From: Lachnospiraceae bacterium | GTDB taxonomy: Bacteria; Bacillota; Clostridia; Lachnospirales; Lachnospiraceae | Assembly: GCA_017624115.1 (NCBI GenBank) | Contig: JAGANQ010000068.1 | Location: 20,370 to 84,369, forward strand | Direction: 5' to 3' | Length of the DNA: 64,000 nucleotides | Shown: positions 1 to 64,000 of the stretch, piece by piece | How positions within the stretch are numbered: the stretch's first letter is position 1 | Layout of the letters: each line of letters starts with the position of its first letter | Program-made: the position numbers and the translations under genes | Notes under the pieces: model-generated | Told to the model about the DNA's origin: nothing | The model's input: only the letters and a program-made list of their open reading frames with translations | Databases searched by the model: none

Positions 1-45
1 GATTTGACAGAAACTCTGTACCAGAAGCTCTATGATGCAGAATAA
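1..45 (+). CDS. 3' end of an unidentified CDS that enters from upstream of the window (...DLTETLYQKLYDAE, TAA at 43-45)
   Basis: Frame 1 is open from base 1 to TAA at 43-45 and is followed directly by a hairpin terminator. The fragment is too short to identify. Confidence 0.35.
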   Translation, partial: DLTETLYQKLYDAE

Positions 46-93
46 AAAAACAGCCACGAAGCGTAGTTAAAAAGCTTCGTGGCATTTTTATTT
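44..93. terminator. Bidirectional intrinsic terminator between convergent genes
   Basis: The stem GCCACGAAGC (53-62) pairs with GCTTCGTGGC (74-83). An A-run lies at 44-50 and a T-run at 85-89. It sits between the + strand CDS end and the nfnB stop at 100. Confidence 0.7.
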
Positions 94-99
94 CACTCT

Positions 100-1491
100 T
101 TATTTGTTAGACAGATACTCGTGGATACCTCTTGCGCCAGCCTTACCAGCCTCCATAGCAAGAATAACGGTTGCTGCACCTGTTACAGCATCACCGCCGG
201 CATATACACCTTCCTTGCTTGTCTTGCCGGTCTCAGCTTCTGCAATGATACATCTGTGCTTATTGATTTCCAGTCCCTTTGTAGTAGAAGAAATCAATGG
301 ATTCGGGGAAGTTCCGAGAGACATGATTACTGTATCAAGCTCCATCTCGAACTCAGAATCAGGAACCTCTACCGGACGTCTTCTGCCGGAAGCATCAGGC
401 TCACCAAGCTCCATCTTCACGCATTTCATCCCCTTCACCCAGCCGTTCTCATTTGCGAGAATCTCAACCGGATTTGTAAGAAGGTCAAAGATAATGCCCT
501 CTTCCTTTGCATGATGCACTTCTTCTGCTCTTGCAGGCAGCTCCTCTCCACTTCTTCTATATACAATATGAACCTCTGCACCCAGACGAAGTGCTGTTCT
601 TGCAGCGTCCATGGCAACATTACCGCCGCCTACTACAGCTACCTTCTTTCCGGCTACGATAGGAGTATCATAATCCTCCTTGAATGCCTTCATCAGGTTG
701 CTTCTTGTCAGGTACTCATTTGCGGAGAACACACCGTTTGCATTCTCGCCCGGAATTCCCATAAATCTTGGAAGCCCCGCACCGGAACCTACGAATACAG
801 CCTCAAAGCCTTCCTCATCCATCAGTTCGTCAATCGTTGTGGACTTGCCGATTACCACATTCGTCTCAATCTTAACACCTAACTTCTTCAGATTCTCGAT
901 TTCCGGCTTTACAACGCCTTCCTTTGGAAGACGGAACTCAGGAATACCATATACCAGTACTCCGCCCGGCTCATGAAGTGCTTCAAATACGGTCACTTCA
1001 TAGCCCAGCTTAGCCAGATCACCCGCACAGGTGATACCGGAAGGGCCGGAACCGATAACAGCAACCTTCTTACCGTTTGTATTCTCCGGCTTCTTAGGAG
1101 AAATGCCATTCTCTCTTGCCCAGTCAGCTGTGAAACGCTCCAGCTTTCCGATGGAGATAGCCTCACCCTTGACACCTCTGACACATTTGCCTTCACACTG
1201 GCTCTCCTGCGGAGATACACGACCGCATACTGCCGGAAGTGCGGAGGACTCAGAAATAATGCTGTATGCCTCTGCGATGTTTCCCTCCTGAACCTCTTTG
1301 ATAAAGCCTGGAATATTGATAGAAACAGGGCAGCCTGTCATACATCTTGCATTCTTACATTTCAGGCAGCGGGAAGCCTCTGCCTGTGCTTCTTCCATAT
1401 TATACCCAAGACAAACCTCTTCAAAATTCATTGCTCTTACCTGTGGCTCCTGCTCACGAACAGGCACCTTCTTTAATACATCGATATCCAT
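100..1491 (-). CDS. nfnB: GltD-like NADPH-dependent oxidoreductase (NfnB-type large subunit, glutamate synthase small-chain family)
   Basis: The N-terminal Cys clusters (CLKCKNARCMTGCP, CGRV..QCEGKC) fit two Fe-S sites. Two Rossmann motifs are present (VAVIGSGPSG and VAVVGGGNVAMD). It is paired with a PyrK-like subunit. I chose the start MDIDVLKK at 1491 because of the AAGGAGGATACC RBS; the ORF track extends to 1545. Confidence 0.8.
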   Translation of the reverse strand: MDIDVLKKVPVREQEPQVRAMNFEEVCLGYNMEEAQAEASRCLKCKNARCMTGCPVSINIPGFIKEVQEGNIAEAYSIISESSALPAVCGRVSPQESQCEGKCVRGVKGEAISIGKLERFTADWARENGISPKKPENTNGKKVAVIGSGPSGITCAGDLAKLGYEVTVFEALHEPGGVLVYGIPEFRLPKEGVVKPEIENLKKLGVKIETNVVIGKSTTIDELMDEEGFEAVFVGSGAGLPRFMGIPGENANGVFSANEYLTRSNLMKAFKEDYDTPIVAGKKVAVVGGGNVAMDAARTALRLGAEVHIVYRRSGEELPARAEEVHHAKEEGIIFDLLTNPVEILANENGWVKGMKCVKMELGEPDASGRRRPVEVPDSEFEMELDTVIMSLGTSPNPLISSTTKGLEINKHRCIIAEAETGKTSKEGVYAGGDAVTGAATVILAMEAGKAGARGIHEYLSNK

Positions 1492-1501
1492 GGTATCCTC
1501 C

Positions 1502-2383
1502 TTAATTGCAGTTTCCGCAGCCACCGTGATGAGTATCACCCTCACGAAGCTTAAGAATTGCTCTTCCTTCTTCGGTCTTATACATCTGCTGACGCTTCAT
1601 CGCTTCATCAAAGTTTACCAGATGTCCATCGAATTCCGGTCCGTCTACGCAGGCAAACTTCACTTCATTTCCGACTGTTACACGGCATGCACCGCACATA
1701 CCGGTACCGTCTACCATAATCGGGTTCAGGCTGACAATAGTAGGAATCTGCAGCTCTTTTGTAAGAAGGGCAACGAATTTCATCATAATCATCGGTCCGA
1801 TAGCAACACATACGTCGTATTTCTTTCCCTGATTATTTACAAGATCCTTGATTACCTCTGTCACCATACCTTTTCTCTCATAGGAACCATCATCTGTCGT
1901 CACATACAGATTGCCGGCTACCTTTCTCATCTGATCTTCCAGAATCAGTAAATCCTTTGTCTTGGAGCCCATAATAACATCTGCCTCAATGCCATGCTCA
2001 TGAAGCCATTTTACCTGTGGATATACCGGTGCAGTACCCACACCGCCTGCTACAAAGAGCATTTTCTTATTCTTCAGGCTTTCGATATCCTCATGCACAA
2101 ATTCAGATGGCTGACCTAACGGTCCGGTAAAATCACGGAAGCTGTCGCCTGCCTTTAAAGCGGACATCTTCTCTGTCGATGCTCCAACTATCTGGAACAC
2201 AATCGTAATAGTTCCAGCTTCACGGTCATAATCACAAATCGTAAGCGGAATTCTTTCTCCCCTGTCATCCATTTTTGCAATAATAAACTGACCCGGCTGA
2301 CAGGACTTTGCAATTCGTTTTGCCTCAACATCCATTAAAAAGATTTTATCGGCAAGTTTTTCTGCTTTCAGTATCTTGTACAT
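1502..2383 (-). CDS. nfnA: PyrK/sulfide-dehydrogenase-like FAD/NAD(P)-binding subunit with a C-terminal 2Fe-2S motif (NfnA-type)
   Basis: MYKILKAEKL... shows the ferredoxin-reductase fold pattern and a C-terminal MCGACRV..C cluster. The ATG at 2383 is preceded by GGAGGG. It lies directly upstream of the GltD-like gene. Confidence 0.8.
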   Translation of the reverse strand: MYKILKAEKLADKIFLMDVEAKRIAKSCQPGQFIIAKMDDRGERIPLTICDYDREAGTITIVFQIVGASTEKMSALKAGDSFRDFTGPLGQPSEFVHEDIESLKNKKMLFVAGGVGTAPVYPQVKWLHEHGIEADVIMGSKTKDLLILEDQMRKVAGNLYVTTDDGSYERKGMVTEVIKDLVNNQGKKYDVCVAIGPMIMMKFVALLTKELQIPTIVSLNPIMVDGTGMCGACRVTVGNEVKFACVDGPEFDGHLVNFDEAMKRQQMYKTEEGRAILKLREGDTHHGGCGNCN

Positions 2384-2438
2384 TGTTTCCCTCCTAAAAA
2401 AATCTATTGCAACCCATATCTGGATTTTACAATCATTT

Positions 2439-3935
2439 TCATTTCTCTGTAGTTTTCGGCAGGCACACATAGCCTCCCTCTACCAGGGACAGAGTGTAAG
2501 CATCCCCGTTCTCAGTGTTAATACCGTACAGCATTTCACTCAGCGTAGCTGTTTCTCCGTCTACCGTCCTTCTTAATGTAAATACATAGTATTCCTTTAC
2601 TTCACCTTCTGTGTCAGCTTCTGCTGTTCCCTGCTCCTGTGCTCCTTCCTGCACCTTAAGCGGTGTCAGAATCTGTGCCAGCTCCACAAACTGTACATTG
2701 ATGCGTTCACCGTTTCCTCTGTTACCATTAAGGTCAGACATAATCCCCAGTGAAACAAGATAATTTTTAAGCTTAATTACCGCCGCATCATATGGGAAAG
2801 CACGATCAATCGTGCACTCATAATTCTTTTTTGCCACATTGCTGGAAACACCGTATTTATCTACAATAATCGCCGAGAAAATACTGTTGCCAACCGGCAT
2901 GATAATCGGCTCACTATACAGATAGGAGGTTTCCTTATTTGGAACAGTTCCGTCTATCGTATAATATGCAGCTGCCCCCTCGGGTACTACAATTTCTATC
3001 TGCTGCGAATACTCATATTTCCCGCTTTCCGGTGCAACCACCGGCGCATCTGGAACAACCAGCGATATCGTGTATTCCTCCCTCAGCTCTTCTCCTTCCA
3101 GTCCTGCCTCGTTCACCGCCACTGCCCGGAGCACAGTCTTACCCACTTTCTCAATAGCAATCGGACTTGTATACACCAGACTGGAAACAGACGGATCAGA
3201 GCCGTCCACTGTATAATAAATGACTACCCCTGACTGGCTGTTAGACAGGCTGACCTCCAGATAATCATGGTACTCACCGCCGGAAATACTTGCTGACAGA
3301 CTGCCTGTACGATAATCAGAAAGTGCCTCTCCGATTTCTGTTCCCTGCGTATCCTTGAGAATACGGTTCATCAGCTCTGTATTTTCCGCCATCTCACAGG
3401 CTTTCATCAGCTGTACATAGTATTCTACAGTCGGATACGTATTAACCACATCAAGCAGCAGCTCTACCACACGGTCATAATCTCCCATTTTCATATAGCA
3501 GTCTATAATATTCAGCTGCAGTGCCACATCATCCTCTGCACTGTGTCCGTCCTTCTGTGCCGCCTTATAAAATTGAATTGCCGCAGCGTAATTCTGCTCT
3601 GCATAAGCCTCTCTTCCACGATTGTAAAGATAAGAGTAGGAATTCACATACCGGTAATGAACAAAAAAACCAATCCCTCCTGCCAGTAATGCCACAATCA
3701 GTACAGCCGCACTGATTAACAGGATTCTCTGCTGCTGTTTCTTTTTCTTACGCCCCTGTACTCTTCTGCGTTTCCTTCGTTCTAATTCTCTGGCATCCTT
3801 ATCTTTCTCTTCAATCGGAACCTCTATCTCAAAATCAAGCGGATTATAATCAGGAACAATCTGAAGCGCTGTTCCGCACTTCTGGCAGAATACTTCGCCT
3901 ATATCCACTTCATTCCCACATTTCCTGCACTTCAC
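2439..3935 (-). CDS. Zinc-ribbon / single-TM / TPR protein with two chitobiase-hexosaminidase-C-like (IYYTxDGSxP) repeats
   Basis: The N-terminus has CRKCGN..CQKCG, then a basic stretch and a hydrophobic helix (ILLISAAVLIVALLAGGIGFFV). TPR-like YAAAIQFYKAA follows, then VIYYTVDGSDP and AYYTIDGTVP repeats. The GTG start at 3935 has an AGAGGTGA RBS. Confidence 0.6.
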   Translation of the reverse strand: MKCRKCGNEVDIGEVFCQKCGTALQIVPDYNPLDFEIEVPIEEKDKDARELERRKRRRVQGRKKKKQQQRILLISAAVLIVALLAGGIGFFVHYRYVNSYSYLYNRGREAYAEQNYAAAIQFYKAAQKDGHSAEDDVALQLNIIDCYMKMGDYDRVVELLLDVVNTYPTVEYYVQLMKACEMAENTELMNRILKDTQGTEIGEALSDYRTGSLSASISGGEYHDYLEVSLSNSQSGVVIYYTVDGSDPSVSSLVYTSPIAIEKVGKTVLRAVAVNEAGLEGEELREEYTISLVVPDAPVVAPESGKYEYSQQIEIVVPEGAAAYYTIDGTVPNKETSYLYSEPIIMPVGNSIFSAIIVDKYGVSSNVAKKNYECTIDRAFPYDAAVIKLKNYLVSLGIMSDLNGNRGNGERINVQFVELAQILTPLKVQEGAQEQGTAEADTEGEVKEYYVFTLRRTVDGETATLSEMLYGINTENGDAYTLSLVEGGYVCLPKTTEK

Positions 3936-3977
3936 AAAATCACCTCTTACCGTTGCCGTCTAAAAGCTTTTCGTACT

Positions 3978-4006
3978 ATTCTACCATATCTTAGAGGCTT
4001 TCGCAA
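3978..4006 (-). promoter_or_regulatory. Sigma-A type promoter (TTGCGA-17-TAGAAT with a TGn extended -10)
   Basis: The minus strand reads TTGCGAAAGCCTCTAAGATATGGTAGAAT, about 45 nt upstream of the GTG start at 3935. Confidence 0.55.
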
Positions 4007-4037
4007 GTGCACACTGTTTTTTTCATAACAAAAGTTA

Positions 4038-4292
4038 CTAATCCCTGTTTTTCAAAATTTGTATGATGCTGTCATAATTCTCCGGCTGATGCGGGAAGGT
4101 ACAGTCTGTGCATATTTTGAGCTTTCTTCCCTCTTTCTCCACATAACGCGGATTTCCCGGACACTTTTCTCTTCCATACATCGGGCAGTAGCAGAACAGA
4201 CAGTTAAAATCAGAAAGCCCTTTGTGGCATGGGAAATATTTACATTCCCTGTTTTCAAAAAAACGATATGAATTCTCCATGTTAATCACCAT
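4038..4292 (-). CDS. Cysteine-rich small domain protein (zf-like family often linked to cobalamin operons)
   Basis: YRFFENRECKYFPCHKGLSDFNCLFCYCPMYGREKCPGNP...CTDCTFPH contains 11 Cys in about 80 aa. It is the last gene of the cob cluster and overlaps the cbiA stop. The alternative start MENSY at 4280, with a GGTGA RBS, is perhaps more likely. Confidence 0.65.
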   Translation of the reverse strand: MVINMENSYRFFENRECKYFPCHKGLSDFNCLFCYCPMYGREKCPGNPRYVEKEGRKLKICTDCTFPHQPENYDSIIQILKNRD

Positions 4293-5688
4293 ACCTTTCC
4301 CATACCGGCAGTCTTTGTGCTGCAGTCATAAAGGCTCGTGCCTTGTTCACAAAGTTCTTTGCAAACTGCGGATTGGACGGATAATACAGATGAGGGAAGC
4401 CCCACCAGTGATTATTTCCCGCCATGACGCATGAATAGCGTTTCCCGGAAACCGGCTTCACCGCCTGGCAGTCGCTGCCATTGTCCGTACTGTCATAGTA
4501 ATGAAACTCATGCCCGCGGATTTTTCCTTCCGGCTCCAGAAAGCTGGTGCGTTTCTCCTCTATCTCAATATAACCGAAACGCACCAGCTTTCCCGTATTA
4601 TGGCACCTTCCCGGGATAACCCCTGCCATCGCAAACAATCCCGATTCATTTTCCAGCTCTTCATGCAGATACATGAAACCGCCGCACTCTGCCACAGAAG
4701 GCATTCCTTCTTCTATTGCCTTCCTTATCGACTTCCTCATCTCTGTATTCCTGCTTAACTGACTGGCATACAGCTCTGGATATCCCCCGCCTATAAGAAG
4801 TCCTGCACATTTTTCCGGCAGCGCTTTATCATACAGCGGTGAAAAATATTCAATTTTTGTACCATATTCCTCCAGCAGCCTGATATTATCTTCATAATAA
4901 AAGCAGAATGCATCATCCTTTGCCACCGCTATCACAGGCATTTCTGTTTCTTCTTCCTTTGTGAGCTTATGAACACCGCTTCTGGTATATGCAATATTCT
5001 CTGCTGCAGAGGCAATCTGCAGTATTTTATCCACGTCTGCCGTTTTCTCGAGCTCTTCTGACATAATTTGCAGCTTTTCCTTCATATGCTGCATTTCCTG
5101 CGGCATTTTAAGACCCAGATGCCTGCTTTCGATGCATAATTCTCTATTTTCCTGGAAATATCCAAGAACCTGAACAGACAGCTCCTCTTCTATCAATGGT
5201 CTGATTATTTCATAATAGCCCTTCGACATTCTGTTTAATATTACACCCTGAATCAGTTTTTCCCTGTCATAGGCCAGAAAGCCTGCCAGAAGCGGTATAA
5301 CAGAACGTCCCATACCTTTTGCATCCACCACAAGAACAATGGGAGTTTTCGTCACTGATGCCAGATGATAGGAAGATCCTTCCTCTCTTGTTCCGCCTAA
5401 ACCATCAAACAGTCCCATCACTCCCTCCAAAACAGCAAATTCCCCATCTTTTCTGTCCTTTAACAGCAGTCCTCTGGTTTCCTCTGCTCCGGAAAAAAAA
5501 GTATCAAGGTTTTTAGAAGGGATGCCTATGACTCTCTGATGGAACATAGGGTCAATATAATCCGGGCCGCATTTATACGAAAAAACCTTCATGCCTCTGT
5601 CCTTCAAAGCCTGCAATAACGCACACATGAGCATTGTTTTCCCACTGCCGCTCTTTGGTGCCGCAATCATAATCCTGTTTAATTTCAT
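4282..5688 (-). CDS. cbiA: Cobyrinate a,c-diamide synthase
   Basis: It has an N-terminal P-loop (IAAPKSGSGKT), the CGPDYIDP motif, and a C-terminal glutamine amidotransferase-like part (GGYPEL, ECGG). Confidence 0.9.
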   Translation of the reverse strand: MKLNRIMIAAPKSGSGKTMLMCALLQALKDRGMKVFSYKCGPDYIDPMFHQRVIGIPSKNLDTFFSGAEETRGLLLKDRKDGEFAVLEGVMGLFDGLGGTREEGSSYHLASVTKTPIVLVVDAKGMGRSVIPLLAGFLAYDREKLIQGVILNRMSKGYYEIIRPLIEEELSVQVLGYFQENRELCIESRHLGLKMPQEMQHMKEKLQIMSEELEKTADVDKILQIASAAENIAYTRSGVHKLTKEEETEMPVIAVAKDDAFCFYYEDNIRLLEEYGTKIEYFSPLYDKALPEKCAGLLIGGGYPELYASQLSRNTEMRKSIRKAIEEGMPSVAECGGFMYLHEELENESGLFAMAGVIPGRCHNTGKLVRFGYIEIEEKRTSFLEPEGKIRGHEFHYYDSTDNGSDCQAVKPVSGKRYSCVMAGNNHWWGFPHLYYPSNPQFAKNFVNKARAFMTAAQRLPVWERYGD

Positions 5689-5705
5689 TTTAAACCTTTC
5701 CCATT

Positions 5706-7805
5706 CTATAATTCTTCTTTCTCCGGCATAAAATTAAAAGAAAAAATCCATACCGGATTCTCCGCCTGCATCAGATGATACCCTCCTGCCTTCTTTGTCC
5801 TGCTCACCTGCATCTGAACAATCTCTTCCTTCGTTACCGGATATTCTGATAATAGCTGTTGAAGCTCAGAAATCGTCTCCAGACTGATGGCATTGATTAC
5901 CACTCTCATAGAAGAATTTTTCCGGTACAGCTCTGTCAGAATCTCCTTCATCCGATGTCCGCTGCCGCCAATAAAAGCATGGGTAGGCATCGGTAACGAA
6001 GTCATGCCTTCCGGTGCTTCCGCCTCTACCACCTGTACATTCCATGTCTGAAACTGCTGTCTGTTCTGCTCTATGAGAGCAGCCGCTTCCTTTTTCCGCT
6101 CAATGGCAAATACCTGTATCCGCGGAGAAAGCCCTGCCGCCTCCACTGCGATAGAGCCTGTACCGCTTCCAATATCATAAAGCACCGAATCCTCCCGCAA
6201 ATGCAGCTTACAGATGCTGACCTCCCGCACCTCTTCCTTCGTCATCGGTACTGCATCACGGATAAACTCTGCATCTGCCCTGCCGTGTGTTAAACGCTTC
6301 GTCTCAAAAAATGGATTGGTAATCAGGCAGGTATACAGTCCTTTTTTTGTAACATGACTGCATTCCTCCGGCGACAGCTGCAGAATCTCCTGTTCCGGAT
6401 AAGAAAGCTGATATCCCACTGTTACCCTGCAAAGCGGCAGCGTCTGTTTTATCAGCAGCCTTCCCAGCTCACCTACATCCTCTGCTCCCGACATCAGCAG
6501 AAAGGTTCTGTTATGATGCTGTATTGCATTCATAATCTCCTGCCACTGCTCCGTTTTTTTTCCGTGCATACTTCTGATTGCCGCGTCCTGCCAGCTTTCA
6601 CCTGCATATGCAGCCAGACAGGCTACCGAAGATATACCTGGCAGAATGCGCAGTGATGCCTTTATTGCTCCATCATTCACTTCTTTCAGAAGTTTATGAT
6701 AAAGCTTCTCACATCCGCTGTAAAATCCGCTGTCACCGGAAAAAAGGATAACTACTTTACAGCTTTCTGATAAATTATATTTTTTCTGAATCTCTTTAAG
6801 ATAAGGAATAATCTGCACAGCCAGATAATATGGCTTTTTCTCAATCCTGGGCTGGTATTGTTCTATCATCCTTTCCGCTCCAAGAAGAATATCCGCTTCA
6901 GCGACAGCCTCAAAGACCTCTCTGGTAAGACCTGCGGTGCTGCCCATCCCAGTACCTGCCAGAACGATTTCCATCTGCTGTCTCAGGATTATCTCCTTAC
7001 TGCAGAGCCCGGAAAGCTTATCACATACCTCCCGAAAGGAATACCCGTTGTCCTCTGCCGGGCTTCCTATTACATAAACCGGAATATCTGCTTTTCTTGC
7101 CGCCTCTATCTTCTCAGAATATCCGCCGGAAATACCGCTGCGCTTCGTCACCATACAGCGAATCCGGTACTGGTGCAGAAGAGCCAGATTCAGCTCCTCC
7201 GAAAAGGGTCCCTGCAATGCCAGCACCTGCTTTCCGCAGATACCCTGTCTCATACACAGTTCAATGCTTTCCATGCCCGGAAGCACTCTGACATAGAGCC
7301 GTTCTTTCAGACCTTCGTGGCGGCTGTATGTTTCCAGCTCCTTGCTGCCCGTTGTCAGAAGAATATTGCCCTCTGTTTTCTCCAAAGCCTCTGCGCATGA
7401 TTCATTGCTGTCAAAATAAGTAATTTTATCATAGCTCTGCCCGTTGTCCATCTCACGCTTTAGCCTCAAATACGGAATTCTTATTCCAGAAGCAGCCAGC
7501 TCTTCCACCGCCGTTTTAATATTTTCTGTCACCTCACAGGCATACGGATGGGTAGCATCTACAACTACCACAAATTCGCCTTCTTCTATAAAGCTTCTGA
7601 TTTCCTCACAGTTCATTCTGCCTTTGTGTACCGTCACCTCCGGCAAATGCTTCAGAACAATTTCTCCATATTCTGTTGCCACACAGACCGTATGGGAAAT
7701 CCCGGCTGCCGCCAGACATTCCGACAGGCGTCTACCCTCTGTCGTTCCTGCAAATATCAGTATTCTTTTCAACTTGATACCCCCGCTTTGTAATGAGCTT
7801 CCCAT
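5706..7805 (-). CDS. cbiJET: Triple fusion: precorrin-6A reductase (CbiJ) + precorrin-6B C5,15-methyltransferase (CbiE) + decarboxylating C12 methyltransferase (CbiT)
   Basis: The N-terminal part ILIFAGTTEGRRL is CbiJ/CobK-like. The middle part (IVLAGTGMGS...FSGDSGFYS) is a tetrapyrrole methylase. The C-terminal part (YDIGSGTGSIAVEAA) is a class-I SAM methyltransferase. An alternative TTG start at 7772 behind GGGGG would remove most of the overlap with cbiH. Confidence 0.85.
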   Translation of the reverse strand: MGSSLQSGGIKLKRILIFAGTTEGRRLSECLAAAGISHTVCVATEYGEIVLKHLPEVTVHKGRMNCEEIRSFIEEGEFVVVVDATHPYACEVTENIKTAVEELAASGIRIPYLRLKREMDNGQSYDKITYFDSNESCAEALEKTEGNILLTTGSKELETYSRHEGLKERLYVRVLPGMESIELCMRQGICGKQVLALQGPFSEELNLALLHQYRIRCMVTKRSGISGGYSEKIEAARKADIPVYVIGSPAEDNGYSFREVCDKLSGLCSKEIILRQQMEIVLAGTGMGSTAGLTREVFEAVAEADILLGAERMIEQYQPRIEKKPYYLAVQIIPYLKEIQKKYNLSESCKVVILFSGDSGFYSGCEKLYHKLLKEVNDGAIKASLRILPGISSVACLAAYAGESWQDAAIRSMHGKKTEQWQEIMNAIQHHNRTFLLMSGAEDVGELGRLLIKQTLPLCRVTVGYQLSYPEQEILQLSPEECSHVTKKGLYTCLITNPFFETKRLTHGRADAEFIRDAVPMTKEEVREVSICKLHLREDSVLYDIGSGTGSIAVEAAGLSPRIQVFAIERKKEAAALIEQNRQQFQTWNVQVVEAEAPEGMTSLPMPTHAFIGGSGHRMKEILTELYRKNSSMRVVINAISLETISELQQLLSEYPVTKEEIVQMQVSRTKKAGGYHLMQAENPVWIFSFNFMPEKEEL

Positions 7806-8499
7806 TTACTGCTTCAGAACTGCTGTTTCCTACAAAAACCGTAGTAAACATATTTACCTCTGCTTCTCTAAGCTCTTTAAGTGTACACGTTACCGCTTTT
7901 GTTCCTTCTCTGCCTATATTCTCCACATACCCGCAGGCACGCTCCGGCTCTATGGTTTCCAGTAATATATCACAGGCACGTTTCAGATAATCATGCCGCT
8001 TATGGCTGGAAGGATTATAAATGGCTATTGCAAAATCTCCTTCGGCAGCCGCCCGCAGCCGTTTCTCTATTTTCTCCCACGGTGTCAGCAAATCGCTTAA
8101 GCTGATTACGCAGAAATCATGGTTAAGCGGTGCACCAAGGACAGCCGCTCCACTGTTTGCCGCTGTAATTCCCGGTATGATTACAAGCTCTGTCTGCGGA
8201 TAGTTCTTTCCGATTTCATACATCAGGGAAGCCATCCCATATACTCCCGCATCTCCGCTGCAGACCAGAGCTACCTTTTTCCCTTTTTCTGCCTCCTCAA
8301 AGCATCTCTCACAGCGCTCTTTCTCCTTACGCATCGGTGTCGTAAAGAACTCTTTGCCGGAAAACCGCTCACCTAACAGCTCGACATATAAAGAATATCC
8401 AACTATCATATCAGCCTGCTCAAGTGCCTGCATTGCCTCAAAGGTCATCATTTCTTCCCTGCCTGGTCCCATTCCGACAATATAAATCTTATTCTTCAT
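7732..8499 (-). CDS. cbiH: Cobalt-factor III / precorrin-3B C17-methyltransferase
   Basis: KIYIVGMGPGREEMMT and VCSGDAGVYGMAS are tetrapyrrole methylase motifs. I chose the start MKNKIYIV at 8499, which abuts the cbiG stop; the ORF track extends to 8529. Confidence 0.85.
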   Translation of the reverse strand: MKNKIYIVGMGPGREEMMTFEAMQALEQADMIVGYSLYVELLGERFSGKEFFTTPMRKEKERCERCFEEAEKGKKVALVCSGDAGVYGMASLMYEIGKNYPQTELVIIPGITAANSGAAVLGAPLNHDFCVISLSDLLTPWEKIEKRLRAAAEGDFAIAIYNPSSHKRHDYLKRACDILLETIEPERACGYVENIGREGTKAVTCTLKELREAEVNMFTTVFVGNSSSEAVNGKLITKRGYQVEKNTDICRNDRG

Positions 8500-9595
8500 C
8501 AAACGCCACCCTCCATTCTCTTTTTGCAATTGCTATCGTCATACCATTTTCCGCCTTCTTGTCCAGCACAAGTATTCCCCCTGTGACACATGCTGCCAGT
8601 GCCGCCCTTTCACAAACATTCGCCACTCCAACCGTTTTCTTTACAAATTCCGATTCGTGGAAGCTTCCCGGTATCTTCTCCAGCTCCTCTGCCGGATAAG
8701 TCACAAATGGTATCGCCGCTTTCTGGCTAAAGCCAAGCAGCCCGGCTTCTCTGCTTTTCTGAGCCACAGATGCCAGCGCATATACCTGCTCTATCCGAAT
8801 TCCCACCTGTTTTATTGTATTATAAATAAATTCCTCTATCTCCTCCTGTGCTTTCCCTTTTCTGCAGCCGATGCCAATCACATACTCCTTCGGTCTTAAG
8901 CAAAACGCTGCCGGAAGCTCCTCCGTCTCTGCTGTAATGATAATATCCACCGGCTGCTGCGGTGGGTAGGCTGCTATGCACACCTCTGGGGGAGCCTGCC
9001 CTGCTTCTTTAAGGTGCCCTGTTTCTACCGATATGGCAATCCTTTCTCCTGTCAGTACTTTAGAAGAAACTCTGGCAATTCCCGATTTATCCGTAATATA
9101 AAGTCCATTTCTTCTGGCAAAGACATCCACCGCGAACTTCCGGTTTACGTCCGTAGCGGTGGTGATAACAGGAACCGCTCCCAGTTGTCTGCCCAGATAC
9201 ACGGCTATCTCATTGGCACCACCCATATGCCCGGAAAGAATGGGAATGATGTAATTGCCAAGCTCATCCATCACAAGCACCGGACTGTCATGCAGCTTGT
9301 CAGTAAGGTACGGTGCGATTGCCCGCACCGCAATCCCACAGGCTCCGATAAACAAAATTCCGTTTCTCTTTGCAAGCTGCTCTCCTGCCCATTCTCCGAT
9401 ACGCTCCTTCACAAAGGTAATCTCTGCTTTTTGCAGGGAAGCATCCATGCTTAGGGAAGCATCCATGCTTAGGGAAGCATCCATGCTTCCCGAATATTTT
9501 GTAAAAAGTGATACGTCATAAAGCTCTGCCAGCATCGCTGTCCTCTCAGAAAGCTCTGCTCCTTTTTGTGTAAAGCTGATAACAGACAGTCTCAT
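8489..9595 (-). CDS. cbiG: Cobalt-precorrin-5A hydrolase
   Basis: The layout is the CbiG N-terminal, middle and C-terminal pattern (SGHMGGANE, GIGCRKG). The gene sits between cbiF and cbiH and carries an in-frame MDASLS x3 insertion. Confidence 0.85.
   Translation of the reverse strand: MRLSVISFTQKGAELSERTAMLAELYDVSLFTKYSGSMDASLSMDASLSMDASLQKAEITFVKERIGEWAGEQLAKRNGILFIGACGIAVRAIAPYLTDKLHDSPVLVMDELGNYIIPILSGHMGGANEIAVYLGRQLGAVPVITTATDVNRKFAVDVFARRNGLYITDKSGIARVSSKVLTGERIAISVETGHLKEAGQAPPEVCIAAYPPQQPVDIIITAETEELPAAFCLRPKEYVIGIGCRKGKAQEEIEEFIYNTIKQVGIRIEQVYALASVAQKSREAGLLGFSQKAAIPFVTYPAEELEKIPGSFHESEFVKKTVGVANVCERAALAACVTGGILVLDKKAENGMTIAIAKREWRVAFDEE
9436..9489. repeat. 18-bp tandem repeat x3 inside cbiG (in frame, encodes MDASLS x3)
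   Basis: GGGAAGCATCCATGCTTA occurs at 9436-9453 and 9454-9471. The third copy, at 9472-9489, differs only at its last base. Confidence 0.95.
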
Positions 9596-10362
9596 CTCTC
9601 TTTTTGTTCCTTTGCTTTTCTATATTCCGTTGAAAAATCTGCTGCATATAATCTGGACTTTTCGTAATGCTGATGTGCTATTGCATCTCCTACTAAGACC
9701 AGTGCTGTTTTAGTAATTCCATGCTCCTGTGCTGTTTCAGCCAATGTCTCCACGGTACAGATATAAGCTTCCTCCTCCGGCCAGGTAGCCTTATATACAA
9801 TCGCTGCCGGGGTCTGCGGCTCATAGCCTCCTGCTGTCAGCCTTTTGCTCAGTTCCTTAAGCATGCCCGTACTCAGATAAATCGCCATCGAAGCATGATG
9901 CGCCGCAAAGCTCTCGATACTCTCTTTTTCCGGCACAGCAGTTCTCCCCGCCATTCTTGTGATAATTAGTGACTGAGATATTCCCGGCAGAGTGTATTCC
10001 AGATTAAGGGCTGAAGCTGCACCGAAACAGGCACTGACTCCCGGACAGCTCTCGTAAGAAATACCCAGCTTTTCCAGCTCATCCATCTGTTCTCTCACAG
10101 CTCCATATACGCTCGGATCACCCGTATGCAGTCTCACCGTAGTTTTATTCTCCTGCTCTGCCTTCTGCATCAACGAGATAACCTCCTTAAGCGTAAGCAG
10201 CGCACTGTTATGCAATTCACAGTCCTCCTGCGCATAATCCAACAGCTGTGGATTTACCAGTGACCCGGCATAGATAATAACATCCGCCCTCTTTAATAAT
10301 TCCATTCCCCTGACAGTAATCAAATCTGCCGCTCCGGTTCCAGCCCCAACAAAGTAAACCAT
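9592..10362 (-). CDS. cbiF: Cobalt-precorrin-4 C11-methyltransferase
   Basis: MVYFVGAGTGAADLITVRG and HTGDPSVYGA are tetrapyrrole methylase motifs. The position between cbiD and cbiG fits. Confidence 0.85.
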   Translation of the reverse strand: MVYFVGAGTGAADLITVRGMELLKRADVIIYAGSLVNPQLLDYAQEDCELHNSALLTLKEVISLMQKAEQENKTTVRLHTGDPSVYGAVREQMDELEKLGISYESCPGVSACFGAASALNLEYTLPGISQSLIITRMAGRTAVPEKESIESFAAHHASMAIYLSTGMLKELSKRLTAGGYEPQTPAAIVYKATWPEEEAYICTVETLAETAQEHGITKTALVLVGDAIAHQHYEKSRLYAADFSTEYRKAKEQKER

Positions 10363-11459
10363 ACATCCGCCTCCTTACTTCTTGCCAGCTCTCCAAACTC
10401 ATTGGCATACATAATACATTCTATTTTCATCCGTCCTCCGGCACGTTTTTCCAGATAATAGCAAATCCGCTCCATAGCATAATCCATAACCTGACGGCAC
10501 TTTCCTTCCTCTGTCAAAATTCTCACTGCCTCTTCGGTTGTCACACAGTCAAGAATTTCACGCACCCGGTCAGTATTGACGCATTCCTTTACTGCAAATG
10601 CCGCCAGAAGCTCCATCCGGCAGTCTCCCTCTCTGGAATGTGTATCCATGATTCCGCCCGCCACCTTAATCAGTTTTCCGATATGCCCGGTAAGAAGCAT
10701 CGATTGAAATCCAAGCTCTGCTGCCATATCAATCGTTCTGCCGATATAATTACTGCACTTAACACTTTTGTCCAGATTATATCCATATGCCCTCTGCATA
10801 AATTCAAGTCCATAATTTCCAGGCGAAACAGCCACATAATCATATCCCTCTGCTCTCCTTTGCCGAAGCTCCACACAAATAGTATCAAGAATCGCCTGGC
10901 TGCTCATCGGTTCTACAATTCCCGTTGTTCCCAAAATCGAAATTCCGCCTGTAATGCCAAGTCTCGGATTGAAGGTCTGCTCTGCCAGTTTTTCTCCCTC
11001 CGGCACAAAGATTTCCACCGATAAGGCTCCCCTGTAATCCGTGAGGCTGCATATCTCTGCCACCTCTTTTCTAATCATCTCCCGGGGAACATGATTGATA
11101 GCTGCATTTCCTACCGGCTGGTCAAGTCCCGGTCTGGTTACTCTCCCAACACCAGTGCCGCCGTCAATCTGTATCAATTTCGTCTCATTCTCTGTTTTCT
11201 CTGCTACCTCATCCAACAGTCTTACCCGCGCACAAATCAACGCTCCCGTTGTCACATCCGGGTCGTCTCCGCCGTCCTTTCTCACACCGCAGCTTACCTC
11301 ACACTCACCTCGCCGGATATCCTCAATTTGCGCCGTATACAGAATCCCCTTTGGCGTCTCTATTGTAATCTCCGTTTTTTCCTTTCCTGTCAGAAGCATA
11401 TACGCTGCTGCCTTTGACGCCGCCGCCGCACAGCTTCCCGTTGTAAATCCATAACGCAT
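10320..11459 (-). CDS. cbiD: Cobalt-precorrin-5B C1-methyltransferase
   Basis: MRYGFTTGSCAAAASKAA is the characteristic CbiD N-terminus. GITGGISILGTTGIVEPMS is also present. Confidence 0.9.
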   Translation of the reverse strand: MRYGFTTGSCAAAASKAAAYMLLTGKEKTEITIETPKGILYTAQIEDIRRGECEVSCGVRKDGGDDPDVTTGALICARVRLLDEVAEKTENETKLIQIDGGTGVGRVTRPGLDQPVGNAAINHVPREMIRKEVAEICSLTDYRGALSVEIFVPEGEKLAEQTFNPRLGITGGISILGTTGIVEPMSSQAILDTICVELRQRRAEGYDYVAVSPGNYGLEFMQRAYGYNLDKSVKCSNYIGRTIDMAAELGFQSMLLTGHIGKLIKVAGGIMDTHSREGDCRMELLAAFAVKECVNTDRVREILDCVTTEEAVRILTEEGKCRQVMDYAMERICYYLEKRAGGRMKIECIMYANEFGELARSKEADVWFTLLGLEPERQI

Positions 11460-11462
11460 CGT

Positions 11463-12107
11463 TTATCCTTCTCTTCCCAGCTCATAGATAATGGCATTGC
11501 AGATAGCTGCCGCTACATTGCTGCCGCCCTTTCTTCCGCGATTGATGATATATGGCACATCTGTCTCCATAATAAGTTCCTTCGCTGCCTCCACGTTGAC
11601 AAAGCCTACCGGAACTCCGATAATAAATGACGGCTTAAAACCGTTCTGCATCATTTCATATAGCTGTATCAGCGCTGTAGGCGCATTCCCAACAGCAAAA
11701 ATCACCTGCTTTTCCAGTCTGGAGGCTTTTTCCATACTGACAGCTGCCCGTGTTACCTGCCGCTCCTTCGCTATACGCGCGACCTCCTCATCTGCCATAA
11801 AGCAATGCACTTGTCCTCCATAGCGGGCAAGCGCACGTTTATTGATTCCTGCCAGAGCCATATTAGTATCTGTCACAATATCTGCCCCGTCAAGAACCAG
11901 CTTTTTTACAATCGAAACTGCCTGTTTCGAATAGGTCATGGTCTGTGCATAGTCAAAATCCGCACTGGTATGAATCACCCGTTTTGTAATTGCCTCCTGT
12001 TCCTTCGGAAGTACAATATGGCGCGCTCTCAGCTCCGTTTCAATAATTTCAAAGCTTCGTTTCTCGATTTCCTCGGGAATCACATACTCAATTCTCTTCA
12101 TAAACAT
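11463..12107 (-). CDS. cbiC: Cobalt-precorrin-8 methylmutase
   Basis: The protein is 214 aa and contains HTSADFDY, AVGNAPTAL and RGRKGGSNVAAA, the CbiC/CobH pattern. Confidence 0.85.
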   Translation of the reverse strand: MFMKRIEYVIPEEIEKRSFEIIETELRARHIVLPKEQEAITKRVIHTSADFDYAQTMTYSKQAVSIVKKLVLDGADIVTDTNMALAGINKRALARYGGQVHCFMADEEVARIAKERQVTRAAVSMEKASRLEKQVIFAVGNAPTALIQLYEMMQNGFKPSFIIGVPVGFVNVEAAKELIMETDVPYIINRGRKGGSNVAAAICNAIIYELGREG

Positions 12108-13120
12108 TCTCCCATCCTTCTTAGCAGCTGTTCATTTTCCTCTCTGCTCTTCACCGCAATCCGGTAATACCCGTTTGAAAGCCCTCTGAAATTGCTGCAG
12201 TCTCTGATAAGAATTCGTACTTTTAACAGCTCTTCGTAAAGTGCTGTCTCCGTATACACCATGACAAAATTTGCCGAAGCCGGAAATACCGTTATTCCGT
12301 CTGCTTTCAGACTCCCCTCCAGATATTCACGCTCTCTTTTTACATACTCCCGCGTTCTCTCGATAAAAGCATGCTCTCCGGCACATGCGATACCGGAAAG
12401 CTGTGAAAATACTGAAAGATTCCACTCCGGCAGATGCTTTTGTATCTGTTTCGTCAAATCAGCGTTGCTGCTCAAAAGATACCCGAACCGTACTCCCGGT
12501 ATGGCAAAAATTTTCGTAAACGCACGGACCAGCAGCAAATTATCATATACTTCAAGCTTCGGAAGCATGGAACTGCCATGTCCGCAAAAGTCGATAAAGC
12601 ATTCATCCAGAACTACATATATCTTTTTTTCTCTGCAATGGCACAGTATTTTTTCCAACAGTCCTACAGGAATCAGATTTCCTACCGGATTGTTAGGATT
12701 GGCAAGAAACAGCAAATCCGTTTTTTCATCAAGCAGCTTAAAGATACCCTCATCCAGTGCGAAGTTATTCTCTCTTTTCATCTGATAATAGATAATTTCT
12801 CCCTTACATGCTGATGCTGCATGCTCATAGCCATAAAAAGAGGGAACCGGTATGACAATCCGCTCCGGCATCAGTGCATGAATCACTGCCATAAAAAGCT
12901 CCGATGCCCCATTGCCAAACAGCAGATACTCTTCGGGGACTGACAGCATGCGGCTCATCACTGTTCTCAGCCGTTCCATCTCCGGATCCGGGTATTTCGT
13001 ACACTCAGACACAGCAGCCAAAAGTGTGTCTTTCACATGTTCCGGTATCCCAAGCGGATTTACATTAACGGAAAAGTCGTTCTCTACTTGATTTCGGTAT
13101 ATATCTCCACCATGTATCAT
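12098..13120 (-). CDS. cobD: Threonine-phosphate decarboxylase (class I/II aminotransferase fold)
   Basis: It has MIHGGDIY at the N-terminus, LANPNNPVG, and a PLP-lysine region (AFTKIFAIPGVRFGY). It lies next to cbiB. Confidence 0.8.
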   Translation of the reverse strand: MIHGGDIYRNQVENDFSVNVNPLGIPEHVKDTLLAAVSECTKYPDPEMERLRTVMSRMLSVPEEYLLFGNGASELFMAVIHALMPERIVIPVPSFYGYEHAASACKGEIIYYQMKRENNFALDEGIFKLLDEKTDLLFLANPNNPVGNLIPVGLLEKILCHCREKKIYVVLDECFIDFCGHGSSMLPKLEVYDNLLLVRAFTKIFAIPGVRFGYLLSSNADLTKQIQKHLPEWNLSVFSQLSGIACAGEHAFIERTREYVKREREYLEGSLKADGITVFPASANFVMVYTETALYEELLKVRILIRDCSNFRGLSNGYYRIAVKSREENEQLLRRMGECL

Positions 13121-13136
13121 GCTTTTCTTCTCACTC

Positions 13137-14120
13137 CTATCTAATCAGCACTGTAACCGTCATCAGAAGCAGACATATGATTTCACAAAGCCATGCTGTA
13201 AGATACATCAGGCGGTTGGTACGCCTGATATCCTCCGGCTCTATCGGACGTAAATCATCCCCTATATACGGTTTTTTCACACACTTTCCAAAATAGCTGG
13301 CATCACCTGCCAGCCATACACCAAGTGCCCCGGCACATGCTGCTTCTGTCTGCGCTGAATTTGGGCTGGCATGCTTCCGGTTATCACGCCGGTACATTTG
13401 TAATGCCCGTCTGCCGTCAAAATCCCCGCCCGCCAGAAATGAAGCCGCAATCATCAGATACGCACTGATTCTTGAGGGAATGTAATTGACCAGATCATCC
13501 AGTCTGGCTGCTGCCCTGCCAAAATACAGATAACGCTCATTTTTATATCCCACCATGGAATCCATCGTATTGACTGCCTTATATAAAAATCCCGCCAGGG
13601 GACCACCAAGAGCCGTATATAGCATCGGAGCAATCACGCCATCGGAGGTATTTTCCGCCACCGTCTCAACGGCTGCCCGCGTAACCCCCGCCTCATCGAG
13701 ACATTGCGTGTCACGCCCCACTATCATGGATACTGCTCTTCTGGCTCCCTCCAGGTCTTTTTCCTGCAAGGCCTGGCAGACCTTCATGCTCTCCACCTTC
13801 AGACATTTTGCTGCCAGAATCTGATACGTCATTATCGTTTCCAGCAAAACCCCTGCGCAGGGGTGAAGCCAGTACGCACCTGAGAGCAATATCGCCGTAA
13901 CGGATAATACAGCAGCCAGCACCAGAAGCACCAGCAGTCCGCCCTGCCGCAGTTCTGTCTTTTCTTTGTTTCCCGCTTCTTTTTTTCCATTTCTGAGCCT
14001 TTTCTCACAAAGTGAAATCAGACCTCCTATCAGCCTGACCGGATGAGGAAGCCAATGCGGGTCACCAAGGAGCATGTCCAATATAAATCCAAGAAAAAAA
14101 GCTGTCATGTGATACTTCAT
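13137..14120 (-). CDS. cbiB: Adenosylcobinamide-phosphate synthase
   Basis: It is a membrane protein with LGDPHWLPHPVRLIG and ASPNSAQTEAA motifs typical of CbiB/CobD. Confidence 0.9.
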   Translation of the reverse strand: MKYHMTAFFLGFILDMLLGDPHWLPHPVRLIGGLISLCEKRLRNGKKEAGNKEKTELRQGGLLVLLVLAAVLSVTAILLSGAYWLHPCAGVLLETIMTYQILAAKCLKVESMKVCQALQEKDLEGARRAVSMIVGRDTQCLDEAGVTRAAVETVAENTSDGVIAPMLYTALGGPLAGFLYKAVNTMDSMVGYKNERYLYFGRAAARLDDLVNYIPSRISAYLMIAASFLAGGDFDGRRALQMYRRDNRKHASPNSAQTEAACAGALGVWLAGDASYFGKCVKKPYIGDDLRPIEPEDIRRTNRLMYLTAWLCEIICLLLMTVTVLIR

Positions 14121-14149
14121 CCTATTTCACCTCTTTGCATCATCCGTGA

Positions 14150-14773
14150 TTATAATCTTTTTACATCTGTTATCCTTACCGACTCTACGGCCTCTGTTAT
14201 TCTGCACAGATACCCCTCACCGTTTGGCACCTGATAATCAAAATATTCTCCGCCATACAATCTGGAAAGCAATGCCATAATCGTTCCGCCATGTACAAGC
14301 ATCCCGATGGTCTGGAGCTTTCGTCCCTGCTTTCTTTCCCGGTTAATCCTCTCAAGCATGTTACGAAATCCTTCTTCACAGCGCAGCATAAATTCTTCCC
14401 GGCTCTCACCCTCTGGAAATGGCAATACTCCGTCACTGTCAATCCATGCCTGATATCGTTCATCCCATTTCAGTTCCTCATAATTTTTTCCCTCAAATGC
14501 ACCAAAATCCATCTCCGCCCACTCATAAATTACAGCGGGGCACATATCAGGATACAAAATCGACGCTGTCTCAAGGCAGCGTCTCATGGGGCTGGTAAAA
14601 AGCATGTCCACCCGCGGATATTTATGAGCTGCATGGTTCTGCTCCAGTTCGCGGATGCCTTCCATGGAAAGCGCTTCATCCGTTCTGCCCAGATAACGAT
14701 GCTCCCTGTTTGATTTCGTCTCCCCGTGACGAATGAGCACCAGCGTTATTTGATTCTCTGTCCGATTCCACAT
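14150..14773 (-). CDS. cobC: Alpha-ribazole phosphatase (histidine phosphatase family)
   Basis: LVLIRHGETKSNREHRYLG contains the RHG motif, and VHGGTIMAL is also present. The gene lies inside the nucleotide-loop assembly genes. Confidence 0.75.
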   Translation of the reverse strand: MWNRTENQITLVLIRHGETKSNREHRYLGRTDEALSMEGIRELEQNHAAHKYPRVDMLFTSPMRRCLETASILYPDMCPAVIYEWAEMDFGAFEGKNYEELKWDERYQAWIDSDGVLPFPEGESREEFMLRCEEGFRNMLERINRERKQGRKLQTIGMLVHGGTIMALLSRLYGGEYFDYQVPNGEGYLCRITEAVESVRITDVKRL

Positions 14774-15123
14774 ATTACCCTTACCACTTCCTCAGATTGT
14801 CCGGCTATCTCTGTCAAAAGCCTGCCAAGCCTTTCCCTGTATTCCCGTTCGAAGCTTTCAAGAGGCACAATTCCGTTTCCGACCTCATCACTGATAATGA
14901 TGCAGTCCGGATTTCGTGACAGATAGTCTCTGATAAGCTCCTCCGGCTGTTTTCCCTGCTCTATGCACGCTCTTACCCATCGGTGAAAATGATAGATAAT
15001 AACCGTCTGTCCATTATTCTCTTCCGGCAGCGCCGCGTCTGTCACAGCCCCCTCTGTCAGATGATAGTTCTGCAATGCGTAATTAAGCTTGCCCTGTGCA
15101 TATCCTCCTATAATCAGCTTCAT
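14746..15123 (-). CDS. Short, degenerate CobU-like protein (no intact P-loop or guanylyl-His region)
   Basis: The C-terminal half, IIISDEVGNGIVP...RLGRLLTEIAGQSEEVVRVICGIGQRIK, parallels the C-terminus of the full CobU at 15898-16443. The N-terminus reads IIGGYAQGKL instead of GGSGSGKS. Confidence 0.6.
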   Translation of the reverse strand: MKLIIGGYAQGKLNYALQNYHLTEGAVTDAALPEENNGQTVIIYHFHRWVRACIEQGKQPEELIRDYLSRNPDCIIISDEVGNGIVPLESFEREYRERLGRLLTEIAGQSEEVVRVICGIGQRIK

Positions 15124-15127
15124 TTTT

Positions 15128-15901
15128 TCACCCCTGTATCCATAGTGTATTTATAATAGCTGATGCTATCATAACTGCCCCCTCACAGATTACAATAAAA
15201 TACCCTGTCGTATCACCTGTGATTCCACCCAGTTCCTTTTTGCTTTTCCAATAATAATATCCAAAAACCAGCATTGCTGCCAGAAAAATCACAATTCCGG
15301 CAAACAGGTCTGTCCACAGTATAAAAAATATACAGACCATTCCCTGCAAAGCAAGTGTTCCCGTGACGATTTTCTTCTGTGCACTTCCCGCAAATAAATA
15401 TGCCAGCCCGTCCTTCTTCGCCTTCGGGAAAAGCACAAGGCTGATTCCGCCAAGTACACGTGACAAAAAAAAGCCTGCCGCTGCTATCCGAAGCAGCCGC
15501 TCATCTGAAATCTGTGAAAAGGAAGCCAGATAAAGAAGTCCATATGATACAAGCATAATCACAGAAAATGCTCCGATATGAGAATCCTTCAGTATTTCCA
15601 GCTTTCTTTCACGCGGCTGATAGGAATGGAACGCATCCATCGTATCCATAAAACCATCCATATGAAAGCCGCCTGTAACAAGCAGAGGAATCGCCGCTCC
15701 CACCAGTATATAACAGAACTCTCCTGTCTGATAAGCCTTACAGAGCATTCCCCAGCCATAAACCAGTATACCTGTCACGATTCCCACCCATGGGAAAAAG
15801 CAGAGCATATATTTCATATCCCCTTCTCTCCACTCAAACTGTGGAACCGGGATTTTAGAATATATGGAAAAAGCAATAAAAAAAGCTTTAAGCACGCTCA
15901 T
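15128..15901 (-). CDS. cobS: Adenosylcobinamide-GDP ribazoletransferase (cobalamin synthase)
   Basis: It is a polytopic membrane protein with FHMDGFMDTMDA and GITGDT motifs. It shares an ATGA overlap with cobU. Confidence 0.85.
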   Translation of the reverse strand: MSVLKAFFIAFSIYSKIPVPQFEWREGDMKYMLCFFPWVGIVTGILVYGWGMLCKAYQTGEFCYILVGAAIPLLVTGGFHMDGFMDTMDAFHSYQPRERKLEILKDSHIGAFSVIMLVSYGLLYLASFSQISDERLLRIAAAGFFLSRVLGGISLVLFPKAKKDGLAYLFAGSAQKKIVTGTLALQGMVCIFFILWTDLFAGIVIFLAAMLVFGYYYWKSKKELGGITGDTTGYFIVICEGAVMIASAIINTLWIQG

Positions 15902-16443
15902 CTGACTCCTCCTGACTTAATTGTCAGCGGAATTCCTGCCACCACCTCTGTCACCTCATCTGCCATATCGGCAAGTCTGCGGTTGACAGCTCCCAGAACC
16001 CGCATATATTCCATCGTTGTCTCATCATAGGTAATACCATCCTCGAAAACATTGTTCGTAACGATTACAAGACAGGTAAGCTCCTGCTGCAGCTTCTCAA
16101 TTCCGTTTATTATTTTCTGGAATACCTCTTTCCCCGGCTTTATACAGTCACCGCCAAACATTTCATTTGCAGCCAGATTAGACATACACTCCAGCAATGC
16201 AAAAGCCTTCCCTGTTTTCATTTTCTGTAAAGCTATTTCTACAGAAACAGGCTGCTCAATCGTCAGAAATCCTCTGTCTGCCCGCATTCTCTGATGGCGC
16301 TCCACTTTTCTTCTTCCCTCTTCACCGGACACCTGCATTGTGGCAATATAATATTTCTGCACATTTCCCGCAGCCATATCGATGTAATTCTCTGCATAGG
16401 CAGACTTACCGCTTCCGCTGCCTCCTGTCACTACTACCAGCAT
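15898..16443 (-). CDS. cobU: Adenosylcobinamide kinase / adenosylcobinamide-phosphate guanylyltransferase
   Basis: MLVVVTGGSGSGKSAYAE is a Walker A motif. VERHQRMR and VTNNVFEDGI...AGIPLTIK are also present. The ATG at 16443 directly follows the cobT stop; the ORF track extends to 16524. Confidence 0.85.
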   Translation of the reverse strand: MLVVVTGGSGSGKSAYAENYIDMAAGNVQKYYIATMQVSGEEGRRKVERHQRMRADRGFLTIEQPVSVEIALQKMKTGKAFALLECMSNLAANEMFGGDCIKPGKEVFQKIINGIEKLQQELTCLVIVTNNVFEDGITYDETTMEYMRVLGAVNRRLADMADEVTEVVAGIPLTIKSGGVR

Positions 16444-16444
16444 T

Positions 16445-17554
16445 TTACATAAACCTCTTATAGCTTTCCATCTGCACATCCTCAAAGGTGGTTCTGTTAT
16501 GATAGACAGAGACTGCCATGTCAAGCAGTGACATCATCATAACTGCTCCTGTTCCTTCACCCAGCGCAAGATTAGCGTCAATCACCGGAGATAACCCCAG
16601 CTTTTCTGTCAGCATTTTGACTGCAGGCTCTTTTCCCTTGTGAGAAGCAATCAAATATGCTTTACTTCCCGGAAGCAGCTCTTCTGCCAGAAGTGCTGAC
16701 ACCAGACTGATAACACCATCCAGCACAATAGGAATATGATAAAGCGCTCCACCCATGCACACTCCGGCAAGTCCCGCAATATCGAGACCGCCGACTGCTG
16801 CGAGCACCTGCAGGGCATCCGCCTTGCAGAGCTGATAGTTTTCAACCGCTTCCCTGACTACCTGCTGTTTTTTCTCAAGCCCTTCATCACTTAAGCCAGC
16901 CCCTCTGCCTGTCACCTCCGCCGCCGGACAATGAAGAAGTGCTGCTGCTACCGCACTGCTCGTTGTAGTATTGCCAATTCCCATCTCCCCGGTTGCTATC
17001 AGCCTGTAGCCCTTTCTTTTACACTCTGATACTATCTCTATCCCCGTAAACACAGCACGGATGGCTTCCTGCTCTGTCATTGCCGGAGTTTTATAAAAGT
17101 TCTCTGTCCCGCATTTTACTTTTCGCTGTACCAGTCCGTCAATCGGTTCCCTGCGGTTGATACCGATATCTACCGGTATTGTATCAGCACCAATAACCTC
17201 CGCCATTTTTCCCACGGAGGTCGCCTTTCTGGTCATCCGTTCGGCAACGATTGCCGTAACCTCCTGTCCTGACTGGCTTACGCCTTCCTCTACAATGCCA
17301 TTATCTGCACACATGATGACGACTACTTTTCGTGAAATATTCACCTGCTCCTCACCTGAAATGGCACCAATCTGTGCAATCAGAGGTTCAAAGGCTCCCA
17401 GTCCGTCCAATGGCTTCAGCACCATATCCCAGTTCTTCTGTATCTGCCTTCGGATAGTTTCATCTGGTGCATCAATATGAAGCGAACGCAGGGCTTCTCT
17501 CGTATACTTTTGTATACTATACTCATTCCAGCTTTGCTTCCCTAAGGATTCCAT
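16445..17554 (-). CDS. cobT: Nicotinate-nucleotide--dimethylbenzimidazole phosphoribosyltransferase
   Basis: [27 protein letters not shown] and ALGEGTGA are CobT motifs. Confidence 0.9.
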
Positions 17555-19010
17555 AAATTTCCTCCATATTCAGATATTGTCTCAGCGTATCTGCCAGTAT
17601 GTCATACTGCGTCTCTTTAAAAGCCTGATAATCCATAATCGTTCCATTTTCCAGAGTAATCCCCTTTTTCTCTGCGAGTGCTTTTATGACAGCAGCGGCA
17701 ATTTCGCCCCGGTCAAACAATCCATGTACATAGGAGCCATATACATTTCCCTTACCGCCAAGCACCACAGGTAATTCCTCATGGTTTCCGTTGTATGCTT
17801 CTGCATATTCTGTCGTTCCCATATGTATCTCATAGCCTTCATATTCCATGCCGTTAAGGCATGCAAAAACTCCCGGCAGACTTTCCAACGCACCCGTTAC
17901 CTGGCAGCGCCTTTTTTCTTTTTTTAAGGCTGTGACAACAGGCAAAAGCTCCATTCCGCGAATCGTTCCGCCTTCCTCGACACAGTCATTATCCGAAATT
18001 TCATATCCTAACATCTGGTAACCTCCGCAAATGCCAAATACCGGGATTTCCTCAGACAGCTTTTTTACAGCGGCCTCCAGACCATTCTGGCGCATCCATT
18101 TCAGGTCACTCATGGTATTTTTGCTTCCCGGCAGAAAAAGGATGTCCGGAGATTTTAGTTCGCTGACCGATGTGACATAGCGTACACTCACATCCGGCTG
18201 CTGCTCAAACACGTTGAAATCCGTAAAATTCGATATTCTCGGATAACGTATCACTGCAATATCAATACATCCGGCTTTTTTTTCCGAAAACCGCTCCGAA
18301 AGACTGTCCTCATCATCCAGAGACAGGTTCATATAGGGAATCACTCCCAGCACAGGAATTCCTCCACGCTCCTCAAGCATCTCTATTCCCGGGTCGAGAA
18401 TCGTTTTATCTCCCCTGAATTTATTGATAAACAGCCCCTTTACTCTGCTTTTCTCTTCCTCCGTAAGCAGCATCAGCGTTCCCAAAAGCTGCGCAAACAC
18501 ACCGCCCCGGTCAATATCTCCTACCAGCAGTACTGGTGCATCTACCATCTGTGCCATGCCCATGTTTACAATGTCATTTTCCTTCAGATTAATCTCCGCC
18601 GGACTTCCTGCACCTTCTATAACAATGATATCTGCCAGCTCCTCCAGCTTTAAGAACGCTTTTTTTATGTCAGGTATCAGCTTCCTCTTACAGGCAAAAT
18701 ACTCCCTAGCACTCATATTGCCAAGTACCTCACCGTTTACAATAACCTGGGAGCCTGTCTGGTTGGTCGGCTTCAGTAATATGGGATTCATGCAGACAAG
18801 CGGTTTCATCCCGGCGGCCTCCGCCTGCATGACCTGTGCACGCCCCATCTCAAGTCCTTCCTCCGTGATATAGGAATTGAGCGCCATATTCTGAGATTTG
18901 AAAGGAGCCACGCGGTATCCGTCCTGTCTGAAAATCCTGCAAAGTCCTGCCACCAGAAGACTCTTACCCGCATTAGACATGGTACCCTGTATCATAATTA
19001 CCTTCGACAT
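17523..19010 (-). CDS. cobQ: Cobyric acid synthase
   Basis: It has [30 protein letters not shown], and a C-terminal GATase domain ([11 protein letters not shown]). Confidence 0.9.
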
Positions 19011-19025
19011 ATATTATCCGCCCTT

Positions 19026-20132
19026 CTATGCTTCTGTTTCAATGATTTTTCCCCTTTGACGGGCAAATGCAAGCAGCTCCTGATTAGCAGCCTCAAAGCT
19101 TCCAAATGTCTTCCTGCAGCAGATTACCCTCTCACAGGAATCCATCCTTTGTTTTGCTTTTTTAAACACCATATCTGTAATGGGTTCAAATGCTTCTGCC
19201 GTTATCACCTCTGCTGCCAGAGCTTTTGCGACAGGATAATCCAGATCATTTTCAAACAATATTCCCGTTATAAATGAGATTCCTTCTCTCTGCAGCCGCC
19301 GGTATGTAGTTTTACCCCTGCCGCCACCTGCTATTACAAATACCGCTGCAGGTCCGTCAGCTGCAGAAAGCTCCATACTGCCATTTTCCTCGTCAAAGCT
19401 TCCCGATGTAATCGAAAACAGCTTCGCGATATAGCCCGGCACAAAGATTTCCTCCGGTTTCCCAAACCGTTCGGCATACTCTCCGTTAATGCAAAGTATT
19501 TTATCCGAAACCCTTGCTGCCAGTTCCAGCTCATGGAGTGACATAATAACTGTTAAATGTTTTTTTCTTCGCATTTCCTGTAAAACAGATAAAAATTCTA
19601 ATTTATATTTTACATCCAAATAGGAGGTTGGCTCATCCAGAATAATTATCTCCGGTTCCTGGCAGATTGCTCTCGCAAGCATAACACGCTGTCTCTGTCC
19701 ATCACTTATCCGTGTGAAATCCTCATTCTTTATCTCTGCTACATGCACCAGCTCCATGGCTTCCTCAACCACCTTATAATCTGCTTTCGATAAGATGCCA
19801 AAGCGGCCGGTATACGGATATCGTCCGGTAGCAACCACATCCTCGCAGGTCATCATTTCCGTCCGAAGCTTATCCGTTAATACTACTGCCATTTTCTGTG
19901 ACAATTCTGCACCGGACATTTGTACCATGTCCTGATTATTCAGATACATGACTCCATCAATCAGCTTAAGCTGTCTTGCAATGCTTTTTAAAACGGTAGA
20001 CTTTCCGGCGCCGTTAGGACCAATCAGTGTGAGAATTTCGCCTTTTTTGACGCTGATATCCATATTTTGAATAAGGGGACGCTTATGATAACCCACACTC
20101 ATCTTTTTTGTTGAAAAATAATATTCCATCAC
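19026..20132 (-). CDS. ABC transporter ATP-binding protein (FepC/BtuD-type) with a C-terminal extension of about 115 aa
   Basis: It carries Walker A (GPNGAGKST), the signature-like ISDGQRQRV and Walker B (IIILDEPTS). An extra domain follows, from about aa 250 (VFVIAGGGRGKTTYRRLQ...). Confidence 0.85.
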   Translation of the reverse strand: MMEYYFSTKKMSVGYHKRPLIQNMDISVKKGEILTLIGPNGAGKSTVLKSIARQLKLIDGVMYLNNQDMVQMSGAELSQKMAVVLTDKLRTEMMTCEDVVATGRYPYTGRFGILSKADYKVVEEAMELVHVAEIKNEDFTRISDGQRQRVMLARAICQEPEIIILDEPTSYLDVKYKLEFLSVLQEMRRKKHLTVIMSLHELELAARVSDKILCINGEYAERFGKPEEIFVPGYIAKLFSITSGSFDEENGSMELSAADGPAAVFVIAGGGRGKTTYRRLQREGISFITGILFENDLDYPVAKALAAEVITAEAFEPITDMVFKKAKQRMDSCERVICCRKTFGSFEAANQELLAFARQRGKIIETEA

Positions 20133-21151
20133 ATCTGTTTCTCCTTATTGCGCCTTATCATAACCCACAGCACTACCGGAGCGCCAAAGACTGCTGTCAC
20201 AGTGCTGATGCTGAGCTCCGTCGGGGCAAGCATCGTTCTTGCCAGCAAATCACAGAACAGGCAGAAGACGCTGCCGCCTAAAAAGCATGCCGGTATCATA
20301 AGAATCGGTTTTGCTGTCCCCAAAAGGCTCTTTACCAGATGCGGTGCTGCGATTCCTACAAAGGAAATCGGCCCTGCATACGCCACAATGCAGGCAGACA
20401 AAATGCTGGACAAAATAACTAAAAGAGCACGAAGCAGCCGGATATCCACCCCCATATTCCGCGCATAGGCTTCACCTGACTGGTACGCACTTAATGGCTT
20501 GGACAGCAAAAATACTGCACCGAAGGTCACTGCTATTATGACTGCCATGACGGAGACATTATCCCACGACATACCGGAGAAGCTTCCTCTTGACCAGTTA
20601 TGCAGGTTCACGATATCGGCATCACTGGCAAAGGTGATAACAAGCTCTGTAACTGCCGAGCAGATATATCCAATCATAACCCCGCTGACAACCAGCATGG
20701 ACATGTTACTTACCTTACGGGACATCAGCAGAACAAACCCCATCGATATCATTGCTCCAAAAAATGCTGCAAGGATAAGTGCTGCAGAGCTGACCTTTAT
20801 CGCCCTTCCAAGCAGAAACACCATAACCAGAGACACAATCATCTTTGCTCCCGAAGAAATGCCCAGAACAAACGGTCCCGCAATCGGATTATGAAAAAAT
20901 TCCTGCAGAAGGTAGCCGGAAAGCGCCAGCGCACCACCCAGTATCATCGCCGCCAATGACCTGGGAAGGCGGATATCCCATAGAATTCTTGCTGTTGTTT
21001 TATCGATTTCCTTCCCTGTAACCGCTTTTGCAATATCGGGCAGGGAAATCTCCACACTCCCGATGCGGACATTCAGAATCAAAAGCATTGCTGCCCCTGC
21101 TGCAAGCAGAACAAAAACTGTACTGTACCTGATAGTTCTATTCAACCGCAT
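20129..21151 (-). CDS. FecCD/BtuC-family ABC transporter permease
   Basis: It is a hydrophobic protein of about 10 TM segments with the LPRSLAAMILGGALALSG and NPIAGPFVLGISSGA motifs of the iron-siderophore/B12 permease family. Confidence 0.85.
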   Translation of the reverse strand: MRLNRTIRYSTVFVLLAAGAAMLLILNVRIGSVEISLPDIAKAVTGKEIDKTTARILWDIRLPRSLAAMILGGALALSGYLLQEFFHNPIAGPFVLGISSGAKMIVSLVMVFLLGRAIKVSSAALILAAFFGAMISMGFVLLMSRKVSNMSMLVVSGVMIGYICSAVTELVITFASDADIVNLHNWSRGSFSGMSWDNVSVMAVIIAVTFGAVFLLSKPLSAYQSGEAYARNMGVDIRLLRALLVILSSILSACIVAYAGPISFVGIAAPHLVKSLLGTAKPILMIPACFLGGSVFCLFCDLLARTMLAPTELSISTVTAVFGAPVVLWVMIRRNKEKQM

Positions 21152-22376
21152 CCTGCCCCTCCTGCTCTAACCGGAAAAGATACCTCATATTCTCTTCTCC
21201 TTTTCCATGAAGCATAGTATAGATATCTTCCACCAGATACCCAATTGACATTGACTGCTGGTACATATCATTGGTTGTACAAAAGACATTGCCGTCCTGC
21301 ACTGCATTGAAATCCTCTAAAAGCTCACATTTATCAAGAAGCTGTTCTATGGATGCAACACCACCGTCTATCGAGCTGTTATAAATGATAAAATCTGCAT
21401 CCTTAGCACCCTTATAAAACTCTTCTACCTGCATATTCATAGTGGAACGGTTGGACTGCGGATCACCTAAATGATCAAATATATATCTGCCGCCTGCCAG
21501 TGCGATCATCTTCGGCACATAATCAGAGCTTTGCCGCACCTGTACCAGTCCGTTAGAGGTAATGAAGAAGAATGCGACCGTTTTGTCTGTTTTTTCATCC
21601 GATGTCACCTGCTCCAAAATAGCTGTCTGTTTGTTAAACGCTTCTTCTGCCTTCTCTTCTTTTCCTACTAATGCACCGAAAAATTTAATCCATTCTACCC
21701 TGCCAAGAGGATGGGACTCATAGCTGGAATACTCAATCATAACCGGAACGCCAAAATCCTCAAGCTTCTCTATCACCTCCGGTGAATGAGAAATCATCAT
21801 ATTTTCAATGGCAAGAGAACAATTCTGCGACACAATCAGCTCATAGTCCGGTTTATTATATTTTCCGGCATATAGCATACTGCCGTCAGCCATAGCTTTC
21901 TTTGCTGCATCAATATACCAGCCATCCTCCTTCTGTCCCGAGAGCGCAATCGCATCCAGTGCATCCAGCTCACAAAACATATCCATGACTGCTGATGCCA
22001 CCAGATATAGATTTTCTATCGGACGCTTTAAAACAATAATGTCATCCTCCAGATTTTCAGGAATCCTCTCTTTCTCCGGTACCACCAGGATTTTTGTACC
22101 ATCCTTTATGGTCAGCAGAGTATATCCGCCCTCATAATAATCCACCGAAAAATTCTGTGCATACTGAAGCTCCATGCTGCTCTCATATACCAGACCCGTG
22201 CTGTCCCGGTCCACAATTATCTCATCCGCTGTCGTACTCTCTGTTATCTCTATACTTGCTGTCTCTATCGCCGCCTCTGTATTGGATATGGAGCCGGAAC
22301 TGCCGCAGCTATACAGTCCCGGCAGCCCCAGGAAAAATAAGCAGCATAATATTACTATGTTTTTTCTTCCTGCCAT
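21138..22376 (-). CDS. Substrate-binding lipoprotein of the siderophore/haem/B12 (BtuF-like) ABC class
   Basis: A signal peptide ends in the lipobox LYSC. The protein is of the class III periplasmic-binding type by size and lies upstream of the FecCD permease. Confidence 0.7.
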   Translation of the reverse strand: MAGRKNIVILCCLFFLGLPGLYSCGSSGSISNTEAAIETASIEITESTTADEIIVDRDSTGLVYESSMELQYAQNFSVDYYEGGYTLLTIKDGTKILVVPEKERIPENLEDDIIVLKRPIENLYLVASAVMDMFCELDALDAIALSGQKEDGWYIDAAKKAMADGSMLYAGKYNKPDYELIVSQNCSLAIENMMISHSPEVIEKLEDFGVPVMIEYSSYESHPLGRVEWIKFFGALVGKEEKAEEAFNKQTAILEQVTSDEKTDKTVAFFFITSNGLVQVRQSSDYVPKMIALAGGRYIFDHLGDPQSNRSTMNMQVEEFYKGAKDADFIIYNSSIDGGVASIEQLLDKCELLEDFNAVQDGNVFCTTNDMYQQSMSIGYLVEDIYTMLHGKGEENMRYLFRLEQEGQDAVE

Positions 22377-22387
22377 TTTAGTTCCTC

Positions 22388-24049
22388 TTATTTCACTGCT
22401 TTCATAGTGTCAGAATGAAAGGTAAGTGTATATTCTACTTCATGCGGCTTACTCATTGCTACCGTGTCACCGATTACTGCTATTTCCGTATCAAATGCCG
22501 AAACAGGAATCTCAAACACAGAATTTCCTTCTGTATTAACCGGCAGATATTTTACGCCATCCACAAGCATATAGTCATAATTAGGGCTGCTCCACTCAAT
22601 TGTGGCAATAACCGTATCTCCAGTCACAGTAATGGCTGCAGGTGATATAACCGTAGTTTTTCCGCTTCCTCCGCCAAGCGTTACCTCGATTGTATAAGTA
22701 CCATCCTCCGCTTTCACTTCTGTGGAAACAGATTCTTCTTCCGTATCTGTTTTTCCCTCATCAGCAGCCGCTGAAAGAGTCGATGACAGGAAGGTAAGCT
22801 GGCGCTCATACCATTCTCCCTTCTTCTTACTGAAAGCTGCACAGTCAATCGGCTGATCCAATGCTTCTACCGGAATTGTATAGGTATAAGCTCCCTCTGC
22901 ATTCTCTGCAAACGGAATACAGTCCGCCTCATCTGCTGATGCTGCCTGCTCACCGGTACCCATGTAAAGCTTGCTGTAGCCTGTACCGCTAAGCGTAATA
23001 ACCGCTGTCATCTTTCCGTCCGCTATAGTCAGTTCTGCACTTTCCACCTTAAACATCGAAGAACTCGACTCCACTTCTATGCTGTAGATTCCATCTGTAA
23101 GCTCTGTTACTGTAGTCTCTGCTTCAGTTTCTTCTATCCCTTCAAAGCTTATTCCCTCTGCAATAGCAGTTCCGATATGCGCTACATAGATATCCTGAAT
23201 CGCAGGAATCTGTCCCAATCCCTCCAGAACACACTCCACCTCGTAGCCTTCCTTTTTAAGAATCGTCTTCCATGAATCCTCTTCCTCTCCTGCCATATCA
23301 TTGTTGGCATGATCTCCGGCTACTACCATTAAAGGTTCCAGAACAACCTTCTTATAGGTTCCCTTCGTTTTCAAAGCTGCTGTCACATCCTCCAGCGTTG
23401 GTTCGGCCTCTACTGTTCCAATGTAATAATTGTCATAGCCACCCTGCGCCAGCTTCTCCTGAAGCTTTGCATAGACTCCGTTAGAAGCCGCCTCTGTCCC
23501 ATGTCCCATAAAGCAGACAGCGGTTTCTCCGTCATCATACGCCACAGTCTTCTCTGTGATTGCTTTAATCACTGCATCAAAATCGGCATCGCTTGTCAAT
23601 AATGGCTCTCCCAGTATAATCTTATCAAACTTGTCCATATAGTCTGTCAATGCTTTTGCAAGGTCGGTATATTCATAGCCGTTCATCAGATGTGTAGGCT
23701 GTACTGCCAGTTCCCTCACGCCATCGGCTACGGCTCTGTCCAATGCCTCTTCTACATTATCAATCTCCAGTCCGTCGCGTTCCTTCAGGATATCAATAAT
23801 AATCTGACTGGTAAATGCCCTGCGCACCTCATATTCCGGGTATGAATCTGCAATCGCATGTTCAATGGCGCCAATCGTAATGTCACGGCTATCATTGTAG
23901 CTGGTGCCAAAGCTTACTACCAGAATCGCCTTATTGCTGTTTATCTGCTCCGGCTCTGTGGTCTGGCTCTGTGCCGCTTCCTTTGCGCAGCCGCCAAAAC
24001 AGCATACGCTTAACATTACTGCCAACATCGTTACGAATCGTTTTTTCAT
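22388..24049 (-). CDS. Secreted lipoprotein: sirohydrochlorin cobaltochelatase (CbiK) fold plus two C-terminal beta-rich repeats
   Basis: The start MKKRFVTMLAVMLSVCCFGGC (ATG 24049, AAGAGGA RBS) gives a signal peptide and lipobox. The CbiK-like core has ILVVSFGTSY, QPTHLMNG and FMGHGT. An internal duplication follows (DGIYSIEV... and DGTYTIEV...). The ORF track extends to 24172 across the terminator. Confidence 0.75.
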   Translation of the reverse strand: MKKRFVTMLAVMLSVCCFGGCAKEAAQSQTTEPEQINSNKAILVVSFGTSYNDSRDITIGAIEHAIADSYPEYEVRRAFTSQIIIDILKERDGLEIDNVEEALDRAVADGVRELAVQPTHLMNGYEYTDLAKALTDYMDKFDKIILGEPLLTSDADFDAVIKAITEKTVAYDDGETAVCFMGHGTEAASNGVYAKLQEKLAQGGYDNYYIGTVEAEPTLEDVTAALKTKGTYKKVVLEPLMVVAGDHANNDMAGEEEDSWKTILKKEGYEVECVLEGLGQIPAIQDIYVAHIGTAIAEGISFEGIEETEAETTVTELTDGIYSIEVESSSSMFKVESAELTIADGKMTAVITLSGTGYSKLYMGTGEQAASADEADCIPFAENAEGAYTYTIPVEALDQPIDCAAFSKKKGEWYERQLTFLSSTLSAAADEGKTDTEEESVSTEVKAEDGTYTIEVTLGGGSGKTTVISPAAITVTGDTVIATIEWSSPNYDYMLVDGVKYLPVNTEGNSVFEIPVSAFDTEIAVIGDTVAMSKPHEVEYTLTFHSDTMKAVK

Positions 24050-24126
24050 ATTGTCCTCTTTTCTGCAGTGTTCCTGCCATTTGTATTTTTTTCCTACAGA
24101 AACGATTCCAATACCCGTAAAAACGC

Positions 24127-24169
24127 AGCAAAAAGAAAAACCCTTTCCTATACAGGTAAAGGGTTTGTA
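24127..24169 (-). terminator. Intrinsic terminator acting as the riboswitch expression platform
   Basis: The minus strand reads ACAAACCCTTTACCTGTATAGGAAAGGGTTTTTCTTTTTGC, a 9-12 bp stem plus a U-run. It lies between the aptamer and the first start codon. Confidence 0.75.
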
Positions 24170-24259
24170 CACAAAATAAATCTGCTGAAAGCATAGCTAT
24201 GCTTCGCAAACTATCACGTACAACCAGTTACTCGTGGTCTGAAACAAACGTTTCTGTAC

Positions 24260-24435
24260 AACAGTCAGGCAGGTCTCCCGGCTTAAAGATCATCGCATCC
24301 GCCATCTTCCCAGTTTCCCAGTGATATATCGGCCTCAGCTCCCTAATTACGGTGACGAGTTCGTACAGGATTTGCACCTGTTTCCCTTTTCACCGGAACC
24401 AATCACATTCGTGATTGTTCCGACACCTGACTGTT
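24260..24435 (-). promoter_or_regulatory. Cobalamin (B12) riboswitch aptamer
   Basis: The minus strand has P1 AACAGTCAGG...CCTGACTGTT. The conserved core GGTGAAAAGGGAAACAGGTGCAAATCC is present, with CACTGGGAAACTGGGAAG. The B12 box AAGCCGGGAGACCTGCC is also present. Confidence 0.9.
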
Positions 24436-24464
24436 ACATATTCAATTTGTACAAGTATACTATT

Positions 24465-26582
24465 TTACTGTTCCTGCTCTTTCAGCTTTGCCTCAGCTTC
24501 TTTTGCATCCTTGATGCTGAAGCTGATTCTGCCCATTTTATCCTTTCCAAGGCATACTACCTTAACCACATCGCCAAGAGTCAGAACATCCTCTACACGG
24601 TTGATTCTTTCCTTACAAATCTTGGAAATATGAACCATACCCTCTTTACCCGGAGCAAACTCAAGGAATGCACCGAATTCCTTAATACTGATAACCTTAC
24701 CCGTGAAAATCTGTCCCTCTTCAAAATCGGTTACGATAGTCTGGATATAACGGACTGCCTTATCCATCATCGCCTTATCGGTACCGCATACCGATACTGC
24801 GCCATCGTCTGTAATGTCAATCTTGACACCAGTCTCATCAATAATTGCGTTGATTGTCTTACCTCTCTGACCAACTACATCACCAATCTTTGACGGGTCA
24901 ATCTGAATCTGGATAATCTTAGGAGCGTAAGGACCTACCTCCGGTCTTGGAGCAGCGATTGCCTTGCTCATACAGTTCTCCATGATATACATTCTTGCCT
25001 CACGGCATCTTGCAATCGCACCCTCAACGATTTCTCTGGTAAGACCATGAATCTTAATGTCCATCTGAATAGCAGTGATACCGACATCTGTACCTGTTAC
25101 CTTAAAGTCCATATCGCCGAAGAAATCCTCAAGTCCCTGGATATCTGTCAGCAATACATAATCATCATCTGTCTCTCCCGTTACCAGTCCGCATGAAATA
25201 CCTGCTACCATTTTCTTAATTGGAACACCTGCAGCCATCAGAGACATACAGGAAGCACAGGTAGAAGCCATAGAGGTTGAACCGTTAGACTCAAAGGTTT
25301 CAGATACAGTACGGATTGCATATGGGAATTCCTCTTCACTTGGAAGTACCGGAATCAATGCTCTCTCTGCGAGTGCTCCATGTCCGATTTCACGGCGTCC
25401 CGGTCCTCTGGACGGTTTTGTCTCTCCTACGGAATATGCCGGGAAATTATAATGATGCATATATCTCTTCGAAGTTTCATTCTCATCCAGGCCGTCTAAC
25501 CTTTGTGCATCAGACAATGGTGCCAGTGTACATACATTGCAGATCTGAGTCTGACCTCTCGTAAACATAGCAGAGCCGTGTACTCTCGGAATAATATCCA
25601 CCTCTGCTGCAAGCGGTCTGATCTGTGTAATCTCTCTTCCGTCCGGGCGCTTATGATCCTTCAGAATCATCTTACGAACCGTCTTCTTCTGATACTGATA
25701 CAGTGCCTCATCAAGAACAGCCAACCAGTCTTCCTTCTCAGCAAATGCCTCAGCCAGCTTCTCTTTAACAGCACGGATATTCTCTTCTCTTACCTGCTTT
25801 TCGTCGGTAAATACAGCCGTCTCCATCTCCTCTGGAGTGACAATCTCCTTCATCGCTGCAAACAGCTCCTCAGGAATCGCACAGCTTTCATACGAATGCT
25901 TTGGCTTACCGCACTCTGCCACGATTTTATCAATAAATGCAATAACCTGCTGGTTTACCTTATGCGCCTCATAAATTGCCTCTACCATCTTTGCTTCCGG
26001 AATCTCATTTGCTCCGGCTTCAATCATGATAACCTTCTCTCTGGTAGAAGCTACTGTAAGCTTTAAATCCGATACTGCATTCTGCGCTGCATTCGGATTA
26101 ATGACAAACTCTCCATTAATCAGACCAACCTGTGTTGTTGCACATGGTCCGTTAAACGGGATATCAGAAATTGCCGTTGCAATCGCAGAGCCCAGCATCG
26201 CTGTCAGCTCAGGGCTGCACTCAGGATCTACAGACATAACCATATTATTTAAGGTTACATCATTTCTGTAATCCTTCGGAAATAACGGACGCATCGGTCT
26301 GTCGATAACACGGGAGGTAAGAATTGCATTCTCGGATGCCTTTCCCTCTCTCTTATTGAAACCGCCCGGAATCTTGCCTACGGCATATAACTTCTCTTCA
26401 TATTCTACGCTGAGCGGGAAGAAGTCAATTCCCTCTCTCGGTGCATCGGAAGCAGTTGCTGTAGATAATACAACCGTATCACCATAGTGCATGAATGCTG
26501 CTCCATTCGCCTGTGCTGCTACTCTGCCAACATCAACCGTTAATGTTCTGCCAGCCAGTTCCATTGAAAAACTCTTGTACAT
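24465..26582 (-). CDS. pnp: Polyribonucleotide nucleotidyltransferase (PNPase)
   Basis: The 705-aa protein has two RNase PH-like domains followed by KH (IGDVVGQRGKTI) and S1 (GKVISIKEFGAFLEF) domains. It lies downstream of rpsO. Confidence 0.95.
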   Translation of the reverse strand: MYKSFSMELAGRTLTVDVGRVAAQANGAAFMHYGDTVVLSTATASDAPREGIDFFPLSVEYEEKLYAVGKIPGGFNKREGKASENAILTSRVIDRPMRPLFPKDYRNDVTLNNMVMSVDPECSPELTAMLGSAIATAISDIPFNGPCATTQVGLINGEFVINPNAAQNAVSDLKLTVASTREKVIMIEAGANEIPEAKMVEAIYEAHKVNQQVIAFIDKIVAECGKPKHSYESCAIPEELFAAMKEIVTPEEMETAVFTDEKQVREENIRAVKEKLAEAFAEKEDWLAVLDEALYQYQKKTVRKMILKDHKRPDGREITQIRPLAAEVDIIPRVHGSAMFTRGQTQICNVCTLAPLSDAQRLDGLDENETSKRYMHHYNFPAYSVGETKPSRGPGRREIGHGALAERALIPVLPSEEEFPYAIRTVSETFESNGSTSMASTCASCMSLMAAGVPIKKMVAGISCGLVTGETDDDYVLLTDIQGLEDFFGDMDFKVTGTDVGITAIQMDIKIHGLTREIVEGAIARCREARMYIMENCMSKAIAAPRPEVGPYAPKIIQIQIDPSKIGDVVGQRGKTINAIIDETGVKIDITDDGAVSVCGTDKAMMDKAVRYIQTIVTDFEEGQIFTGKVISIKEFGAFLEFAPGKEGMVHISKICKERINRVEDVLTLGDVVKVVCLGKDKMGRISFSIKDAKEAEAKLKEQEQ

Positions 26583-26723
26583 ATCTGTACCTCCTTCTGC
26601 TTGATTTTCCAGCCGAAGATACCGAAACTACTGAACTGTGCACGAAACGTCATGCATACTTCAGTGGTCCCGGAAGCTATCCTCTGGCTGGAATGATAAT
26701 GAGTGCGTTCCTGCCCGGAGGGC

Positions 26724-26770
26724 TTTTTGTGTAATAGGAAATTCTATCGGAATTTCCTATTACACAAAAA
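26724..26770. repeat. Perfect 21-bp inverted repeat (hairpin with a 5-nt loop) in the rpsO-pnp intergenic region
   Basis: TTTTTGTGTAATAGGAAATTC tatcg GAATTTCCTATTACACAAAAA. The two arms are exact reverse complements. Confidence 0.9.
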
Positions 26771-26791
26771 CAGGGCGGATTGCTCCGCCCC
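26765..26791 (-). terminator. rpsO intrinsic terminator
   Basis: The minus strand reads GGGCGGA GCAA TCCGCCC TGTTTTTGTG, 13 nt after the rpsO stop. Confidence 0.75.
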
Positions 26792-26803
26792 TATCAGACC
26801 CAA

Positions 26804-27070
26804 TTACTTTCTGATGTTTAACTTTTCAATCAAAGCACGGTAGCCTTCCAGATTAGTTTTCTTTAAGTAGTCAAGTAAACCTCTTCTCTGACCAACCATC
26901 TGAAGAAGACCTCTTCTGGAATGATGATCCTTCGGATTGTTCTTTAAGTGCTCTGTCAGCTCTGTGATTCTTGTTGTTAAAATCGCAATCTGAACCTCCG
27001 GTGAACCTGTGTCATTAGGTGTTCTTCCGTAAGTCTTGATAAGTTCTGCTTTCTTTTCCTTTGAAATCAT
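26804..27070 (-). CDS. rpsO: 30S ribosomal protein S15
   Basis: [50 protein letters not shown] is the canonical S15 sequence. The ATG at 27070 gives 88 aa. Confidence 0.95.
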
Positions 27071-27149
27071 TGTTTCATCCTCCTGAAATATTATTATCCC
27101 CAGCACTAAGCATCGGTTGGAGTATCCGAATACTGAGTACAGGTTGTCA

Positions 27150-27188
27150 TACGAAATTGATTATAGCATGGCATAGTTTTTTTGTCAA
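27150..27188 (-). promoter_or_regulatory. Consensus sigma-A promoter for rpsO (TTGACA-17-TATAAT)
   Basis: The minus strand reads TTGACAAAAAAACTATGCCATGCTATAAT, about 80 nt upstream of the rpsO start. Confidence 0.7.
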
Positions 27189-27198
27189 AGATTTTTTC

Positions 27199-27229
27199 AA
27201 AAAAATCTGCACCCCGTGATGGGTGCAGA
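27199..27229 (-). terminator. Intrinsic terminator after the NlpC/P60 gene
   Basis: The minus strand reads TCTGCACCC ATCACG GGGTGCAGA TTTTTTT. Confidence 0.8.
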
Positions 27230-27242
27230 CCTAACCTCATTC

Positions 27243-28301
27243 TTAATCCTGTATAATTCTTCCGAAACCGGCAATCGTTCTATAATCCATTTGTGAATAC
27301 TTAATACCGGTACGTGGGTTACTTGCATGTACTACCTGACCATTTCCAATATACATCGCTACATGCCCGATATCATTTGGGTCATACGGTTCCGGGTAAA
27401 ACACCAAGTCTCCCGGTTTAAGCTCTGATGCGCTGATTTTGTTGAAAAATCTGTACTGTGTTGATGCAGTTCTTGGAATCGATATACCAAAATGAGCATA
27501 AATCAAATTTGTAAATCCAGAACAGTCTGTTCCATTTGTCAGACTGTTGCCGCCATATACATATGGACAGCCAACAAACTGCTGTGCGAACTCTGCCATC
27601 TCTACTCTAAGCTCAGATACATCCATGCCATATATCAGCTCTGCAAGTGTTCTTGCAGTTTGAAGCTCCTGCGCAATTGTAATATAATCCGTGCTTACAT
27701 ATCCCTCCACATTATCAACTACTACCTTTGCCCAGCCCTCAAGCTGCTCAACTACTTCAAGCTGCTCCGAATTTCCAAGAACATCTACTATGTCGGATTC
27801 TGTACTGGGTTGTTCTCTCAGATAGAGAGCATCTGCTTTAACAGTAGCTACATTCGCCATTACCTCCCATGCACGCTCCAGTGCCTCATCACCTGTCAAG
27901 AGATATTCCCCACTCACGTATCCCATAATCTCACCGGATTCAATAAAATACCAGCCATCCGCATAAGAAAGGACCTCACAGGCGCCATTTTTTAACAGTC
28001 TTCCGACAATCTTTCCGTTTTCCGGATTAGAACGGATATTCAGACTATCCTGCACGTTTGCAATTCCCAGATTATCATAACCCGGAACCTTCTCCAGTAC
28101 CGGTGCCGACGTCACCGTCTTACTGTTTGCCTGAATCGTGGAGCTGCTGTTTCTGTAATAAGTCTCCAGCGCTACTGTTCCCCCCGCCGCTGCATCTGTT
28201 CCGCTCACATTAACTGCATGTACGGCATTGGCTGTTCCAAACAGCATGACTGTACTCAGTAAACATATTCCTGTCAGTTTTCCAATTTTTGAATGTCTCA
28301 T
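27243..28301 (-). CDS. Secreted NlpC/P60 (C40) peptidoglycan endopeptidase with SH3-type repeats
   Basis: It has a signal peptide (KLTGICLLSTVMLFGTANA) and two SH3b-like repeats (LNIRSNPENGKIVG and ALYLREQPSTESDIV). The C-terminal catalytic motifs are DCSGFTNLIY and GHVAMYIG. The ATG at 28301 has an AGGAG RBS. Confidence 0.85.
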   Translation of the reverse strand: MRHSKIGKLTGICLLSTVMLFGTANAVHAVNVSGTDAAAGGTVALETYYRNSSSTIQANSKTVTSAPVLEKVPGYDNLGIANVQDSLNIRSNPENGKIVGRLLKNGACEVLSYADGWYFIESGEIMGYVSGEYLLTGDEALERAWEVMANVATVKADALYLREQPSTESDIVDVLGNSEQLEVVEQLEGWAKVVVDNVEGYVSTDYITIAQELQTARTLAELIYGMDVSELRVEMAEFAQQFVGCPYVYGGNSLTNGTDCSGFTNLIYAHFGISIPRTASTQYRFFNKISASELKPGDLVFYPEPYDPNDIGHVAMYIGNGQVVHASNPRTGIKYSQMDYRTIAGFGRIIQD

Positions 28302-28362
28302 ATATACTCCTGCCCACTGTGTCACTCTAAATGTTACACAGTTTTTTATTTCTTTTGTAAAT

Positions 28363-28379
28363 GTTACATAATTGTTACA
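28363..28379 (-). promoter_or_regulatory. WalR-type direct repeat TGTAAC-AATTA-TGTAAC upstream of the P60 hydrolase gene
   Basis: It is an exact match to TGTWAH-N5-TGTWAH on the minus strand, 62-78 nt upstream of the start codon. A third TGTAAC lies at 28333-28338. Confidence 0.45.
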
Positions 28380-28405
28380 TTTATTACAGGAGTATTATAT
28401 CAAGA

Positions 28406-29347
28406 TTACTTTTCTTTGTCAATGTAAATTTTTCCCATGATTCTTTTTGTATTACATACATCCCGCTGAAGCTGTGCTTTTAATTCTTCCAAAGACTCAA
28501 ACCTCTGCTCGGGACGCTCAAAGGTCAGAAGCTCCACTTTGATTTCTTTTCCGTAAATATCCTCATCAAAATCAAACAGATACGTTTCCACATTCCTGAC
28601 CTGGGTATCCTCCACCGTGGGACGGATACCGATATTCGTCATTCCTGTGTAATACGTTCCGTCAATACAGGCTTTAGAAGCATAGACACCATTGGGCGGA
28701 AGGAGCTTATTTTCTCTCGGCAGCTGGTTTACAGTCGGTATGCCGAGCTTTCTTCCCAGCTGTTTTCCCTTTACCACCTCTCCGGTCACAAAATACGGGT
28801 ATCCCAGAAGTGTTTCTGCCAGCTCCATTTTTCCTTCCTTTAATACTTCCCTGATGTATGTACTGCTGATGTCCCTGCCCTCATACTGCTCCTTTGCAAG
28901 TACCAGCAGCTTAAAATTATACTTTCTGGAAAGCCTGTCCAGCAGGTAGATATCACCGGAACGTTCATGCCCGAATCTGAAGTCTGAACCCACAACAATG
29001 TATCCGGCATTCATCTGTTTTATAAGAATATCTGCCACAAATTTTTCCGGCTCCATTCCGGCTATCTCTTTCGTAAACGGACACTCAAATAAAATATCTA
29101 CCTTATATTTTTCAAGCAGCATCGCCCGCTCTTCATTCGTCAGAATCATCCTGCCGTTTGTGCCTCTCAGGACATTTTTCGGCGGTATGTCAAACGTAAA
29201 AATAGCAGCACGATAGCCTTCTTCTCTTTTACGAAGCACCTGATTCAAAAGCTTCTTATGTCCACGGTGCAGCCCATCGAATTTTCCCAATGTCACCGCT
29301 GTTTTTTCTTCTATATGAAGTTGTGACAATTGATTCATAAATTCCAC
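28406..29347 (-). CDS. ribF: Bifunctional riboflavin kinase / FAD synthetase
   Basis: It contains GKFDGLHRGHKKLL, then GYPYFVTGEVVKGKQLGRKLGIPTVN and the EELKAQLQRD tail. The GTG start at 29347 lies behind AGGTG. Confidence 0.9.
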   Translation of the reverse strand: MEFMNQLSQLHIEEKTAVTLGKFDGLHRGHKKLLNQVLRKREEGYRAAIFTFDIPPKNVLRGTNGRMILTNEERAMLLEKYKVDILFECPFTKEIAGMEPEKFVADILIKQMNAGYIVVGSDFRFGHERSGDIYLLDRLSRKYNFKLLVLAKEQYEGRDISSTYIREVLKEGKMELAETLLGYPYFVTGEVVKGKQLGRKLGIPTVNQLPRENKLLPPNGVYASKACIDGTYYTGMTNIGIRPTVEDTQVRNVETYLFDFDEDIYGKEIKVELLTFERPEQRFESLEELKAQLQRDVCNTKRIMGKIYIDKEK

Positions 29348-29363
29348 AGTAACACCTGCCTTT

Positions 29364-30266
29364 TTAAGATTCCAGAAACATCTTCACCGGATAATATGCA
29401 CATTTCTCCGGTCTGTATTCATAAATGCCGACAAAGCACCGGCTGCTGTCATATACACGCACCGGCTTTTGTTTCTGTCCGGAGACTTCCTCCTGAAACA
29501 TTTCCGGCACAAGCGGATTTCCGTTGTAGAGAAGCCTGTCTGCTGTCTTCTTCACCGCACATACCGGATATGCCGTCAGAGCATCCTCCACCGCTACAAT
29601 CTGCTCCATAAGCCCGTCCTCATCCCGCAGTTTCTCGATTTCTGCAAGAGTAAGTGCCCTGTCAATCGTAAAGTGTCCCACTCCGGTGCGCACAAGCTCC
29701 TGCATGCAGCCGCCGCAGCCAAGCATTTCTCCTATATCATGGCATAAAGTTCTGATATAGGTTCCCTTCGAGCATTTTACACGGATGCGCACCCGCGGAA
29801 GCTCCATAGATAAAATTGTAATCGACAGAATATGAACGTTTCTCGCCTTACGCTCTATCTCTTTTCCTTCTCTAGCCAGCTCATACAACTTCTTTCCGTC
29901 TACCTTGACAGCAGAATACATCGGCGGTATCTGGTCGTATTCACCGACAAAGGAAAGAATCGCCCTCTCTGCTTCTTCCTCAGAGACAATAACCGGGCGT
30001 TCCTCCAAAACCGTTCCTGTCGTATCCTGCGTATCAGTAGTAACTCCCAGAAGCAGCAATGCCTCATATTCTTTTTCTTTATCTGTCAGCATATCAACAA
30101 GCTTAGTTCCCGTTCCCAGACAAACCGGAAGCACACCTTCTGCCTGGGGATCCAGTGTACCTGTATGACCGATTTTTTTCTGTCTGAGGATGCCCCTCAG
30201 CTTTGCCACTACGTCATGAGAGGTATATCCCTTTTCTTTATATACGTTTATAATTCCATTATACAC
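29364..30266 (-). CDS. truB: tRNA pseudouridine(55) synthase
   Basis: It contains NGIINVYKEKGYTSHDVV and GHTGTLDPQAEGVLPVCLG, which carries the catalytic Asp. The GTG start at 30266 lies 6 nt after GGAGGA; the ORF track extends to 30338. Confidence 0.9.
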   Translation of the reverse strand: MYNGIINVYKEKGYTSHDVVAKLRGILRQKKIGHTGTLDPQAEGVLPVCLGTGTKLVDMLTDKEKEYEALLLLGVTTDTQDTTGTVLEERPVIVSEEEAERAILSFVGEYDQIPPMYSAVKVDGKKLYELAREGKEIERKARNVHILSITILSMELPRVRIRVKCSKGTYIRTLCHDIGEMLGCGGCMQELVRTGVGHFTIDRALTLAEIEKLRDEDGLMEQIVAVEDALTAYPVCAVKKTADRLLYNGNPLVPEMFQEEVSGQKQKPVRVYDSSRCFVGIYEYRPEKCAYYPVKMFLES

Positions 30267-30282
30267 GGCATTTCCTCCGCTT

Positions 30283-31239
30283 TTATTCCTCAGCAATCTG
30301 CTTTGCAAGCTGTGCAGACAGGTTATTGATAACATCATACACGCTTCCCATCATCGTACAGCCGGCTGCCTTAACATGACCGCCGCCGCCAAAATGTGCT
30401 GCCACCACGCTTACGTCAACCTCATCTTTAGCACGCAGACTGACCTTAAATACCTGCGGTTCTGTCTCATAAAGGAAAATGGCACATTTCACACCCTTTG
30501 TCACAATAAGCTGATCTACAATCCCCCCCAGATCCTTCGGCGTCACCCCGTAGAAGGTCAGATCCTTCTGTCTCAATGCAGAGAATATACATCTGCCATT
30601 AAAGAATAATACACTTTCCAGCAGCGCTCTTCCCAGAATCTGATTCTGAACATAGCTCTTTTCATAAAATGTATCATTGATGATTTTTGTGAATTCCACA
30701 CCCATGCCTACCAGCTTCGCAGCCGCCGTCATGGTTCTCTCGGTTGTATTGCTGTGCTTAAATACACCGGTATCGTGGATAAGGCCTGTATACAGTGCTG
30801 TCGCAATCTCTGTATTCATTTCCTCCGGCTTCATCAGATAAAACAGTGTCTCACAGGTGGCTGCCGACTTCGGCTCCACCAGATTACTGTCTGCAAAATT
30901 ACCGCTGTTGCTGACGTGATGATCAATGCATACGGTTTTCTTTGCCGTCTTAAAATATTCGGCAAAGCTTCCCAGACGATCCGTATCGCCACAGTCCAGC
31001 ACGAAGAATACATCATATTCCTTTGGCTCGCTAACTGTATGTCTGATATCTTTTACGCCTTCTATATAATCATATTTATCCGATATTTCCTCCAGATACA
31101 CGTCTGCTTCAATATCAGGAAAATTCTTACGGATATAATGATACAGTCCCATACAGGAACCGATGCAGTCACCATCCGGTCTGATATGACCGGAGATGGC
31201 AGCTGTCTTCGCTCCCTTTAACTCATTCTTCAGCTTCAT
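30283..31239 (-). CDS. nrnA: DHH/DHHA1 phosphoesterase (NrnA-type oligoribonuclease / pAp phosphatase)
   Basis: It contains SGHIRPDGDCIGS, DHH (IDHHVSN) and GGGGHVKAAG (DHHA1). Confidence 0.8.
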   Translation of the reverse strand: MKLKNELKGAKTAAISGHIRPDGDCIGSCMGLYHYIRKNFPDIEADVYLEEISDKYDYIEGVKDIRHTVSEPKEYDVFFVLDCGDTDRLGSFAEYFKTAKKTVCIDHHVSNSGNFADSNLVEPKSAATCETLFYLMKPEEMNTEIATALYTGLIHDTGVFKHSNTTERTMTAAAKLVGMGVEFTKIINDTFYEKSYVQNQILGRALLESVLFFNGRCIFSALRQKDLTFYGVTPKDLGGIVDQLIVTKGVKCAIFLYETEPQVFKVSLRAKDEVDVSVVAAHFGGGGHVKAAGCTMMGSVYDVINNLSAQLAKQIAEE

Positions 31240-31588
31240 TCCTGTTTACCTCATCAATCAGTCTCGACATATTTACACCATACTCAATCGACTGATCCAG
31301 GATAAAGGTAATCTGCGGCGTATTCCTCAGGTTAATCGTTTTCGCAAGCTGAGACCGGATATATCCCTCCGCACTCTTTAAACCCTGGATTGTCTCTTTC
31401 TGTGCCTCTTCGTCTCCAAGAACACTGATATAAGCTTTACAGTATTTCAAATCCGGTGTTACCTCTGCAGCAACCACAGAGGTCATCGGATGAATTCTCG
31501 GATCCTTGATTTCACTGCGGATAATATTGCTTAACTCCTTTAAAACCTCTCCATTGATTCTTGTATTCTTTATACTGTTTTTTCTCAT
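31223..31588 (-). CDS. rbfA: Ribosome-binding factor A
   Basis: [23 protein letters not shown]...[11 protein letters not shown] matches RbfA. It shares an ATGA overlap with the infB stop. Confidence 0.9.
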
Positions 31589-34251
31589 CTCGGAACCTCT
31601 TCCATAATATAGGCTTCTATCTGGTCGCCCTCACTGATATCATTAAATTTCTCAAACACCATACCGCACTCATATCCGGCATTGACTTCCTTTGCATCAT
31701 CCTTACCACGCTTTAAAGAAGCCAGTGCACCATCAAACAGAACCTCTCCTTCTCTGCTTACCCTGCACTTGCAGCCTCTCTGGAATTTACCATCAAGCAC
31801 ATAAGAACCTGCGATATTTCCAAGTCCGGAAGCCTTGAATACCTGTCTTACCTCTGCATGACCGATTATTTTCTCTTCGTATACAGGCTCAAGCATACCC
31901 TTCATGGCAGCCTCAACATCCTCGATTGCATTATAGATAACACGGTACAAACGGACATCTACGTTCTCACGCTCTGCGATACCTTTGGCGGTATTATCCG
32001 GTTTTACATTAAATCCGATGATAATCGCATTGGAAGCAGACGCAAGAATAACGTCAGATTCATTGATGGCACCGACACCGCCATGAATTACCTTAACAAC
32101 TACCTCGTCATTGGACAGCTTTAAAAGACTCTGCTTCATCGCCTCTACAGAACCCTGTACATCCGCCTTTACGATGATATTAAGCTCCTTTAAGCTTCCT
32201 GCCTGAATCTTGCTGAACAAATCGTCCAGAGACATCTTCGCCTTTGTCTCCTCCAGAAGCTTTTCCTTTCCCTGGGAGATAAATGTTTCTGCAAAGCTTC
32301 TTGCTTCCTTCTCATTCTCACATGCAACAAAGATTTCTCCGGCATTCGGAACCTCTTTCAGTCCCAGTATCTCAACCGGTGTAGATGGAAGTGCTTCCTT
32401 CACACTTCTTCCCTTATCATCAATCATGGCTCTTACTTTACCATGGCTGGCGCCTGCTGCGATAACGTCACCGACACGCAGTGTTCCTTTCTGTACCAGT
32501 ACTGTAGCAACAGGTCCCCTTCCCTTGTCAAGCTGTGCCTCGATAACCAGACCTCTTGCCTTTCTCTTCGGATTTGCCTTTAATTCCTTTACCTCCGCGG
32601 TCAGAAGAATCATCTCCAGCAGATTTTCAATACCCTCTCTGGTATGTGCGGAAACCGGTACAAAAACGGTACTTCCACCCCAATCCTCTGGCACTAATTC
32701 ATACTCGATTAACTCCTGCTTTACACGGTCTATATTAGCACTTGGCTTATCAATCTTGTTAATAGCCACGATAATTTCAATTCCTGCCGCCTTTGCATGG
32801 TTGATAGCCTCAATGGTCTGTGGCATAACACCGTCATCGGCTGCTACTACTAAAACGGCAATATCGGTAGACTGGGCTCCGCGCATACGCATGGCAGTAA
32901 ATGCCTCATGTCCCGGGGTATCAAGGAAGGTAATTTTCTCGCCATTGATTTCCACCATATAAGCACCAATATGCTGCGTGATGCCGCCTGCCTCTCTGGA
33001 AGTCACATTTGTAGAACGAATCGCATCCAGAAGAGATGTTTTACCATGGTCTACATGACCCATAACGCAGACAACCGGAGGTCTGGAAACCATCTTGCTT
33101 TCATCCTCTTCCTCTTCTCTTAACAGTTCCTCAATAACATCTACCTTTTCTTCCTGCTCTGCAATGACATCAAATTCGAGTGCAATTTCCTCTGCTGTCT
33201 CGAAATCTACCTCCTGGTTAATTGTGACCATCTTGCCCTGCAGGAACATTTTCTTTACAATCACCGATGGCTGCAGCTTCATCTTTTCAGCCAGCTCCTT
33301 AATTGTAATAGTATCACCTATCTGGATTACCTTAATCTCCGGCTCCTTTGGCTCCTGCTTCACCGGCTCCGGCTTCTTCATCTGATTGTTCTTCTGCTGC
33401 ATCTGCTTTTCCTGCCGGCTGTTCTTATTATTCTCACGTTCCTTATCCCGCTCACGCTCCTGGAACTTTTCCGCTCTTCTGTCATTCTTTTTCTCAGGCA
33501 TAGCCTCCGCCGTTCTTACCTCCGGTATCTTAAGCGTCTGCTTGTTATTATTCTTCTGGAAGCTTCCCTTGTTATTATTACTATTATTGTTATTATTACT
33601 ATTGTTGATATTATTACTGTTATTGCCGTTATTATTCTGTCTTGGCTGTCCTTCCGGTCTGCTGTTCTGTTTCTGGGAGAACTGCTGTGTTCTGTTATTG
33701 TTGGCATTATTATTGACATTGCCATTATTGCTATTATTGTTCTGTCTCTGCACCGGCGCATTTTGTGTACTCTGTGCCTGCTTCGGCTGCGGTGCTGCCT
33801 GTGGTTTTTCTGCCTGCACCGGTCTGTTCTGCGGCTCCGCAGGTCTGTTGTTTGTATTCTGTACCGGGCGCTGCGCATTTTGCCTCTGCACGGGCTGTTG
33901 TCCCTGCTGCGGTCTCTGACCCTGCACCGATGGCTTTGCCCCCGGCTTCTTATTACGCGCCTGAGAGCTATTCTGGGGATTAGTCACCATGAAAATCTTC
34001 TTTTTCGGTGCCTCCTGCTTTGGCTCCTCCGGCTTTTCCTGCTTTGGAGCTTCCTTTGGCGCTGCCTGTGGCTTTTCTGACTTAATACCCAGCTTCTCCT
34101 TTACCTTCTGTGCAACCTCTTCCTCAATGCTGGAATTTGCTGCAAACCGCTTTCCATTATTTTCTATTCCCATTTCCTCCAGCACATTGATAACCTCACT
34201 GCTCTTTTTACCATGCTGTGCTGCAAATTCACTTATTTTTATTTTCGCCAT
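31585..34251 (-). CDS. infB: Translation initiation factor IF-2 with a long Gln/Pro- and Asn-rich N-terminal region
   Basis: The GTPase motifs are [19 protein letters not shown] and NKID. The C-terminal IF2 domains are present. Confidence 0.95.
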
Positions 34252-34255
34252 TCTT

Positions 34256-34591
34256 TTACCTCATTTCTGCATTGCTTTTCGCATCCAAATTTCCCGATTC
34301 GTTCAGCTTCTTCTCTATCGCTTTGCAAAAGCCCTGATCCAGAACTGCCAGGGAAGCTCTCATTTCCTTACCCATTCCATGTCCAAGTACTGCCTTCGTT
34401 CCATATATATAGAATGGTACATGATAAAACGTGCACATATTGCGGAACATTTTCTTTGTATTATCAGAAGCATCCTCCGCCACTATCACAAGAAATGCAC
34501 TTCCGTCCTTTACCGCTTTTTCTGTCATGAATTCTCCGCTGGCTGTTTTTCCTGCCTTTGTTGCCATGCCAATCATGGAAATTACTTTATC
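34256..34591 (-). CDS. ylxQ: L7Ae-family RNA-binding protein YlxQ
   Basis: [15 protein letters not shown]...[14 protein letters not shown] matches the YlxQ pattern. A TTG start at 34591 is proposed (AAGGAG upstream), with an alternative ATG at 34576. The ORF track extends to 34645. Confidence 0.75.
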
Positions 34592-34859
34592 CAATCGCTT
34601 CCATCTCCTTCTCAAGCTGCTCATAAACTTCCTTCGGAATTGCAACCTTCAGGGAACGCTCCAACCCTTTATTTTTCACAGCTCTGGAAAAGCACTCTGT
34701 GGAAGGACAGATATATGCACCTCTTCCATTCTTCTTCCCTGTTGCATCTATCAGAATCTCTCCCTCACCGGTTTTCAGAACCCGAATCATCTTCCGTTTA
34801 TCCTTCATTTCTCCGCAGCCGGTACACTGTCGGTACGGAATTTTCTTTGTCGTTGCCAA
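34587..34859 (-). CDS. ylxR: YlxR/RnpM family (DUF448) RNA-binding protein
   Basis: IPYRQCTGCGEMKDKRKMIRV...GRGAYIC matches the family. It lies between nusA and ylxQ. Confidence 0.85.
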   Translation of the reverse strand: MATTKKIPYRQCTGCGEMKDKRKMIRVLKTGEGEILIDATGKKNGRGAYICPSTECFSRAVKNKGLERSLKVAIPKEVYEQLEKEMEAIG

Positions 34860-34886
34860 ATTATCACTCCTATATTCTACGCTGCA

Positions 34887-36044
34887 TTACTCTTCATTCA
34901 CACCATAATATTCTGATTCGATGGGCTGGTCTTCATAATCATTATCGCTTTCTGCATCATAGCTGCCGTCCTCATTTTCATATGCAAACAGCTCTGCAAA
35001 CTCCTCCAGCTCTCTCGCCTGGCTCTCACTCTTAATATCAATCTTGAAGCCTGTCAGTCTTGCTGCCAGCCTTGCATTCTGTCCTTCCTTACCGATAGCA
35101 AGGGAAAGCTGGTAATCCGGTACAACTACCTTCGCTGTCTTCTCCTCATCATCAGCCAGTACAGTAATAACCTTCGCCGGACTTAATGCATTCTCAATTA
35201 AAATAGCCGGGTTCTCACTCCAGTTGATAATATCAATCTTCTCGCCGCGAAGCTCTTCAACAATTGCATTCACACGGATTCCGTTTACTCCTACGCAGGC
35301 ACCTACCGGATCTACATTCGGATCATTAGACCATACAGCAATCTTCGTTCTGGAGCCTGCCTCTCTGGAAATGCTCTTAATTTCCACTGTACCGTCCTTT
35401 ACCTCAGTAACCTCTGCTTCAAACAGACGCTTTACCAGCTCCGGATGTGTTCTGGAAACCAGGATTTTTGGTCCTTTTGTGGTATCCTTTACCTCAAGCA
35501 CATACAGCTTGATTCTCTCTGTCGGCTCGAATACCTCGCCCTTTACCTGCTCATTTTCCATCAGTGTTGCGTCTACCTTGCCAAGATTGATGCTTACATT
35601 TCTGCCAACATAGCGCTGTACAATGCCCGTAACAATGTCCTTTTCCTTTTCGAAATACTGATTGTACAGGGACTTTCTTTCCTCCTCACGTATCTTCTGA
35701 AGAATGACATTCTTGGCATTCTGTGTCGCGATACGTCCGAACTCCTTCGACTTGATTTCTACATTTACCACATCACCCAGCTCATATCTCGGGTCTCTCA
35801 GCTTTGCATTGGCAAGACTGATTTCTGTTACATCATCTGTAACCTCTTCCACTACCGTCTTTTCTGCAATAACCTTAAAATCTCCTGTCTCACGGTTAAT
35901 CGTCACCTTTACATTATCTGCCTTGCCAAAATGGTTCTTGCACGCAGTCAGCAATGAATTCTCGATTGCCTCCAGTAAAGTGTCCTTGCTGATATCCTTT
36001 TCCTTCTCCAGAATATTCAGTGCTTCAATTAACTCCTTGTTCAT
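34887..36044 (-). CDS. nusA: Transcription termination/antitermination factor NusA
   Basis: It starts [21 protein letters not shown], followed by S1 and two KH domains ([11 protein letters not shown] and [16 protein letters not shown]). Confidence 0.95.
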
Positions 36045-36076
36045 TTCAAAATTGTCCTCCTTGTATTCGTTATCCT

Positions 36077-36541
36077 TTAAAAGTCCAGCGCCAGCCTGAT
36101 TAACGCCATGTCTGCACGGTTTATAATAAGTTCTTCTTCATCAGCCAGTATCGTTACCGTATCTTTATCAAATGATTTCAGAATGCCCTCATATTCTTTC
36201 CTGTGATTCAGGGCACGATAAAGGCGGATTTCCACTTCTTCCCCGATACTTCTTGCAAAATCCTTGTCTTTTTTAAGCGGTCTCCCAAGCCCCGGAGAGC
36301 TGACCTCCAGAATATAAGCATCCTTAATAAAATCTTCCTTGTCCAGCAAATCACTCAATGCACGGCTGACGATTTCACAGTCATCCACTGTAATTCCGCC
36401 CGGCTTATCAATATAAGCTCTCAGATACCAGTTGCTTCCTTCCTTAACATATTCCACATCAACCAGTTCAAACTGATGCTGTTCCATAATCGGAAGCAGA
36501 AGCTGTTCTGTCCGGCTCTCGTATTCTTCCTTCTGCGTCAT
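36077..36541 (-). CDS. rimP: Ribosome maturation factor RimP
   Basis: LVDVEYVKEGSNWYLRAYIDKPGGITVDDCE...LEVSSPGLGRPLK matches RimP. The ATG is at 36541; the ORF track extends to 36592. Confidence 0.9.
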   Translation of the reverse strand: MTQKEEYESRTEQLLLPIMEQHQFELVDVEYVKEGSNWYLRAYIDKPGGITVDDCEIVSRALSDLLDKEDFIKDAYILEVSSPGLGRPLKKDKDFARSIGEEVEIRLYRALNHRKEYEGILKSFDKDTVTILADEEELIINRADMALIRLALDF

Positions 36542-36624
36542 TTTCACACTTCCCTTCTGCACATAACATATAAAGAGTGGACTTACGCCCACTCTTTATC
36601 ATCCAAACAACTATTATCGTTTTT

Positions 36625-36653
36625 AGTATAGCACTATTCTTTTAAAAATGCAA
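36625..36653 (-). promoter_or_regulatory. Sigma-A promoter of the rimP-nusA-infB operon (TTGCAT-17-TATACT)
   Basis: The minus strand reads TTGCATTTTTAAAAGAATAGTGCTATACT, about 85 nt upstream of the rimP start. Confidence 0.6.
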
Positions 36654-36660
36654 GCATTTC

Positions 36661-36963
36661 TTAAATTTCGTAATCCATACACGTCCGTACCTGTGTATAA
36701 GGTCTTACAAAGGTATCTGCCACCTTCACATGCTCCGGGTGCACCGCATAGCCCTTCAATGCCTCCTCACTCTCCAGTGTGCTGTCCAGCATTACCTCTG
36801 CGTTAGAGCTTGCAAGCGGACTAATCTGAATCGTGATATCAAGCAGTCCCGGAACCTTCCCCTTAAGGCCCTCCAGCTCCTTTTTCATATTTTCCTTAAT
36901 CACTGATTTTTCAGCATCAGATAATTCCTCTTTTAATTTCCATAAAATCACGTGCTTTACCAT
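36661..36963 (-). CDS. Dabb (stress-responsive alpha/beta barrel) family protein
   Basis: MVKHVILWKLKEE...ALKGYAVHPEHVKV gives about 100 aa. The ATG at 36963 lies behind AAGGAG. Confidence 0.75.
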   Translation of the reverse strand: MVKHVILWKLKEELSDAEKSVIKENMKKELEGLKGKVPGLLDITIQISPLASSNAEVMLDSTLESEEALKGYAVHPEHVKVADTFVRPYTQVRTCMDYEI

Positions 36964-36997
36964 ATTTTGTCTCCTTTTCATCCATAATATAATTTTC

Positions 36998-39346
36998 CTA
37001 CAGTCTTCTCTCCACATCCTCAACGGAAGAGTATCCATACAGCTTTGCCGTATTGCTCATCGTTTCATAGGCAAGATTTTTTCCCTTCTGCATCAGCGAC
37101 GTGATAAATCTGCCATACAGGATAAAAGTCTGCTCCGAATACGTCCCCAGTTCACCGCGCAGATACGTTTCATAGGAGGTATCATATTCGCTGTCCTCAT
37201 AGGTGTGAATACTCCTTGCATTACCTGCCATTTTGGGATACTTTTCAGCAAATTCTTCCATCCACCCCACCTGAATCCGGATAATCTCTTCCTGAATCTC
37301 TTTTCTCTTCGCACTCAATTCTGGAAGCTGCCCACTGAATTCTGCATAACGCTCCGGCGCCGTGCTTTCCATCATGCGTGCATATTTCTCCATAATCAGG
37401 TTCCGTCCTCTGGTTTCCGCCTCCGTTAAGTCCTGATAATAGCTTTCAAGCAGCTCCATACTCCATGTCAGATACTGACTTTCCCTCATCAGGGAAAAGG
37501 TATTCCAGTCATCCTGACAATCTGCCCTGCCGCCTTCATTTTTCACCCTGTCAAACTGCTTCCACTCCAGCCGCACAATCTTATCTATCGTATCTTTCTG
37601 CCTTCCCTTCACGATTTCTCCACAGTACAGCTCCAGAAAAGCATCCTGCCCTGTCACCAGATTCTGTTTTCGAAGCTCCTCTAAGATGTCCTCTGCTATC
37701 TTCTCAAAGCCTCTAACGCATGCATCCTCCAGATTCAGCACACCTGCCTGGTAAGTTACATTCTCCCATACATCCTTCTGACTGTCAAGCAGTGCTATCC
37801 TGTCAATCTCCTCTGCCATACCAGTAAGAAGCGGAAGCTTTTCAAGTCCCTTTCTCTTCCACTTATAGTACGGTGCATACGTCCGGTTCAGCAGATACAC
37901 GATATCCATTGCACATTCCATGCCTCTGGCGACACAGAGCTGTGCAGTAGCGTAATCCTTTCTCGCCATCATGCGCGGATAATTGCTCTGTGCATACTGG
38001 GAAAATTCATGCAGTGACCGGGAAAGTCTGAGACGCCATATATCCTCGGGATAATAATTTAGCAGTTCATGTCTTATCGAGGAAAATTTTCCTTCATCAT
38101 CCCGAAAAACCTTTCCATTTACCGCTGCTGCAAGGCAATGCTCTTCAAGCCGCAGATAATCAAAACGGCATTTTTGTACATCCTCTCTCTCTATCTGCAG
38201 CAAATCAGCATAAAAATCATCAATAATGAACACACCACGGCGTTCCTCAAGAAACCTGTTTCGCCCATTATCATCTCCATGCTCCCTTATCAGCTCATCG
38301 TATGCTTCCTTAAGCTCCCTGCCAATCTTCACATAATCTTCTGCCTGAAGCCACATACAAAAGCCCAGTCCATAATCATGGTCTGACGAAATCTCATCAT
38401 CAAAGCCAAAACAGTCAGAGCCTTCTCCGACAAGTCCGACTGCAATCCGTTCTTCATACTCAGGGAACCTGTCATGTATCATTTGCTTTCCATACTGCTC
38501 GTAAAATACCCGGCAACGCTCCAGATTGCTTACCCACGCATTTTCTTTCAGCTGTGAAACGGCAAACTCATATTTTTCCCGTACCCTCACATAATTATCT
38601 GTTCTTCCGACATGCTTTTCGATTTCCTTCATACCGCGCGCATAATAATCTGCTGCTTCTTTAAAACGCTCCCGTCCAAGCTGTGCATCCCCCATTGCGG
38701 CAAGCGCTGCACCGTAATGGAAATCCTGTCCGCCGTCCCGCTCAAATATCTCCAGTGCTTCCATAAGATAGCGCATCGCAGCTTCATAATCCGCATCTGT
38801 TTTAAGCTGCAGCAATGTAGCAGCCAGATTGGTTCTGGTAATTGCCTGCTCTATTGCAGCCTGCTCATACTGATCCACAACAGCCAATGCTTTTAGAAGC
38901 ATCTCTCTGGCATTCTCAAAATCACCCATCTCCTGATATAAAAGACTCCAGTTATTATAAAGGCTTGCATATCCAAAATCATCCGGTTTCAGATTCACCC
39001 GGTAATTCTTCTCCGTAAGCTTATACAGCTCAAGTGATTCCTCATGCAGTCCGAATGCCCGGTACGCATTGGCGATGTTAAGAAGAGCTGTGGCATATTC
39101 AGGACGTCCTTCCAGCTTCATCTGTGTGAGCAGCTCCTTAAGCTGTTCACAATAATACAGCGCCTTGGCCTTCTGCGTTGTGTCACGGCACAACCCAATC
39201 ATTTCGTTGAGCAGCGTAAACTGTGCTCCCTTATCTGCTTCATTTTCCGCTTCCTTCAGTTTATCGGCAAGAAATTGTTCAATTTCAACTAATGACCTGT
39301 TTCCGAACATTCCGTCATATTCCGCAAGTACCTGTTGTATATTCAT
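36998..39346 (-). CDS. Large multidomain protein: N-terminal TPR, central nucleotidyltransferase-like (DUF4037-like) and C-terminal DUF4125-like region
   Basis: TPR-like repeats occupy aa 1 to about 270. GLVGEGSDCFGFDDEISSDHDYG is a pol-beta-type NTase-like motif. The C-terminal region reads WKQFDRVKNEGGRADCQDDWNTF. The ATG at 39346 follows AGGAGG. Confidence 0.55.
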   Translation of the reverse strand: MNIQQVLAEYDGMFGNRSLVEIEQFLADKLKEAENEADKGAQFTLLNEMIGLCRDTTQKAKALYYCEQLKELLTQMKLEGRPEYATALLNIANAYRAFGLHEESLELYKLTEKNYRVNLKPDDFGYASLYNNWSLLYQEMGDFENAREMLLKALAVVDQYEQAAIEQAITRTNLAATLLQLKTDADYEAAMRYLMEALEIFERDGGQDFHYGAALAAMGDAQLGRERFKEAADYYARGMKEIEKHVGRTDNYVRVREKYEFAVSQLKENAWVSNLERCRVFYEQYGKQMIHDRFPEYEERIAVGLVGEGSDCFGFDDEISSDHDYGLGFCMWLQAEDYVKIGRELKEAYDELIREHGDDNGRNRFLEERRGVFIIDDFYADLLQIEREDVQKCRFDYLRLEEHCLAAAVNGKVFRDDEGKFSSIRHELLNYYPEDIWRLRLSRSLHEFSQYAQSNYPRMMARKDYATAQLCVARGMECAMDIVYLLNRTYAPYYKWKRKGLEKLPLLTGMAEEIDRIALLDSQKDVWENVTYQAGVLNLEDACVRGFEKIAEDILEELRKQNLVTGQDAFLELYCGEIVKGRQKDTIDKIVRLEWKQFDRVKNEGGRADCQDDWNTFSLMRESQYLTWSMELLESYYQDLTEAETRGRNLIMEKYARMMESTAPERYAEFSGQLPELSAKRKEIQEEIIRIQVGWMEEFAEKYPKMAGNARSIHTYEDSEYDTSYETYLRGELGTYSEQTFILYGRFITSLMQKGKNLAYETMSNTAKLYGYSSVEDVERRL

Positions 39347-39377
39347 TCCATTTCCTCCTTCCGGCAAAGTTTTTCAG

Positions 39378-39406
39378 TTGTAATTCCCCCTTCCTTCTAG
39401 TATAAT
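39378..39406 (+). promoter_or_regulatory. Sigma-A promoter for the pectinesterase gene (TTGTAA-17-TATAAT)
   Basis: The sequence is TTGTAATTCCCCCTTCCTTCTAGTATAAT, about 50 nt upstream of the start. An AAAGGAG RBS lies at about 39445. Confidence 0.6.
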
Positions 39407-39458
39407 ATGATACATAAATATTTTCAAATTATTTCATATAAAGTAAAGGAGATTTGTT

Positions 39459-40427
39459 ATGATTACTGTTGCAAAAGATGGCTCCGGCGATTTTACCAGC
39501 GTACAGGAAGCTGTCAACTCTGTCTCAAAGGAGAATACCTCACCTGTCACAATCTTTATCAAATCCGGCACCTATACGGAGTGTCTTACCATTGACCGTC
39601 CATATATTACATTTGAGGGCGAGGAAGTAACCTCTACTATTCTGACCTTCGGCAATTATGCGAAAATGGTCATGGAGGATGGCTCCAACCGCGGAACCTT
39701 CCGTTCCTATTCTACTTTGATTGACACACATGATTTTACCGCTAAAAATATCACGTTTGAAAATTCTGCCGGTCCCGGTAAGCTTGTCGGTCAGGCTCTT
39801 GCAGCTTATGTGGACGGTGACCGTATTTATTTTGAGAACTGCCATTTTCTCGGCGACCAGGACACTCTCTTTACCGGTCCTCTGCCGCCTACCGTTTTAC
39901 AGAAGAATGGCTTTGTAGGTCCAAAAGAATTCGCTCCACGAATCAACGGAAGACATTTATACCGCAACTGCTTCATCTGTGGCGGTGTTGACTTCATTTT
40001 CGGAAGCTCAACCGCTTATTTTGACCATTGTGAAATCTATTCCAACCGCCATGAAGGTGCTGACGGTATTCAGGGCTATACTACCGCAGCTTCCACAGCA
40101 GAGGGTCAGGAATACGGATATGTTTTCGCTGACTGCAAATTCACCTCTGACTGCCCGCCGGAATCCGTTTACCTTGGACGTCCATGGAGAAACTTTGCCA
40201 AGACTGTTCTGATTAACTGCGAGTTAGGTGAACATATCTGCAAGGCTGGCTGGCATAACTGGAATAAGCCTGAAGCAGAAAGTACTACCTTCTATGCAGA
40301 GTATGAGTCCAAGGGGCCGGGCGCCGCACCTGAAAGCCGTGTGCCATGGTCACATCAGCTTACCGGCACGGAGGCTCTTCACTTCACCATGGACAAGGTA
40401 CTTGGTGACTGGAAGCCGCTGAATTAG
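39459..40427 (+). CDS. Pectinesterase (carbohydrate esterase family 8), no signal peptide
   Basis: ITVAKDGSGDFTSVQEAVNSV, GDQDTLF, VDFIFG and LGRPW are the pectin methylesterase signature motifs. Confidence 0.85.
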   Translation: MITVAKDGSGDFTSVQEAVNSVSKENTSPVTIFIKSGTYTECLTIDRPYITFEGEEVTSTILTFGNYAKMVMEDGSNRGTFRSYSTLIDTHDFTAKNITFENSAGPGKLVGQALAAYVDGDRIYFENCHFLGDQDTLFTGPLPPTVLQKNGFVGPKEFAPRINGRHLYRNCFICGGVDFIFGSSTAYFDHCEIYSNRHEGADGIQGYTTAASTAEGQEYGYVFADCKFTSDCPPESVYLGRPWRNFAKTVLINCELGEHICKAGWHNWNKPEAESTTFYAEYESKGPGAAPESRVPWSHQLTGTEALHFTMDKVLGDWKPLN

Positions 40428-40448
40428 ATTTTCTGTCTGTCAATCCAG

Positions 40449-40535
40449 AAATTAAAAACGGAGCTGCCACATTTCGCGTATCGGAAAGTCGTATTACGAT
40501 TTTTCAGCAATATCGAATGTGAAAAGCTCCATTTT
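40449..40535. terminator. Long imperfect inverted repeat, likely a bidirectional terminator between pectinesterase and uppP
   Basis: AAATTAAAAACGGAGCTGCCACATT pairs with AATGTGAAAAGCTCCATTTTTAATTT. T-runs follow the 3' arm in both orientations. Confidence 0.5.
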
Positions 40536-40560
40536 TAATTTTATTCACCTGCTTTAGCAG

Positions 40561-41418
40561 CTACTGCAGAAAGTAATAGCCCAGAACTACCGCTCCAAGC
40601 ACAATGCGGTACCAGCCAAATACCTTAAAATCGTGCTTCTTGATATAGTCCATGAGGAAGCGGATTACCAGCACAGACACAAGGAAGGCTGTTATCATTC
40701 CGACTATCAGCACAGCCGCTTCTGTAGCAGTAAAATCAAAGCCGAATTTTAAAAGCTTCAAAAGACTTGCTCCAAACATAACCGGAATTGCCAGGAAGAA
40801 GGTAAATTCCGCCGCAACCGTTCTCGAAACCCCGATTAAAAGTGCACCCAGTATCGTCGCACCGGAGCGTGAGGTTCCCGGAAATATCGCTGCAATCAAC
40901 TGAAACAAACCGATAAACAGCGCTGTCTGATATCCAAGCTGTGATAATTCTGTTATCTTCGCTTTCTTTTCCTTGTTCACATTTTCAATCCAGATAAATG
41001 CCACACCGAACACAATCAGCGCCAGTGCTACTGCGACATAATTATACAAATACTCCTCGCAGATTTCATCCAGCCCGAGCACTACAAACACAACTGCCGG
41101 CAGACAGGCTGCCACAATTTTAAACCACATATTCATAATATTCTTATCTACATAGGACAACAGTCCTGAGGTCTTGTAGCCTCTGCCTTTTTTCGCAGTA
41201 AAAGGAAATATCCTGTTCCAGAAAAGCACAACAACCGCCATAATTGCCCCCAACTGGATAACTACCTCAAACATTGAAAAAAATCCTTCCGACAATCCGG
41301 AAAATGACACAAAATTTTCCAGTAAAATCATATGCCCGGTACTGCTGATTGGCAGCCATTCTGTGATGCCTTCTACGATTCCGAAAAGAATCGCCTTTAA
41401 AATTTCTAAAAAATCCAT
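40561..41418 (-). CDS. uppP: Undecaprenyl-diphosphate phosphatase
   Basis: GIVEGITEWLPISSTGHM and PGTSRSGATI are the BacA/UppP signature motifs. The protein has about 8 TM segments. Confidence 0.9.
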   Translation of the reverse strand: MDFLEILKAILFGIVEGITEWLPISSTGHMILLENFVSFSGLSEGFFSMFEVVIQLGAIMAVVVLFWNRIFPFTAKKGRGYKTSGLLSYVDKNIMNMWFKIVAACLPAVVFVVLGLDEICEEYLYNYVAVALALIVFGVAFIWIENVNKEKKAKITELSQLGYQTALFIGLFQLIAAIFPGTSRSGATILGALLIGVSRTVAAEFTFFLAIPVMFGASLLKLLKFGFDFTATEAAVLIVGMITAFLVSVLVIRFLMDYIKKHDFKVFGWYRIVLGAVVLGYYFLQ

Positions 41419-41557
41419 ATCTGTCTCCTTTTTCTTTTCGCTTCTCTTGCGAAATACTTTCCTGCTGTGATAAACTTACTATATATATTACTTTTTTTCC
41501 AGTGTCATTTGTCATAACTTTTCTGATAATGAGGTGACACAGGATTTTGGAGGTCAC

Positions 41558-42040
41558 ATGGAAGCATTATCCCATCAGTTTGAACCAGTTTTCGATACAG
41601 AATCACGCATTTTAATACTTGGCACATTTCCCTCTGTCAAATCCAGAGAAATCAATTTTTATTACGGTCACCCGCAGAACCGTTTCTGGAAAGTGCTTGC
41701 CGCAGTGACAGAGGACACGCTTCCGGTTACAACTGAGGAAAAGAAAGCCTTTTTATTAAAGCATCATATTGCTGTCTGGGATGTCATTCAAAGCTGTGAA
41801 ATTGAAGGCTCCAGTGATGCGAGTATCCGTAACGTCACTGCTAATGACATCTCACGCATAACCGCTCACGCACCTGTCACTCATATCTATGCCAATGGCT
41901 CCAAGGCGTATGATTTATTTATGCGTTACTGTAAAAACCCTCAGCAGCTGCCAGTGGACAAGCTGCCCTCTACAAGTCCGGCAAATGCAGCCAGCTCCCT
42001 TGAGCGGCTGATTAAAGCATGGCGCTGTATCCTTTTATAA
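41558..42040 (+). CDS. DNA-deoxyinosine (hypoxanthine) glycosylase, UDG superfamily
   Basis: ILILGTFPSVKSRE..FYYGHPQNRFWKVLA and LPSTSPANA match the family. The ATG is at 41558; the ORF track starts at GTG 41534. Confidence 0.75.
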   Translation: MEALSHQFEPVFDTESRILILGTFPSVKSREINFYYGHPQNRFWKVLAAVTEDTLPVTTEEKKAFLLKHHIAVWDVIQSCEIEGSSDASIRNVTANDISRITAHAPVTHIYANGSKAYDLFMRYCKNPQQLPVDKLPSTSPANAASSLERLIKAWRCILL

Positions 42041-42064
42041 CCAGTACAGCAGTTCTTATTGTAC

Positions 42065-42104
42065 AAAAAGGGGCTCCACAGATTTTTTCCTGCGGTGCCC
42101 CTTT
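42065..42104 (-). terminator. Intrinsic terminator after aspartate kinase (weaker in the + direction)
   Basis: The minus strand reads AAAGGGGCACCGCAGG aaaaaat CTGTGGAGCCCCTTTTTGT. Confidence 0.7.
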
Positions 42105-42135
42105 AAGACGCCATGCGCCTCTTCTGCACACTATA

Positions 42136-43449
42136 TTACAGTCTTGCTGTTACAAAAATATCATAGATAGCCTTGATTGCTGTCTCAAAATCTTCGTCGC
42201 TGACTCCGATAATAATATTTAACTCACTGGAACCCTGGTCAATCATCTTAACATTAACGCGTGCATGTGCCAATGCAGAGAAAATTCTTCCTGCTGTTCC
42301 TCTTGTAGACTTCATTCCACGTCCCACAACAGCGATAAGCGCCATATCCGAAATAATCTCAATGCTGTCCGGCTGCACATTTCTGTGAAGTCCTGCAAGA
42401 ATCTCCTGCTCCTTTTTCTCAAACTCAGACTGCTGGATAATAACACCCATCGTATCAATACCTGATGGCATATGCTCAAAGGAGATACCGTTCTTCTCAA
42501 ATACCTCCAGAACCTTTCTTCCAAAGCCAAGCTCTGCATTCATCATATCCTTTTCAATGCTTACACTTGTAAAGCCTCTCTTGCCTGCAATACCGGTAAT
42601 TGTATACTCAGATTTCTTGGAAGTACTTTCCACAATCATCGTTCCCATATCTTCCGGCTTGTTTGTATTACGGATATTGATTGGAATGCCTTCTTTTCTT
42701 ACAGGGAATATGGCATCCTCATGCAGTACAGTAGCGCCCATATAAGAAAGCTCTCTCAGCTCGCGGTATGTGATAGTATTGATAACTGCCGGACTGTCAA
42801 TAATTCTCGGATCTGCTACCAGAAAACCTGATACATCCGTCCAGTTCTCATATAAATCAGCCTTTGCTGCCTTGGCTACAATAGAGCCGGTGATATCTGA
42901 GCCGCCTCTGGAAAATGTTTTAATCGTATCATTCGGCATAGAGCCATAAAATCCCGGAATAACTGCATATTCTACATCAGCCAGACGGTCACTCAGTACA
43001 CTGTTTGTCTTATCCGCATCAAAATTACCCTTTTCATCAAAGAAAATAACCTCGGCTGCATCAATAAACTCATAGCCAAGATAATTAGCAAGTACGATAC
43101 CGTTCAGATATTCACCACGGGAAGCTGCATAATCCCGTCCTGCCTTGCCGATAAAGCATGCTTCTATTGTCTCAAATTCCTTGTCAAGGGACAAATCAAG
43201 CTTTAATTCATCAATAATCTCATTGTAGCGCGCCTTAATTGCATCCAGCTTGCTATTCAAGTCCTCTCTTCTGGAAGAATAGCAGTCGTACAGCATATCT
43301 GTAACCTTTGTATCACTGGAAAACCGCTTTCCCGGTGCAGACGGAACAATATATCTTCTCGACTCATCTGCATGAATAATATCTGCCACCTTTTTAAACT
43401 GCTCAGCATTAGCCAAAGAGCTTCCGCCAAACTTCACTACCTTTAACAT
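42136..43449 (-). CDS. Aspartate kinase
   Basis: It has MLKVVKFGGSSLANAEQF, GGSDITGS and C-terminal ACT repeats. The ATG at 43449 lies behind GGAGGA; the ORF track extends to 43521. Confidence 0.9.
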   Translation of the reverse strand: MLKVVKFGGSSLANAEQFKKVADIIHADESRRYIVPSAPGKRFSSDTKVTDMLYDCYSSRREDLNSKLDAIKARYNEIIDELKLDLSLDKEFETIEACFIGKAGRDYAASRGEYLNGIVLANYLGYEFIDAAEVIFFDEKGNFDADKTNSVLSDRLADVEYAVIPGFYGSMPNDTIKTFSRGGSDITGSIVAKAAKADLYENWTDVSGFLVADPRIIDSPAVINTITYRELRELSYMGATVLHEDAIFPVRKEGIPINIRNTNKPEDMGTMIVESTSKKSEYTITGIAGKRGFTSVSIEKDMMNAELGFGRKVLEVFEKNGISFEHMPSGIDTMGVIIQQSEFEKKEQEILAGLHRNVQPDSIEIISDMALIAVVGRGMKSTRGTAGRIFSALAHARVNVKMIDQGSSELNIIIGVSDEDFETAIKAIYDIFVTARL

Positions 43450-43530
43450 TATCCTGTATCCTCCAACACTTTCTTTCAAATTCAGGAACGTCAGAACGTT
43501 CCTTCTGCAAAATGTAAACACTTAGGCACC

Positions 43531-43559
43531 ATTATACCTATTCTTTCTGATATTTTCAA
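43531..43559 (-). promoter_or_regulatory. Sigma-A promoter for aspartate kinase (TTGAAA-17-TATAAT)
   Basis: The minus strand reads TTGAAAATATCAGAAAGAATAGGTATAAT. The leader is about 75 nt and contains the hairpin AGGAACGT..ACGTTCCT (43484-43503). Confidence 0.65.
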
Positions 43560-43566
43560 GCACTTT

Positions 43567-43860
43567 TTACAGGAGATGTACCGGCAGGTCACACTGAATA
43601 TGAGAAATTACACGAAACTTCTCTTCCTGTATGGAATCCGGCTTCTTCACAGACGTTTTTGCTGCTGGTTTTTCAGCCGCTGTCTTCTTTGCTGCCGGCT
43701 TCTTCTCTGAAGGCTTCTTTGCCGTCGTCTTCTTCGGCGCCGATGCTTTCTTTGGTGTTTCTTCTTTTACAATCTCCTGTTCCATAACAGCGTCCTTCTC
43801 TGCTGCTTCCTGATTCTGTGACTTTACTGCTCTTGCGATGCTTCCCTTTCCTACTGGCAT
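43567..43860 (-). CDS. Small Lys/Ala/Pro-rich (histone-tail-like) protein, translationally coupled to the ParA-like gene
   Basis: The 97-aa protein has PKKASAPKKTTAKKPSEKKPAAKKTAAEKPAAKTSVKKP in the centre. It has a basic N-terminal peptide (MPVGKGSIARAVKS) and a distinct C-terminal motif (RVISHIQCDLPVHLL). It overlaps the upstream gene by 10 nt. Confidence 0.6.
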   Translation of the reverse strand: MPVGKGSIARAVKSQNQEAAEKDAVMEQEIVKEETPKKASAPKKTTAKKPSEKKPAAKKTAAEKPAAKTSVKKPDSIQEEKFRVISHIQCDLPVHLL

Positions 43861-44645
43861 TGTTCCATTACCTCCTTTGTTAATTCCATATATTCTTTTG
43901 CACTTCTGCTGCTCTTTTTATAAGCTGCAACCGGCTTTGAATTATCCTGCGACCACTCTATCGCGCTGTCCACACGGATATAAGACGAAAAAACATGAAC
44001 ATCCTCTCCTGCTTCCCGCAATGTTTCTATCGTCTGCTTCACATAATTCTTCCTCTCGTCCACCTTGGTGACTGCAATTCCCAGCAGTGAAAGCTGCGGC
44101 GACATTTCTTTTACTGTGTTCAAAAACTCAAACATATTTGCCAGACCAAACAGTCCCCACGGACTTGCTTCCACCGGAATAATCAGCCGGTCAGATGCAC
44201 ACAGAATGTTCATCACCCAGCCTCCCAGCGTAGGCGGTGCATCAATCAAAATATAATCATATGTGCCGGATTCCTTAATTCCTGCCAGAAGCTTCTTAAG
44301 GATAAATTCCCGCTGCCACCTGGTAAACAGCTCATACTCAATCGAACTCATCAGAGTGGAGGATGGTACTAAATCTAATCCCTCATACTCCGTCGGTACA
44401 ATATAATCTGCCAAATCCTTCTGGTTCTTAATCGCATAATAAAGGTTTTTTTCACTCTGTGCCATTGCAAGCACTTTATCCTCCGTAAAAAATGACAGGG
44501 ACAGATTTAGCTGCATGTCACCATCCACCAGAAGTACACGTTTTCCAAGCGCAGCCATGCCATAACCAACATTGGCACATGTGGTTGACTTGCCGCTTCC
44601 GCCCTTGTTATTGGCAAAACAGATTACTTTTGTTTCTTTCCCCAT
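43851..44645 (-). CDS. ParA/Soj/MinD-family P-loop ATPase (orphan, no ParB nearby)
   Basis: It has the deviant Walker A (NNKGGSGKSTT), VLLVDGDMQ and ILIDAPP (Walker B). Confidence 0.85.
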   Translation of the reverse strand: MGKETKVICFANNKGGSGKSTTCANVGYGMAALGKRVLLVDGDMQLNLSLSFFTEDKVLAMAQSEKNLYYAIKNQKDLADYIVPTEYEGLDLVPSSTLMSSIEYELFTRWQREFILKKLLAGIKESGTYDYILIDAPPTLGGWVMNILCASDRLIIPVEASPWGLFGLANMFEFLNTVKEMSPQLSLLGIAVTKVDERKNYVKQTIETLREAGEDVHVFSSYIRVDSAIEWSQDNSKPVAAYKKSSRSAKEYMELTKEVMEQCQ

Positions 44646-44671
44646 GTTTCTTACCTTCTTTCGGTTTTTTA

Positions 44672-45562
44672 TCAGGCGTACAGTTCACCCAGTGCTGCCA
44701 TAAAGCACTCCGCTGCCTGCGATAACGGCAGCTTTTCATTATAGGCAACAGCCAGCTGCCTTTTTCTGATTGTTTCCTTTGTCTCAAGCTTAAATAAATC
44801 CTCTCTGTCTTTTGGAATACAGTAATCCGGCACAAATGTGATGCCAAGCCCGATTCTTGCCAGATCCAGCAGTAAATCATTGCTGCTGATTTCTATTTCC
44901 GGTATCAGCTCAAGCTGATGCTTCTGAAATATCATATACAGATATTCACTGGTGGTACTTTTTCTGTCAAGCATCAATATCGGATAATTCTGTAATTCCT
45001 TCAGGGAAACCTGCCGGTTCTTTAGTTCACTGTACTTTTCCCCGGCAACAAAAACATCCTGGAACTCTTTTACTATCTTATAACGGTTCTCATTCATCAG
45101 TACTGAGTTTGGATAATTCACAACAATTAAATCCACCTGCCCATTGTCCAGAAGCTCCACACATCGGATAGATGTCTGATTCGTCACATTGATATGCACA
45201 TTTGGGTACTCTTTATGAAACCAGTTCAGATACGGTATCAGGTAATACCGGCATATTGTATCGCTGGCTCCTATTCTAAGCTGCCCGCCATTCAGGGAAT
45301 CCGCCTCCATGAGCTGTGCCTCACCGCGCTTAATCATATTCATCGCAGGCTCAATATACCTTAACAGAATTTCACCCTCTGGTGTAAGCTGCACCTTTTT
45401 TGTACTTCTCACAAATAGCGTACAGTTAAGCTTTTTCTCCAAAAGCTTTACCGACTGACTGACTGCCGACTGTGATATAAACAGCCTGTGTGAAGCCTCT
45501 GAAAAGCTTAAAAGCGATGCTACATAATAAAACACCTTGTAGAGCTCATAATTAACATCCAT
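44672..45562 (-). CDS. LysR-family transcriptional regulator
   Basis: The N-terminal wHTH is YELYKVFYYVASLLSFSEASHRLFISQSAVSQSVKLLEKKL, followed by a LysR substrate-binding-like C-terminus. The ATG is at 45562; the ORF track extends to 45700. Confidence 0.85.
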   Translation of the reverse strand: MDVNYELYKVFYYVASLLSFSEASHRLFISQSAVSQSVKLLEKKLNCTLFVRSTKKVQLTPEGEILLRYIEPAMNMIKRGEAQLMEADSLNGGQLRIGASDTICRYYLIPYLNWFHKEYPNVHINVTNQTSIRCVELLDNGQVDLIVVNYPNSVLMNENRYKIVKEFQDVFVAGEKYSELKNRQVSLKELQNYPILMLDRKSTTSEYLYMIFQKHQLELIPEIEISSNDLLLDLARIGLGITFVPDYCIPKDREDLFKLETKETIRKRQLAVAYNEKLPLSQAAECFMAALGELYA

Positions 45563-45575
45563 GCCGGTTTCCTTT

Positions 45576-47939
45576 CTATTTTTCAAAGCTGCCCCAGAAC
45601 TCCCGTACCCTTTTTCCTGCATCGCGTACAGTTGTCGCTCTGATATCTGACCACTCTCTCGGAAAAAGCTGCTGATAACGGCTCTCCATAAAGCGCTCAT
45701 CCAGAAGAAGTATCACTCCCTTATCCTCTCTGGTACGGATAACACGTCCTGCAGCCTGCAAAACCTTATTCATGCCTGGGAAACGATACGCATAATCAAA
45801 GCCGTTCTGCTCCTTTTCTTCAAAATAATCCTTTAGTATTTCCCGTTCCACACATATCTGTGGTAAACCAGTTCCAACAATTATTGTACCAATTAATCGC
45901 TCTTCCTTCAAGTCTATTCCTTCAGAGAATATTCCACCCAGTACGCAAAATGCTATCTGAACCCCGGAATCTGTACTTTCAAACCGAAGCAGAAATTCTT
46001 CCTTCTCTGCCTCTGTCATGCTGTTTTTCTGCATAAAAATCGTGGTACGTTCTGGAATCCCCTCTTCCGCCGCTGTCTCATAAACCTCCTGCATCAATTT
46101 ATAAGACGGAAAAAATACCATATAATTTCCACGCTTTGCCTCAGTCAGCTCCCTTATATAACGGTATATCCGGCTATACTCTGACCTATTTCTCCTGGTA
46201 TAGCGGCTGCTCACATCACTGCCGATAAGCAGACACCGTTTCCGCCTGTCAAACGGAGAAGCTGTATAGACAGCATAGTCCTCCGGTTGTGCTCCCAGCA
46301 ATTCCTTATAATAGCCTATCGGCAGCAGCGTAGCTGAAAAAAATATGGTACTGCTCCCTTTCGCCAGACATTCCCGGATAACACCTGCCGTATGCACGCA
46401 GAACAGTCGAATCAAAAAGCCTCCATCCGGCGTATGCTCCGTATATACCCGAAAGCTCTCATCCAGCATATCATGGATATTCAGAAACTGCCTTACCTTC
46501 AAAAAAAATTCCACCAGCTTCTGCGTATATTCAAAGCTTCTGTGCTCATCAAGAAAGCTTTCTATATCACCATAAAGCCTTGTAAGCTGCAGAGACAATG
46601 TTCCCGCATTCTCCAGCACCTGAAAGCTTTCGCATTCACGTTTGAGTGCAAGCATATTTTTGTTGCAGCGTTCTAAATCTGCTGCTATCTTTTTACTGTA
46701 TGGCAACATCATTCGCTTCATTTCCAGAAAGTCTTCTTTATATAACGAAGCACTATACATCTCGCGTGCACGCTCCACCAGATTATGAGCTTCATCAACA
46801 AGAAAAAGGTATTCTCCCTTTATACCCTCTGAAAAATACCGTTTCAGCTTCACATTCGGGTCAAATACGTAATTATAATCACAAATTACGCCATCGGAAA
46901 AAATGCTGACATCCAGACACATTTCAAACGGACAGACCTCATGCTTTTTTGCATAGGCAAGCAACAGCTCCCTGTCAGCCTTCCGCTCATTCACCAGTAA
47001 ATCATAAATCGCGTCATTTACCCTGTCATAATGTCCTTTGGCATAAGGACATACATCGGGGTTACATTCTCTTTCCTCCAGAAAACATAGCTTATCTCTT
47101 GCCGTAATCGTTACCGTCTTAAAGAAAAGTCCCTTTTGCCGTAAAATCTCAAAGGCTTCCTCTGCCACTGTTCTGGTAATGGTTTTCGCCGTCAAATAAA
47201 AAATCTTCTCGCCCAGTTCCTCTCCGACTGCCTTTACCGCTGGAAATACAGCAGACATCGTTTTACCGATTCCTGTCGGTGCCTGCAAAAATAATGTTTT
47301 TTTCCGCTCTATCGTCCGGTATACCGATACTGCCAGATTCCTTTGACCCTCGCGGTACGGAAACGGAAATTCTATCTTTTTAATAGACTCCTGCCGAAGC
47401 TTTCTCGCTTCGTACTGATAATCAGTCCATTTCTTATACTCCTTCATCATCGCATAGAACCATTCTCTCAGATAGTCCAGAGAAAACACCTCCGAAAAGC
47501 GCCTGATATCTTCTGTCTCAATATTTACATAGGTCATCTGCACACCTATCTGCACAGCTCCTATCTCTTCGCCATGGAAATACGCATAGCACATCGCCTG
47601 CGCTTTGTGAGTTGGAACCGGTTTCTCCAGATAATGCAGCTCCTTATAAATTCCTTTTATCTCATCAATGTACACGATGTCACCTTCTGTAAAGATGCCA
47701 TCAGCACGCCCCTCCACACTGATTTCATAGGAATCCATCTCAACACATTTTTTCAGAACAACCTCCGCCCGGTAATCTCCACCCATCTGCTTTTGGATTT
47801 TTCTGTGAATACGGCTTCCCGCCTGCATCGCATCCTTATCTGAAATATTTCCTCTGCGATTGTCTATATCTCCGCCACGCATAATAAACTCTACCAGATT
47901 GCGGACGGATATTCTTATCTGTACTGTTTCCTTCTCCAT
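45576..47939 (-). CDS. XPD/DinG-family Fe-S DNA helicase with an N-terminal PD-(D/E)XK nuclease-like domain
   Basis: The N-terminal GRADGI...IDEIKG...QAMCYAY matches the RecB/Cas4-type D..ExK..QxxxY pattern. Walker A is APTGIGKT and the DEAH box is VDEAHN. Four Cys (CFLEERECNPDVCPY...CPFEMC) fit the XPD Fe-S domain. The C-terminal helicase motif is QAAGRVIR. Confidence 0.8.
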   Translation of the reverse strand: MEKETVQIRISVRNLVEFIMRGGDIDNRRGNISDKDAMQAGSRIHRKIQKQMGGDYRAEVVLKKCVEMDSYEISVEGRADGIFTEGDIVYIDEIKGIYKELHYLEKPVPTHKAQAMCYAYFHGEEIGAVQIGVQMTYVNIETEDIRRFSEVFSLDYLREWFYAMMKEYKKWTDYQYEARKLRQESIKKIEFPFPYREGQRNLAVSVYRTIERKKTLFLQAPTGIGKTMSAVFPAVKAVGEELGEKIFYLTAKTITRTVAEEAFEILRQKGLFFKTVTITARDKLCFLEERECNPDVCPYAKGHYDRVNDAIYDLLVNERKADRELLLAYAKKHEVCPFEMCLDVSIFSDGVICDYNYVFDPNVKLKRYFSEGIKGEYLFLVDEAHNLVERAREMYSASLYKEDFLEMKRMMLPYSKKIAADLERCNKNMLALKRECESFQVLENAGTLSLQLTRLYGDIESFLDEHRSFEYTQKLVEFFLKVRQFLNIHDMLDESFRVYTEHTPDGGFLIRLFCVHTAGVIRECLAKGSSTIFFSATLLPIGYYKELLGAQPEDYAVYTASPFDRRKRCLLIGSDVSSRYTRRNRSEYSRIYRYIRELTEAKRGNYMVFFPSYKLMQEVYETAAEEGIPERTTIFMQKNSMTEAEKEEFLLRFESTDSGVQIAFCVLGGIFSEGIDLKEERLIGTIIVGTGLPQICVEREILKDYFEEKEQNGFDYAYRFPGMNKVLQAAGRVIRTREDKGVILLLDERFMESRYQQLFPREWSDIRATTVRDAGKRVREFWGSFEK

Positions 47940-48119
47940 GATGCTGTTCCCTTACTTTGTAATGAAAAAGAGTTCTGTCTACTGTCTGCCAAACCCCTGA
48001 ACAGACAGTTCCTGTAATTTCAAAATGGGACTGCGCACCTGTAAAGTGCAACAGCCCCAATACTTTTGCTTTCAGCAGTTCTCTCTCCGAACAGCTGCCA
48101 CGGTTCAAAAATAACTCTG

Positions 48120-48347
48120 CTATGCAGTTGTATAATGATTCAGAAAATCCTCAAACTGCAAATCATCTCCACCATACTGTACAGTAAGCTCTCTGGATAA
48201 ATCAAGACTTAACACTTCCAGTAATGATTTCGCATCAATGACAACTCTGTTGTAAAAAACATCAATGTCAAATTCGCATTTGGATGCTGCCGAGACAAAT
48301 TTCTTAGCATCAGAAATCTCTGGTAACCGTATTTTTCTTTCTTTCAT
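48120..48347 (-). CDS. HPr-like small protein (no obvious phospho-His15 context)
   Basis: In this 75-aa protein, VIDAKSLLEVLSLDLSRELTVQYGG resembles the HPr core NAKSIMGVMSLG. The N-terminal region lacks the GLHARPA motif. Confidence 0.55.
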   Translation of the reverse strand: MKERKIRLPEISDAKKFVSAASKCEFDIDVFYNRVVIDAKSLLEVLSLDLSRELTVQYGGDDLQFEDFLNHYTTA

Positions 48348-48393
48348 AATAATTCCTCCGTTCCAGTGTCCTACCTTCCCCTTTATTTCGAAA

Positions 48394-48422
48394 TTTATAG
48401 CACATTTTTATATAAATGTCAA
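48394..48422 (-). promoter_or_regulatory. Sigma-A promoter (TTGACA-17-TATAAA with a TGn extended -10) for the HPr-like gene
   Basis: The minus strand reads TTGACATTTATATAAAAATGTGCTATAAA, about 45 nt upstream of the start. Confidence 0.65.
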
Positions 48423-48448
48423 TGTGATTTTTGTTATTTTAACATTTT

Positions 48449-49213
48449 TTAGCAATTTTCGTTATTCTCAAATTCCAGCATATTTTTGCGATACCATAAT
48501 GGCAGCATATTTCTCTGACATTTTGGATTTTTTCTGGCTTCAATCCCTATCGTATGGAAAAATATCTTCCAAAGTTCCTCATACTCCTCTTCCTGTCCCG
48601 ATTCCGGCAGTTTCTCGGGCATCTTTGCCTCCCTGGATAATACCCATGATGTATTCCTTGCATGTACGGCTGCCATCTCATGCACCGCATCATAAATCAC
48701 CCAGTTTTCGCCCGAAAGTCTGTCTTCAAAATGCGGAGCTATCAGCGTAAGCACGTAGTTTTTAGGCGTAATTTTTGCAAACAGGACACCATTTTCCAGT
48801 TCCTGAAAACGAATAAAGCCCAGAAGCAGATGTGACTCATTTGATACATTTCGCACCAGTTCGAATATGTCCATCACAACCGGATTACCAAACTCACTTA
48901 CAATCCGTGCTCCTCTTTGTATAGCAAGCACGATAAATCGGTAAATCAGGTCTGCCTTTCTTCTTTCCTGTGACATAGCTGCCTTATAAACATACTCAAA
49001 AACCTCTTCTGACAGCTTCTGTCTCAAAGTACGAACCACCTTTTCCGCCTTCTCATCATCCGGCAGCACAACCACATAGTCTGCAAAAAGCTCCAGATTA
49101 TACTCTCCCTGCAGTTCAAGCCGTACATTGTCATGTCCCAGCCTGCCTGCCCACGCATCATACACGGCTGTCAATATTCCTTCAAAGCTGTCCTCACATA
49201 AATAAATTCTCAT
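48449..49213 (-). CDS. Probable DNA metabolism protein (DUF4130 / TIGR03915-type partner of a radical SAM enzyme)
   Basis: MRIYLCEDSFEGILTAVYDAW at the N-terminus and a C-terminal region with ARKNPKCQRNMLPLWYRKNMLEF are typical of this family as I recall it. It lies directly downstream of the radical SAM gene. Confidence 0.65.
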   Translation of the reverse strand: MRIYLCEDSFEGILTAVYDAWAGRLGHDNVRLELQGEYNLELFADYVVVLPDDEKAEKVVRTLRQKLSEEVFEYVYKAAMSQERRKADLIYRFIVLAIQRGARIVSEFGNPVVMDIFELVRNVSNESHLLLGFIRFQELENGVLFAKITPKNYVLTLIAPHFEDRLSGENWVIYDAVHEMAAVHARNTSWVLSREAKMPEKLPESGQEEEYEELWKIFFHTIGIEARKNPKCQRNMLPLWYRKNMLEFENNENC

Positions 49214-49249
49214 TGCACGCTATACATCCTTTCATCAGGCTTCTGCCTC

Positions 49250-50596
49250 TCACAGCTGTCCTGATACGGCAGCTCTGCCATCCTCCACAGACGGCGGCAC
49301 AGTAAGGTGGAAATCGTCAAACAATGACATCTGCGTAAAGCTCTCATTTTCCTGCATCTCATAAAGCTTCTTCCGGTCATCATGAATCAGATTATGAGTA
49401 ATTGAATTTTCCTCAAGCCTGATTCTGTACTGCATCCTTCCCATGCAGGTAATAAAATAAACCGCACGCTTCAGTACCACACCCAATCGTTTTAAATCCT
49501 CAAAATCCAGTTTTGCACTTCTCCTTGCCCGCACAATTCTCTGTGCAGACTTCACTCCGATTCCCGGCACACGCAAAAGTGTCTGATAATCTGCCCGGTT
49601 AATTTCTACCGGAAAGTATTCCAGATGCCGCACTGCCCATTCACACTTTGGATCCAGCAGCACATTAAAATTCGGTCTGTCCGGCGATAACAGTTCTGAT
49701 GCTTCAAAGCCATAATAGCGCAAAAGCCAGTCTGCCTGATACAATCTATGCTCTCTCAATAACGGCGGTCCATCCGGCAGTGCGGGAAGCATGGCGTCTG
49801 TATTCACTGAGACATATGCAGAGTAGAATACTCTCTTTAAATCATAGTTTTTATACAAAGCCTCTGCCACAGACATAATCTGATAATCGCTTTCCGGTGT
49901 GGCACCGATAATCATCTGTGTACTTTGCCCCGCCGGCACAAACCTCGGTGCTTCCTGGTATACTGTCATCTCATTCTTACTATTCACAATTCCCTTCTGA
50001 ATCTGCTTCATCGGCTTTAAAATCGTCTTCCGGGTCTTGTGAGGAGCCAGTCTTCTAAGCCCGTCTCCTGTCGGGAGTTCCAGATTAACACTCATCCTGT
50101 CCGCCAGAAATCCTGTGCGCCGAATCAGTTCTTCATCTGCCCCGGGTATTGCTTTCACATGGATATATCCCATGAAATGGTATTCTGTACGCAGCTTATA
50201 TAAAGTCTGATACAACAAATCCATCGTGTAATTCGGATTTTTCAAAATTCCTGAGCTTAAGAACAAACCTTCAATATAATTTCTGCGATAAAACTCCATG
50301 GTCAATGTGCATACCTCATCCGGTGTAAATGCTGCCCGCTTTACATCATTGGAAGCCCGGTTGATACAATACTTGCAGTCAAATACGCATTCATTCGTAA
50401 ACAGTATCTTTAACAGAGAAACACACCGCCCGTCTGAGGCAAAGGTATGGCAAATACCACATGCCGCCGCATTGCCCATACTTCCCGCCTTCCCCTTGCG
50501 GTCAACTCCGCTTGATGTACAGGCAGCATCATACTTTGCCGCATCTGTAAGAATCTGTAATTTTTCCTGTATCGTCATTTTCTGTTCTATCTGCAT
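49250..50596 (-). CDS. Putative DNA modification/repair radical SAM protein (TIGR03916-type) with a C-terminal helix-hairpin-helix
   Basis: FTNECVFDCKYCINR is a CxxxCxxC-like radical SAM cluster motif. LLRVPGIGVKSAQRIV is an HhH motif. I chose the start MQIEQK at 50596 because a promoter (50630-50658) and the fapA terminator lie inside the longer ORF-track reading. Confidence 0.7.
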   Translation of the reverse strand: MQIEQKMTIQEKLQILTDAAKYDAACTSSGVDRKGKAGSMGNAAACGICHTFASDGRCVSLLKILFTNECVFDCKYCINRASNDVKRAAFTPDEVCTLTMEFYRRNYIEGLFLSSGILKNPNYTMDLLYQTLYKLRTEYHFMGYIHVKAIPGADEELIRRTGFLADRMSVNLELPTGDGLRRLAPHKTRKTILKPMKQIQKGIVNSKNEMTVYQEAPRFVPAGQSTQMIIGATPESDYQIMSVAEALYKNYDLKRVFYSAYVSVNTDAMLPALPDGPPLLREHRLYQADWLLRYYGFEASELLSPDRPNFNVLLDPKCEWAVRHLEYFPVEINRADYQTLLRVPGIGVKSAQRIVRARRSAKLDFEDLKRLGVVLKRAVYFITCMGRMQYRIRLEENSITHNLIHDDRKKLYEMQENESFTQMSLFDDFHLTVPPSVEDGRAAVSGQL

Positions 50597-50629
50597 CTCA
50601 ATCACCGAATATATGTTCTCGTTTTTCTT

Positions 50630-50658
50630 ATTATAGCATATTATATATCTGATTGCAA
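50630..50658 (-). promoter_or_regulatory. Sigma-A promoter (TTGCAA-17-TATAAT with an extended -10 TG) for the radical SAM operon
   Basis: The minus strand reads TTGCAATCAGATATATAATATGCTATAAT. Confidence 0.65.
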
Positions 50659-50715
50659 GGGTTTTTCGAACATATATTCTTATTTTACCAATGACAAACA
50701 GCCAGCTCTTCTCTG

Positions 50716-50750
50716 CCAAAAAGGTCCGGGCGAACAGCCCGGACCTTTGT
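50716..50750 (-). terminator. Intrinsic terminator after the FapA-like gene
   Basis: The minus strand reads AAAGGTCCGGGC TGTTC GCCCGGACCTTT TTGG, a 12-bp GC-rich stem. Confidence 0.8.
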
Positions 50751-50766
50751 CTGCATCTTATTATTT

Positions 50767-52182
50767 TTAATTTCCGAATTTCAGCAGAGGAACAATCTCG
50801 TTCACCTGACGTACAAATTCAACATTTAAAAATGGTTCTGTCACCACATAGTTTTCAGAATCAATCGTTATATGTACACCCGGACAGACCTTTCCTACTA
50901 CTATTATTTTAGCTTTACCCATATTAGCAATTATCAGTGCCATATCATTGCGGTTCTCCACGCATTGCTCACGTTCCTTCTCCTTTATCGCATAAGCCTG
51001 CTTAATTTTCTGATAAAGCACCTGATCCATCTTATCATTTTTTAATCCTCTGGCAAAGGCTTCTTCAAACATCTTTATATTCTTCTGCAAAATTTCAATT
51101 TCAGAATCAATCTTTGCCAAAGTACGGTTCAACGCATTATATTTATTTACGTTTTCACTGGTAATACCAACTGAAACATACGTCGGAATCTCTGCAGCAT
51201 TTCCAAGACCATGCGCCTGTATGGAAAGCAGTGCCTTGGCACTTCCTCCCACAATCACACCCTTGCTTCCTGATACCTCAATTTTTCCCTCCGATTCGAT
51301 ATTACAGTTGAAAAAGTAATTCGCATTCACATTGCCCTTAGCTTTAATCGTTGCAGATTCAAAAAATCTGCCGGACACGTTTCCGCCGCATTCAATATAA
51401 CCTGTTCCTCCGCCCTGCATACCATTCTTAAGAATGACATCCTTGCTGGCACGAATTGTCACACTGCCCACATGACCGTCTATCACAACATTTCCGGTGG
51501 CAATAATAGACAATCCCGGCTCCATGCTGCCCATAACATACACATCACCATCAAAGCGTACATTTCCTACCGAAATATCCAGATTCCCCGTAACGGTAAA
51601 TACATTGCTAATCTCCAGCCTGCCATCTACCAGCTCAATTCTTCCATTCAGGATAGAGATATATTTTCGCTTATCCTCCGATACCGTAAAGCCCTGCCCA
51701 CGAAGCGGCAGCAGTTCTGCACCATGCTTTGCCATGCAGATTTCTCCCTTTACTGTATAACCGCAGACTCCCGCAGTTCCCGGAACATACTCTGCAACCA
51801 CCTGTCCAACAGTCACTGACTCAAACAAATCCATGTTCAGGTAATCAACAGAACCGTCTTCCAGAATATGCGGTGCCGACGATGTTTCTGTACGGAAATT
51901 ATATTTATAATATCCCGGTTCTCCATCCACGGCTTCCTTTCCACGTGCCACAATAATCGGACGATTATAGATATTCTTCTCTATCATTTTCTCGATGACC
52001 TCTTCATCAATGCCATACTTGACACCATTGGCATCCAGAAGTACCTTCAGTTCTGCCAGGCCATAGTGTTCCCCCTCAGGCGGTCTGCATAATTCAAGTG
52101 TGGCACTCATTTTATCGTCTGATATACGAACAACAGACTCCGCACACTCTTCTCCTGTCAAAAAAGAAAATCTATCTTTCAT
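50767..52182 (-). CDS. FapA (DUF342) family protein
   Basis: The N-terminal part (VRISDDKMSATLEL..P...LLDANGVKYGIDEEVIEKMI) is followed by a long beta-helix-like repeat region (GNV.IDG.V and GNVNANYFFNCNIESEG) and a C-terminal coiled coil. Confidence 0.7.
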   Translation of the reverse strand: MKDRFSFLTGEECAESVVRISDDKMSATLELCRPPEGEHYGLAELKVLLDANGVKYGIDEEVIEKMIEKNIYNRPIIVARGKEAVDGEPGYYKYNFRTETSSAPHILEDGSVDYLNMDLFESVTVGQVVAEYVPGTAGVCGYTVKGEICMAKHGAELLPLRGQGFTVSEDKRKYISILNGRIELVDGRLEISNVFTVTGNLDISVGNVRFDGDVYVMGSMEPGLSIIATGNVVIDGHVGSVTIRASKDVILKNGMQGGGTGYIECGGNVSGRFFESATIKAKGNVNANYFFNCNIESEGKIEVSGSKGVIVGGSAKALLSIQAHGLGNAAEIPTYVSVGITSENVNKYNALNRTLAKIDSEIEILQKNIKMFEEAFARGLKNDKMDQVLYQKIKQAYAIKEKEREQCVENRNDMALIIANMGKAKIIVVGKVCPGVHITIDSENYVVTEPFLNVEFVRQVNEIVPLLKFGN

Positions 52183-52203
52183 GCCACCACCTCCTCTATA
52201 TAT

Positions 52204-52233
52204 ACTATATCGTAAGTACTAATCGAATGTCAA
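52204..52233 (-). promoter_or_regulatory. Possible sigma-A promoter for the FapA-like gene (TTGACA-18-TATAGT)
   Basis: The minus strand reads TTGACATTCGATTAGTACTTACGATATAGT. A GAGGAGG RBS precedes the ATG at 52182. Confidence 0.45.
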
Positions 52234-52243
52234 GATTCTGCTA

Positions 52244-53386
52244 TTATTTTATGAATTTATTTATATATCTGTCTGCCGAAAAGCCCGCAGCATTGTATAC
52301 AGTTAAAACATCTGTCACCTGATTCTGCTGCACATACTCTTCAACGCTCCCATTATAGTAGCGTAAATCCAGCATCGTAATTTTCTCAAAATCTGCTGTA
52401 AAGAATGGTGCCAGGCAATGTGCATAGGAATCCTTGATAATGAGCAGGTGCCTGTCATTATCAAGCGATGTCTCTATCTCTGTCACCCCATGATTTCCGT
52501 CGCAGAACACGGCATATTTGTCTCTGGTGGAAAGCTTTTCTTCCGAATAGATTGTATCCCACCATTCCCCCTCCATATCCAGTCTCATGCGCAGCTTTTC
52601 CTGCGGCTTTACAAACGCATAGATGGAGTCCGGCTTCATCTCCACGTTGACCCTGGCATACAGCGTCCCTGTAAAAGAATCCGTCAGGCACACCCTGTCA
52701 TAATCAGCTATATCCGGGCGCAGCTGACCCTGTTTTTCCTTCCAGGCACAATATCCATAAAAAGCACCCAAAGTCGTCCAGTGATGGTCTGTCCGATAAT
52801 AAATTTCTTCCCCGCTGTGCGCTGCCAGTTCACCATATACATCTACCCATGCTCCGGCAACCATTTTCTCTCTCAGTTCATCAAGCAGCAAATTTTGTCC
52901 GTCATCCGGTGCCAGAAGAGGCAGCTTATCCCTCAAAACGCAGGAGGCAGTCGGAACCAGCATCACTGAAACAGAACCTGCGCCCAGCTTCTGCGTATAT
53001 TTCTCAGCAAAATCCAACAGCGTCTGATAATTCTTCATGGCAAGTTCGGAAAACAGTTTGTCTTTATCCTGTTTCTCAATATAATAATGATCCTCTGCAA
53101 AATACACACCATTAATCTCTGATTTTAACATGGCACGCTCTGTCAGAGTTTTCAGAGTAATCCAGTAATTACGGAGTGGAAACTGGTCTGTCACATATTC
53201 TTCATAATCCTTCATATAGCTGCCATCCCGTACCGCTTCCATCGTAAGCTTTGGTCTGCTGCTTAGATAGCGGTTTTCAAACTCTGAAAATCCTGTATCT
53301 GGCTTCAACATTCCTGCGATAAAAAATATTATCAAAATTCCTGAAAAAAGTGCACAGAATTTTTTATCTGTTCTTAATTCTTTCAT
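52244..53386 (-). CDS. DHHW-family protein (AlgX/PatB-like SGNH-related O-acyltransferase partner)
   Basis: It has an N-terminal TM anchor and the literal RTDHHWTTLGAFYGY motif. The ATG at 53386 lies behind GGAGGG. It is immediately downstream of the MBOAT gene. Confidence 0.75.
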   Translation of the reverse strand: MKELRTDKKFCALFSGILIIFFIAGMLKPDTGFSEFENRYLSSRPKLTMEAVRDGSYMKDYEEYVTDQFPLRNYWITLKTLTERAMLKSEINGVYFAEDHYYIEKQDKDKLFSELAMKNYQTLLDFAEKYTQKLGAGSVSVMLVPTASCVLRDKLPLLAPDDGQNLLLDELREKMVAGAWVDVYGELAAHSGEEIYYRTDHHWTTLGAFYGYCAWKEKQGQLRPDIADYDRVCLTDSFTGTLYARVNVEMKPDSIYAFVKPQEKLRMRLDMEGEWWDTIYSEEKLSTRDKYAVFCDGNHGVTEIETSLDNDRHLLIIKDSYAHCLAPFFTADFEKITMLDLRYYNGSVEEYVQQNQVTDVLTVYNAAGFSADRYINKFIK

Positions 53387-53429
53387 CACATTCCCTCCAC
53401 ATCTATTGGACATTCTCAATCCTCTTCAC

Positions 53430-54764
53430 TTAAAATCTGAAATACAGAAACGGATTATAAGAAGAATCCACCAGATACGCGACACACAGCAGAAACAGCA
53501 GCGCATACCAGATACAGCTGTTCTGTACCTTTTTCTGAAAGCCTCTGAACATCCCTGCAGAAGCCAGCGCCGCCAGAAGCAGAAGAACACCATTCTGCAA
53601 AAGAAGATAACCTGCTTCCTGCCCAAAAATTCCTGCTCCATTCATGCAAAGCATCGCCTTCAAATAAGAAAATCCTTTCTCCCATTCTTCAAAGGCAAAC
53701 AATACCCAGCCAACCAACACAGCAAACATAGTATAGACATGCCCGATGATTCCCGGCAGCTTTTCTAACCTTTTTAACAGAAAACATTTTTCCACAATAA
53801 GCAGGCAGCCATAATAAGCACCCCAGCATAAGAAATTGATGCCTGCTCCATGCCAGATTCCCGTGAGCAGCCAGACAATCAATATATTCCGTATCTGTAT
53901 TGCCAGTCCCTTACGGTTACCACCAAGTGGAATATAAACATATTCACGGAACCAGGTTCCCAGCGAAATATGCCAGCGTCTCCAGAACTCCGTAATACTT
54001 TTAGAGCAATATGGATAATTAAAATTGTCTGGGAAGTAAAAGCCAAACATTCTTCCCAGCCCCTTTGCCATATCTGAATATCCAGAAAAATCAAAATAAA
54101 TCTGAAATGCGTATGCAATAATACCAAGCCACGCCATGGCAAAGGATATCTCATCTGTCGGACGGCTGCTTATATTTTCCCATAAAAGCCCTATACTGTT
54201 GGCATACAATACCTTTTTTCCAAGTCCCGTCAGAAAAAGACGGATACCCTCCGCAAAATCACTGCTGCTTTCTCTTCGCTCATCCAGCTCCTCAGCTATC
54301 TGCTTATACTGTACAATCGGTCCCGCAATCAGCTGCGGAAACATCGCCACATATGCTCCAAAAGAAATAATATTCTTCTGTACCTTTGCATCTCCCCGAT
54401 ACACATCTATCGTATATGACATAGTCTGAAAGGTATAGAAAGAAATACCTATCGGTAATGGAAACAATCCTGTATACTTAAATACAGCCAACAATCCCAG
54501 ATTTACCATCATTGAAGAAGCCACCACACATTTTGCCTTCTTCATTTCATCCCTGGATTTATAGTACCAGACCAGTCTGCCGTGAATATAGTCCACCAGT
54601 GTAGAAAAAATCATAAGTATGATATATACCGGCTCTCCCCACGCATAAAATACCAGGCTGGCTAAAAAAAGCACTGCATTTCGTGCCCCTCTCGGTGACA
54701 GGAAATACAGTGCAAGCGCCAGGGGTAAAAAGCGGAATAAAAACAGTATACTGCTAAATACCAT
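53430..54764 (-). CDS. MBOAT-family membrane O-acyltransferase (AlgI/DltB/PatA-like)
   Basis: It is polytopic with SFYTFQTMSYTIDVY, FPQLIAGPIV, FWRRWHISLGTWFREYVYIPLGG and WHG motifs. Confidence 0.85.
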   Translation of the reverse strand: MVFSSILFLFRFLPLALALYFLSPRGARNAVLFLASLVFYAWGEPVYIILMIFSTLVDYIHGRLVWYYKSRDEMKKAKCVVASSMMVNLGLLAVFKYTGLFPLPIGISFYTFQTMSYTIDVYRGDAKVQKNIISFGAYVAMFPQLIAGPIVQYKQIAEELDERRESSSDFAEGIRLFLTGLGKKVLYANSIGLLWENISSRPTDEISFAMAWLGIIAYAFQIYFDFSGYSDMAKGLGRMFGFYFPDNFNYPYCSKSITEFWRRWHISLGTWFREYVYIPLGGNRKGLAIQIRNILIVWLLTGIWHGAGINFLCWGAYYGCLLIVEKCFLLKRLEKLPGIIGHVYTMFAVLVGWVLFAFEEWEKGFSYLKAMLCMNGAGIFGQEAGYLLLQNGVLLLLAALASAGMFRGFQKKVQNSCIWYALLFLLCVAYLVDSSYNPFLYFRF

Positions 54765-54787
54765 ATTAACCTCTATTCTGCATACTC

Positions 54788-55378
54788 TTACTGAAGCTGC
54801 TCCCTGATTGCATCAACAGCCAGCTGATTTGACTCCTGGAACTGCTTTAAAAGTTCATCCTCTTCTGCTGCAGTGTTCTCTGCCTGTCCAAGCTGGACAT
54901 AAAACACATAATCGCCCTCACGAACTATCTGTGCAGCTTCTATCTTTGGAATATTCATCGGGTACTGAAACGACTCATTCAAAAGATAATCCTTATATTC
55001 CGTGAGCTTCTGCTCAATCGCCTCTGCCTGTCCTTCTTTCGCTTTAAATGCAGCAAAGGTATCCACATGGGCACTTATCATCGGTCCTTCTGCGATTGCC
55101 TCCTCATACATATCCTCTGTAACACCAAAGACGTCTGTAATATACTGGGCATCAAACAGCATACTTGGGATGTAATTCTCCCCATACACCGCTTTTACTG
55201 CTTCATGAATATCAGATAATGCCACTTCCTTCTTTGTGGTTGTTTCCTGTATAGTAGTCTGTACTGGTGTTGTGGTCTGCTCCTGTGCAGAATTATTTCT
55301 GCCACATGCAGTCAGAGAGAGAGCTGCCACCGCTGTCATCACCAGTAGTACAGTTCTTCCATTTTTCAATTTCACCAT
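54788..55378 (-). CDS. DUF4358-like lipoprotein
   Basis: A signal peptide ends in the lipobox LTAC, followed by a Thr-rich linker. The domain pattern AVKAVYGENYIPSM...DTFAAFKAKEG is recalled as DUF4358. The ATG at 55378 lies behind GAGGGA. Confidence 0.55.
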   Translation of the reverse strand: MVKLKNGRTVLLVMTAVAALSLTACGRNNSAQEQTTTPVQTTIQETTTKKEVALSDIHEAVKAVYGENYIPSMLFDAQYITDVFGVTEDMYEEAIAEGPMISAHVDTFAAFKAKEGQAEAIEQKLTEYKDYLLNESFQYPMNIPKIEAAQIVREGDYVFYVQLGQAENTAAEEDELLKQFQESNQLAVDAIREQLQ

Positions 55379-55413
55379 AATATTTCCCTCACTTTCTTTC
55401 CGATTGCAGAAAC

Positions 55414-55442
55414 ATTGTACTAGATTTTTATAGTATTGACAA
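55414..55442 (-). promoter_or_regulatory. Sigma-A promoter for the DUF4358-MBOAT-DHHW operon (TTGTCA-17-TACAAT)
   Basis: The minus strand reads TTGTCAATACTATAAAAATCTAGTACAAT, between the kinase stop and the lipoprotein start. Confidence 0.6.
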
Positions 55443-55475
55443 GCATCAGCCAAAACTTTCATAAATTTGTCAGAA

Positions 55476-56978
55476 TTACTTAATTTTTTCACGCCGTACT
55501 TCAAACCAGAATATGCTTCCCTTATCTTCTGTGCTTTTCACCCCATATTCTGCCCCGTGAAGGCTAAGAATATGTTTCACTATAGAAAGTCCAAGTCCTG
55601 TTCCCGTAACCGCTCTTTTATGATTTTTATCCACTTTATAATAGCGTTCCCAGACATACGGCAGATTCTCCTCAGGAATTCCTTCCCCGGTATCCTCCAC
55701 TTCTATTCTGATCCACTCTTCCCCGCAAAGCTGCCTTACCATGACCTTTTTATCTGCACCAGTATAGTTCACAGCATTACCAATCAGATTATAAATAACC
55801 TGATGAAGCTTTTCCTTATCCGCTTTCACCCATGCCTCTTCTTGATAGTCAAAGCATATCTGATAACCATATGGCTCCAACATTTTTGAAAAACGCCTGA
55901 CAACTCCTTCCACGCTCTCTGTCAGGCTGTAGCGCTCCGGTTCAAGCGTCATTACTCCTGCCTGCAGCTTTGAGATATCCATCATATCATTCACCAGCGT
56001 CGTAAGGCGCTTCGCCTCCTCCACAATGACCTCTATATTTTCCGGTGTATTCTCGCCCGGCAAGTCACGCATCATCTCTCCATAAGCAATAATCATAGTC
56101 AACGGTGTGCGCAAATCATGAGATACATTAGCAATGAGCTCACGCTGGAATTTTTCCGTCTTTCCCAGCTCCTTCGCCGCATAATTTAAAGTTTCTGACA
56201 GCTCCGCAATTTCTCTGTAATCGCCGGCTTCAAAAATCACATTATAATTTCCCTTTGCCAGTTCTTTCGCTGTCGCATTAACCCGGACAATAGAACGACT
56301 GATGCTCTTTGCAAGAATCCAGGCAATCAGCAGCGACAATATCAGCATTACTGCGGATATGCAGATAAGCTGTATGCGCAGTGTATGTACAGTAGCATCC
56401 ACAGGCGTAATTACAGAATTCAACAGATACACCCATTCTCCACCAGCCGCATCCAGGACAATTCTCACCCATATGACCGTTTCCTCTATATTTGGTTCTG
56501 GCATTCCCGGCATCTTCTTTAATTTTTGAAATTCTAATACATTTTCTGGAGCATAATATTCCGTATTAGCAGGTTCATCACTCTGCGGTCTTGGATCTCC
56601 CGGACTCCATTTTCTGTTTTCTGCATATTCACCGCCATTCTCCTTCGCTTTCTGATACCAGATTTCGAATTCTGTCTCATACAGAAATCTTGAAGGCATA
56701 TATTCTGTCGCATATAAGGTATTTCCTTCCGTGTCAAATATCAAAACAGAAATATCATAGCTCTGCGAAATTGCCTGTACCGACTGGTTATAATCCTCCG
56801 TCTCCATGCTGGAAATCAGGTTATTCATGGCACTCTTTAATTCGTTCTTCTTAATCTGCTTATAAAACACACCAAGATAAACTGTTTGAAACAGCCAGAG
56901 CACTATCAGCAAAACTACCGTAAATATCAGAAGATATGCAAAGCATTTCCATTTCATGCTGATTTTCTTACGCTTCAA
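55476..56978 (-). CDS. Sensor histidine kinase (2 TM, extracytoplasmic loop of about 165 aa, HAMP, HisKA, HATPase_c)
   Basis: The H-box is VSHDLRTPLT, the N-box IGNAVNYT and the G-boxes DTGEGI and GTGLGLSIV. It overlaps the regulator gene by 11 nt. Confidence 0.9.
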   Translation of the reverse strand: MKRKKISMKWKCFAYLLIFTVVLLIVLWLFQTVYLGVFYKQIKKNELKSAMNNLISSMETEDYNQSVQAISQSYDISVLIFDTEGNTLYATEYMPSRFLYETEFEIWYQKAKENGGEYAENRKWSPGDPRPQSDEPANTEYYAPENVLEFQKLKKMPGMPEPNIEETVIWVRIVLDAAGGEWVYLLNSVITPVDATVHTLRIQLICISAVMLILSLLIAWILAKSISRSIVRVNATAKELAKGNYNVIFEAGDYREIAELSETLNYAAKELGKTEKFQRELIANVSHDLRTPLTMIIAYGEMMRDLPGENTPENIEVIVEEAKRLTTLVNDMMDISKLQAGVMTLEPERYSLTESVEGVVRRFSKMLEPYGYQICFDYQEEAWVKADKEKLHQVIYNLIGNAVNYTGADKKVMVRQLCGEEWIRIEVEDTGEGIPEENLPYVWERYYKVDKNHKRAVTGTGLGLSIVKHILSLHGAEYGVKSTEDKGSIFWFEVRREKIK

Positions 56979-57633
56979 AACGGTATCCCACCCCTCTTAA
57001 AGTAACCAGAAATCTTCTGTACTCACCAAGACTGCTGCGCAGCAGCTTGATATGTGTATCCAGAGTTCTGTCATCACCGGCGTAGTCATAGCCCCATACC
57101 TCACTGAGCAGCCTTTCTCTCGTCAACGCAACACCTCTGTTTTTCACCAGATAAAACAGCAGCTCATATTCTCTTGGCGTCATTTCTGCCTTTTTCTCAT
57201 CCACAAATACTTCTCTGCTTATAAAGTTCACGAACAGTCCTTCTTTTTTATAAGTGTCACCTGGTTTCACGTTCCCGTTTCTGCCCATAACTACCTTCAT
57301 TCGCATCATCAGTTCCCGCGGTGAAAATGGCTTCACTACATAGTCATCAACACCTGCCTCAAAACCATGAATACGATCATATTCCTCTCCTCTTGCCGAC
57401 AGCATAATTACAGGTATTGCCTTCTGCTTTCTTATTTCCTCACAGGCTGAAAACCCATCCATCACAGGCATCATAACATCCATCACAATCAAATCATAGT
57501 CATTCTTTCTGCACAGCTCTACAGCCTCTCTTCCGTCTGCCGCTTCCGTAATCAGATATCCCTCATATTCCGCATATTTCCTAATAATTTGCCGTATTTT
57601 ATCTTCATCATCCACAACAAGGATATGTTCCAT
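56968..57633 (-). CDS. OmpR/PhoB-family response regulator
   Basis: The receiver domain has ILVVDDE, DLIVMDVMMP and KPF. The winged-helix output has LTPREYELLFYL and RGVGYRF. The ATG at 57633 is proposed; the ORF track begins at TTG 57657. Confidence 0.9.
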   Translation of the reverse strand: MEHILVVDDEDKIRQIIRKYAEYEGYLITEAADGREAVELCRKNDYDLIVMDVMMPVMDGFSACEEIRKQKAIPVIMLSARGEEYDRIHGFEAGVDDYVVKPFSPRELMMRMKVVMGRNGNVKPGDTYKKEGLFVNFISREVFVDEKKAEMTPREYELLFYLVKNRGVALTRERLLSEVWGYDYAGDDRTLDTHIKLLRSSLGEYRRFLVTLRGVGYRFEA

Positions 57634-57695
57634 AGGTGTTTCTTCCTCCATTTTCAATTTTCTTCGGAATCTATGTGAGAAAAGTAAAATATTCC

Positions 57696-57724
57696 TTGTA
57701 TTTTAGCCCAAAATCAGTTAAAAT
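57696..57724 (+). promoter_or_regulatory. Possible sigma-A promoter for the CheY-like operon (TTGTAT-17-TAAAAT)
   Basis: The sequence is TTGTATTTTAGCCCAAAATCAGTTAAAAT, about 90 nt upstream of the start at 57814. Confidence 0.45.
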
Positions 57725-57813
57725 ATAAGTAGTATTCAATAAATATAGTACCTTATTTATCGGATTTTCACAAGTATTTTGTCCTTAAAAAGGTTATTCG
57801 AAAGGAGATTCAT

Positions 57814-58185
57814 ATGGATTCTAAAAATTTTAAAATACTAATCGCAGATGATTCTCTGCTTGCCAGAAAAAAATTAAAGGACTGTCTCGCTTCTCTTGAT
57901 TACACTAATATCATTGAAGCAAAGGATGGAACTGAGGCTCTTGAACAGTATAAGTCCGAAAAACCGGATTTAGTTTTTATGGATATCGTAATGCCGAAGC
58001 AATTTGGTACAGATGCTGTAAAGGATATTCTCACGGAAAATTCTGAAGCAGTTATCATTATGGTTTCTTCTGTAGGAACAAAAAAGTATATTCAGGATTC
58101 CTTAAAAGCCGGTGCAAAGGATTTTATTTCCAAGCCTTTCACTTCCTCTCAGGTATTATCTGTACTTGAGCGCTATAACCACTAA
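57814..58185 (+). CDS. Stand-alone CheY-like receiver protein
   Basis: The 123-aa protein has ILIADDS, DLVFMDIVMP, MVSS and DFISKPF, so the acidic pocket, the T/S and the K are all present. The RBS is AAAGGAG. Confidence 0.85.
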   Translation: MDSKNFKILIADDSLLARKKLKDCLASLDYTNIIEAKDGTEALEQYKSEKPDLVFMDIVMPKQFGTDAVKDILTENSEAVIIMVSSVGTKKYIQDSLKAGAKDFISKPFTSSQVLSVLERYNH

Positions 58186-58209
58186 TCGGAGAAAGGGGCG
58201 GAATTTACT

Positions 58210-59091
58210 ATGCTTACACAGTTTTTTGGAAATTATCTGTTGGAAAAGCAGGTTATCAATTCAGACCAGCTTCTTGAAGCTCTGCGCCATAAGCATGACA
58301 CGGCTGAGTCTTTAGATGCTCTGGCTCTCTCCTCCGGCTATATGACTGCTGAAGAGGTTGAGGATGTACATAATATGCAGACTATCAAAGACGTGGAATT
58401 TGTACGTCTTGCCCTTCATATGGGTTATCTGACAATCAGTCAGGCTTCTGAGCTGGAGGAAGCGCAGCATTTCGGCTATCTGCTGCTCGGACGCGCGGTA
58501 ATTGAACTCGGCTTCTGTACACAGGAGGAGATGGCAAAAATTATTGCTGATTATGAGTTTGATTATCAGCTTTCTTTCTCGAATTGTCTGAATTTTGACC
58601 AGGATAAAATCGAGGAAATGATTCACCACTATTATCAGTTTCCTGACAGCGATAAAGTAATCCCCGCTGAGGAATATGCTGTTTTATTAATCCGTAACCT
58701 GATTCGCTTCGTTGGAGATGATTTCCGCCTGTCCGGTAAACTGGACAAGCTTCCTGCTCTCCCGGATACGCAGGAGATTTCTCAAAATTTCTCTGGCGCT
58801 ATTACCGGAAGGGCTGCTATTGTCGGCTACAAAAACTTTCTGAATGCCTTTGCTAATCGTTATGCCTGTGAGGCATTAGGTGCGGATGAAGAATATATCT
58901 CGGCCGCTTTGGAAGACTTTCTAAATCTGCATAATGGTCTTTTTACTGTAAATCTTTCAACAAATAACAATATGGAGGTTGAACTTTCAGCTCCTGAAAT
59001 ATATGATGTTGATTTGGAAAAGCTCTCTTACCAGTATATACTTCCGATTGAATTTACTTTTGGAACCGTTTATTTTTGTTTTAACATGTAA
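58210..59091 (+). CDS. Hypothetical protein: four T2SSE_N/MshEN-like helical repeats plus a CheX/CheC-like C-terminal half
   Basis: The repeats are FGNYLLEKQVINSDQLLEAL, LSSGYMTAEEVEDV, LHMGYLTISQASEL and IELGFCTQEEMAKI. The C-terminal ITGRAAIVGY...ISAALEDFLNLHNGLF resembles the CheX pattern. The call rests on motifs only. Confidence 0.45.
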   Translation: MLTQFFGNYLLEKQVINSDQLLEALRHKHDTAESLDALALSSGYMTAEEVEDVHNMQTIKDVEFVRLALHMGYLTISQASELEEAQHFGYLLLGRAVIELGFCTQEEMAKIIADYEFDYQLSFSNCLNFDQDKIEEMIHHYYQFPDSDKVIPAEEYAVLLIRNLIRFVGDDFRLSGKLDKLPALPDTQEISQNFSGAITGRAAIVGYKNFLNAFANRYACEALGADEEYISAALEDFLNLHNGLFTVNLSTNNNMEVELSAPEIYDVDLEKLSYQYILPIEFTFGTVYFCFNM

Positions 59092-59109
59092 ATTTTAATT
59101 TTCCATAGC

Positions 59110-59152
59110 CAAAAAAAGAGCTGCGCCAAAGCTGGCGCAGTTCTTTATTTTG
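59110..59152. terminator. Bidirectional intrinsic terminator between the CheX-like gene and thrC
   Basis: AAAAAAAGAG CTGCGCCA aagc TGGCGCAG TTCTTTATTTT. Confidence 0.8.
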
Positions 59153-60647
59153 TCTTCAGTATCTCACGTACAGTTTCTTTCATCTTATCCTTCTCGCACA
59201 CACGTGTATGCAGCACTCTGGCACTGCGGATTTCCTCAATCGCATCCGGCACCGGTACATTGGAAATACGGCAAAGCTCGTCCACGAGTTCAAAATCTCC
59301 CATTGCATGATACTTTTCTTTGTCAATTGCATTCATCACACTTCTGGTAAACTTATAAGGACTTGCTGTTGACGCAATCAGCGTTTTGGTTGTATCTGCA
59401 GTATCCTTTTTGTATTTCTTATATACGGTTGCCGCTACTGCGGTATGTGTATCAATAATATAGCCTGTATTGTCATACAATGCCTGAATCGTCTGCTCTG
59501 TTTCAGCTTCCTTCGCATAATTTCCATAAAAATCCTTTAGCTTTTCCTTCATGGCATCTGTAATCTTATAGCTGCCATTTGCTGCAAGGCTGTTCATCAG
59601 TTCGGCATTAGCTGCAGAGTCCTCTCCTGCTATCCTGTATATCAGACGCTCCAGATTGCTGGAAATCAGAATATCCATCGACGGAGAATTAGTCAGTATA
59701 AACTCTCTGTTTCTGTCATAGGTTCCCGTTGTAAAGAAATCATATAAAACCTTATTATCGTTAGAAGCACAAATCAATTTTGCAATCGGCACACCCATAT
59801 TCTTCGCATAAAATGCCGCCAGAATATTTCCAAAGTTTCCTGTAGGCACGACAACATTCAGCTTTTCCCCCTCTGCAAGCTCACCCTCTGCAAGAAGCTT
59901 TGCATAAGCATACACATAATACACTACCTGAGGAATCAGACGTCCAATATTAATTGAATTTGCAGAAGAAAACTGCGCATGAGAAGCCTCAAGCTCCTTC
60001 GCAAACTCTTTATCATTGAAGATAGCCTTCACACCGCTCTGTGCATCATCAAAATTGCCTTTAATAGCAACAACATAGGTATTCTTTCCCTTCTGTGTCA
60101 CCATCTGTTTTTCCTGAATCGGACTTACACCATTCTCTGGATAGAATACAATAATCTTTGTGCCCTCTACATCTGCAAAGCCTGCCAGTGCTGCCTTTCC
60201 GGTATCACCCGAGGTAGCAGTAAGAATAACAATATCATTTTTTACCTGATTCTTCTTCGCAGACACAGTCATCAGATGTGGAAGAATCGATAATGCCATA
60301 TCCTTAAAAGCAATCGTTGCACCGTGAAAAAGCTCCAGATAATATGCTCCGTCTGCCTTGACAATCGGTGCAATCTCCTCTGTATCGAACTTCTCATCAT
60401 AGGCTCTCGCAATACAGCGCTTCAGTTCTTCCTCGGTAAAATCAGTAAAAAACAGCTTCATTACCTCATATGCCGTTTCCTGATAATTCATCTTAGACAG
60501 CTCTTCCATGGATACGGAAAGCTTTGGAAGCTGAACCGGAACAAATAACCCTCCATCATCAGCAAGTCCTTTCAAAATAGCCTGTGAAGCTGTCACAGGT
60601 GCACTGTCACTTCTGGTACTCTTATATAACAATTCCATCCTCTTCAT
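59145..60647 (-). CDS. thrC: Threonine synthase (long form)
   Basis: It has the PLP-lysine region (HGATIAFKDMAL), TSGDTGKAA and the overall 500-aa ThrC layout. Confidence 0.9.
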   Translation of the reverse strand: MKRMELLYKSTRSDSAPVTASQAILKGLADDGGLFVPVQLPKLSVSMEELSKMNYQETAYEVMKLFFTDFTEEELKRCIARAYDEKFDTEEIAPIVKADGAYYLELFHGATIAFKDMALSILPHLMTVSAKKNQVKNDIVILTATSGDTGKAALAGFADVEGTKIIVFYPENGVSPIQEKQMVTQKGKNTYVVAIKGNFDDAQSGVKAIFNDKEFAKELEASHAQFSSANSINIGRLIPQVVYYVYAYAKLLAEGELAEGEKLNVVVPTGNFGNILAAFYAKNMGVPIAKLICASNDNKVLYDFFTTGTYDRNREFILTNSPSMDILISSNLERLIYRIAGEDSAANAELMNSLAANGSYKITDAMKEKLKDFYGNYAKEAETEQTIQALYDNTGYIIDTHTAVAATVYKKYKKDTADTTKTLIASTASPYKFTRSVMNAIDKEKYHAMGDFELVDELCRISNVPVPDAIEEIRSARVLHTRVCEKDKMKETVREILKTK

Positions 60648-60708
60648 TCCTTTTCTGTTCTTCTATGTATCTGCAAAAGCTGCGCTGCCTCTTCTGCCAT
60701 ATGGTTAC

Positions 60709-60737
60709 AGTATAACCACTAAATACTGTTTTTGCAA
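60709..60737 (-). promoter_or_regulatory. Sigma-A promoter for thrC (TTGCAA-17-TATACT)
   Basis: The minus strand reads TTGCAAAAACAGTATTTAGTGGTTATACT. Confidence 0.6.
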
Positions 60738-60739
60738 GT

Positions 60740-60797
60740 AAAATCGAAAAGGATTAGCGCAAAAACCATCATTTCCGGTTTTTGTGCTAATCCTTTT
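60740..60797 (-). terminator. Long hairpin terminator directly after the SleB-like gene
   Basis: The 21-bp arms AAAAGGATTAGCGCAAAAACC and GGTTTTTGTGCTAATCCTTTT pair with one G-U. The structure starts at the stop codon and is followed by CGATTTTACTT. Confidence 0.65.
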
Positions 60798-61565
60798 CTA
60801 CTTAAACGCATAAAATTCATGTCCGTCATGCTCAAAGAGCCATTCCAGATTACTGTCAAACCATGCCATACTGTCACCGCCAAGTCTGGCTCTCGCCGAG
60901 AAAAACAAGGCTCCCTGGGAATAGTCCACCCCTTCCAGCGCATAATCCACAGCTTCCCTTACCGAATCCGTAACCGGCGTACTCCATAAAGTTCCCTCAA
61001 CCACCGGACTGAACTGGTTTTTCTGAAAAACAACCTCTTCAATCGTATCCGGAAAATGTTCATCTTCGACACGGTTGAGAATCACATTCGCAACCAGTAT
61101 CTGTCCCTTTAAATCACAACCTCTTGCTTCTGCCGCCACAATATGAAGCAGAATATCATACTCATATTCTGTCACAGAAGCTTCTGTCTCTGCTTCCCTT
61201 CCCCCTGCCATTGTAACAACAGCAGATTCACGTGGTACTACAGACTCAACCTGTGGCTCGATACGGGTTTTCTTTGTTTCTATCGACTGTACTTCACTAT
61301 TTTCACTGATGGTTTCTGTCTGTATCTTTGCTTCTGTGTCCGCTTCTACTTCTTCTGTTTCCTCATACTCACTGTCGGTTTCTAATGCGGGATACACGGT
61401 CACCACATGGTTCTTTCCGCTTCCGCCAAAACCGTGAGAGGAAAATGCTATTACGGCAATTACTGCTGTGCCTGTTGTGATAATGGCACAGGTACGGTAC
61501 AAACGCTTCGAAATTGATTTCACATAGCCGTAAATGCTCTGAAGAAATGAGTGTATTCTAAGCAT
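60798..61565 (-). CDS. SleB/CwlJ-type cell wall hydrolase (Hydrolase_2 domain) with an N-terminal membrane anchor
   Basis: The C-terminal part reads AAEARGCDLKGQILVANVILNRVEDEHFPDTIEEVVFQKNQFSPV. There is an acidic linker. The ATG at 61565 lies behind AGAGGAG; the ORF track extends to 61625. Confidence 0.8.
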   Translation of the reverse strand: MLRIHSFLQSIYGYVKSISKRLYRTCAIITTGTAVIAVIAFSSHGFGGSGKNHVVTVYPALETDSEYEETEEVEADTEAKIQTETISENSEVQSIETKKTRIEPQVESVVPRESAVVTMAGGREAETEASVTEYEYDILLHIVAAEARGCDLKGQILVANVILNRVEDEHFPDTIEEVVFQKNQFSPVVEGTLWSTPVTDSVREAVDYALEGVDYSQGALFFSARARLGGDSMAWFDSNLEWLFEHDGHEFYAFK

Positions 61566-61630
61566 ACATACTCCTCTTTCCTTTTTTAGTCTATGCGGAT
61601 TTCTCCGCATCAGTTTGAAACACAAGTGAC

Positions 61631-61659
61631 ATTATAGGTGATTCAATTTTCAAGGTCAA
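61631..61659 (-). promoter_or_regulatory. Sigma-A promoter for the SleB-like gene (TTGACC-17-TATAAT)
   Basis: The minus strand reads TTGACCTTGAAAATTGAATCACCTATAAT. The leader contains the hairpin ATGCGGAGAAATCCGCAT. Confidence 0.65.
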
Positions 61660-61806
61660 TAGCTTTTCCTCATTTTTGGCCCTTTGACAGAATAGTTTTT
61701 CCATTTTTTTCCACATCACAGCCAAACTGTATAAATTTCCGCGGGAATTTTCACAATTTTTTTGTGTATATTTACTAATTCTATTTTTTTTAGATATTTC
61801 AAACTT

Positions 61807-61823
61807 GTTACATATTTTTTACA
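61807..61823 (-). promoter_or_regulatory. Second WalR-type direct repeat TGTAAA-AAATA-TGTAAC
   Basis: It is an exact match to TGTWAH-N5-TGTWAH on the minus strand, about 150 nt upstream of the -35 of the SleB-like gene promoter. Confidence 0.35.
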
Positions 61824-61846
61824 TAAAAAAACAATTTTATGCGTTT

Positions 61847-62884
61847 TTACTTATTTTCCTGCCTGCATTTTTGCTGATAATAGAATTTCACCTTTTCTTC
61901 CCATACGTCATTTACCTCCGGATTATCACGATAATCCTTCACTCCGGGAAGCTCTGACAGAATAGCACCCATATAATCTGCCAGCTTTTCCGCTCCATAA
62001 ACATTCAGGTGGAGACCGGCATCATAGGTATCTGTCTGCAAATCAATCCCCGTTTCTTCATTTAACTCAAGAAAATTCAGATACAGCAGGTCATGCTCCT
62101 TTGCATATGCTTCTATCTGTGCCTCCCATTCATCATACCAGACAGGATAAATAGACGGTGCTTTCATAAGTACCAGCGTCACGCCGTTTTCCTTACACAA
62201 CTCTGTAATTTTATCCAGATATTCATATGCCGTTTCTCCAAACCGGTAATCCGGCAGCTTCCGCTTTGTCGGCTCCACTGTCACAGGCTTTACATCTGTT
62301 CTCATATAATAGCCATTATGCGACACCTTATCTCTGTAAAACAGATATTTAAAATCCTCCGCTTTAAGCTCGCTGAATCTGGAATGATAACGGAACAGCG
62401 GAAACAGATATTCTATCATGGATTCCTCCGGCAGCATGGAGGCCTGTATTGCATTCCATTTGGAAGCAGACCATTTCATGCCATCCAGTGTCATGCGGTT
62501 GTATGCTTCTTTCTGTGGTTCGTTATACTGCATCGACAGCACATTAAAGACCACCACCTTCGGCGTTTCAATTTCCAGAGTCTCCTCCAACAGATAATAC
62601 GACTGCCAGATAAGCTGCTGGGCACTTCCTCTGATGTAGCTGGTGATTCCATATTTCTCCCATAATGTAATCGGTGAAATATTCTCATAAACCTCACAGT
62701 CTCCGATAAAAATGACATCATGCGGCAGCTCTTCCTCATAATATTCGGCTATCAGTGCGCCATCTATTACCTCATCCATATATTTCGGCATCAGAAGCCT
62801 CTGCAAAAGCCAGAAGGTTCCTGCGAAGATAAGCACGGTAAACAGCACACAGGCAGCCTTCCTCATATATTTTTTCTTATTCAT
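61847..62884 (-). CDS. Membrane-anchored SGNH/GDSL-like protein (PatB/DltD-like partner of the MBOAT)
   Basis: It has an N-terminal TM helix, a block I-like VIFIGDCEVY (Cys where Ser is expected) and a block V-like DAGLHLNVYGAEKLA. It lies directly downstream of an MBOAT gene. Confidence 0.6.
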   Translation of the reverse strand: MNKKKYMRKAACVLFTVLIFAGTFWLLQRLLMPKYMDEVIDGALIAEYYEEELPHDVIFIGDCEVYENISPITLWEKYGITSYIRGSAQQLIWQSYYLLEETLEIETPKVVVFNVLSMQYNEPQKEAYNRMTLDGMKWSASKWNAIQASMLPEESMIEYLFPLFRYHSRFSELKAEDFKYLFYRDKVSHNGYYMRTDVKPVTVEPTKRKLPDYRFGETAYEYLDKITELCKENGVTLVLMKAPSIYPVWYDEWEAQIEAYAKEHDLLYLNFLELNEETGIDLQTDTYDAGLHLNVYGAEKLADYMGAILSELPGVKDYRDNPEVNDVWEEKVKFYYQQKCRQENK

Positions 62885-62907
62885 CCTCTTTACCTCAGAC
62901 CATTTTC

Positions 62908-64000
62908 TTAAAACTGATTATAAATAAACTGGCTTGCATCATACCCTATGCCATATGCACCAAATATCAGGACGGCGAAAAACAGCAGATAGATAACTGC
63001 CGCCTGAAGCTGCCACGGTTTTTTGTACAATTCCTCTCTTATCTTCCGTCCTCTCTGTTTGAGGCTTACCATCAGCAGTACCACAAGGCCTGCTGTAAGA
63101 ATCACATAATCCGCCGCTGTAAGCCCAAGATTCATCAATCCGCCCTCAAAGAGAACAAAAAAATTGTGATTGGTTAACATATCTGCAAACATTTTAAAGG
63201 TAAGTGGCACATCACGGTAGCAGTCAAACATACGGAGCGCACTCATCAATAGTACTGTCCTTATTACCTGAAAAGCCCTGAAAAACCACTTATCTCTCAC
63301 CTTAAAGCGAGCATGAAACCAACGGTAAAACGGTTCCAGCTCCTGCGATACCATAATCACAAGACAGTTCATCAGACCCCAGACGATAAAATTCCAGCTC
63401 GCCCCATGCCAGATACCTGTCGTAAACCAGACAAGAATAGTCGAACAGTACACCGGCACACGTTTGCCGATGGCTTCCCCAAAATGCGCCCTGGAAAATT
63501 TCGACAGCTTAAGCATCGGTGTTGAAACCGATACCGGATAAAAGATATAATCCGTGAACCAGGTGCCCATCGTGATATGCCAGCGTCTCCAGTATTCCTT
63601 GATAGATTTCGAAAAATAAGGTCTTTCAAAATTCTCTTTTATCGAAACGCCAAACACCTGTGCCACACCAATCGTAATATCAATCCCGCCGGTAAAGTCA
63701 GCATAAAGCTCATAGGCATAAAACAGCATACCGATGAATACATAAACACCCTGATACGTCTCCGGTTCATGGATAATCGTATTGACCGCTGCCACAATCC
63801 GGTCTGCAAGCACCAGCTTTTTGAAAAAGCCCCAGAGAATACGCTCCACACCAAACAACACCTGCTTTTTGTTAAACCCATGCTCCTCACACAGAGATTT
63901 CGACAAATCCGCGAAACGGCTGATAGGTCCCTGGATGAGCTGCGGAAAAAATGCGACAAAGAGCGCAAATTTCCCCAAATTCTTCTCGGGCTTATTTGTG
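62908..64000 (-). CDS. MBOAT-family membrane O-acyltransferase, 5'-truncated by the window end
   Basis: It has FPQLIQGPISRF, YWRRWHITMGTWFTDYIFYPV and WHG motifs. The reading frame stays open to base 64000; the TTG at 63978 in the ORF track is not the true start. Confidence 0.85.
   Translation of the reverse strand, partial: TNKPEKNLGKFALFVAFFPQLIQGPISRFADLSKSLCEEHGFNKKQVLFGVERILWGFFKKLVLADRIVAAVNTIIHEPETYQGVYVFIGMLFYAYELYADFTGGIDITIGVAQVFGVSIKENFERPYFSKSIKEYWRRWHITMGTWFTDYIFYPVSVSTPMLKLSKFSRAHFGEAIGKRVPVYCSTILVWFTTGIWHGASWNFIVWGLMNCLVIMVSQELEPFYRWFHARFKVRDKWFFRAFQVIRTVLLMSALRMFDCYRDVPLTFKMFADMLTNHNFFVLFEGGLMNLGLTAADYVILTAGLVVLLMVSLKQRGRKIREELYKKPWQLQAAVIYLLFFAVLIFGAYGIGYDASQFIYNQF

What the first reader, a model, noticed from the sequence alone, without database searches (positions are those of the whole stretch)
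22388..24435. B12-riboswitch-controlled surface lipoprotein with a CbiK chelatase fold and two NEAT-like repeats, heading a BtuFCD-type importer
**Seen in the sequence**
- The first gene behind the cobalamin riboswitch encodes a protein with a signal peptide and lipobox (MKKRFVTMLAVMLSVCCFGGC).
- A CbiK-type class II chelatase core follows. It keeps the motifs ILVVSFGTSY, QPTHLMNG and FMGHGT, which contain the usual catalytic histidines.
- About 235 extra C-terminal residues form an obvious internal duplication. The two copies read DGIYSIEVESSSS..AELTIADGKMTAVITLSG..YTYTIPVEALD..LTF and DGTYTIEVTLGGG..AAITVTGDTVIATIEWSS..SVFEIPVSAFD..LTF.
- The pattern DGxYxI.., a beta-rich stretch, then GK..v.l resembles NEAT-type haem-binding domains.
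- The next three genes are a BtuF-like binding lipoprotein, a FecCD permease and an ATPase.

**Inference**
- A lipoprotein outside the membrane cannot perform the cytoplasmic cobalt insertion step, so this is not the pathway chelatase.
- Background as I recall it: a periplasmic CbiK paralogue in Desulfovibrio binds haem, and Bacteroides uses surface proteins (BtuG/BtuH) to capture corrinoids. I know of no described Firmicutes counterpart.
- I suggest a surface tetrapyrrole (corrinoid or haem) or cobalt capture device that feeds the ABC importer and is switched off by B12.
Basis: partly seen in the sequence, partly recalled or inferred. Interest (0 to 1): 0.72.

Follow-up and report, generated by a model that had tools for sequence, protein, structure and literature searches.

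The report
B12-switched surface chelatase–NEAT uptake cassette
A gut or rumen Lachnospiraceae bacterium displays on its surface a cobalt-chelatase-like domain fused to two haem-receptor-like (NEAT) domains, placed with an ABC importer behind a vitamin B12 riboswitch; this widespread, apparently unstudied cassette probably captures a B12-related tetrapyrrole and may explain how many gut bacteria feed an incomplete B12 pathway.

Summary
On the minus strand a cobalamin riboswitch (24251-24445, 106.9 bits) and an intrinsic terminator precede a 553-aa lipoprotein (22388-24049). That protein has a CbiK class II chelatase domain with the His/Glu/His site intact, then two divergent NEAT-fold domains (AlphaFold pLDDT 88.8; every strong Foldseek hit is a NEAT domain). 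A binding lipoprotein, a FecCD permease, an ATPase and a 14-gene anaerobic cobalamin operon follow.

The order CbiK, NEATx2, binding protein, permease, ATPase recurs in 160 further loci (genome and metagenome scans plus three look-ups), fused or split. About 95% of loci with upstream sequence carry the riboswitch, and the proteins are nearly always exported.

The closest characterised relatives are P. gingivalis FetB/IhtB and Desulfovibrio CbiK(P), and the Isd/Hbp NEAT relays. I found no paper describing this cassette.

The cargo is unresolved. I rank a chelatase-level tetrapyrrole (sirohydrochlorin class, cobalt possibly inserted outside the cell) slightly above finished corrinoids. Free cobalt and haem come after that.

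Verdict: a new variant of known kinds, of high interest, needing whole-genome and biochemical tests.

The parts
24251..24445 (-). Cobalamin riboswitch aptamer (RF00174)
   Evidence: Rfam cmscan gives 106.9 bits against a gathering score of 31.5, E 8.5e-26, with the full model 1-189 matched.
24130..24166 (-). Intrinsic terminator hairpin plus U-run; the riboswitch expression platform
   Evidence: The sequence was read. The hairpin AAACCCUUUACC/GGAAAGGGUU followed by UUUUUCUUUUU is in the MFE fold, and the region has z = -3.3. The simple consensus scan missed it.
22388..24049 (-). Gene for the 553-aa lipoprotein: signal peptide and lipobox, CbiK domain, NEAT-like repeats 1 and 2
   Evidence: It is an exact match to P0001, named 'MAG Lachnospiraceae bacterium sirohydrochlorin cobaltochelatase'.
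23987..24049 (-). Signal peptide and lipobox (residues 1-21, MKKRFVTMLAVMLSVCCFGG|C)
   Evidence: It has an n-region KKR, a hydrophobic core and a Cys at position 21. Orthologues carry LGGC/LAGC/LAAC at the same place. Of 72 CbiK N-termini, 60 have a lipobox and 11 another signal peptide.
23162..23932 (-). Class II chelatase (CbiK) domain, residues 40-296, with the His/Glu/His metal site intact
   Evidence: Pfam PF06180 gives 279 bits. The alignment to S. enterica CbiK 1qgo shows equivalents of H145, E175 and H207 in FMGHG, TVEAE and AGDHA. The site is kept in 83, 80 and 84 of 86 extended homologues.
22769..23092 (-). NEAT-like repeat 1 (residues 320-427); motifs SSSSMF (lip) and C..FSK.K..WY (beta7-beta8)
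   Evidence: The AlphaFold2 model has pLDDT 88.8. Foldseek matches IsdX1, Hbp2, IsdC and IsdH/IsdB NEAT domains with TM 0.57-0.73. Pfam NEAT scores 24 bits, below the cut-off of 32.8. Invariant residues come from alignment A1.
22397..22702 (-). NEAT-like repeat 2 (residues 450-551); motifs GGSGK (lip), NYDYM, EGNS.FEIP, DT.AMS.PHE.EY
   Evidence: Searches support the fold and the motifs. It is homologous to repeat 1 (hhalign 97.3%), with H229..Y233 aligned to K103..Y107.
21138..22376 (-). Class III substrate-binding lipoprotein (Peripla_BP_2) with a disordered tether of about 60 aa
   Evidence: Pfam gives E 1e-24. The best solved relative by profile is Listeria Lmo2184, E 2e-7. The AlphaFold2 and Foldseek top matches are siderophore and haem binding proteins, with no BtuF.
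20129..21151 (-). FecCD/BtuC-type permease
   Evidence: Pfam FecCD gives E 4e-80. The best NCBIfam hit is BtuC at 214 bits, below the cut-off of 334.
19026..20132 (-). ABC ATPase with an extra C-terminal domain of about 120 aa
   Evidence: Pfam ABC_tran matches. The best NCBIfam hit is the archaeal corrinoid ABC ATPase at 204 bits, below the cut-off of 537, covering residues 8-345. The L001 orthologue carries Pfam MJ0874 at its C-terminus.
4282..19010 (-). Co-directional cobalamin operon: CbiP, CobT, CobU, CobS, CobC, CbiB, CobD, CbiC, CbiD, CbiF, CbiG, CbiH, CbiJ-E-T, CbiA. It has no CbiL, no second chelatase, no CbiMNQO and no hem/cobA genes.
   Evidence: Pfam and NCBIfam scans. The rest of the window has none of the missing genes.

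Best explanation
**What it is.** A B12-repressed, cell-surface tetrapyrrole-handling relay that loads a type II ABC importer to supply the cobamide pathway.

**Shown in silico**
- When cobamide is plentiful, the riboswitch should terminate transcription at the hairpin upstream of the gene.
- When cobamide is scarce, the cell makes a lipid-anchored protein. Its first module is a class II chelatase with all metal-site residues. Its next two modules have the NEAT fold, with conserved residues at the lip and the beta7-beta8 hairpin, which I read as the canonical NEAT ligand pocket.
- A tethered binding lipoprotein, a permease and an ATPase are made with it.

**Inferred: the cargo and the steps**
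- The chelatase module captures its native type of substrate from the environment. This would be a sirohydrochlorin- or precorrin-2-level tetrapyrrole released by neighbouring cells.
- It inserts Co2+ into that tetrapyrrole at the cell surface.
- The NEAT modules take the cobalt tetrapyrrole through an axial Tyr or His ligand (K103..Y107 in repeat 1, H229..Y233 in repeat 2) and pass it to the binding protein.
- The importer delivers it to the cytoplasmic CbiL-to-CbiA enzymes.
- One cassette would then supply both the ring and the cobalt. That would explain why the operon has no hem/cobA genes, no cytoplasmic chelatase and no cobalt transporter.
For: **Anatomy**
- Riboswitch and terminator.
- CbiK domain with the equivalents of H145, E175 and H207.
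- NEAT fold.
- Conserved residues at the lip and the beta7-beta8 hairpin.

**Conservation**
- The same five-part cassette occurs in L001-L163, 17 fused and 61 split in the first set.
- A riboswitch is present in 67/71 and 56/59 loci with upstream sequence.
- No other gene family recurs around the cassette.

**Chelatase chemistry retained**
- The metal site is kept in 80-84 of 86 extended homologues, at least as well as in 47 short cytoplasmic CbiKs.
- The Arg of RAFTS is kept as in sirohydrochlorin-specific S. enterica CbiK. The porphyrin-associated FetB and CbiK(P) have Trp there.
- The surface homologue FetB inserts Co and Mn into a porphyrin and is needed for extracellular Mn-PPIX (PMC13065792).

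**Context**
- In 44 of the first 82 loci the cassette abuts cob genes. In about 11 of these it is followed directly by ring genes CbiC/D-F-G-H-J.
- The window operon lacks CbiK(cytoplasmic), CbiMNQO and hem/cobA.
- No locus has a second CbiK except L083.

**Unmet need**
- Shelton et al. list many gut and rumen Clostridia as 'precorrin-2' or 'UroIII' salvagers with an intact corrin pathway. These include at least 11 rumen Lachnospiraceae, Coprococcus comes, Dorea longicatena, F. prausnitzii, Collinsella and Roseburia intestinalis (PMC6461909). They name no route by which the precursor would be taken up.
- That paper also notes that P. gingivalis lacks precorrin-2 synthesis; FetB/IhtB is its surface CbiK.

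**Gene fusions**
- One cassette (L083) has its ATPase fused to a cytoplasmic CbiK.
- CbiK is also found fused to CbiO, a CobW-like GTPase, HemC and SirC, which supply the chelatase's substrates.

**Binding protein**
- It resembles haem and siderophore binders rather than BtuF.
Against: - There is no direct evidence that sirohydrochlorin-class molecules are available in gut or rumen. Import of such a molecule has no precedent that I know of.
- I could not check whether this genome, or any cassette-bearing genome, lacks hem/cobA, cytoplasmic cbiK/cbiX or cbiMNQO.
- CbiL is also missing from the operon, so some pathway genes lie elsewhere, and a cytoplasmic chelatase may lie with them.
- The permease and ATPase score best against B12/corrinoid transporter models, although below their cut-offs.
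- R. hominis and C. asparagiforme, species whose genomes or MAGs carry the cassette, were predicted B12 prototrophs. By Shelton's account, earlier genomic studies of that kind did not score the hem genes.
- The ATPase::CbiK fusion is a single contig seen in two samples and did not recur among the 80 metagenome loci kept.
- Several conserved residues in repeat 2 are acidic, which fits an octa-carboxylate ligand poorly.
Confidence: 0.38

Rival explanations
1. Corrinoid capture relay. The chelatase-fold and NEAT-fold modules are passive high-affinity binders of ready-made corrinoids (cobamides, cobinamide, cobyric acid). His or Tyr would ligate the cobalt. The modules hand the corrinoid to a BtuFCD-like importer. 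This would be the Gram-positive counterpart of Bacteroides BtuG/BtuH/BtuJ.
For: - By established comparative genomics, riboswitch-controlled type II importers are usually corrinoid transporters.
- The best NCBIfam hits are BtuC (214 bits) and the archaeal corrinoid ABC ATPase (204 bits, including the extra C-terminal domain).
- In about 28 of the first 82 loci the cassette is followed by CbiP-CobT-CobU-CobS, the salvage and late steps.
- Tandem 2-3x CbiK and multi-NEAT variants look like avidity receptors.
- The H229..Y233 motif in repeat 2 could give His-on cobalt ligation.
- Conserved acidic residues suit neutral or cationic corrinoids.
- Surface corrinoid binders give a fitness gain in gut Bacteroides (PMC6143338, PMC13616437).
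Against: - A pure binder need not keep the full His/Glu/His site in 80-84 of 86 homologues.
- The binding protein shows no detectable relation to BtuF.
- No NEAT or CbiK protein is known to bind a corrinoid; I found no such paper.
- The two named host species were predicted producers, not auxotrophs.
- This reading leaves the 'precorrin-2 salvager' problem unsolved.
Confidence: 0.33
2. Cobalt-ion scavenging. The exported chelatase domain uses its His/Glu/His site to capture Co2+ and passes it, free or loosely chelated, to the ABC importer. The cassette would stand in for CbiMNQO in the cob operon.
For: - Cob operons normally carry a cobalt importer, and none is present in this one.
- The metal site is strictly conserved.
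- As I recall it, S. meliloti CbtJKL is a riboswitch-controlled cobalt importer of the same ABC family. The review PMC7689651 lists CbtJKL as an ABC-type cobalt uptake system.
- CbiO::CbiK and CobW-like::CbiK fusions show that CbiK is coupled to cobalt supply.
Against: - Two conserved NEAT-fold domains have no role in binding a bare ion.
- Class III binding proteins and type II importers normally carry chelates.
- NEAT-CbiK co-occurrence in at least 40 of 150 diverse representatives points to a tetrapyrrole.
Confidence: 0.1
3. Haem or porphyrin acquisition of the Isd/Iht type. The NEAT modules and a FetB-like chelatase take haem or protoporphyrin to an IsdE-like binding protein. Riboswitch control would be incidental or reflect cross-talk.
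For: - All structural neighbours of the repeats are haem-binding NEAT domains.
- The best solved sequence relative of the binding protein is Listeria Lmo2184. From my own knowledge, this lies in the srtB/Hbp NEAT locus. E 2e-7.
- The best TM-scores are to the haem binders ShuT and HutB.
- FetB/IhtB and CbiK(P) bind haem.
Against: - 123 of 130 loci carry a cobalamin riboswitch, and 44 of the first 82 loci abut cob genes. Haem cannot enter the corrin pathway.
- The canonical YxxxY haem motif is absent.
- RAFTS keeps the Arg of the sirohydrochlorin enzymes, not the Trp of FetB and CbiK(P).
Confidence: 0.06
4. It is simply the cytoplasmic pathway enzyme, sirohydrochlorin cobaltochelatase, as the database annotation says. 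The N-terminal hydrophobic stretch would not function as a signal.
For: - The database name is 'sirohydrochlorin cobaltochelatase'.
- There is a strong CbiK domain with an intact site.
- It sits in a cob operon that has no other chelatase.
Against: - The lipobox or signal peptide is conserved in 71 of 72 orthologues. The partner NEAT proteins are lipoproteins or carry a signal peptide plus a C-terminal membrane anchor.
- It is fused to domains of a surface-receptor fold.
- It scores 237.7 bits against the NCBIfam equivalog, below the cut-off of 400.
Confidence: 0.02

Closest known systems
Porphyromonas gingivalis FetB/IhtB (PDB 9B86) in the ihtABCDE locus
   Same: - It is an exported lipoprotein with the CbiK fold and the His/Glu/His site. 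The phmmer E-value to the window domain is 2e-43.
- It is encoded with a binding protein, a FecCD-type permease and an ATPase.
- It has in vitro Co and Mn chelatase activity and acts at the cell surface.
- Shelton et al. note that the host lacks precorrin-2 synthesis.
   Different: - It is Gram-negative, works with a TonB-dependent receptor and has no NEAT domains.
- It is studied as a haem and iron system, and no riboswitch has been reported for it.
- It has Trp instead of Arg in the RAFTS motif.
- It is not specially related to the window domain in a crude NJ tree.
Desulfovibrio vulgaris periplasmic CbiK(P) (PDB 2XVX)
   Same: - It is an exported CbiK, with phmmer E 1.8e-35 to the window domain.
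- In Desulfovibrio a B12 element controls cbiK-cbiL together with btuCDF (PMC545781).
   Different: - It is periplasmic and soluble and has no NEAT domains.
- From my own knowledge, it binds haem b between subunits.
- The organism also has a cytoplasmic CbiK. Its physiological role is still unknown.
Isd/Hbp/IsdX NEAT haem relays of Bacillota (IsdH, IsdB, IsdC, IsdX1, Hbp2 with IsdE/IsdF)
   Same: - They have the same beta-sandwich fold (TM 0.57-0.73, Foldseek probability 1.0).
- The domains occur in tandem on surface proteins next to a class III binding lipoprotein and a FecCD permease.
- The binding protein's best solved sequence relative is Lmo2184, which I recall as part of the Listeria Hbp locus.
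   Different: - The sequence is very divergent. Pfam NEAT is below its cut-off for this protein, HMMER finds no solved NEAT, and hhalign to IsdA gives under 1%.
- There is no YxxxY motif.
- Anchoring is by lipid or membrane helix, not by sortase.
- Control is by a B12 riboswitch, not by iron.
- The domains are coupled to a chelatase.
Bacteroides surface corrinoid binders BtuG, BtuH and BtuJ
   Same: - They are riboswitch-controlled surface lipoproteins that sit in front of a B12 transporter.
- They follow the same ecological logic of competitive capture.
   Different: - Pfam gave only CbiK and NEAT matches, with no sign of homology to these binders.
- They work with the outer-membrane transporter BtuB.
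- Their corrinoid binding is proven, whereas here the ligand is unknown.
Sinorhizobium meliloti CbtJKL cobalt importer
   Same: As I recall it, this is a riboswitch-controlled ABC importer of the FecCD/Peripla_BP_2 family dedicated to supplying the B12 pathway. The review PMC7689651 lists it as an ABC-type cobalt uptake system.
   Different: - It has no chelatase or NEAT accessory proteins.
- Its cargo is taken to be cobalt, free or chelated.

Membership tests
CbiK class II cobaltochelatase (Pfam PF06180) | Domain match above the curated cut-off | tested here: met
   279.4 bits against 26.2, residues 40-296 matching profile positions 1-261 of 262.
CbiK class II cobaltochelatase (Pfam PF06180) | Metal-site residues His145, Glu175 and His207 (S. 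enterica numbering) | tested here: met
   The alignment to 1qgo places them in FMGHG, TVEAE and AGDHA. They are kept in 83, 80 and 84 of 86 extended homologues.
Pathway enzyme sirohydrochlorin cobaltochelatase (NCBIfam NF047852 equivalog) | Score above the equivalog cut-off | tested here: not met
   The protein scores 237.7 bits against a cut-off of 400.
Pathway enzyme sirohydrochlorin cobaltochelatase (NCBIfam NF047852 equivalog) | Cytoplasmic location | tested here: not met
   A signal peptide and lipobox are conserved across orthologues.
Pathway enzyme sirohydrochlorin cobaltochelatase (NCBIfam NF047852 equivalog) | Cobalt insertion into sirohydrochlorin | not testable with these tools
   This needs an anaerobic enzyme assay.
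NEAT domain (Pfam PF05031) | Sequence match above the gathering score | tested here: inconclusive
   The window protein scores 20-24 bits against 32.8. Of 53 standalone homologues, 40 match at E<=0.01, the best at 2.7e-10. HMMER profiles find no solved NEAT domain.
NEAT domain (Pfam PF05031) | Eight-stranded beta-sandwich fold | tested here: met
   The model has pLDDT 88.8. All 16 PDB matches with E<=0.001 are NEAT domains, with TM 0.66-0.73 to the single-domain entries.
NEAT domain (Pfam PF05031) | YxxxY haem-ligating motif on beta8 | tested here: not met
   There is one invariant Tyr per repeat. The motifs are K103..Y107 in repeat 1 and H229..Y233 in repeat 2.
NEAT domain (Pfam PF05031) | Conserved Ser/Met lip after beta1 | tested here: inconclusive
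   Repeat 1 has an invariant SSSSMF at that position and repeat 2 has GGSGK. The resemblance to the S-x-M-D-x-Y/F lip is from memory, not from an alignment.
NEAT domain (Pfam PF05031) | Haem binding | not testable with these tools
   This needs spectroscopy on purified domains.
Exported CbiK paralogues (CbiK(P), FetB/IhtB) | Signal peptide, CbiK fold and linkage to a FecCD-type ABC importer | tested here: met
   Literature.
Exported CbiK paralogues (CbiK(P), FetB/IhtB) | Specific common descent with FetB and CbiK(P) | tested here: inconclusive
   In a crude NJ tree the two pair with each other in another subclade. phmmer bits are 164 for the cytoplasmic S. enterica CbiK, 152 for FetB and 126 for CbiK(P).
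BtuFCD corrinoid importer | Peripla_BP_2 binding protein, FecCD permease and ABC ATPase under a cobalamin riboswitch | tested here: met
BtuFCD corrinoid importer | Equivalog-level match to BtuC or BtuD | tested here: not met
   BtuC scores 214 bits against a cut-off of 334, and the corrinoid ATPase 204 against 537.
BtuFCD corrinoid importer | Similarity of the binding protein to BtuF | tested here: not met
   No BtuF appears by phmmer, by profile or in the Foldseek top 50.
BtuFCD corrinoid importer | Corrinoid transport | not testable with these tools
   This needs uptake assays.
Isd-type NEAT relay | Sortase anchoring | tested here: not met
   Anchors are a lipobox or a C-terminal membrane helix with a KKRK tail. 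No LPXTG motif is visible in the sequences shown.
Isd-type NEAT relay | Iron-responsive control | tested here: not met
   Control is by a cobalamin riboswitch.
Bacteroides BtuG/BtuH/BtuJ | Homologous domains (propeller, DUF4465 and others) | tested here: not met
   Pfam scans list only CbiK, CbiX and weak NEAT matches.

The most novel reading that the evidence does not exclude
The cassette is the missing uptake route of the 'tetrapyrrole precursor salvagers'. Many gut and rumen Clostridia keep the corrin pathway but cannot make precorrin-2. They would harvest sirohydrochlorin-class tetrapyrroles from neighbouring cells with a surface-displayed copy of the pathway chelatase. Cobalt would be inserted outside the cell, the product passed along NEAT domains and then imported. 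One committed step of vitamin B12 biosynthesis would therefore be extracellular, and NEAT domains would have a natural ligand other than haem.
Probability: 0.3. Interest if true: 0.9.

Novelty: new variant of a known kind. Interest (0 to 1): 0.7.

Why it matters
- Lachnospiraceae and their relatives are among the main Gram-positive bacteria of the gut and rumen and include many predicted B12 producers. How they acquire B12-related molecules at the cell surface is essentially unknown. The known surface systems (BtuG, BtuH, BtuJ) are from Bacteroidota.
- This cassette is present in at least 250 species-level genomes. It is tightly riboswitch-controlled and is annotated only as 'sirohydrochlorin cobaltochelatase', 'hypothetical protein' and 'ABC transporter substrate-binding protein'.
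- Counting its chelatase as the cytoplasmic pathway enzyme could distort genome-based predictions of who makes B12.
- If the cargo is a corrinoid, this is the first Gram-positive surface capture system, and the first NEAT or chelatase fold that binds a corrinoid.
- If the cargo is a chelatase-level precursor, the cassette answers the open question raised by Shelton et al. of how 'precorrin-2 salvagers' feed their pathway. It would also place a biosynthetic metal-insertion step outside the cell.
- Either answer can be tested directly with a soluble recombinant protein.

Tried and rejected
- **Sequence link of the repeats to solved NEAT domains.** HMMER profiles of repeat 1 and repeat 2 found none. 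The NEAT assignment therefore rests on the fold and on weak Pfam hits.
- **Binding-protein specificity.** phmmer against the PDB found nothing. The profile gave only Lmo2184 at 2e-7. The AlphaFold2 model was of moderate quality (pLDDT 69.8), and Foldseek returned generic class III binders. None of this decides the ligand.
- **Phylogeny of exported against cytoplasmic CbiK.** An NJ tree on 137 domains did not separate the two classes cleanly. I make no claim about one or several origins of export.
- **ATPase::CbiK fusion as a Rosetta stone.** I first weighted it heavily, then downgraded it. A metagenome scan with its junction returned 80 loci that matched only the CbiK half.
- **Other conserved neighbours (CbiMNQO, CbiZ, CobW and so on).** Clustering 381 other ORFs in the 82 loci gave no family present in more than 6 loci.
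- **Whether the host genome has a second chelatase, cbiL, hem/cobA or cbiMNQO.** These genes are not in the 64-kb window.
- **Matching cassette-bearing species to published phenotype tables.** Only genus-level overlap could be found.
- **Literature.** Ten searches found no paper that describes CbiK-NEAT proteins or this cassette. The library lacks most subscription-journal papers, notably Rodionov et al. 2003, Lobo et al. 2008 and Romao et al. 2011, so an earlier mention cannot be excluded.
- **Simple promoter and terminator scan.** It missed the terminator and found no minus-strand promoter.

Full report
**1. What is in the window**

All relevant features are on the minus strand. Rfam finds one family in the 64 kb: a complete cobalamin riboswitch aptamer at 24251-24445 (106.9 bits, E 8.5e-26). 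It begins about 19 nt after the stop codon of the pnp gene (24465-26582).

Between the aptamer and the next gene lies the hairpin AAACCCUUUACC-UGUAUA-GGAAAGGGUU followed by UUUUUCUUUUU, at 24166-24130. It appears in the minimum-free-energy fold of the leader (z = -3.3). This is a typical transcription-terminating expression platform.

The gene starts at the ATG at 24049, behind AGAGGA, and ends at 22388. It encodes 553 residues.

Four tightly packed or overlapping genes make up the head of the operon: this lipoprotein, a Peripla_BP_2 lipoprotein (21138-22376), a FecCD permease (20129-21151), and an ABC ATPase with an extra C-terminal domain (19026-20132).

After a 15-nt gap come CbiP, CobT, CobU, CobS, CobC, CbiB, CobD, CbiC, CbiD, CbiF, CbiG, CbiH, a CbiJ-CbiE-CbiT fusion and CbiA, down to 4282.

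The operon, and the rest of the window, contain no CbiL, no second chelatase, no CbiMNQO and no hem/cobA genes.

**2. The protein**

- Residues 1-21 form a lipoprotein signal (KKR, hydrophobic core, FGG|C).
- Residues 40-296 are a full CbiK domain (Pfam 279 bits).
- Aligned to S. enterica CbiK (1qgo, E 4e-47), the three metal-site residues are present: His145 in FMGHG, Glu175 in TVEAE and His207 in AGDHA.
- The score against NCBI's equivalog model for the pathway enzyme is 237.7 bits, below the cut-off of 400.
- Residues about 308-553 are two homologous repeats: BLASTP E 3e-7 and hhalign 97.3%, E 1.8e-11.
- An AlphaFold2 model built on 53 sequences has mean pLDDT 88.8. It shows two beta-sandwiches joined by a disordered linker.
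- In a Foldseek search of the PDB, all 16 matches with E <= 0.001 are NEAT domains: IsdH, IsdB, IsdX1, Hbp2 and IsdX2. IsdC and Shp follow just below that threshold. TM-scores to the single-domain entries reach 0.73.
- At sequence level the relation is faint. Pfam NEAT gives 20-24 bits against a cut-off of 32.8 for this protein, but matches 40 of 53 standalone homologues, the best at E 2.7e-10. HMMER and hhalign against solved NEATs find nothing.
- The invariant residues cluster in two places that I read as the NEAT ligand pocket. One is the lip after beta1 (SSSSMF in repeat 1, GGSGK in repeat 2). The other is the beta7-beta8 hairpin (C96, S100, K103, W106, Y107 in repeat 1; T222, A224, M225, P228, H229, E230, Y233 in repeat 2).
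- The canonical YxxxY motif is replaced by KxxxY and HxxxY.

**3. How general it is**

The protein is identical to a MAG Lachnospiraceae protein named 'sirohydrochlorin cobaltochelatase'. Hundreds of 546-590-aa orthologues exist. The repeat pair also exists as a separate 290-380-aa protein. That protein is anchored either by a lipobox or by a signal peptide plus a C-terminal membrane helix.

Genome scan:
- A scan of one genome per species found relatives in 253 stretches. The best 80 loci were kept.
- They are mostly Lachnospiraceae: Roseburia hominis, Blautia, Fusicatenibacter, Marvinbryantia, Acetatifactor, Moryella, Parablautia, Agathobacter and Acetivibrio ethanolgignens. Some are Oscillospiraceae and Coriobacteriia.
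- In essentially all of them the order is CbiK, NEATx2, binding protein, permease, ATPase. Seventeen are fused and 61 split.

Metagenome scan:
- A second, independent scan gave 80 more loci.
- Nearly every contig that extends downstream shows the same order.

Regulation and export:
- A cobalamin riboswitch lies just upstream in 67 of 71 and 56 of 59 loci that have upstream sequence (nhmmer). Rfam confirmed all six tested positives at 96-110 bits, and confirmed that four loci lack one.
- Of 72 CbiK N-termini, 60 have a lipobox and 11 another signal peptide.
- No other gene family recurs next to the cassette.

Link to cob genes:
- Forty-four of the first 82 loci abut cob genes.
- About 28 continue into CbiP-CobT-CobU-CobS. 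About 11 continue directly into ring genes CbiC/D-F-G-H-J.
- The Enterocloster asparagiformis cassette stands alone.

Diversity of the chelatase domain:
- An exhaustive HMMER search with the chelatase domain found 3672 representative proteins.
- Of the best 150, about a third are ordinary short cytoplasmic CbiKs, all at 61% identity or less.
- The rest carry N-terminal extensions or fused domains, mostly with signal peptides. At least 40 have NEAT-like domains on either side of the chelatase, and some have two or three tandem chelatase domains. The longest is 1623 aa.
- Among 86 such extended domains, the equivalents of His145, Glu175 and His207 are kept in 83, 80 and 84. That is at least as well as in the cytoplasmic enzymes.

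**4. What is known**

P. gingivalis IhtB/FetB:
- It is a surface lipoprotein homologous to CbiK, encoded with a TonB receptor and an ABC importer (PMC12094164).
- Its structure (9B86) is solved.
- It inserts Co and Mn, but not Fe or Ni, into a porphyrin analogue. It is required for extracellular Mn-protoporphyrin (PMC13065792).

Other precedents:
- In Desulfovibrio a B12 element controls cbiK-cbiL together with btuCDF (PMC545781). The periplasmic CbiK(P) structure is 2XVX.
- Bacteroides use the unrelated surface lipoproteins BtuG, BtuH and BtuJ. A 2026 review states that Gram-positive counterparts are 'entirely uncharacterized' (PMC13616437).
- I found no paper on CbiK-NEAT proteins. Several key subscription-journal papers are not in the library.

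**5. Mechanism**

The following rests on sequence, predicted structure and comparative evidence:
- B12-repressible expression.
- Export and surface tethering.
- A chelatase module with a complete active site.
- Two modules of a fold known only as a tetrapyrrole receptor and relay.
- Obligatory genetic coupling to a type II ABC importer.
- Frequent physical linkage to the cobamide pathway.

The cargo is inferred. I considered four candidates.

*(a) A chelatase-level tetrapyrrole.*
- It accounts for the strictly conserved metal site and for the retained Arg in RAFTS. That Arg is present in the sirohydrochlorin enzyme but is Trp in FetB and CbiK(P).
- It accounts for a binding protein that looks like haem and siderophore binders rather than BtuF.
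- It accounts for the absence of hem/cobA, a cytoplasmic chelatase and a cobalt importer from the operon.
- It meets a documented unmet need. Shelton et al. classify 180 species, mostly host-associated Firmicutes, as tetrapyrrole-precursor salvagers. Many rumen Lachnospiraceae, Coprococcus comes, Dorea longicatena, F. prausnitzii and Collinsella lack every step up to precorrin-2, and the paper names no uptake route (PMC6461909).
- One cassette (L083) even fuses its ATPase to a cytoplasmic CbiK. This fusion did not recur among the 80 metagenome loci kept, so I give it little weight.

*(b) Finished corrinoids.*
- This is the conventional expectation for a riboswitch-controlled BtuCD-like importer.
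- It fits the best, though sub-threshold, NCBIfam hits, the multi-domain receptor look, and the HxxxY motif.
- It does not explain why the catalytic site is kept.

*(c) Bare cobalt.* This leaves the NEAT domains without a role.

*(d) Haem.* This contradicts the regulation and the gene context.

I estimate (a) 0.38, (b) 0.33, (c) 0.10, (d) 0.06 and the annotated cytoplasmic role 0.02. About 0.1 remains for something else.

**6. Novelty and verdict**

The parts are known kinds: exported CbiK paralogues, NEAT relays and riboswitch-controlled type II importers. Their combination into one conserved, very widespread Gram-positive cassette appears undescribed. Databases label the chelatase component as the pathway enzyme.

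I rate it a new variant of a known kind, with interest 0.70.

The decisive tests are:
- a whole-genome phyletic comparison against hem/cobA, cytoplasmic chelatase and cobalt-importer genes;
- ligand-binding and chelatase assays on the soluble protein.

Noticed in passing
window 24446-24465 and the 3' end of pnp (24465-26582, -): The riboswitch aptamer starts only about 19 nt after the pnp stop codon. The consensus scan found no minus-strand sigma-70-like promoter in 23900-24700. The cob operon promoter must therefore lie inside the end of pnp, be non-canonical, or the leader is made by read-through from pnp.
   Followed up: partly
window 19026-20132 (-), C-terminal ~120 residues; L001 11512-12624: The transporter ATPase has an extra C-terminal domain (VFVIAGGGRGKTTYRRLQREGISF...). 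This domain is shared with the archaeal corrinoid ABC ATPase model, and the Enterocloster orthologue is tagged Pfam MJ0874. Its role is unknown.
   Followed up: partly
L083 4809-6755 (protein P0378): This cassette has the ABC ATPase, 49% identical to the window's, fused to a signal-less CbiK domain. A chelatase domain therefore sits on both sides of the membrane. It is seen on one contig in two samples, and no other example turned up in the loci examined.
   Followed up: yes
proteins P0499, P0422, P0395, P0456: Cytoplasmic CbiK occurs fused to CbiO (the cobalt ECF ATPase), to a CobW-like GTPase, to HemC and to a SirC/CysG N-terminal domain. These partners supply either its metal or its tetrapyrrole substrate.
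   Followed up: partly
proteins P0003, P0004, P0021, P0040, P0361-P0367: Some surface proteins have two or three tandem complete CbiK domains, with or without NEAT repeats. Others, up to 1623 aa, have NEAT-like domains N-terminal to the chelatase.
   Followed up: partly
L005 7790-8793: A fused CbiK-NEAT gene is followed by only the first ~112 residues of the binding protein and then CbiB. The permease and ATPase are missing from this MAG, through either a deletion or an assembly artefact.
   Followed up: no
L024 464-643, 6094-6264, 8042-8197: There are three cobalamin-riboswitch-like elements within 9.7 kb. The second precedes a Cys-rich 242-aa protein. The third precedes a 294-aa protein that looks like a xylose-isomerase/AP-endonuclease-2 TIM barrel, possibly a CbiR-type cobamide remodelling enzyme. 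I did not check this with Pfam.
   Followed up: no
L014, L023, L046, L054, L107, L135, L144: These cassettes have no detectable cobalamin riboswitch despite kilobases of upstream sequence. L046 sits downstream of cob genes and may be read through from them. How the others are regulated is unknown.
   Followed up: partly
window 2439-3935 (-): Just downstream of the cob operon (beyond cbiA) lies a 498-aa protein with an N-terminal zinc ribbon, a TPR and two chitobiase/hexosaminidase C-terminal (Fn3-associated) domains. The combination is odd and its function unknown.
   Followed up: no
window 36998-39367 (-): This 789-aa protein combines TPR, DUF4037 and DUF4125 domains and has no assigned function.
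   Followed up: no
L015 11184-13505 and two other loci: A His-rich heavy-metal P-type ATPase (N-terminus HEHHHHEHDHCC repeats) lies just downstream of the cassette in three loci. It may be a Co/Zn/Cd exporter placed next to the importer.
   Followed up: no
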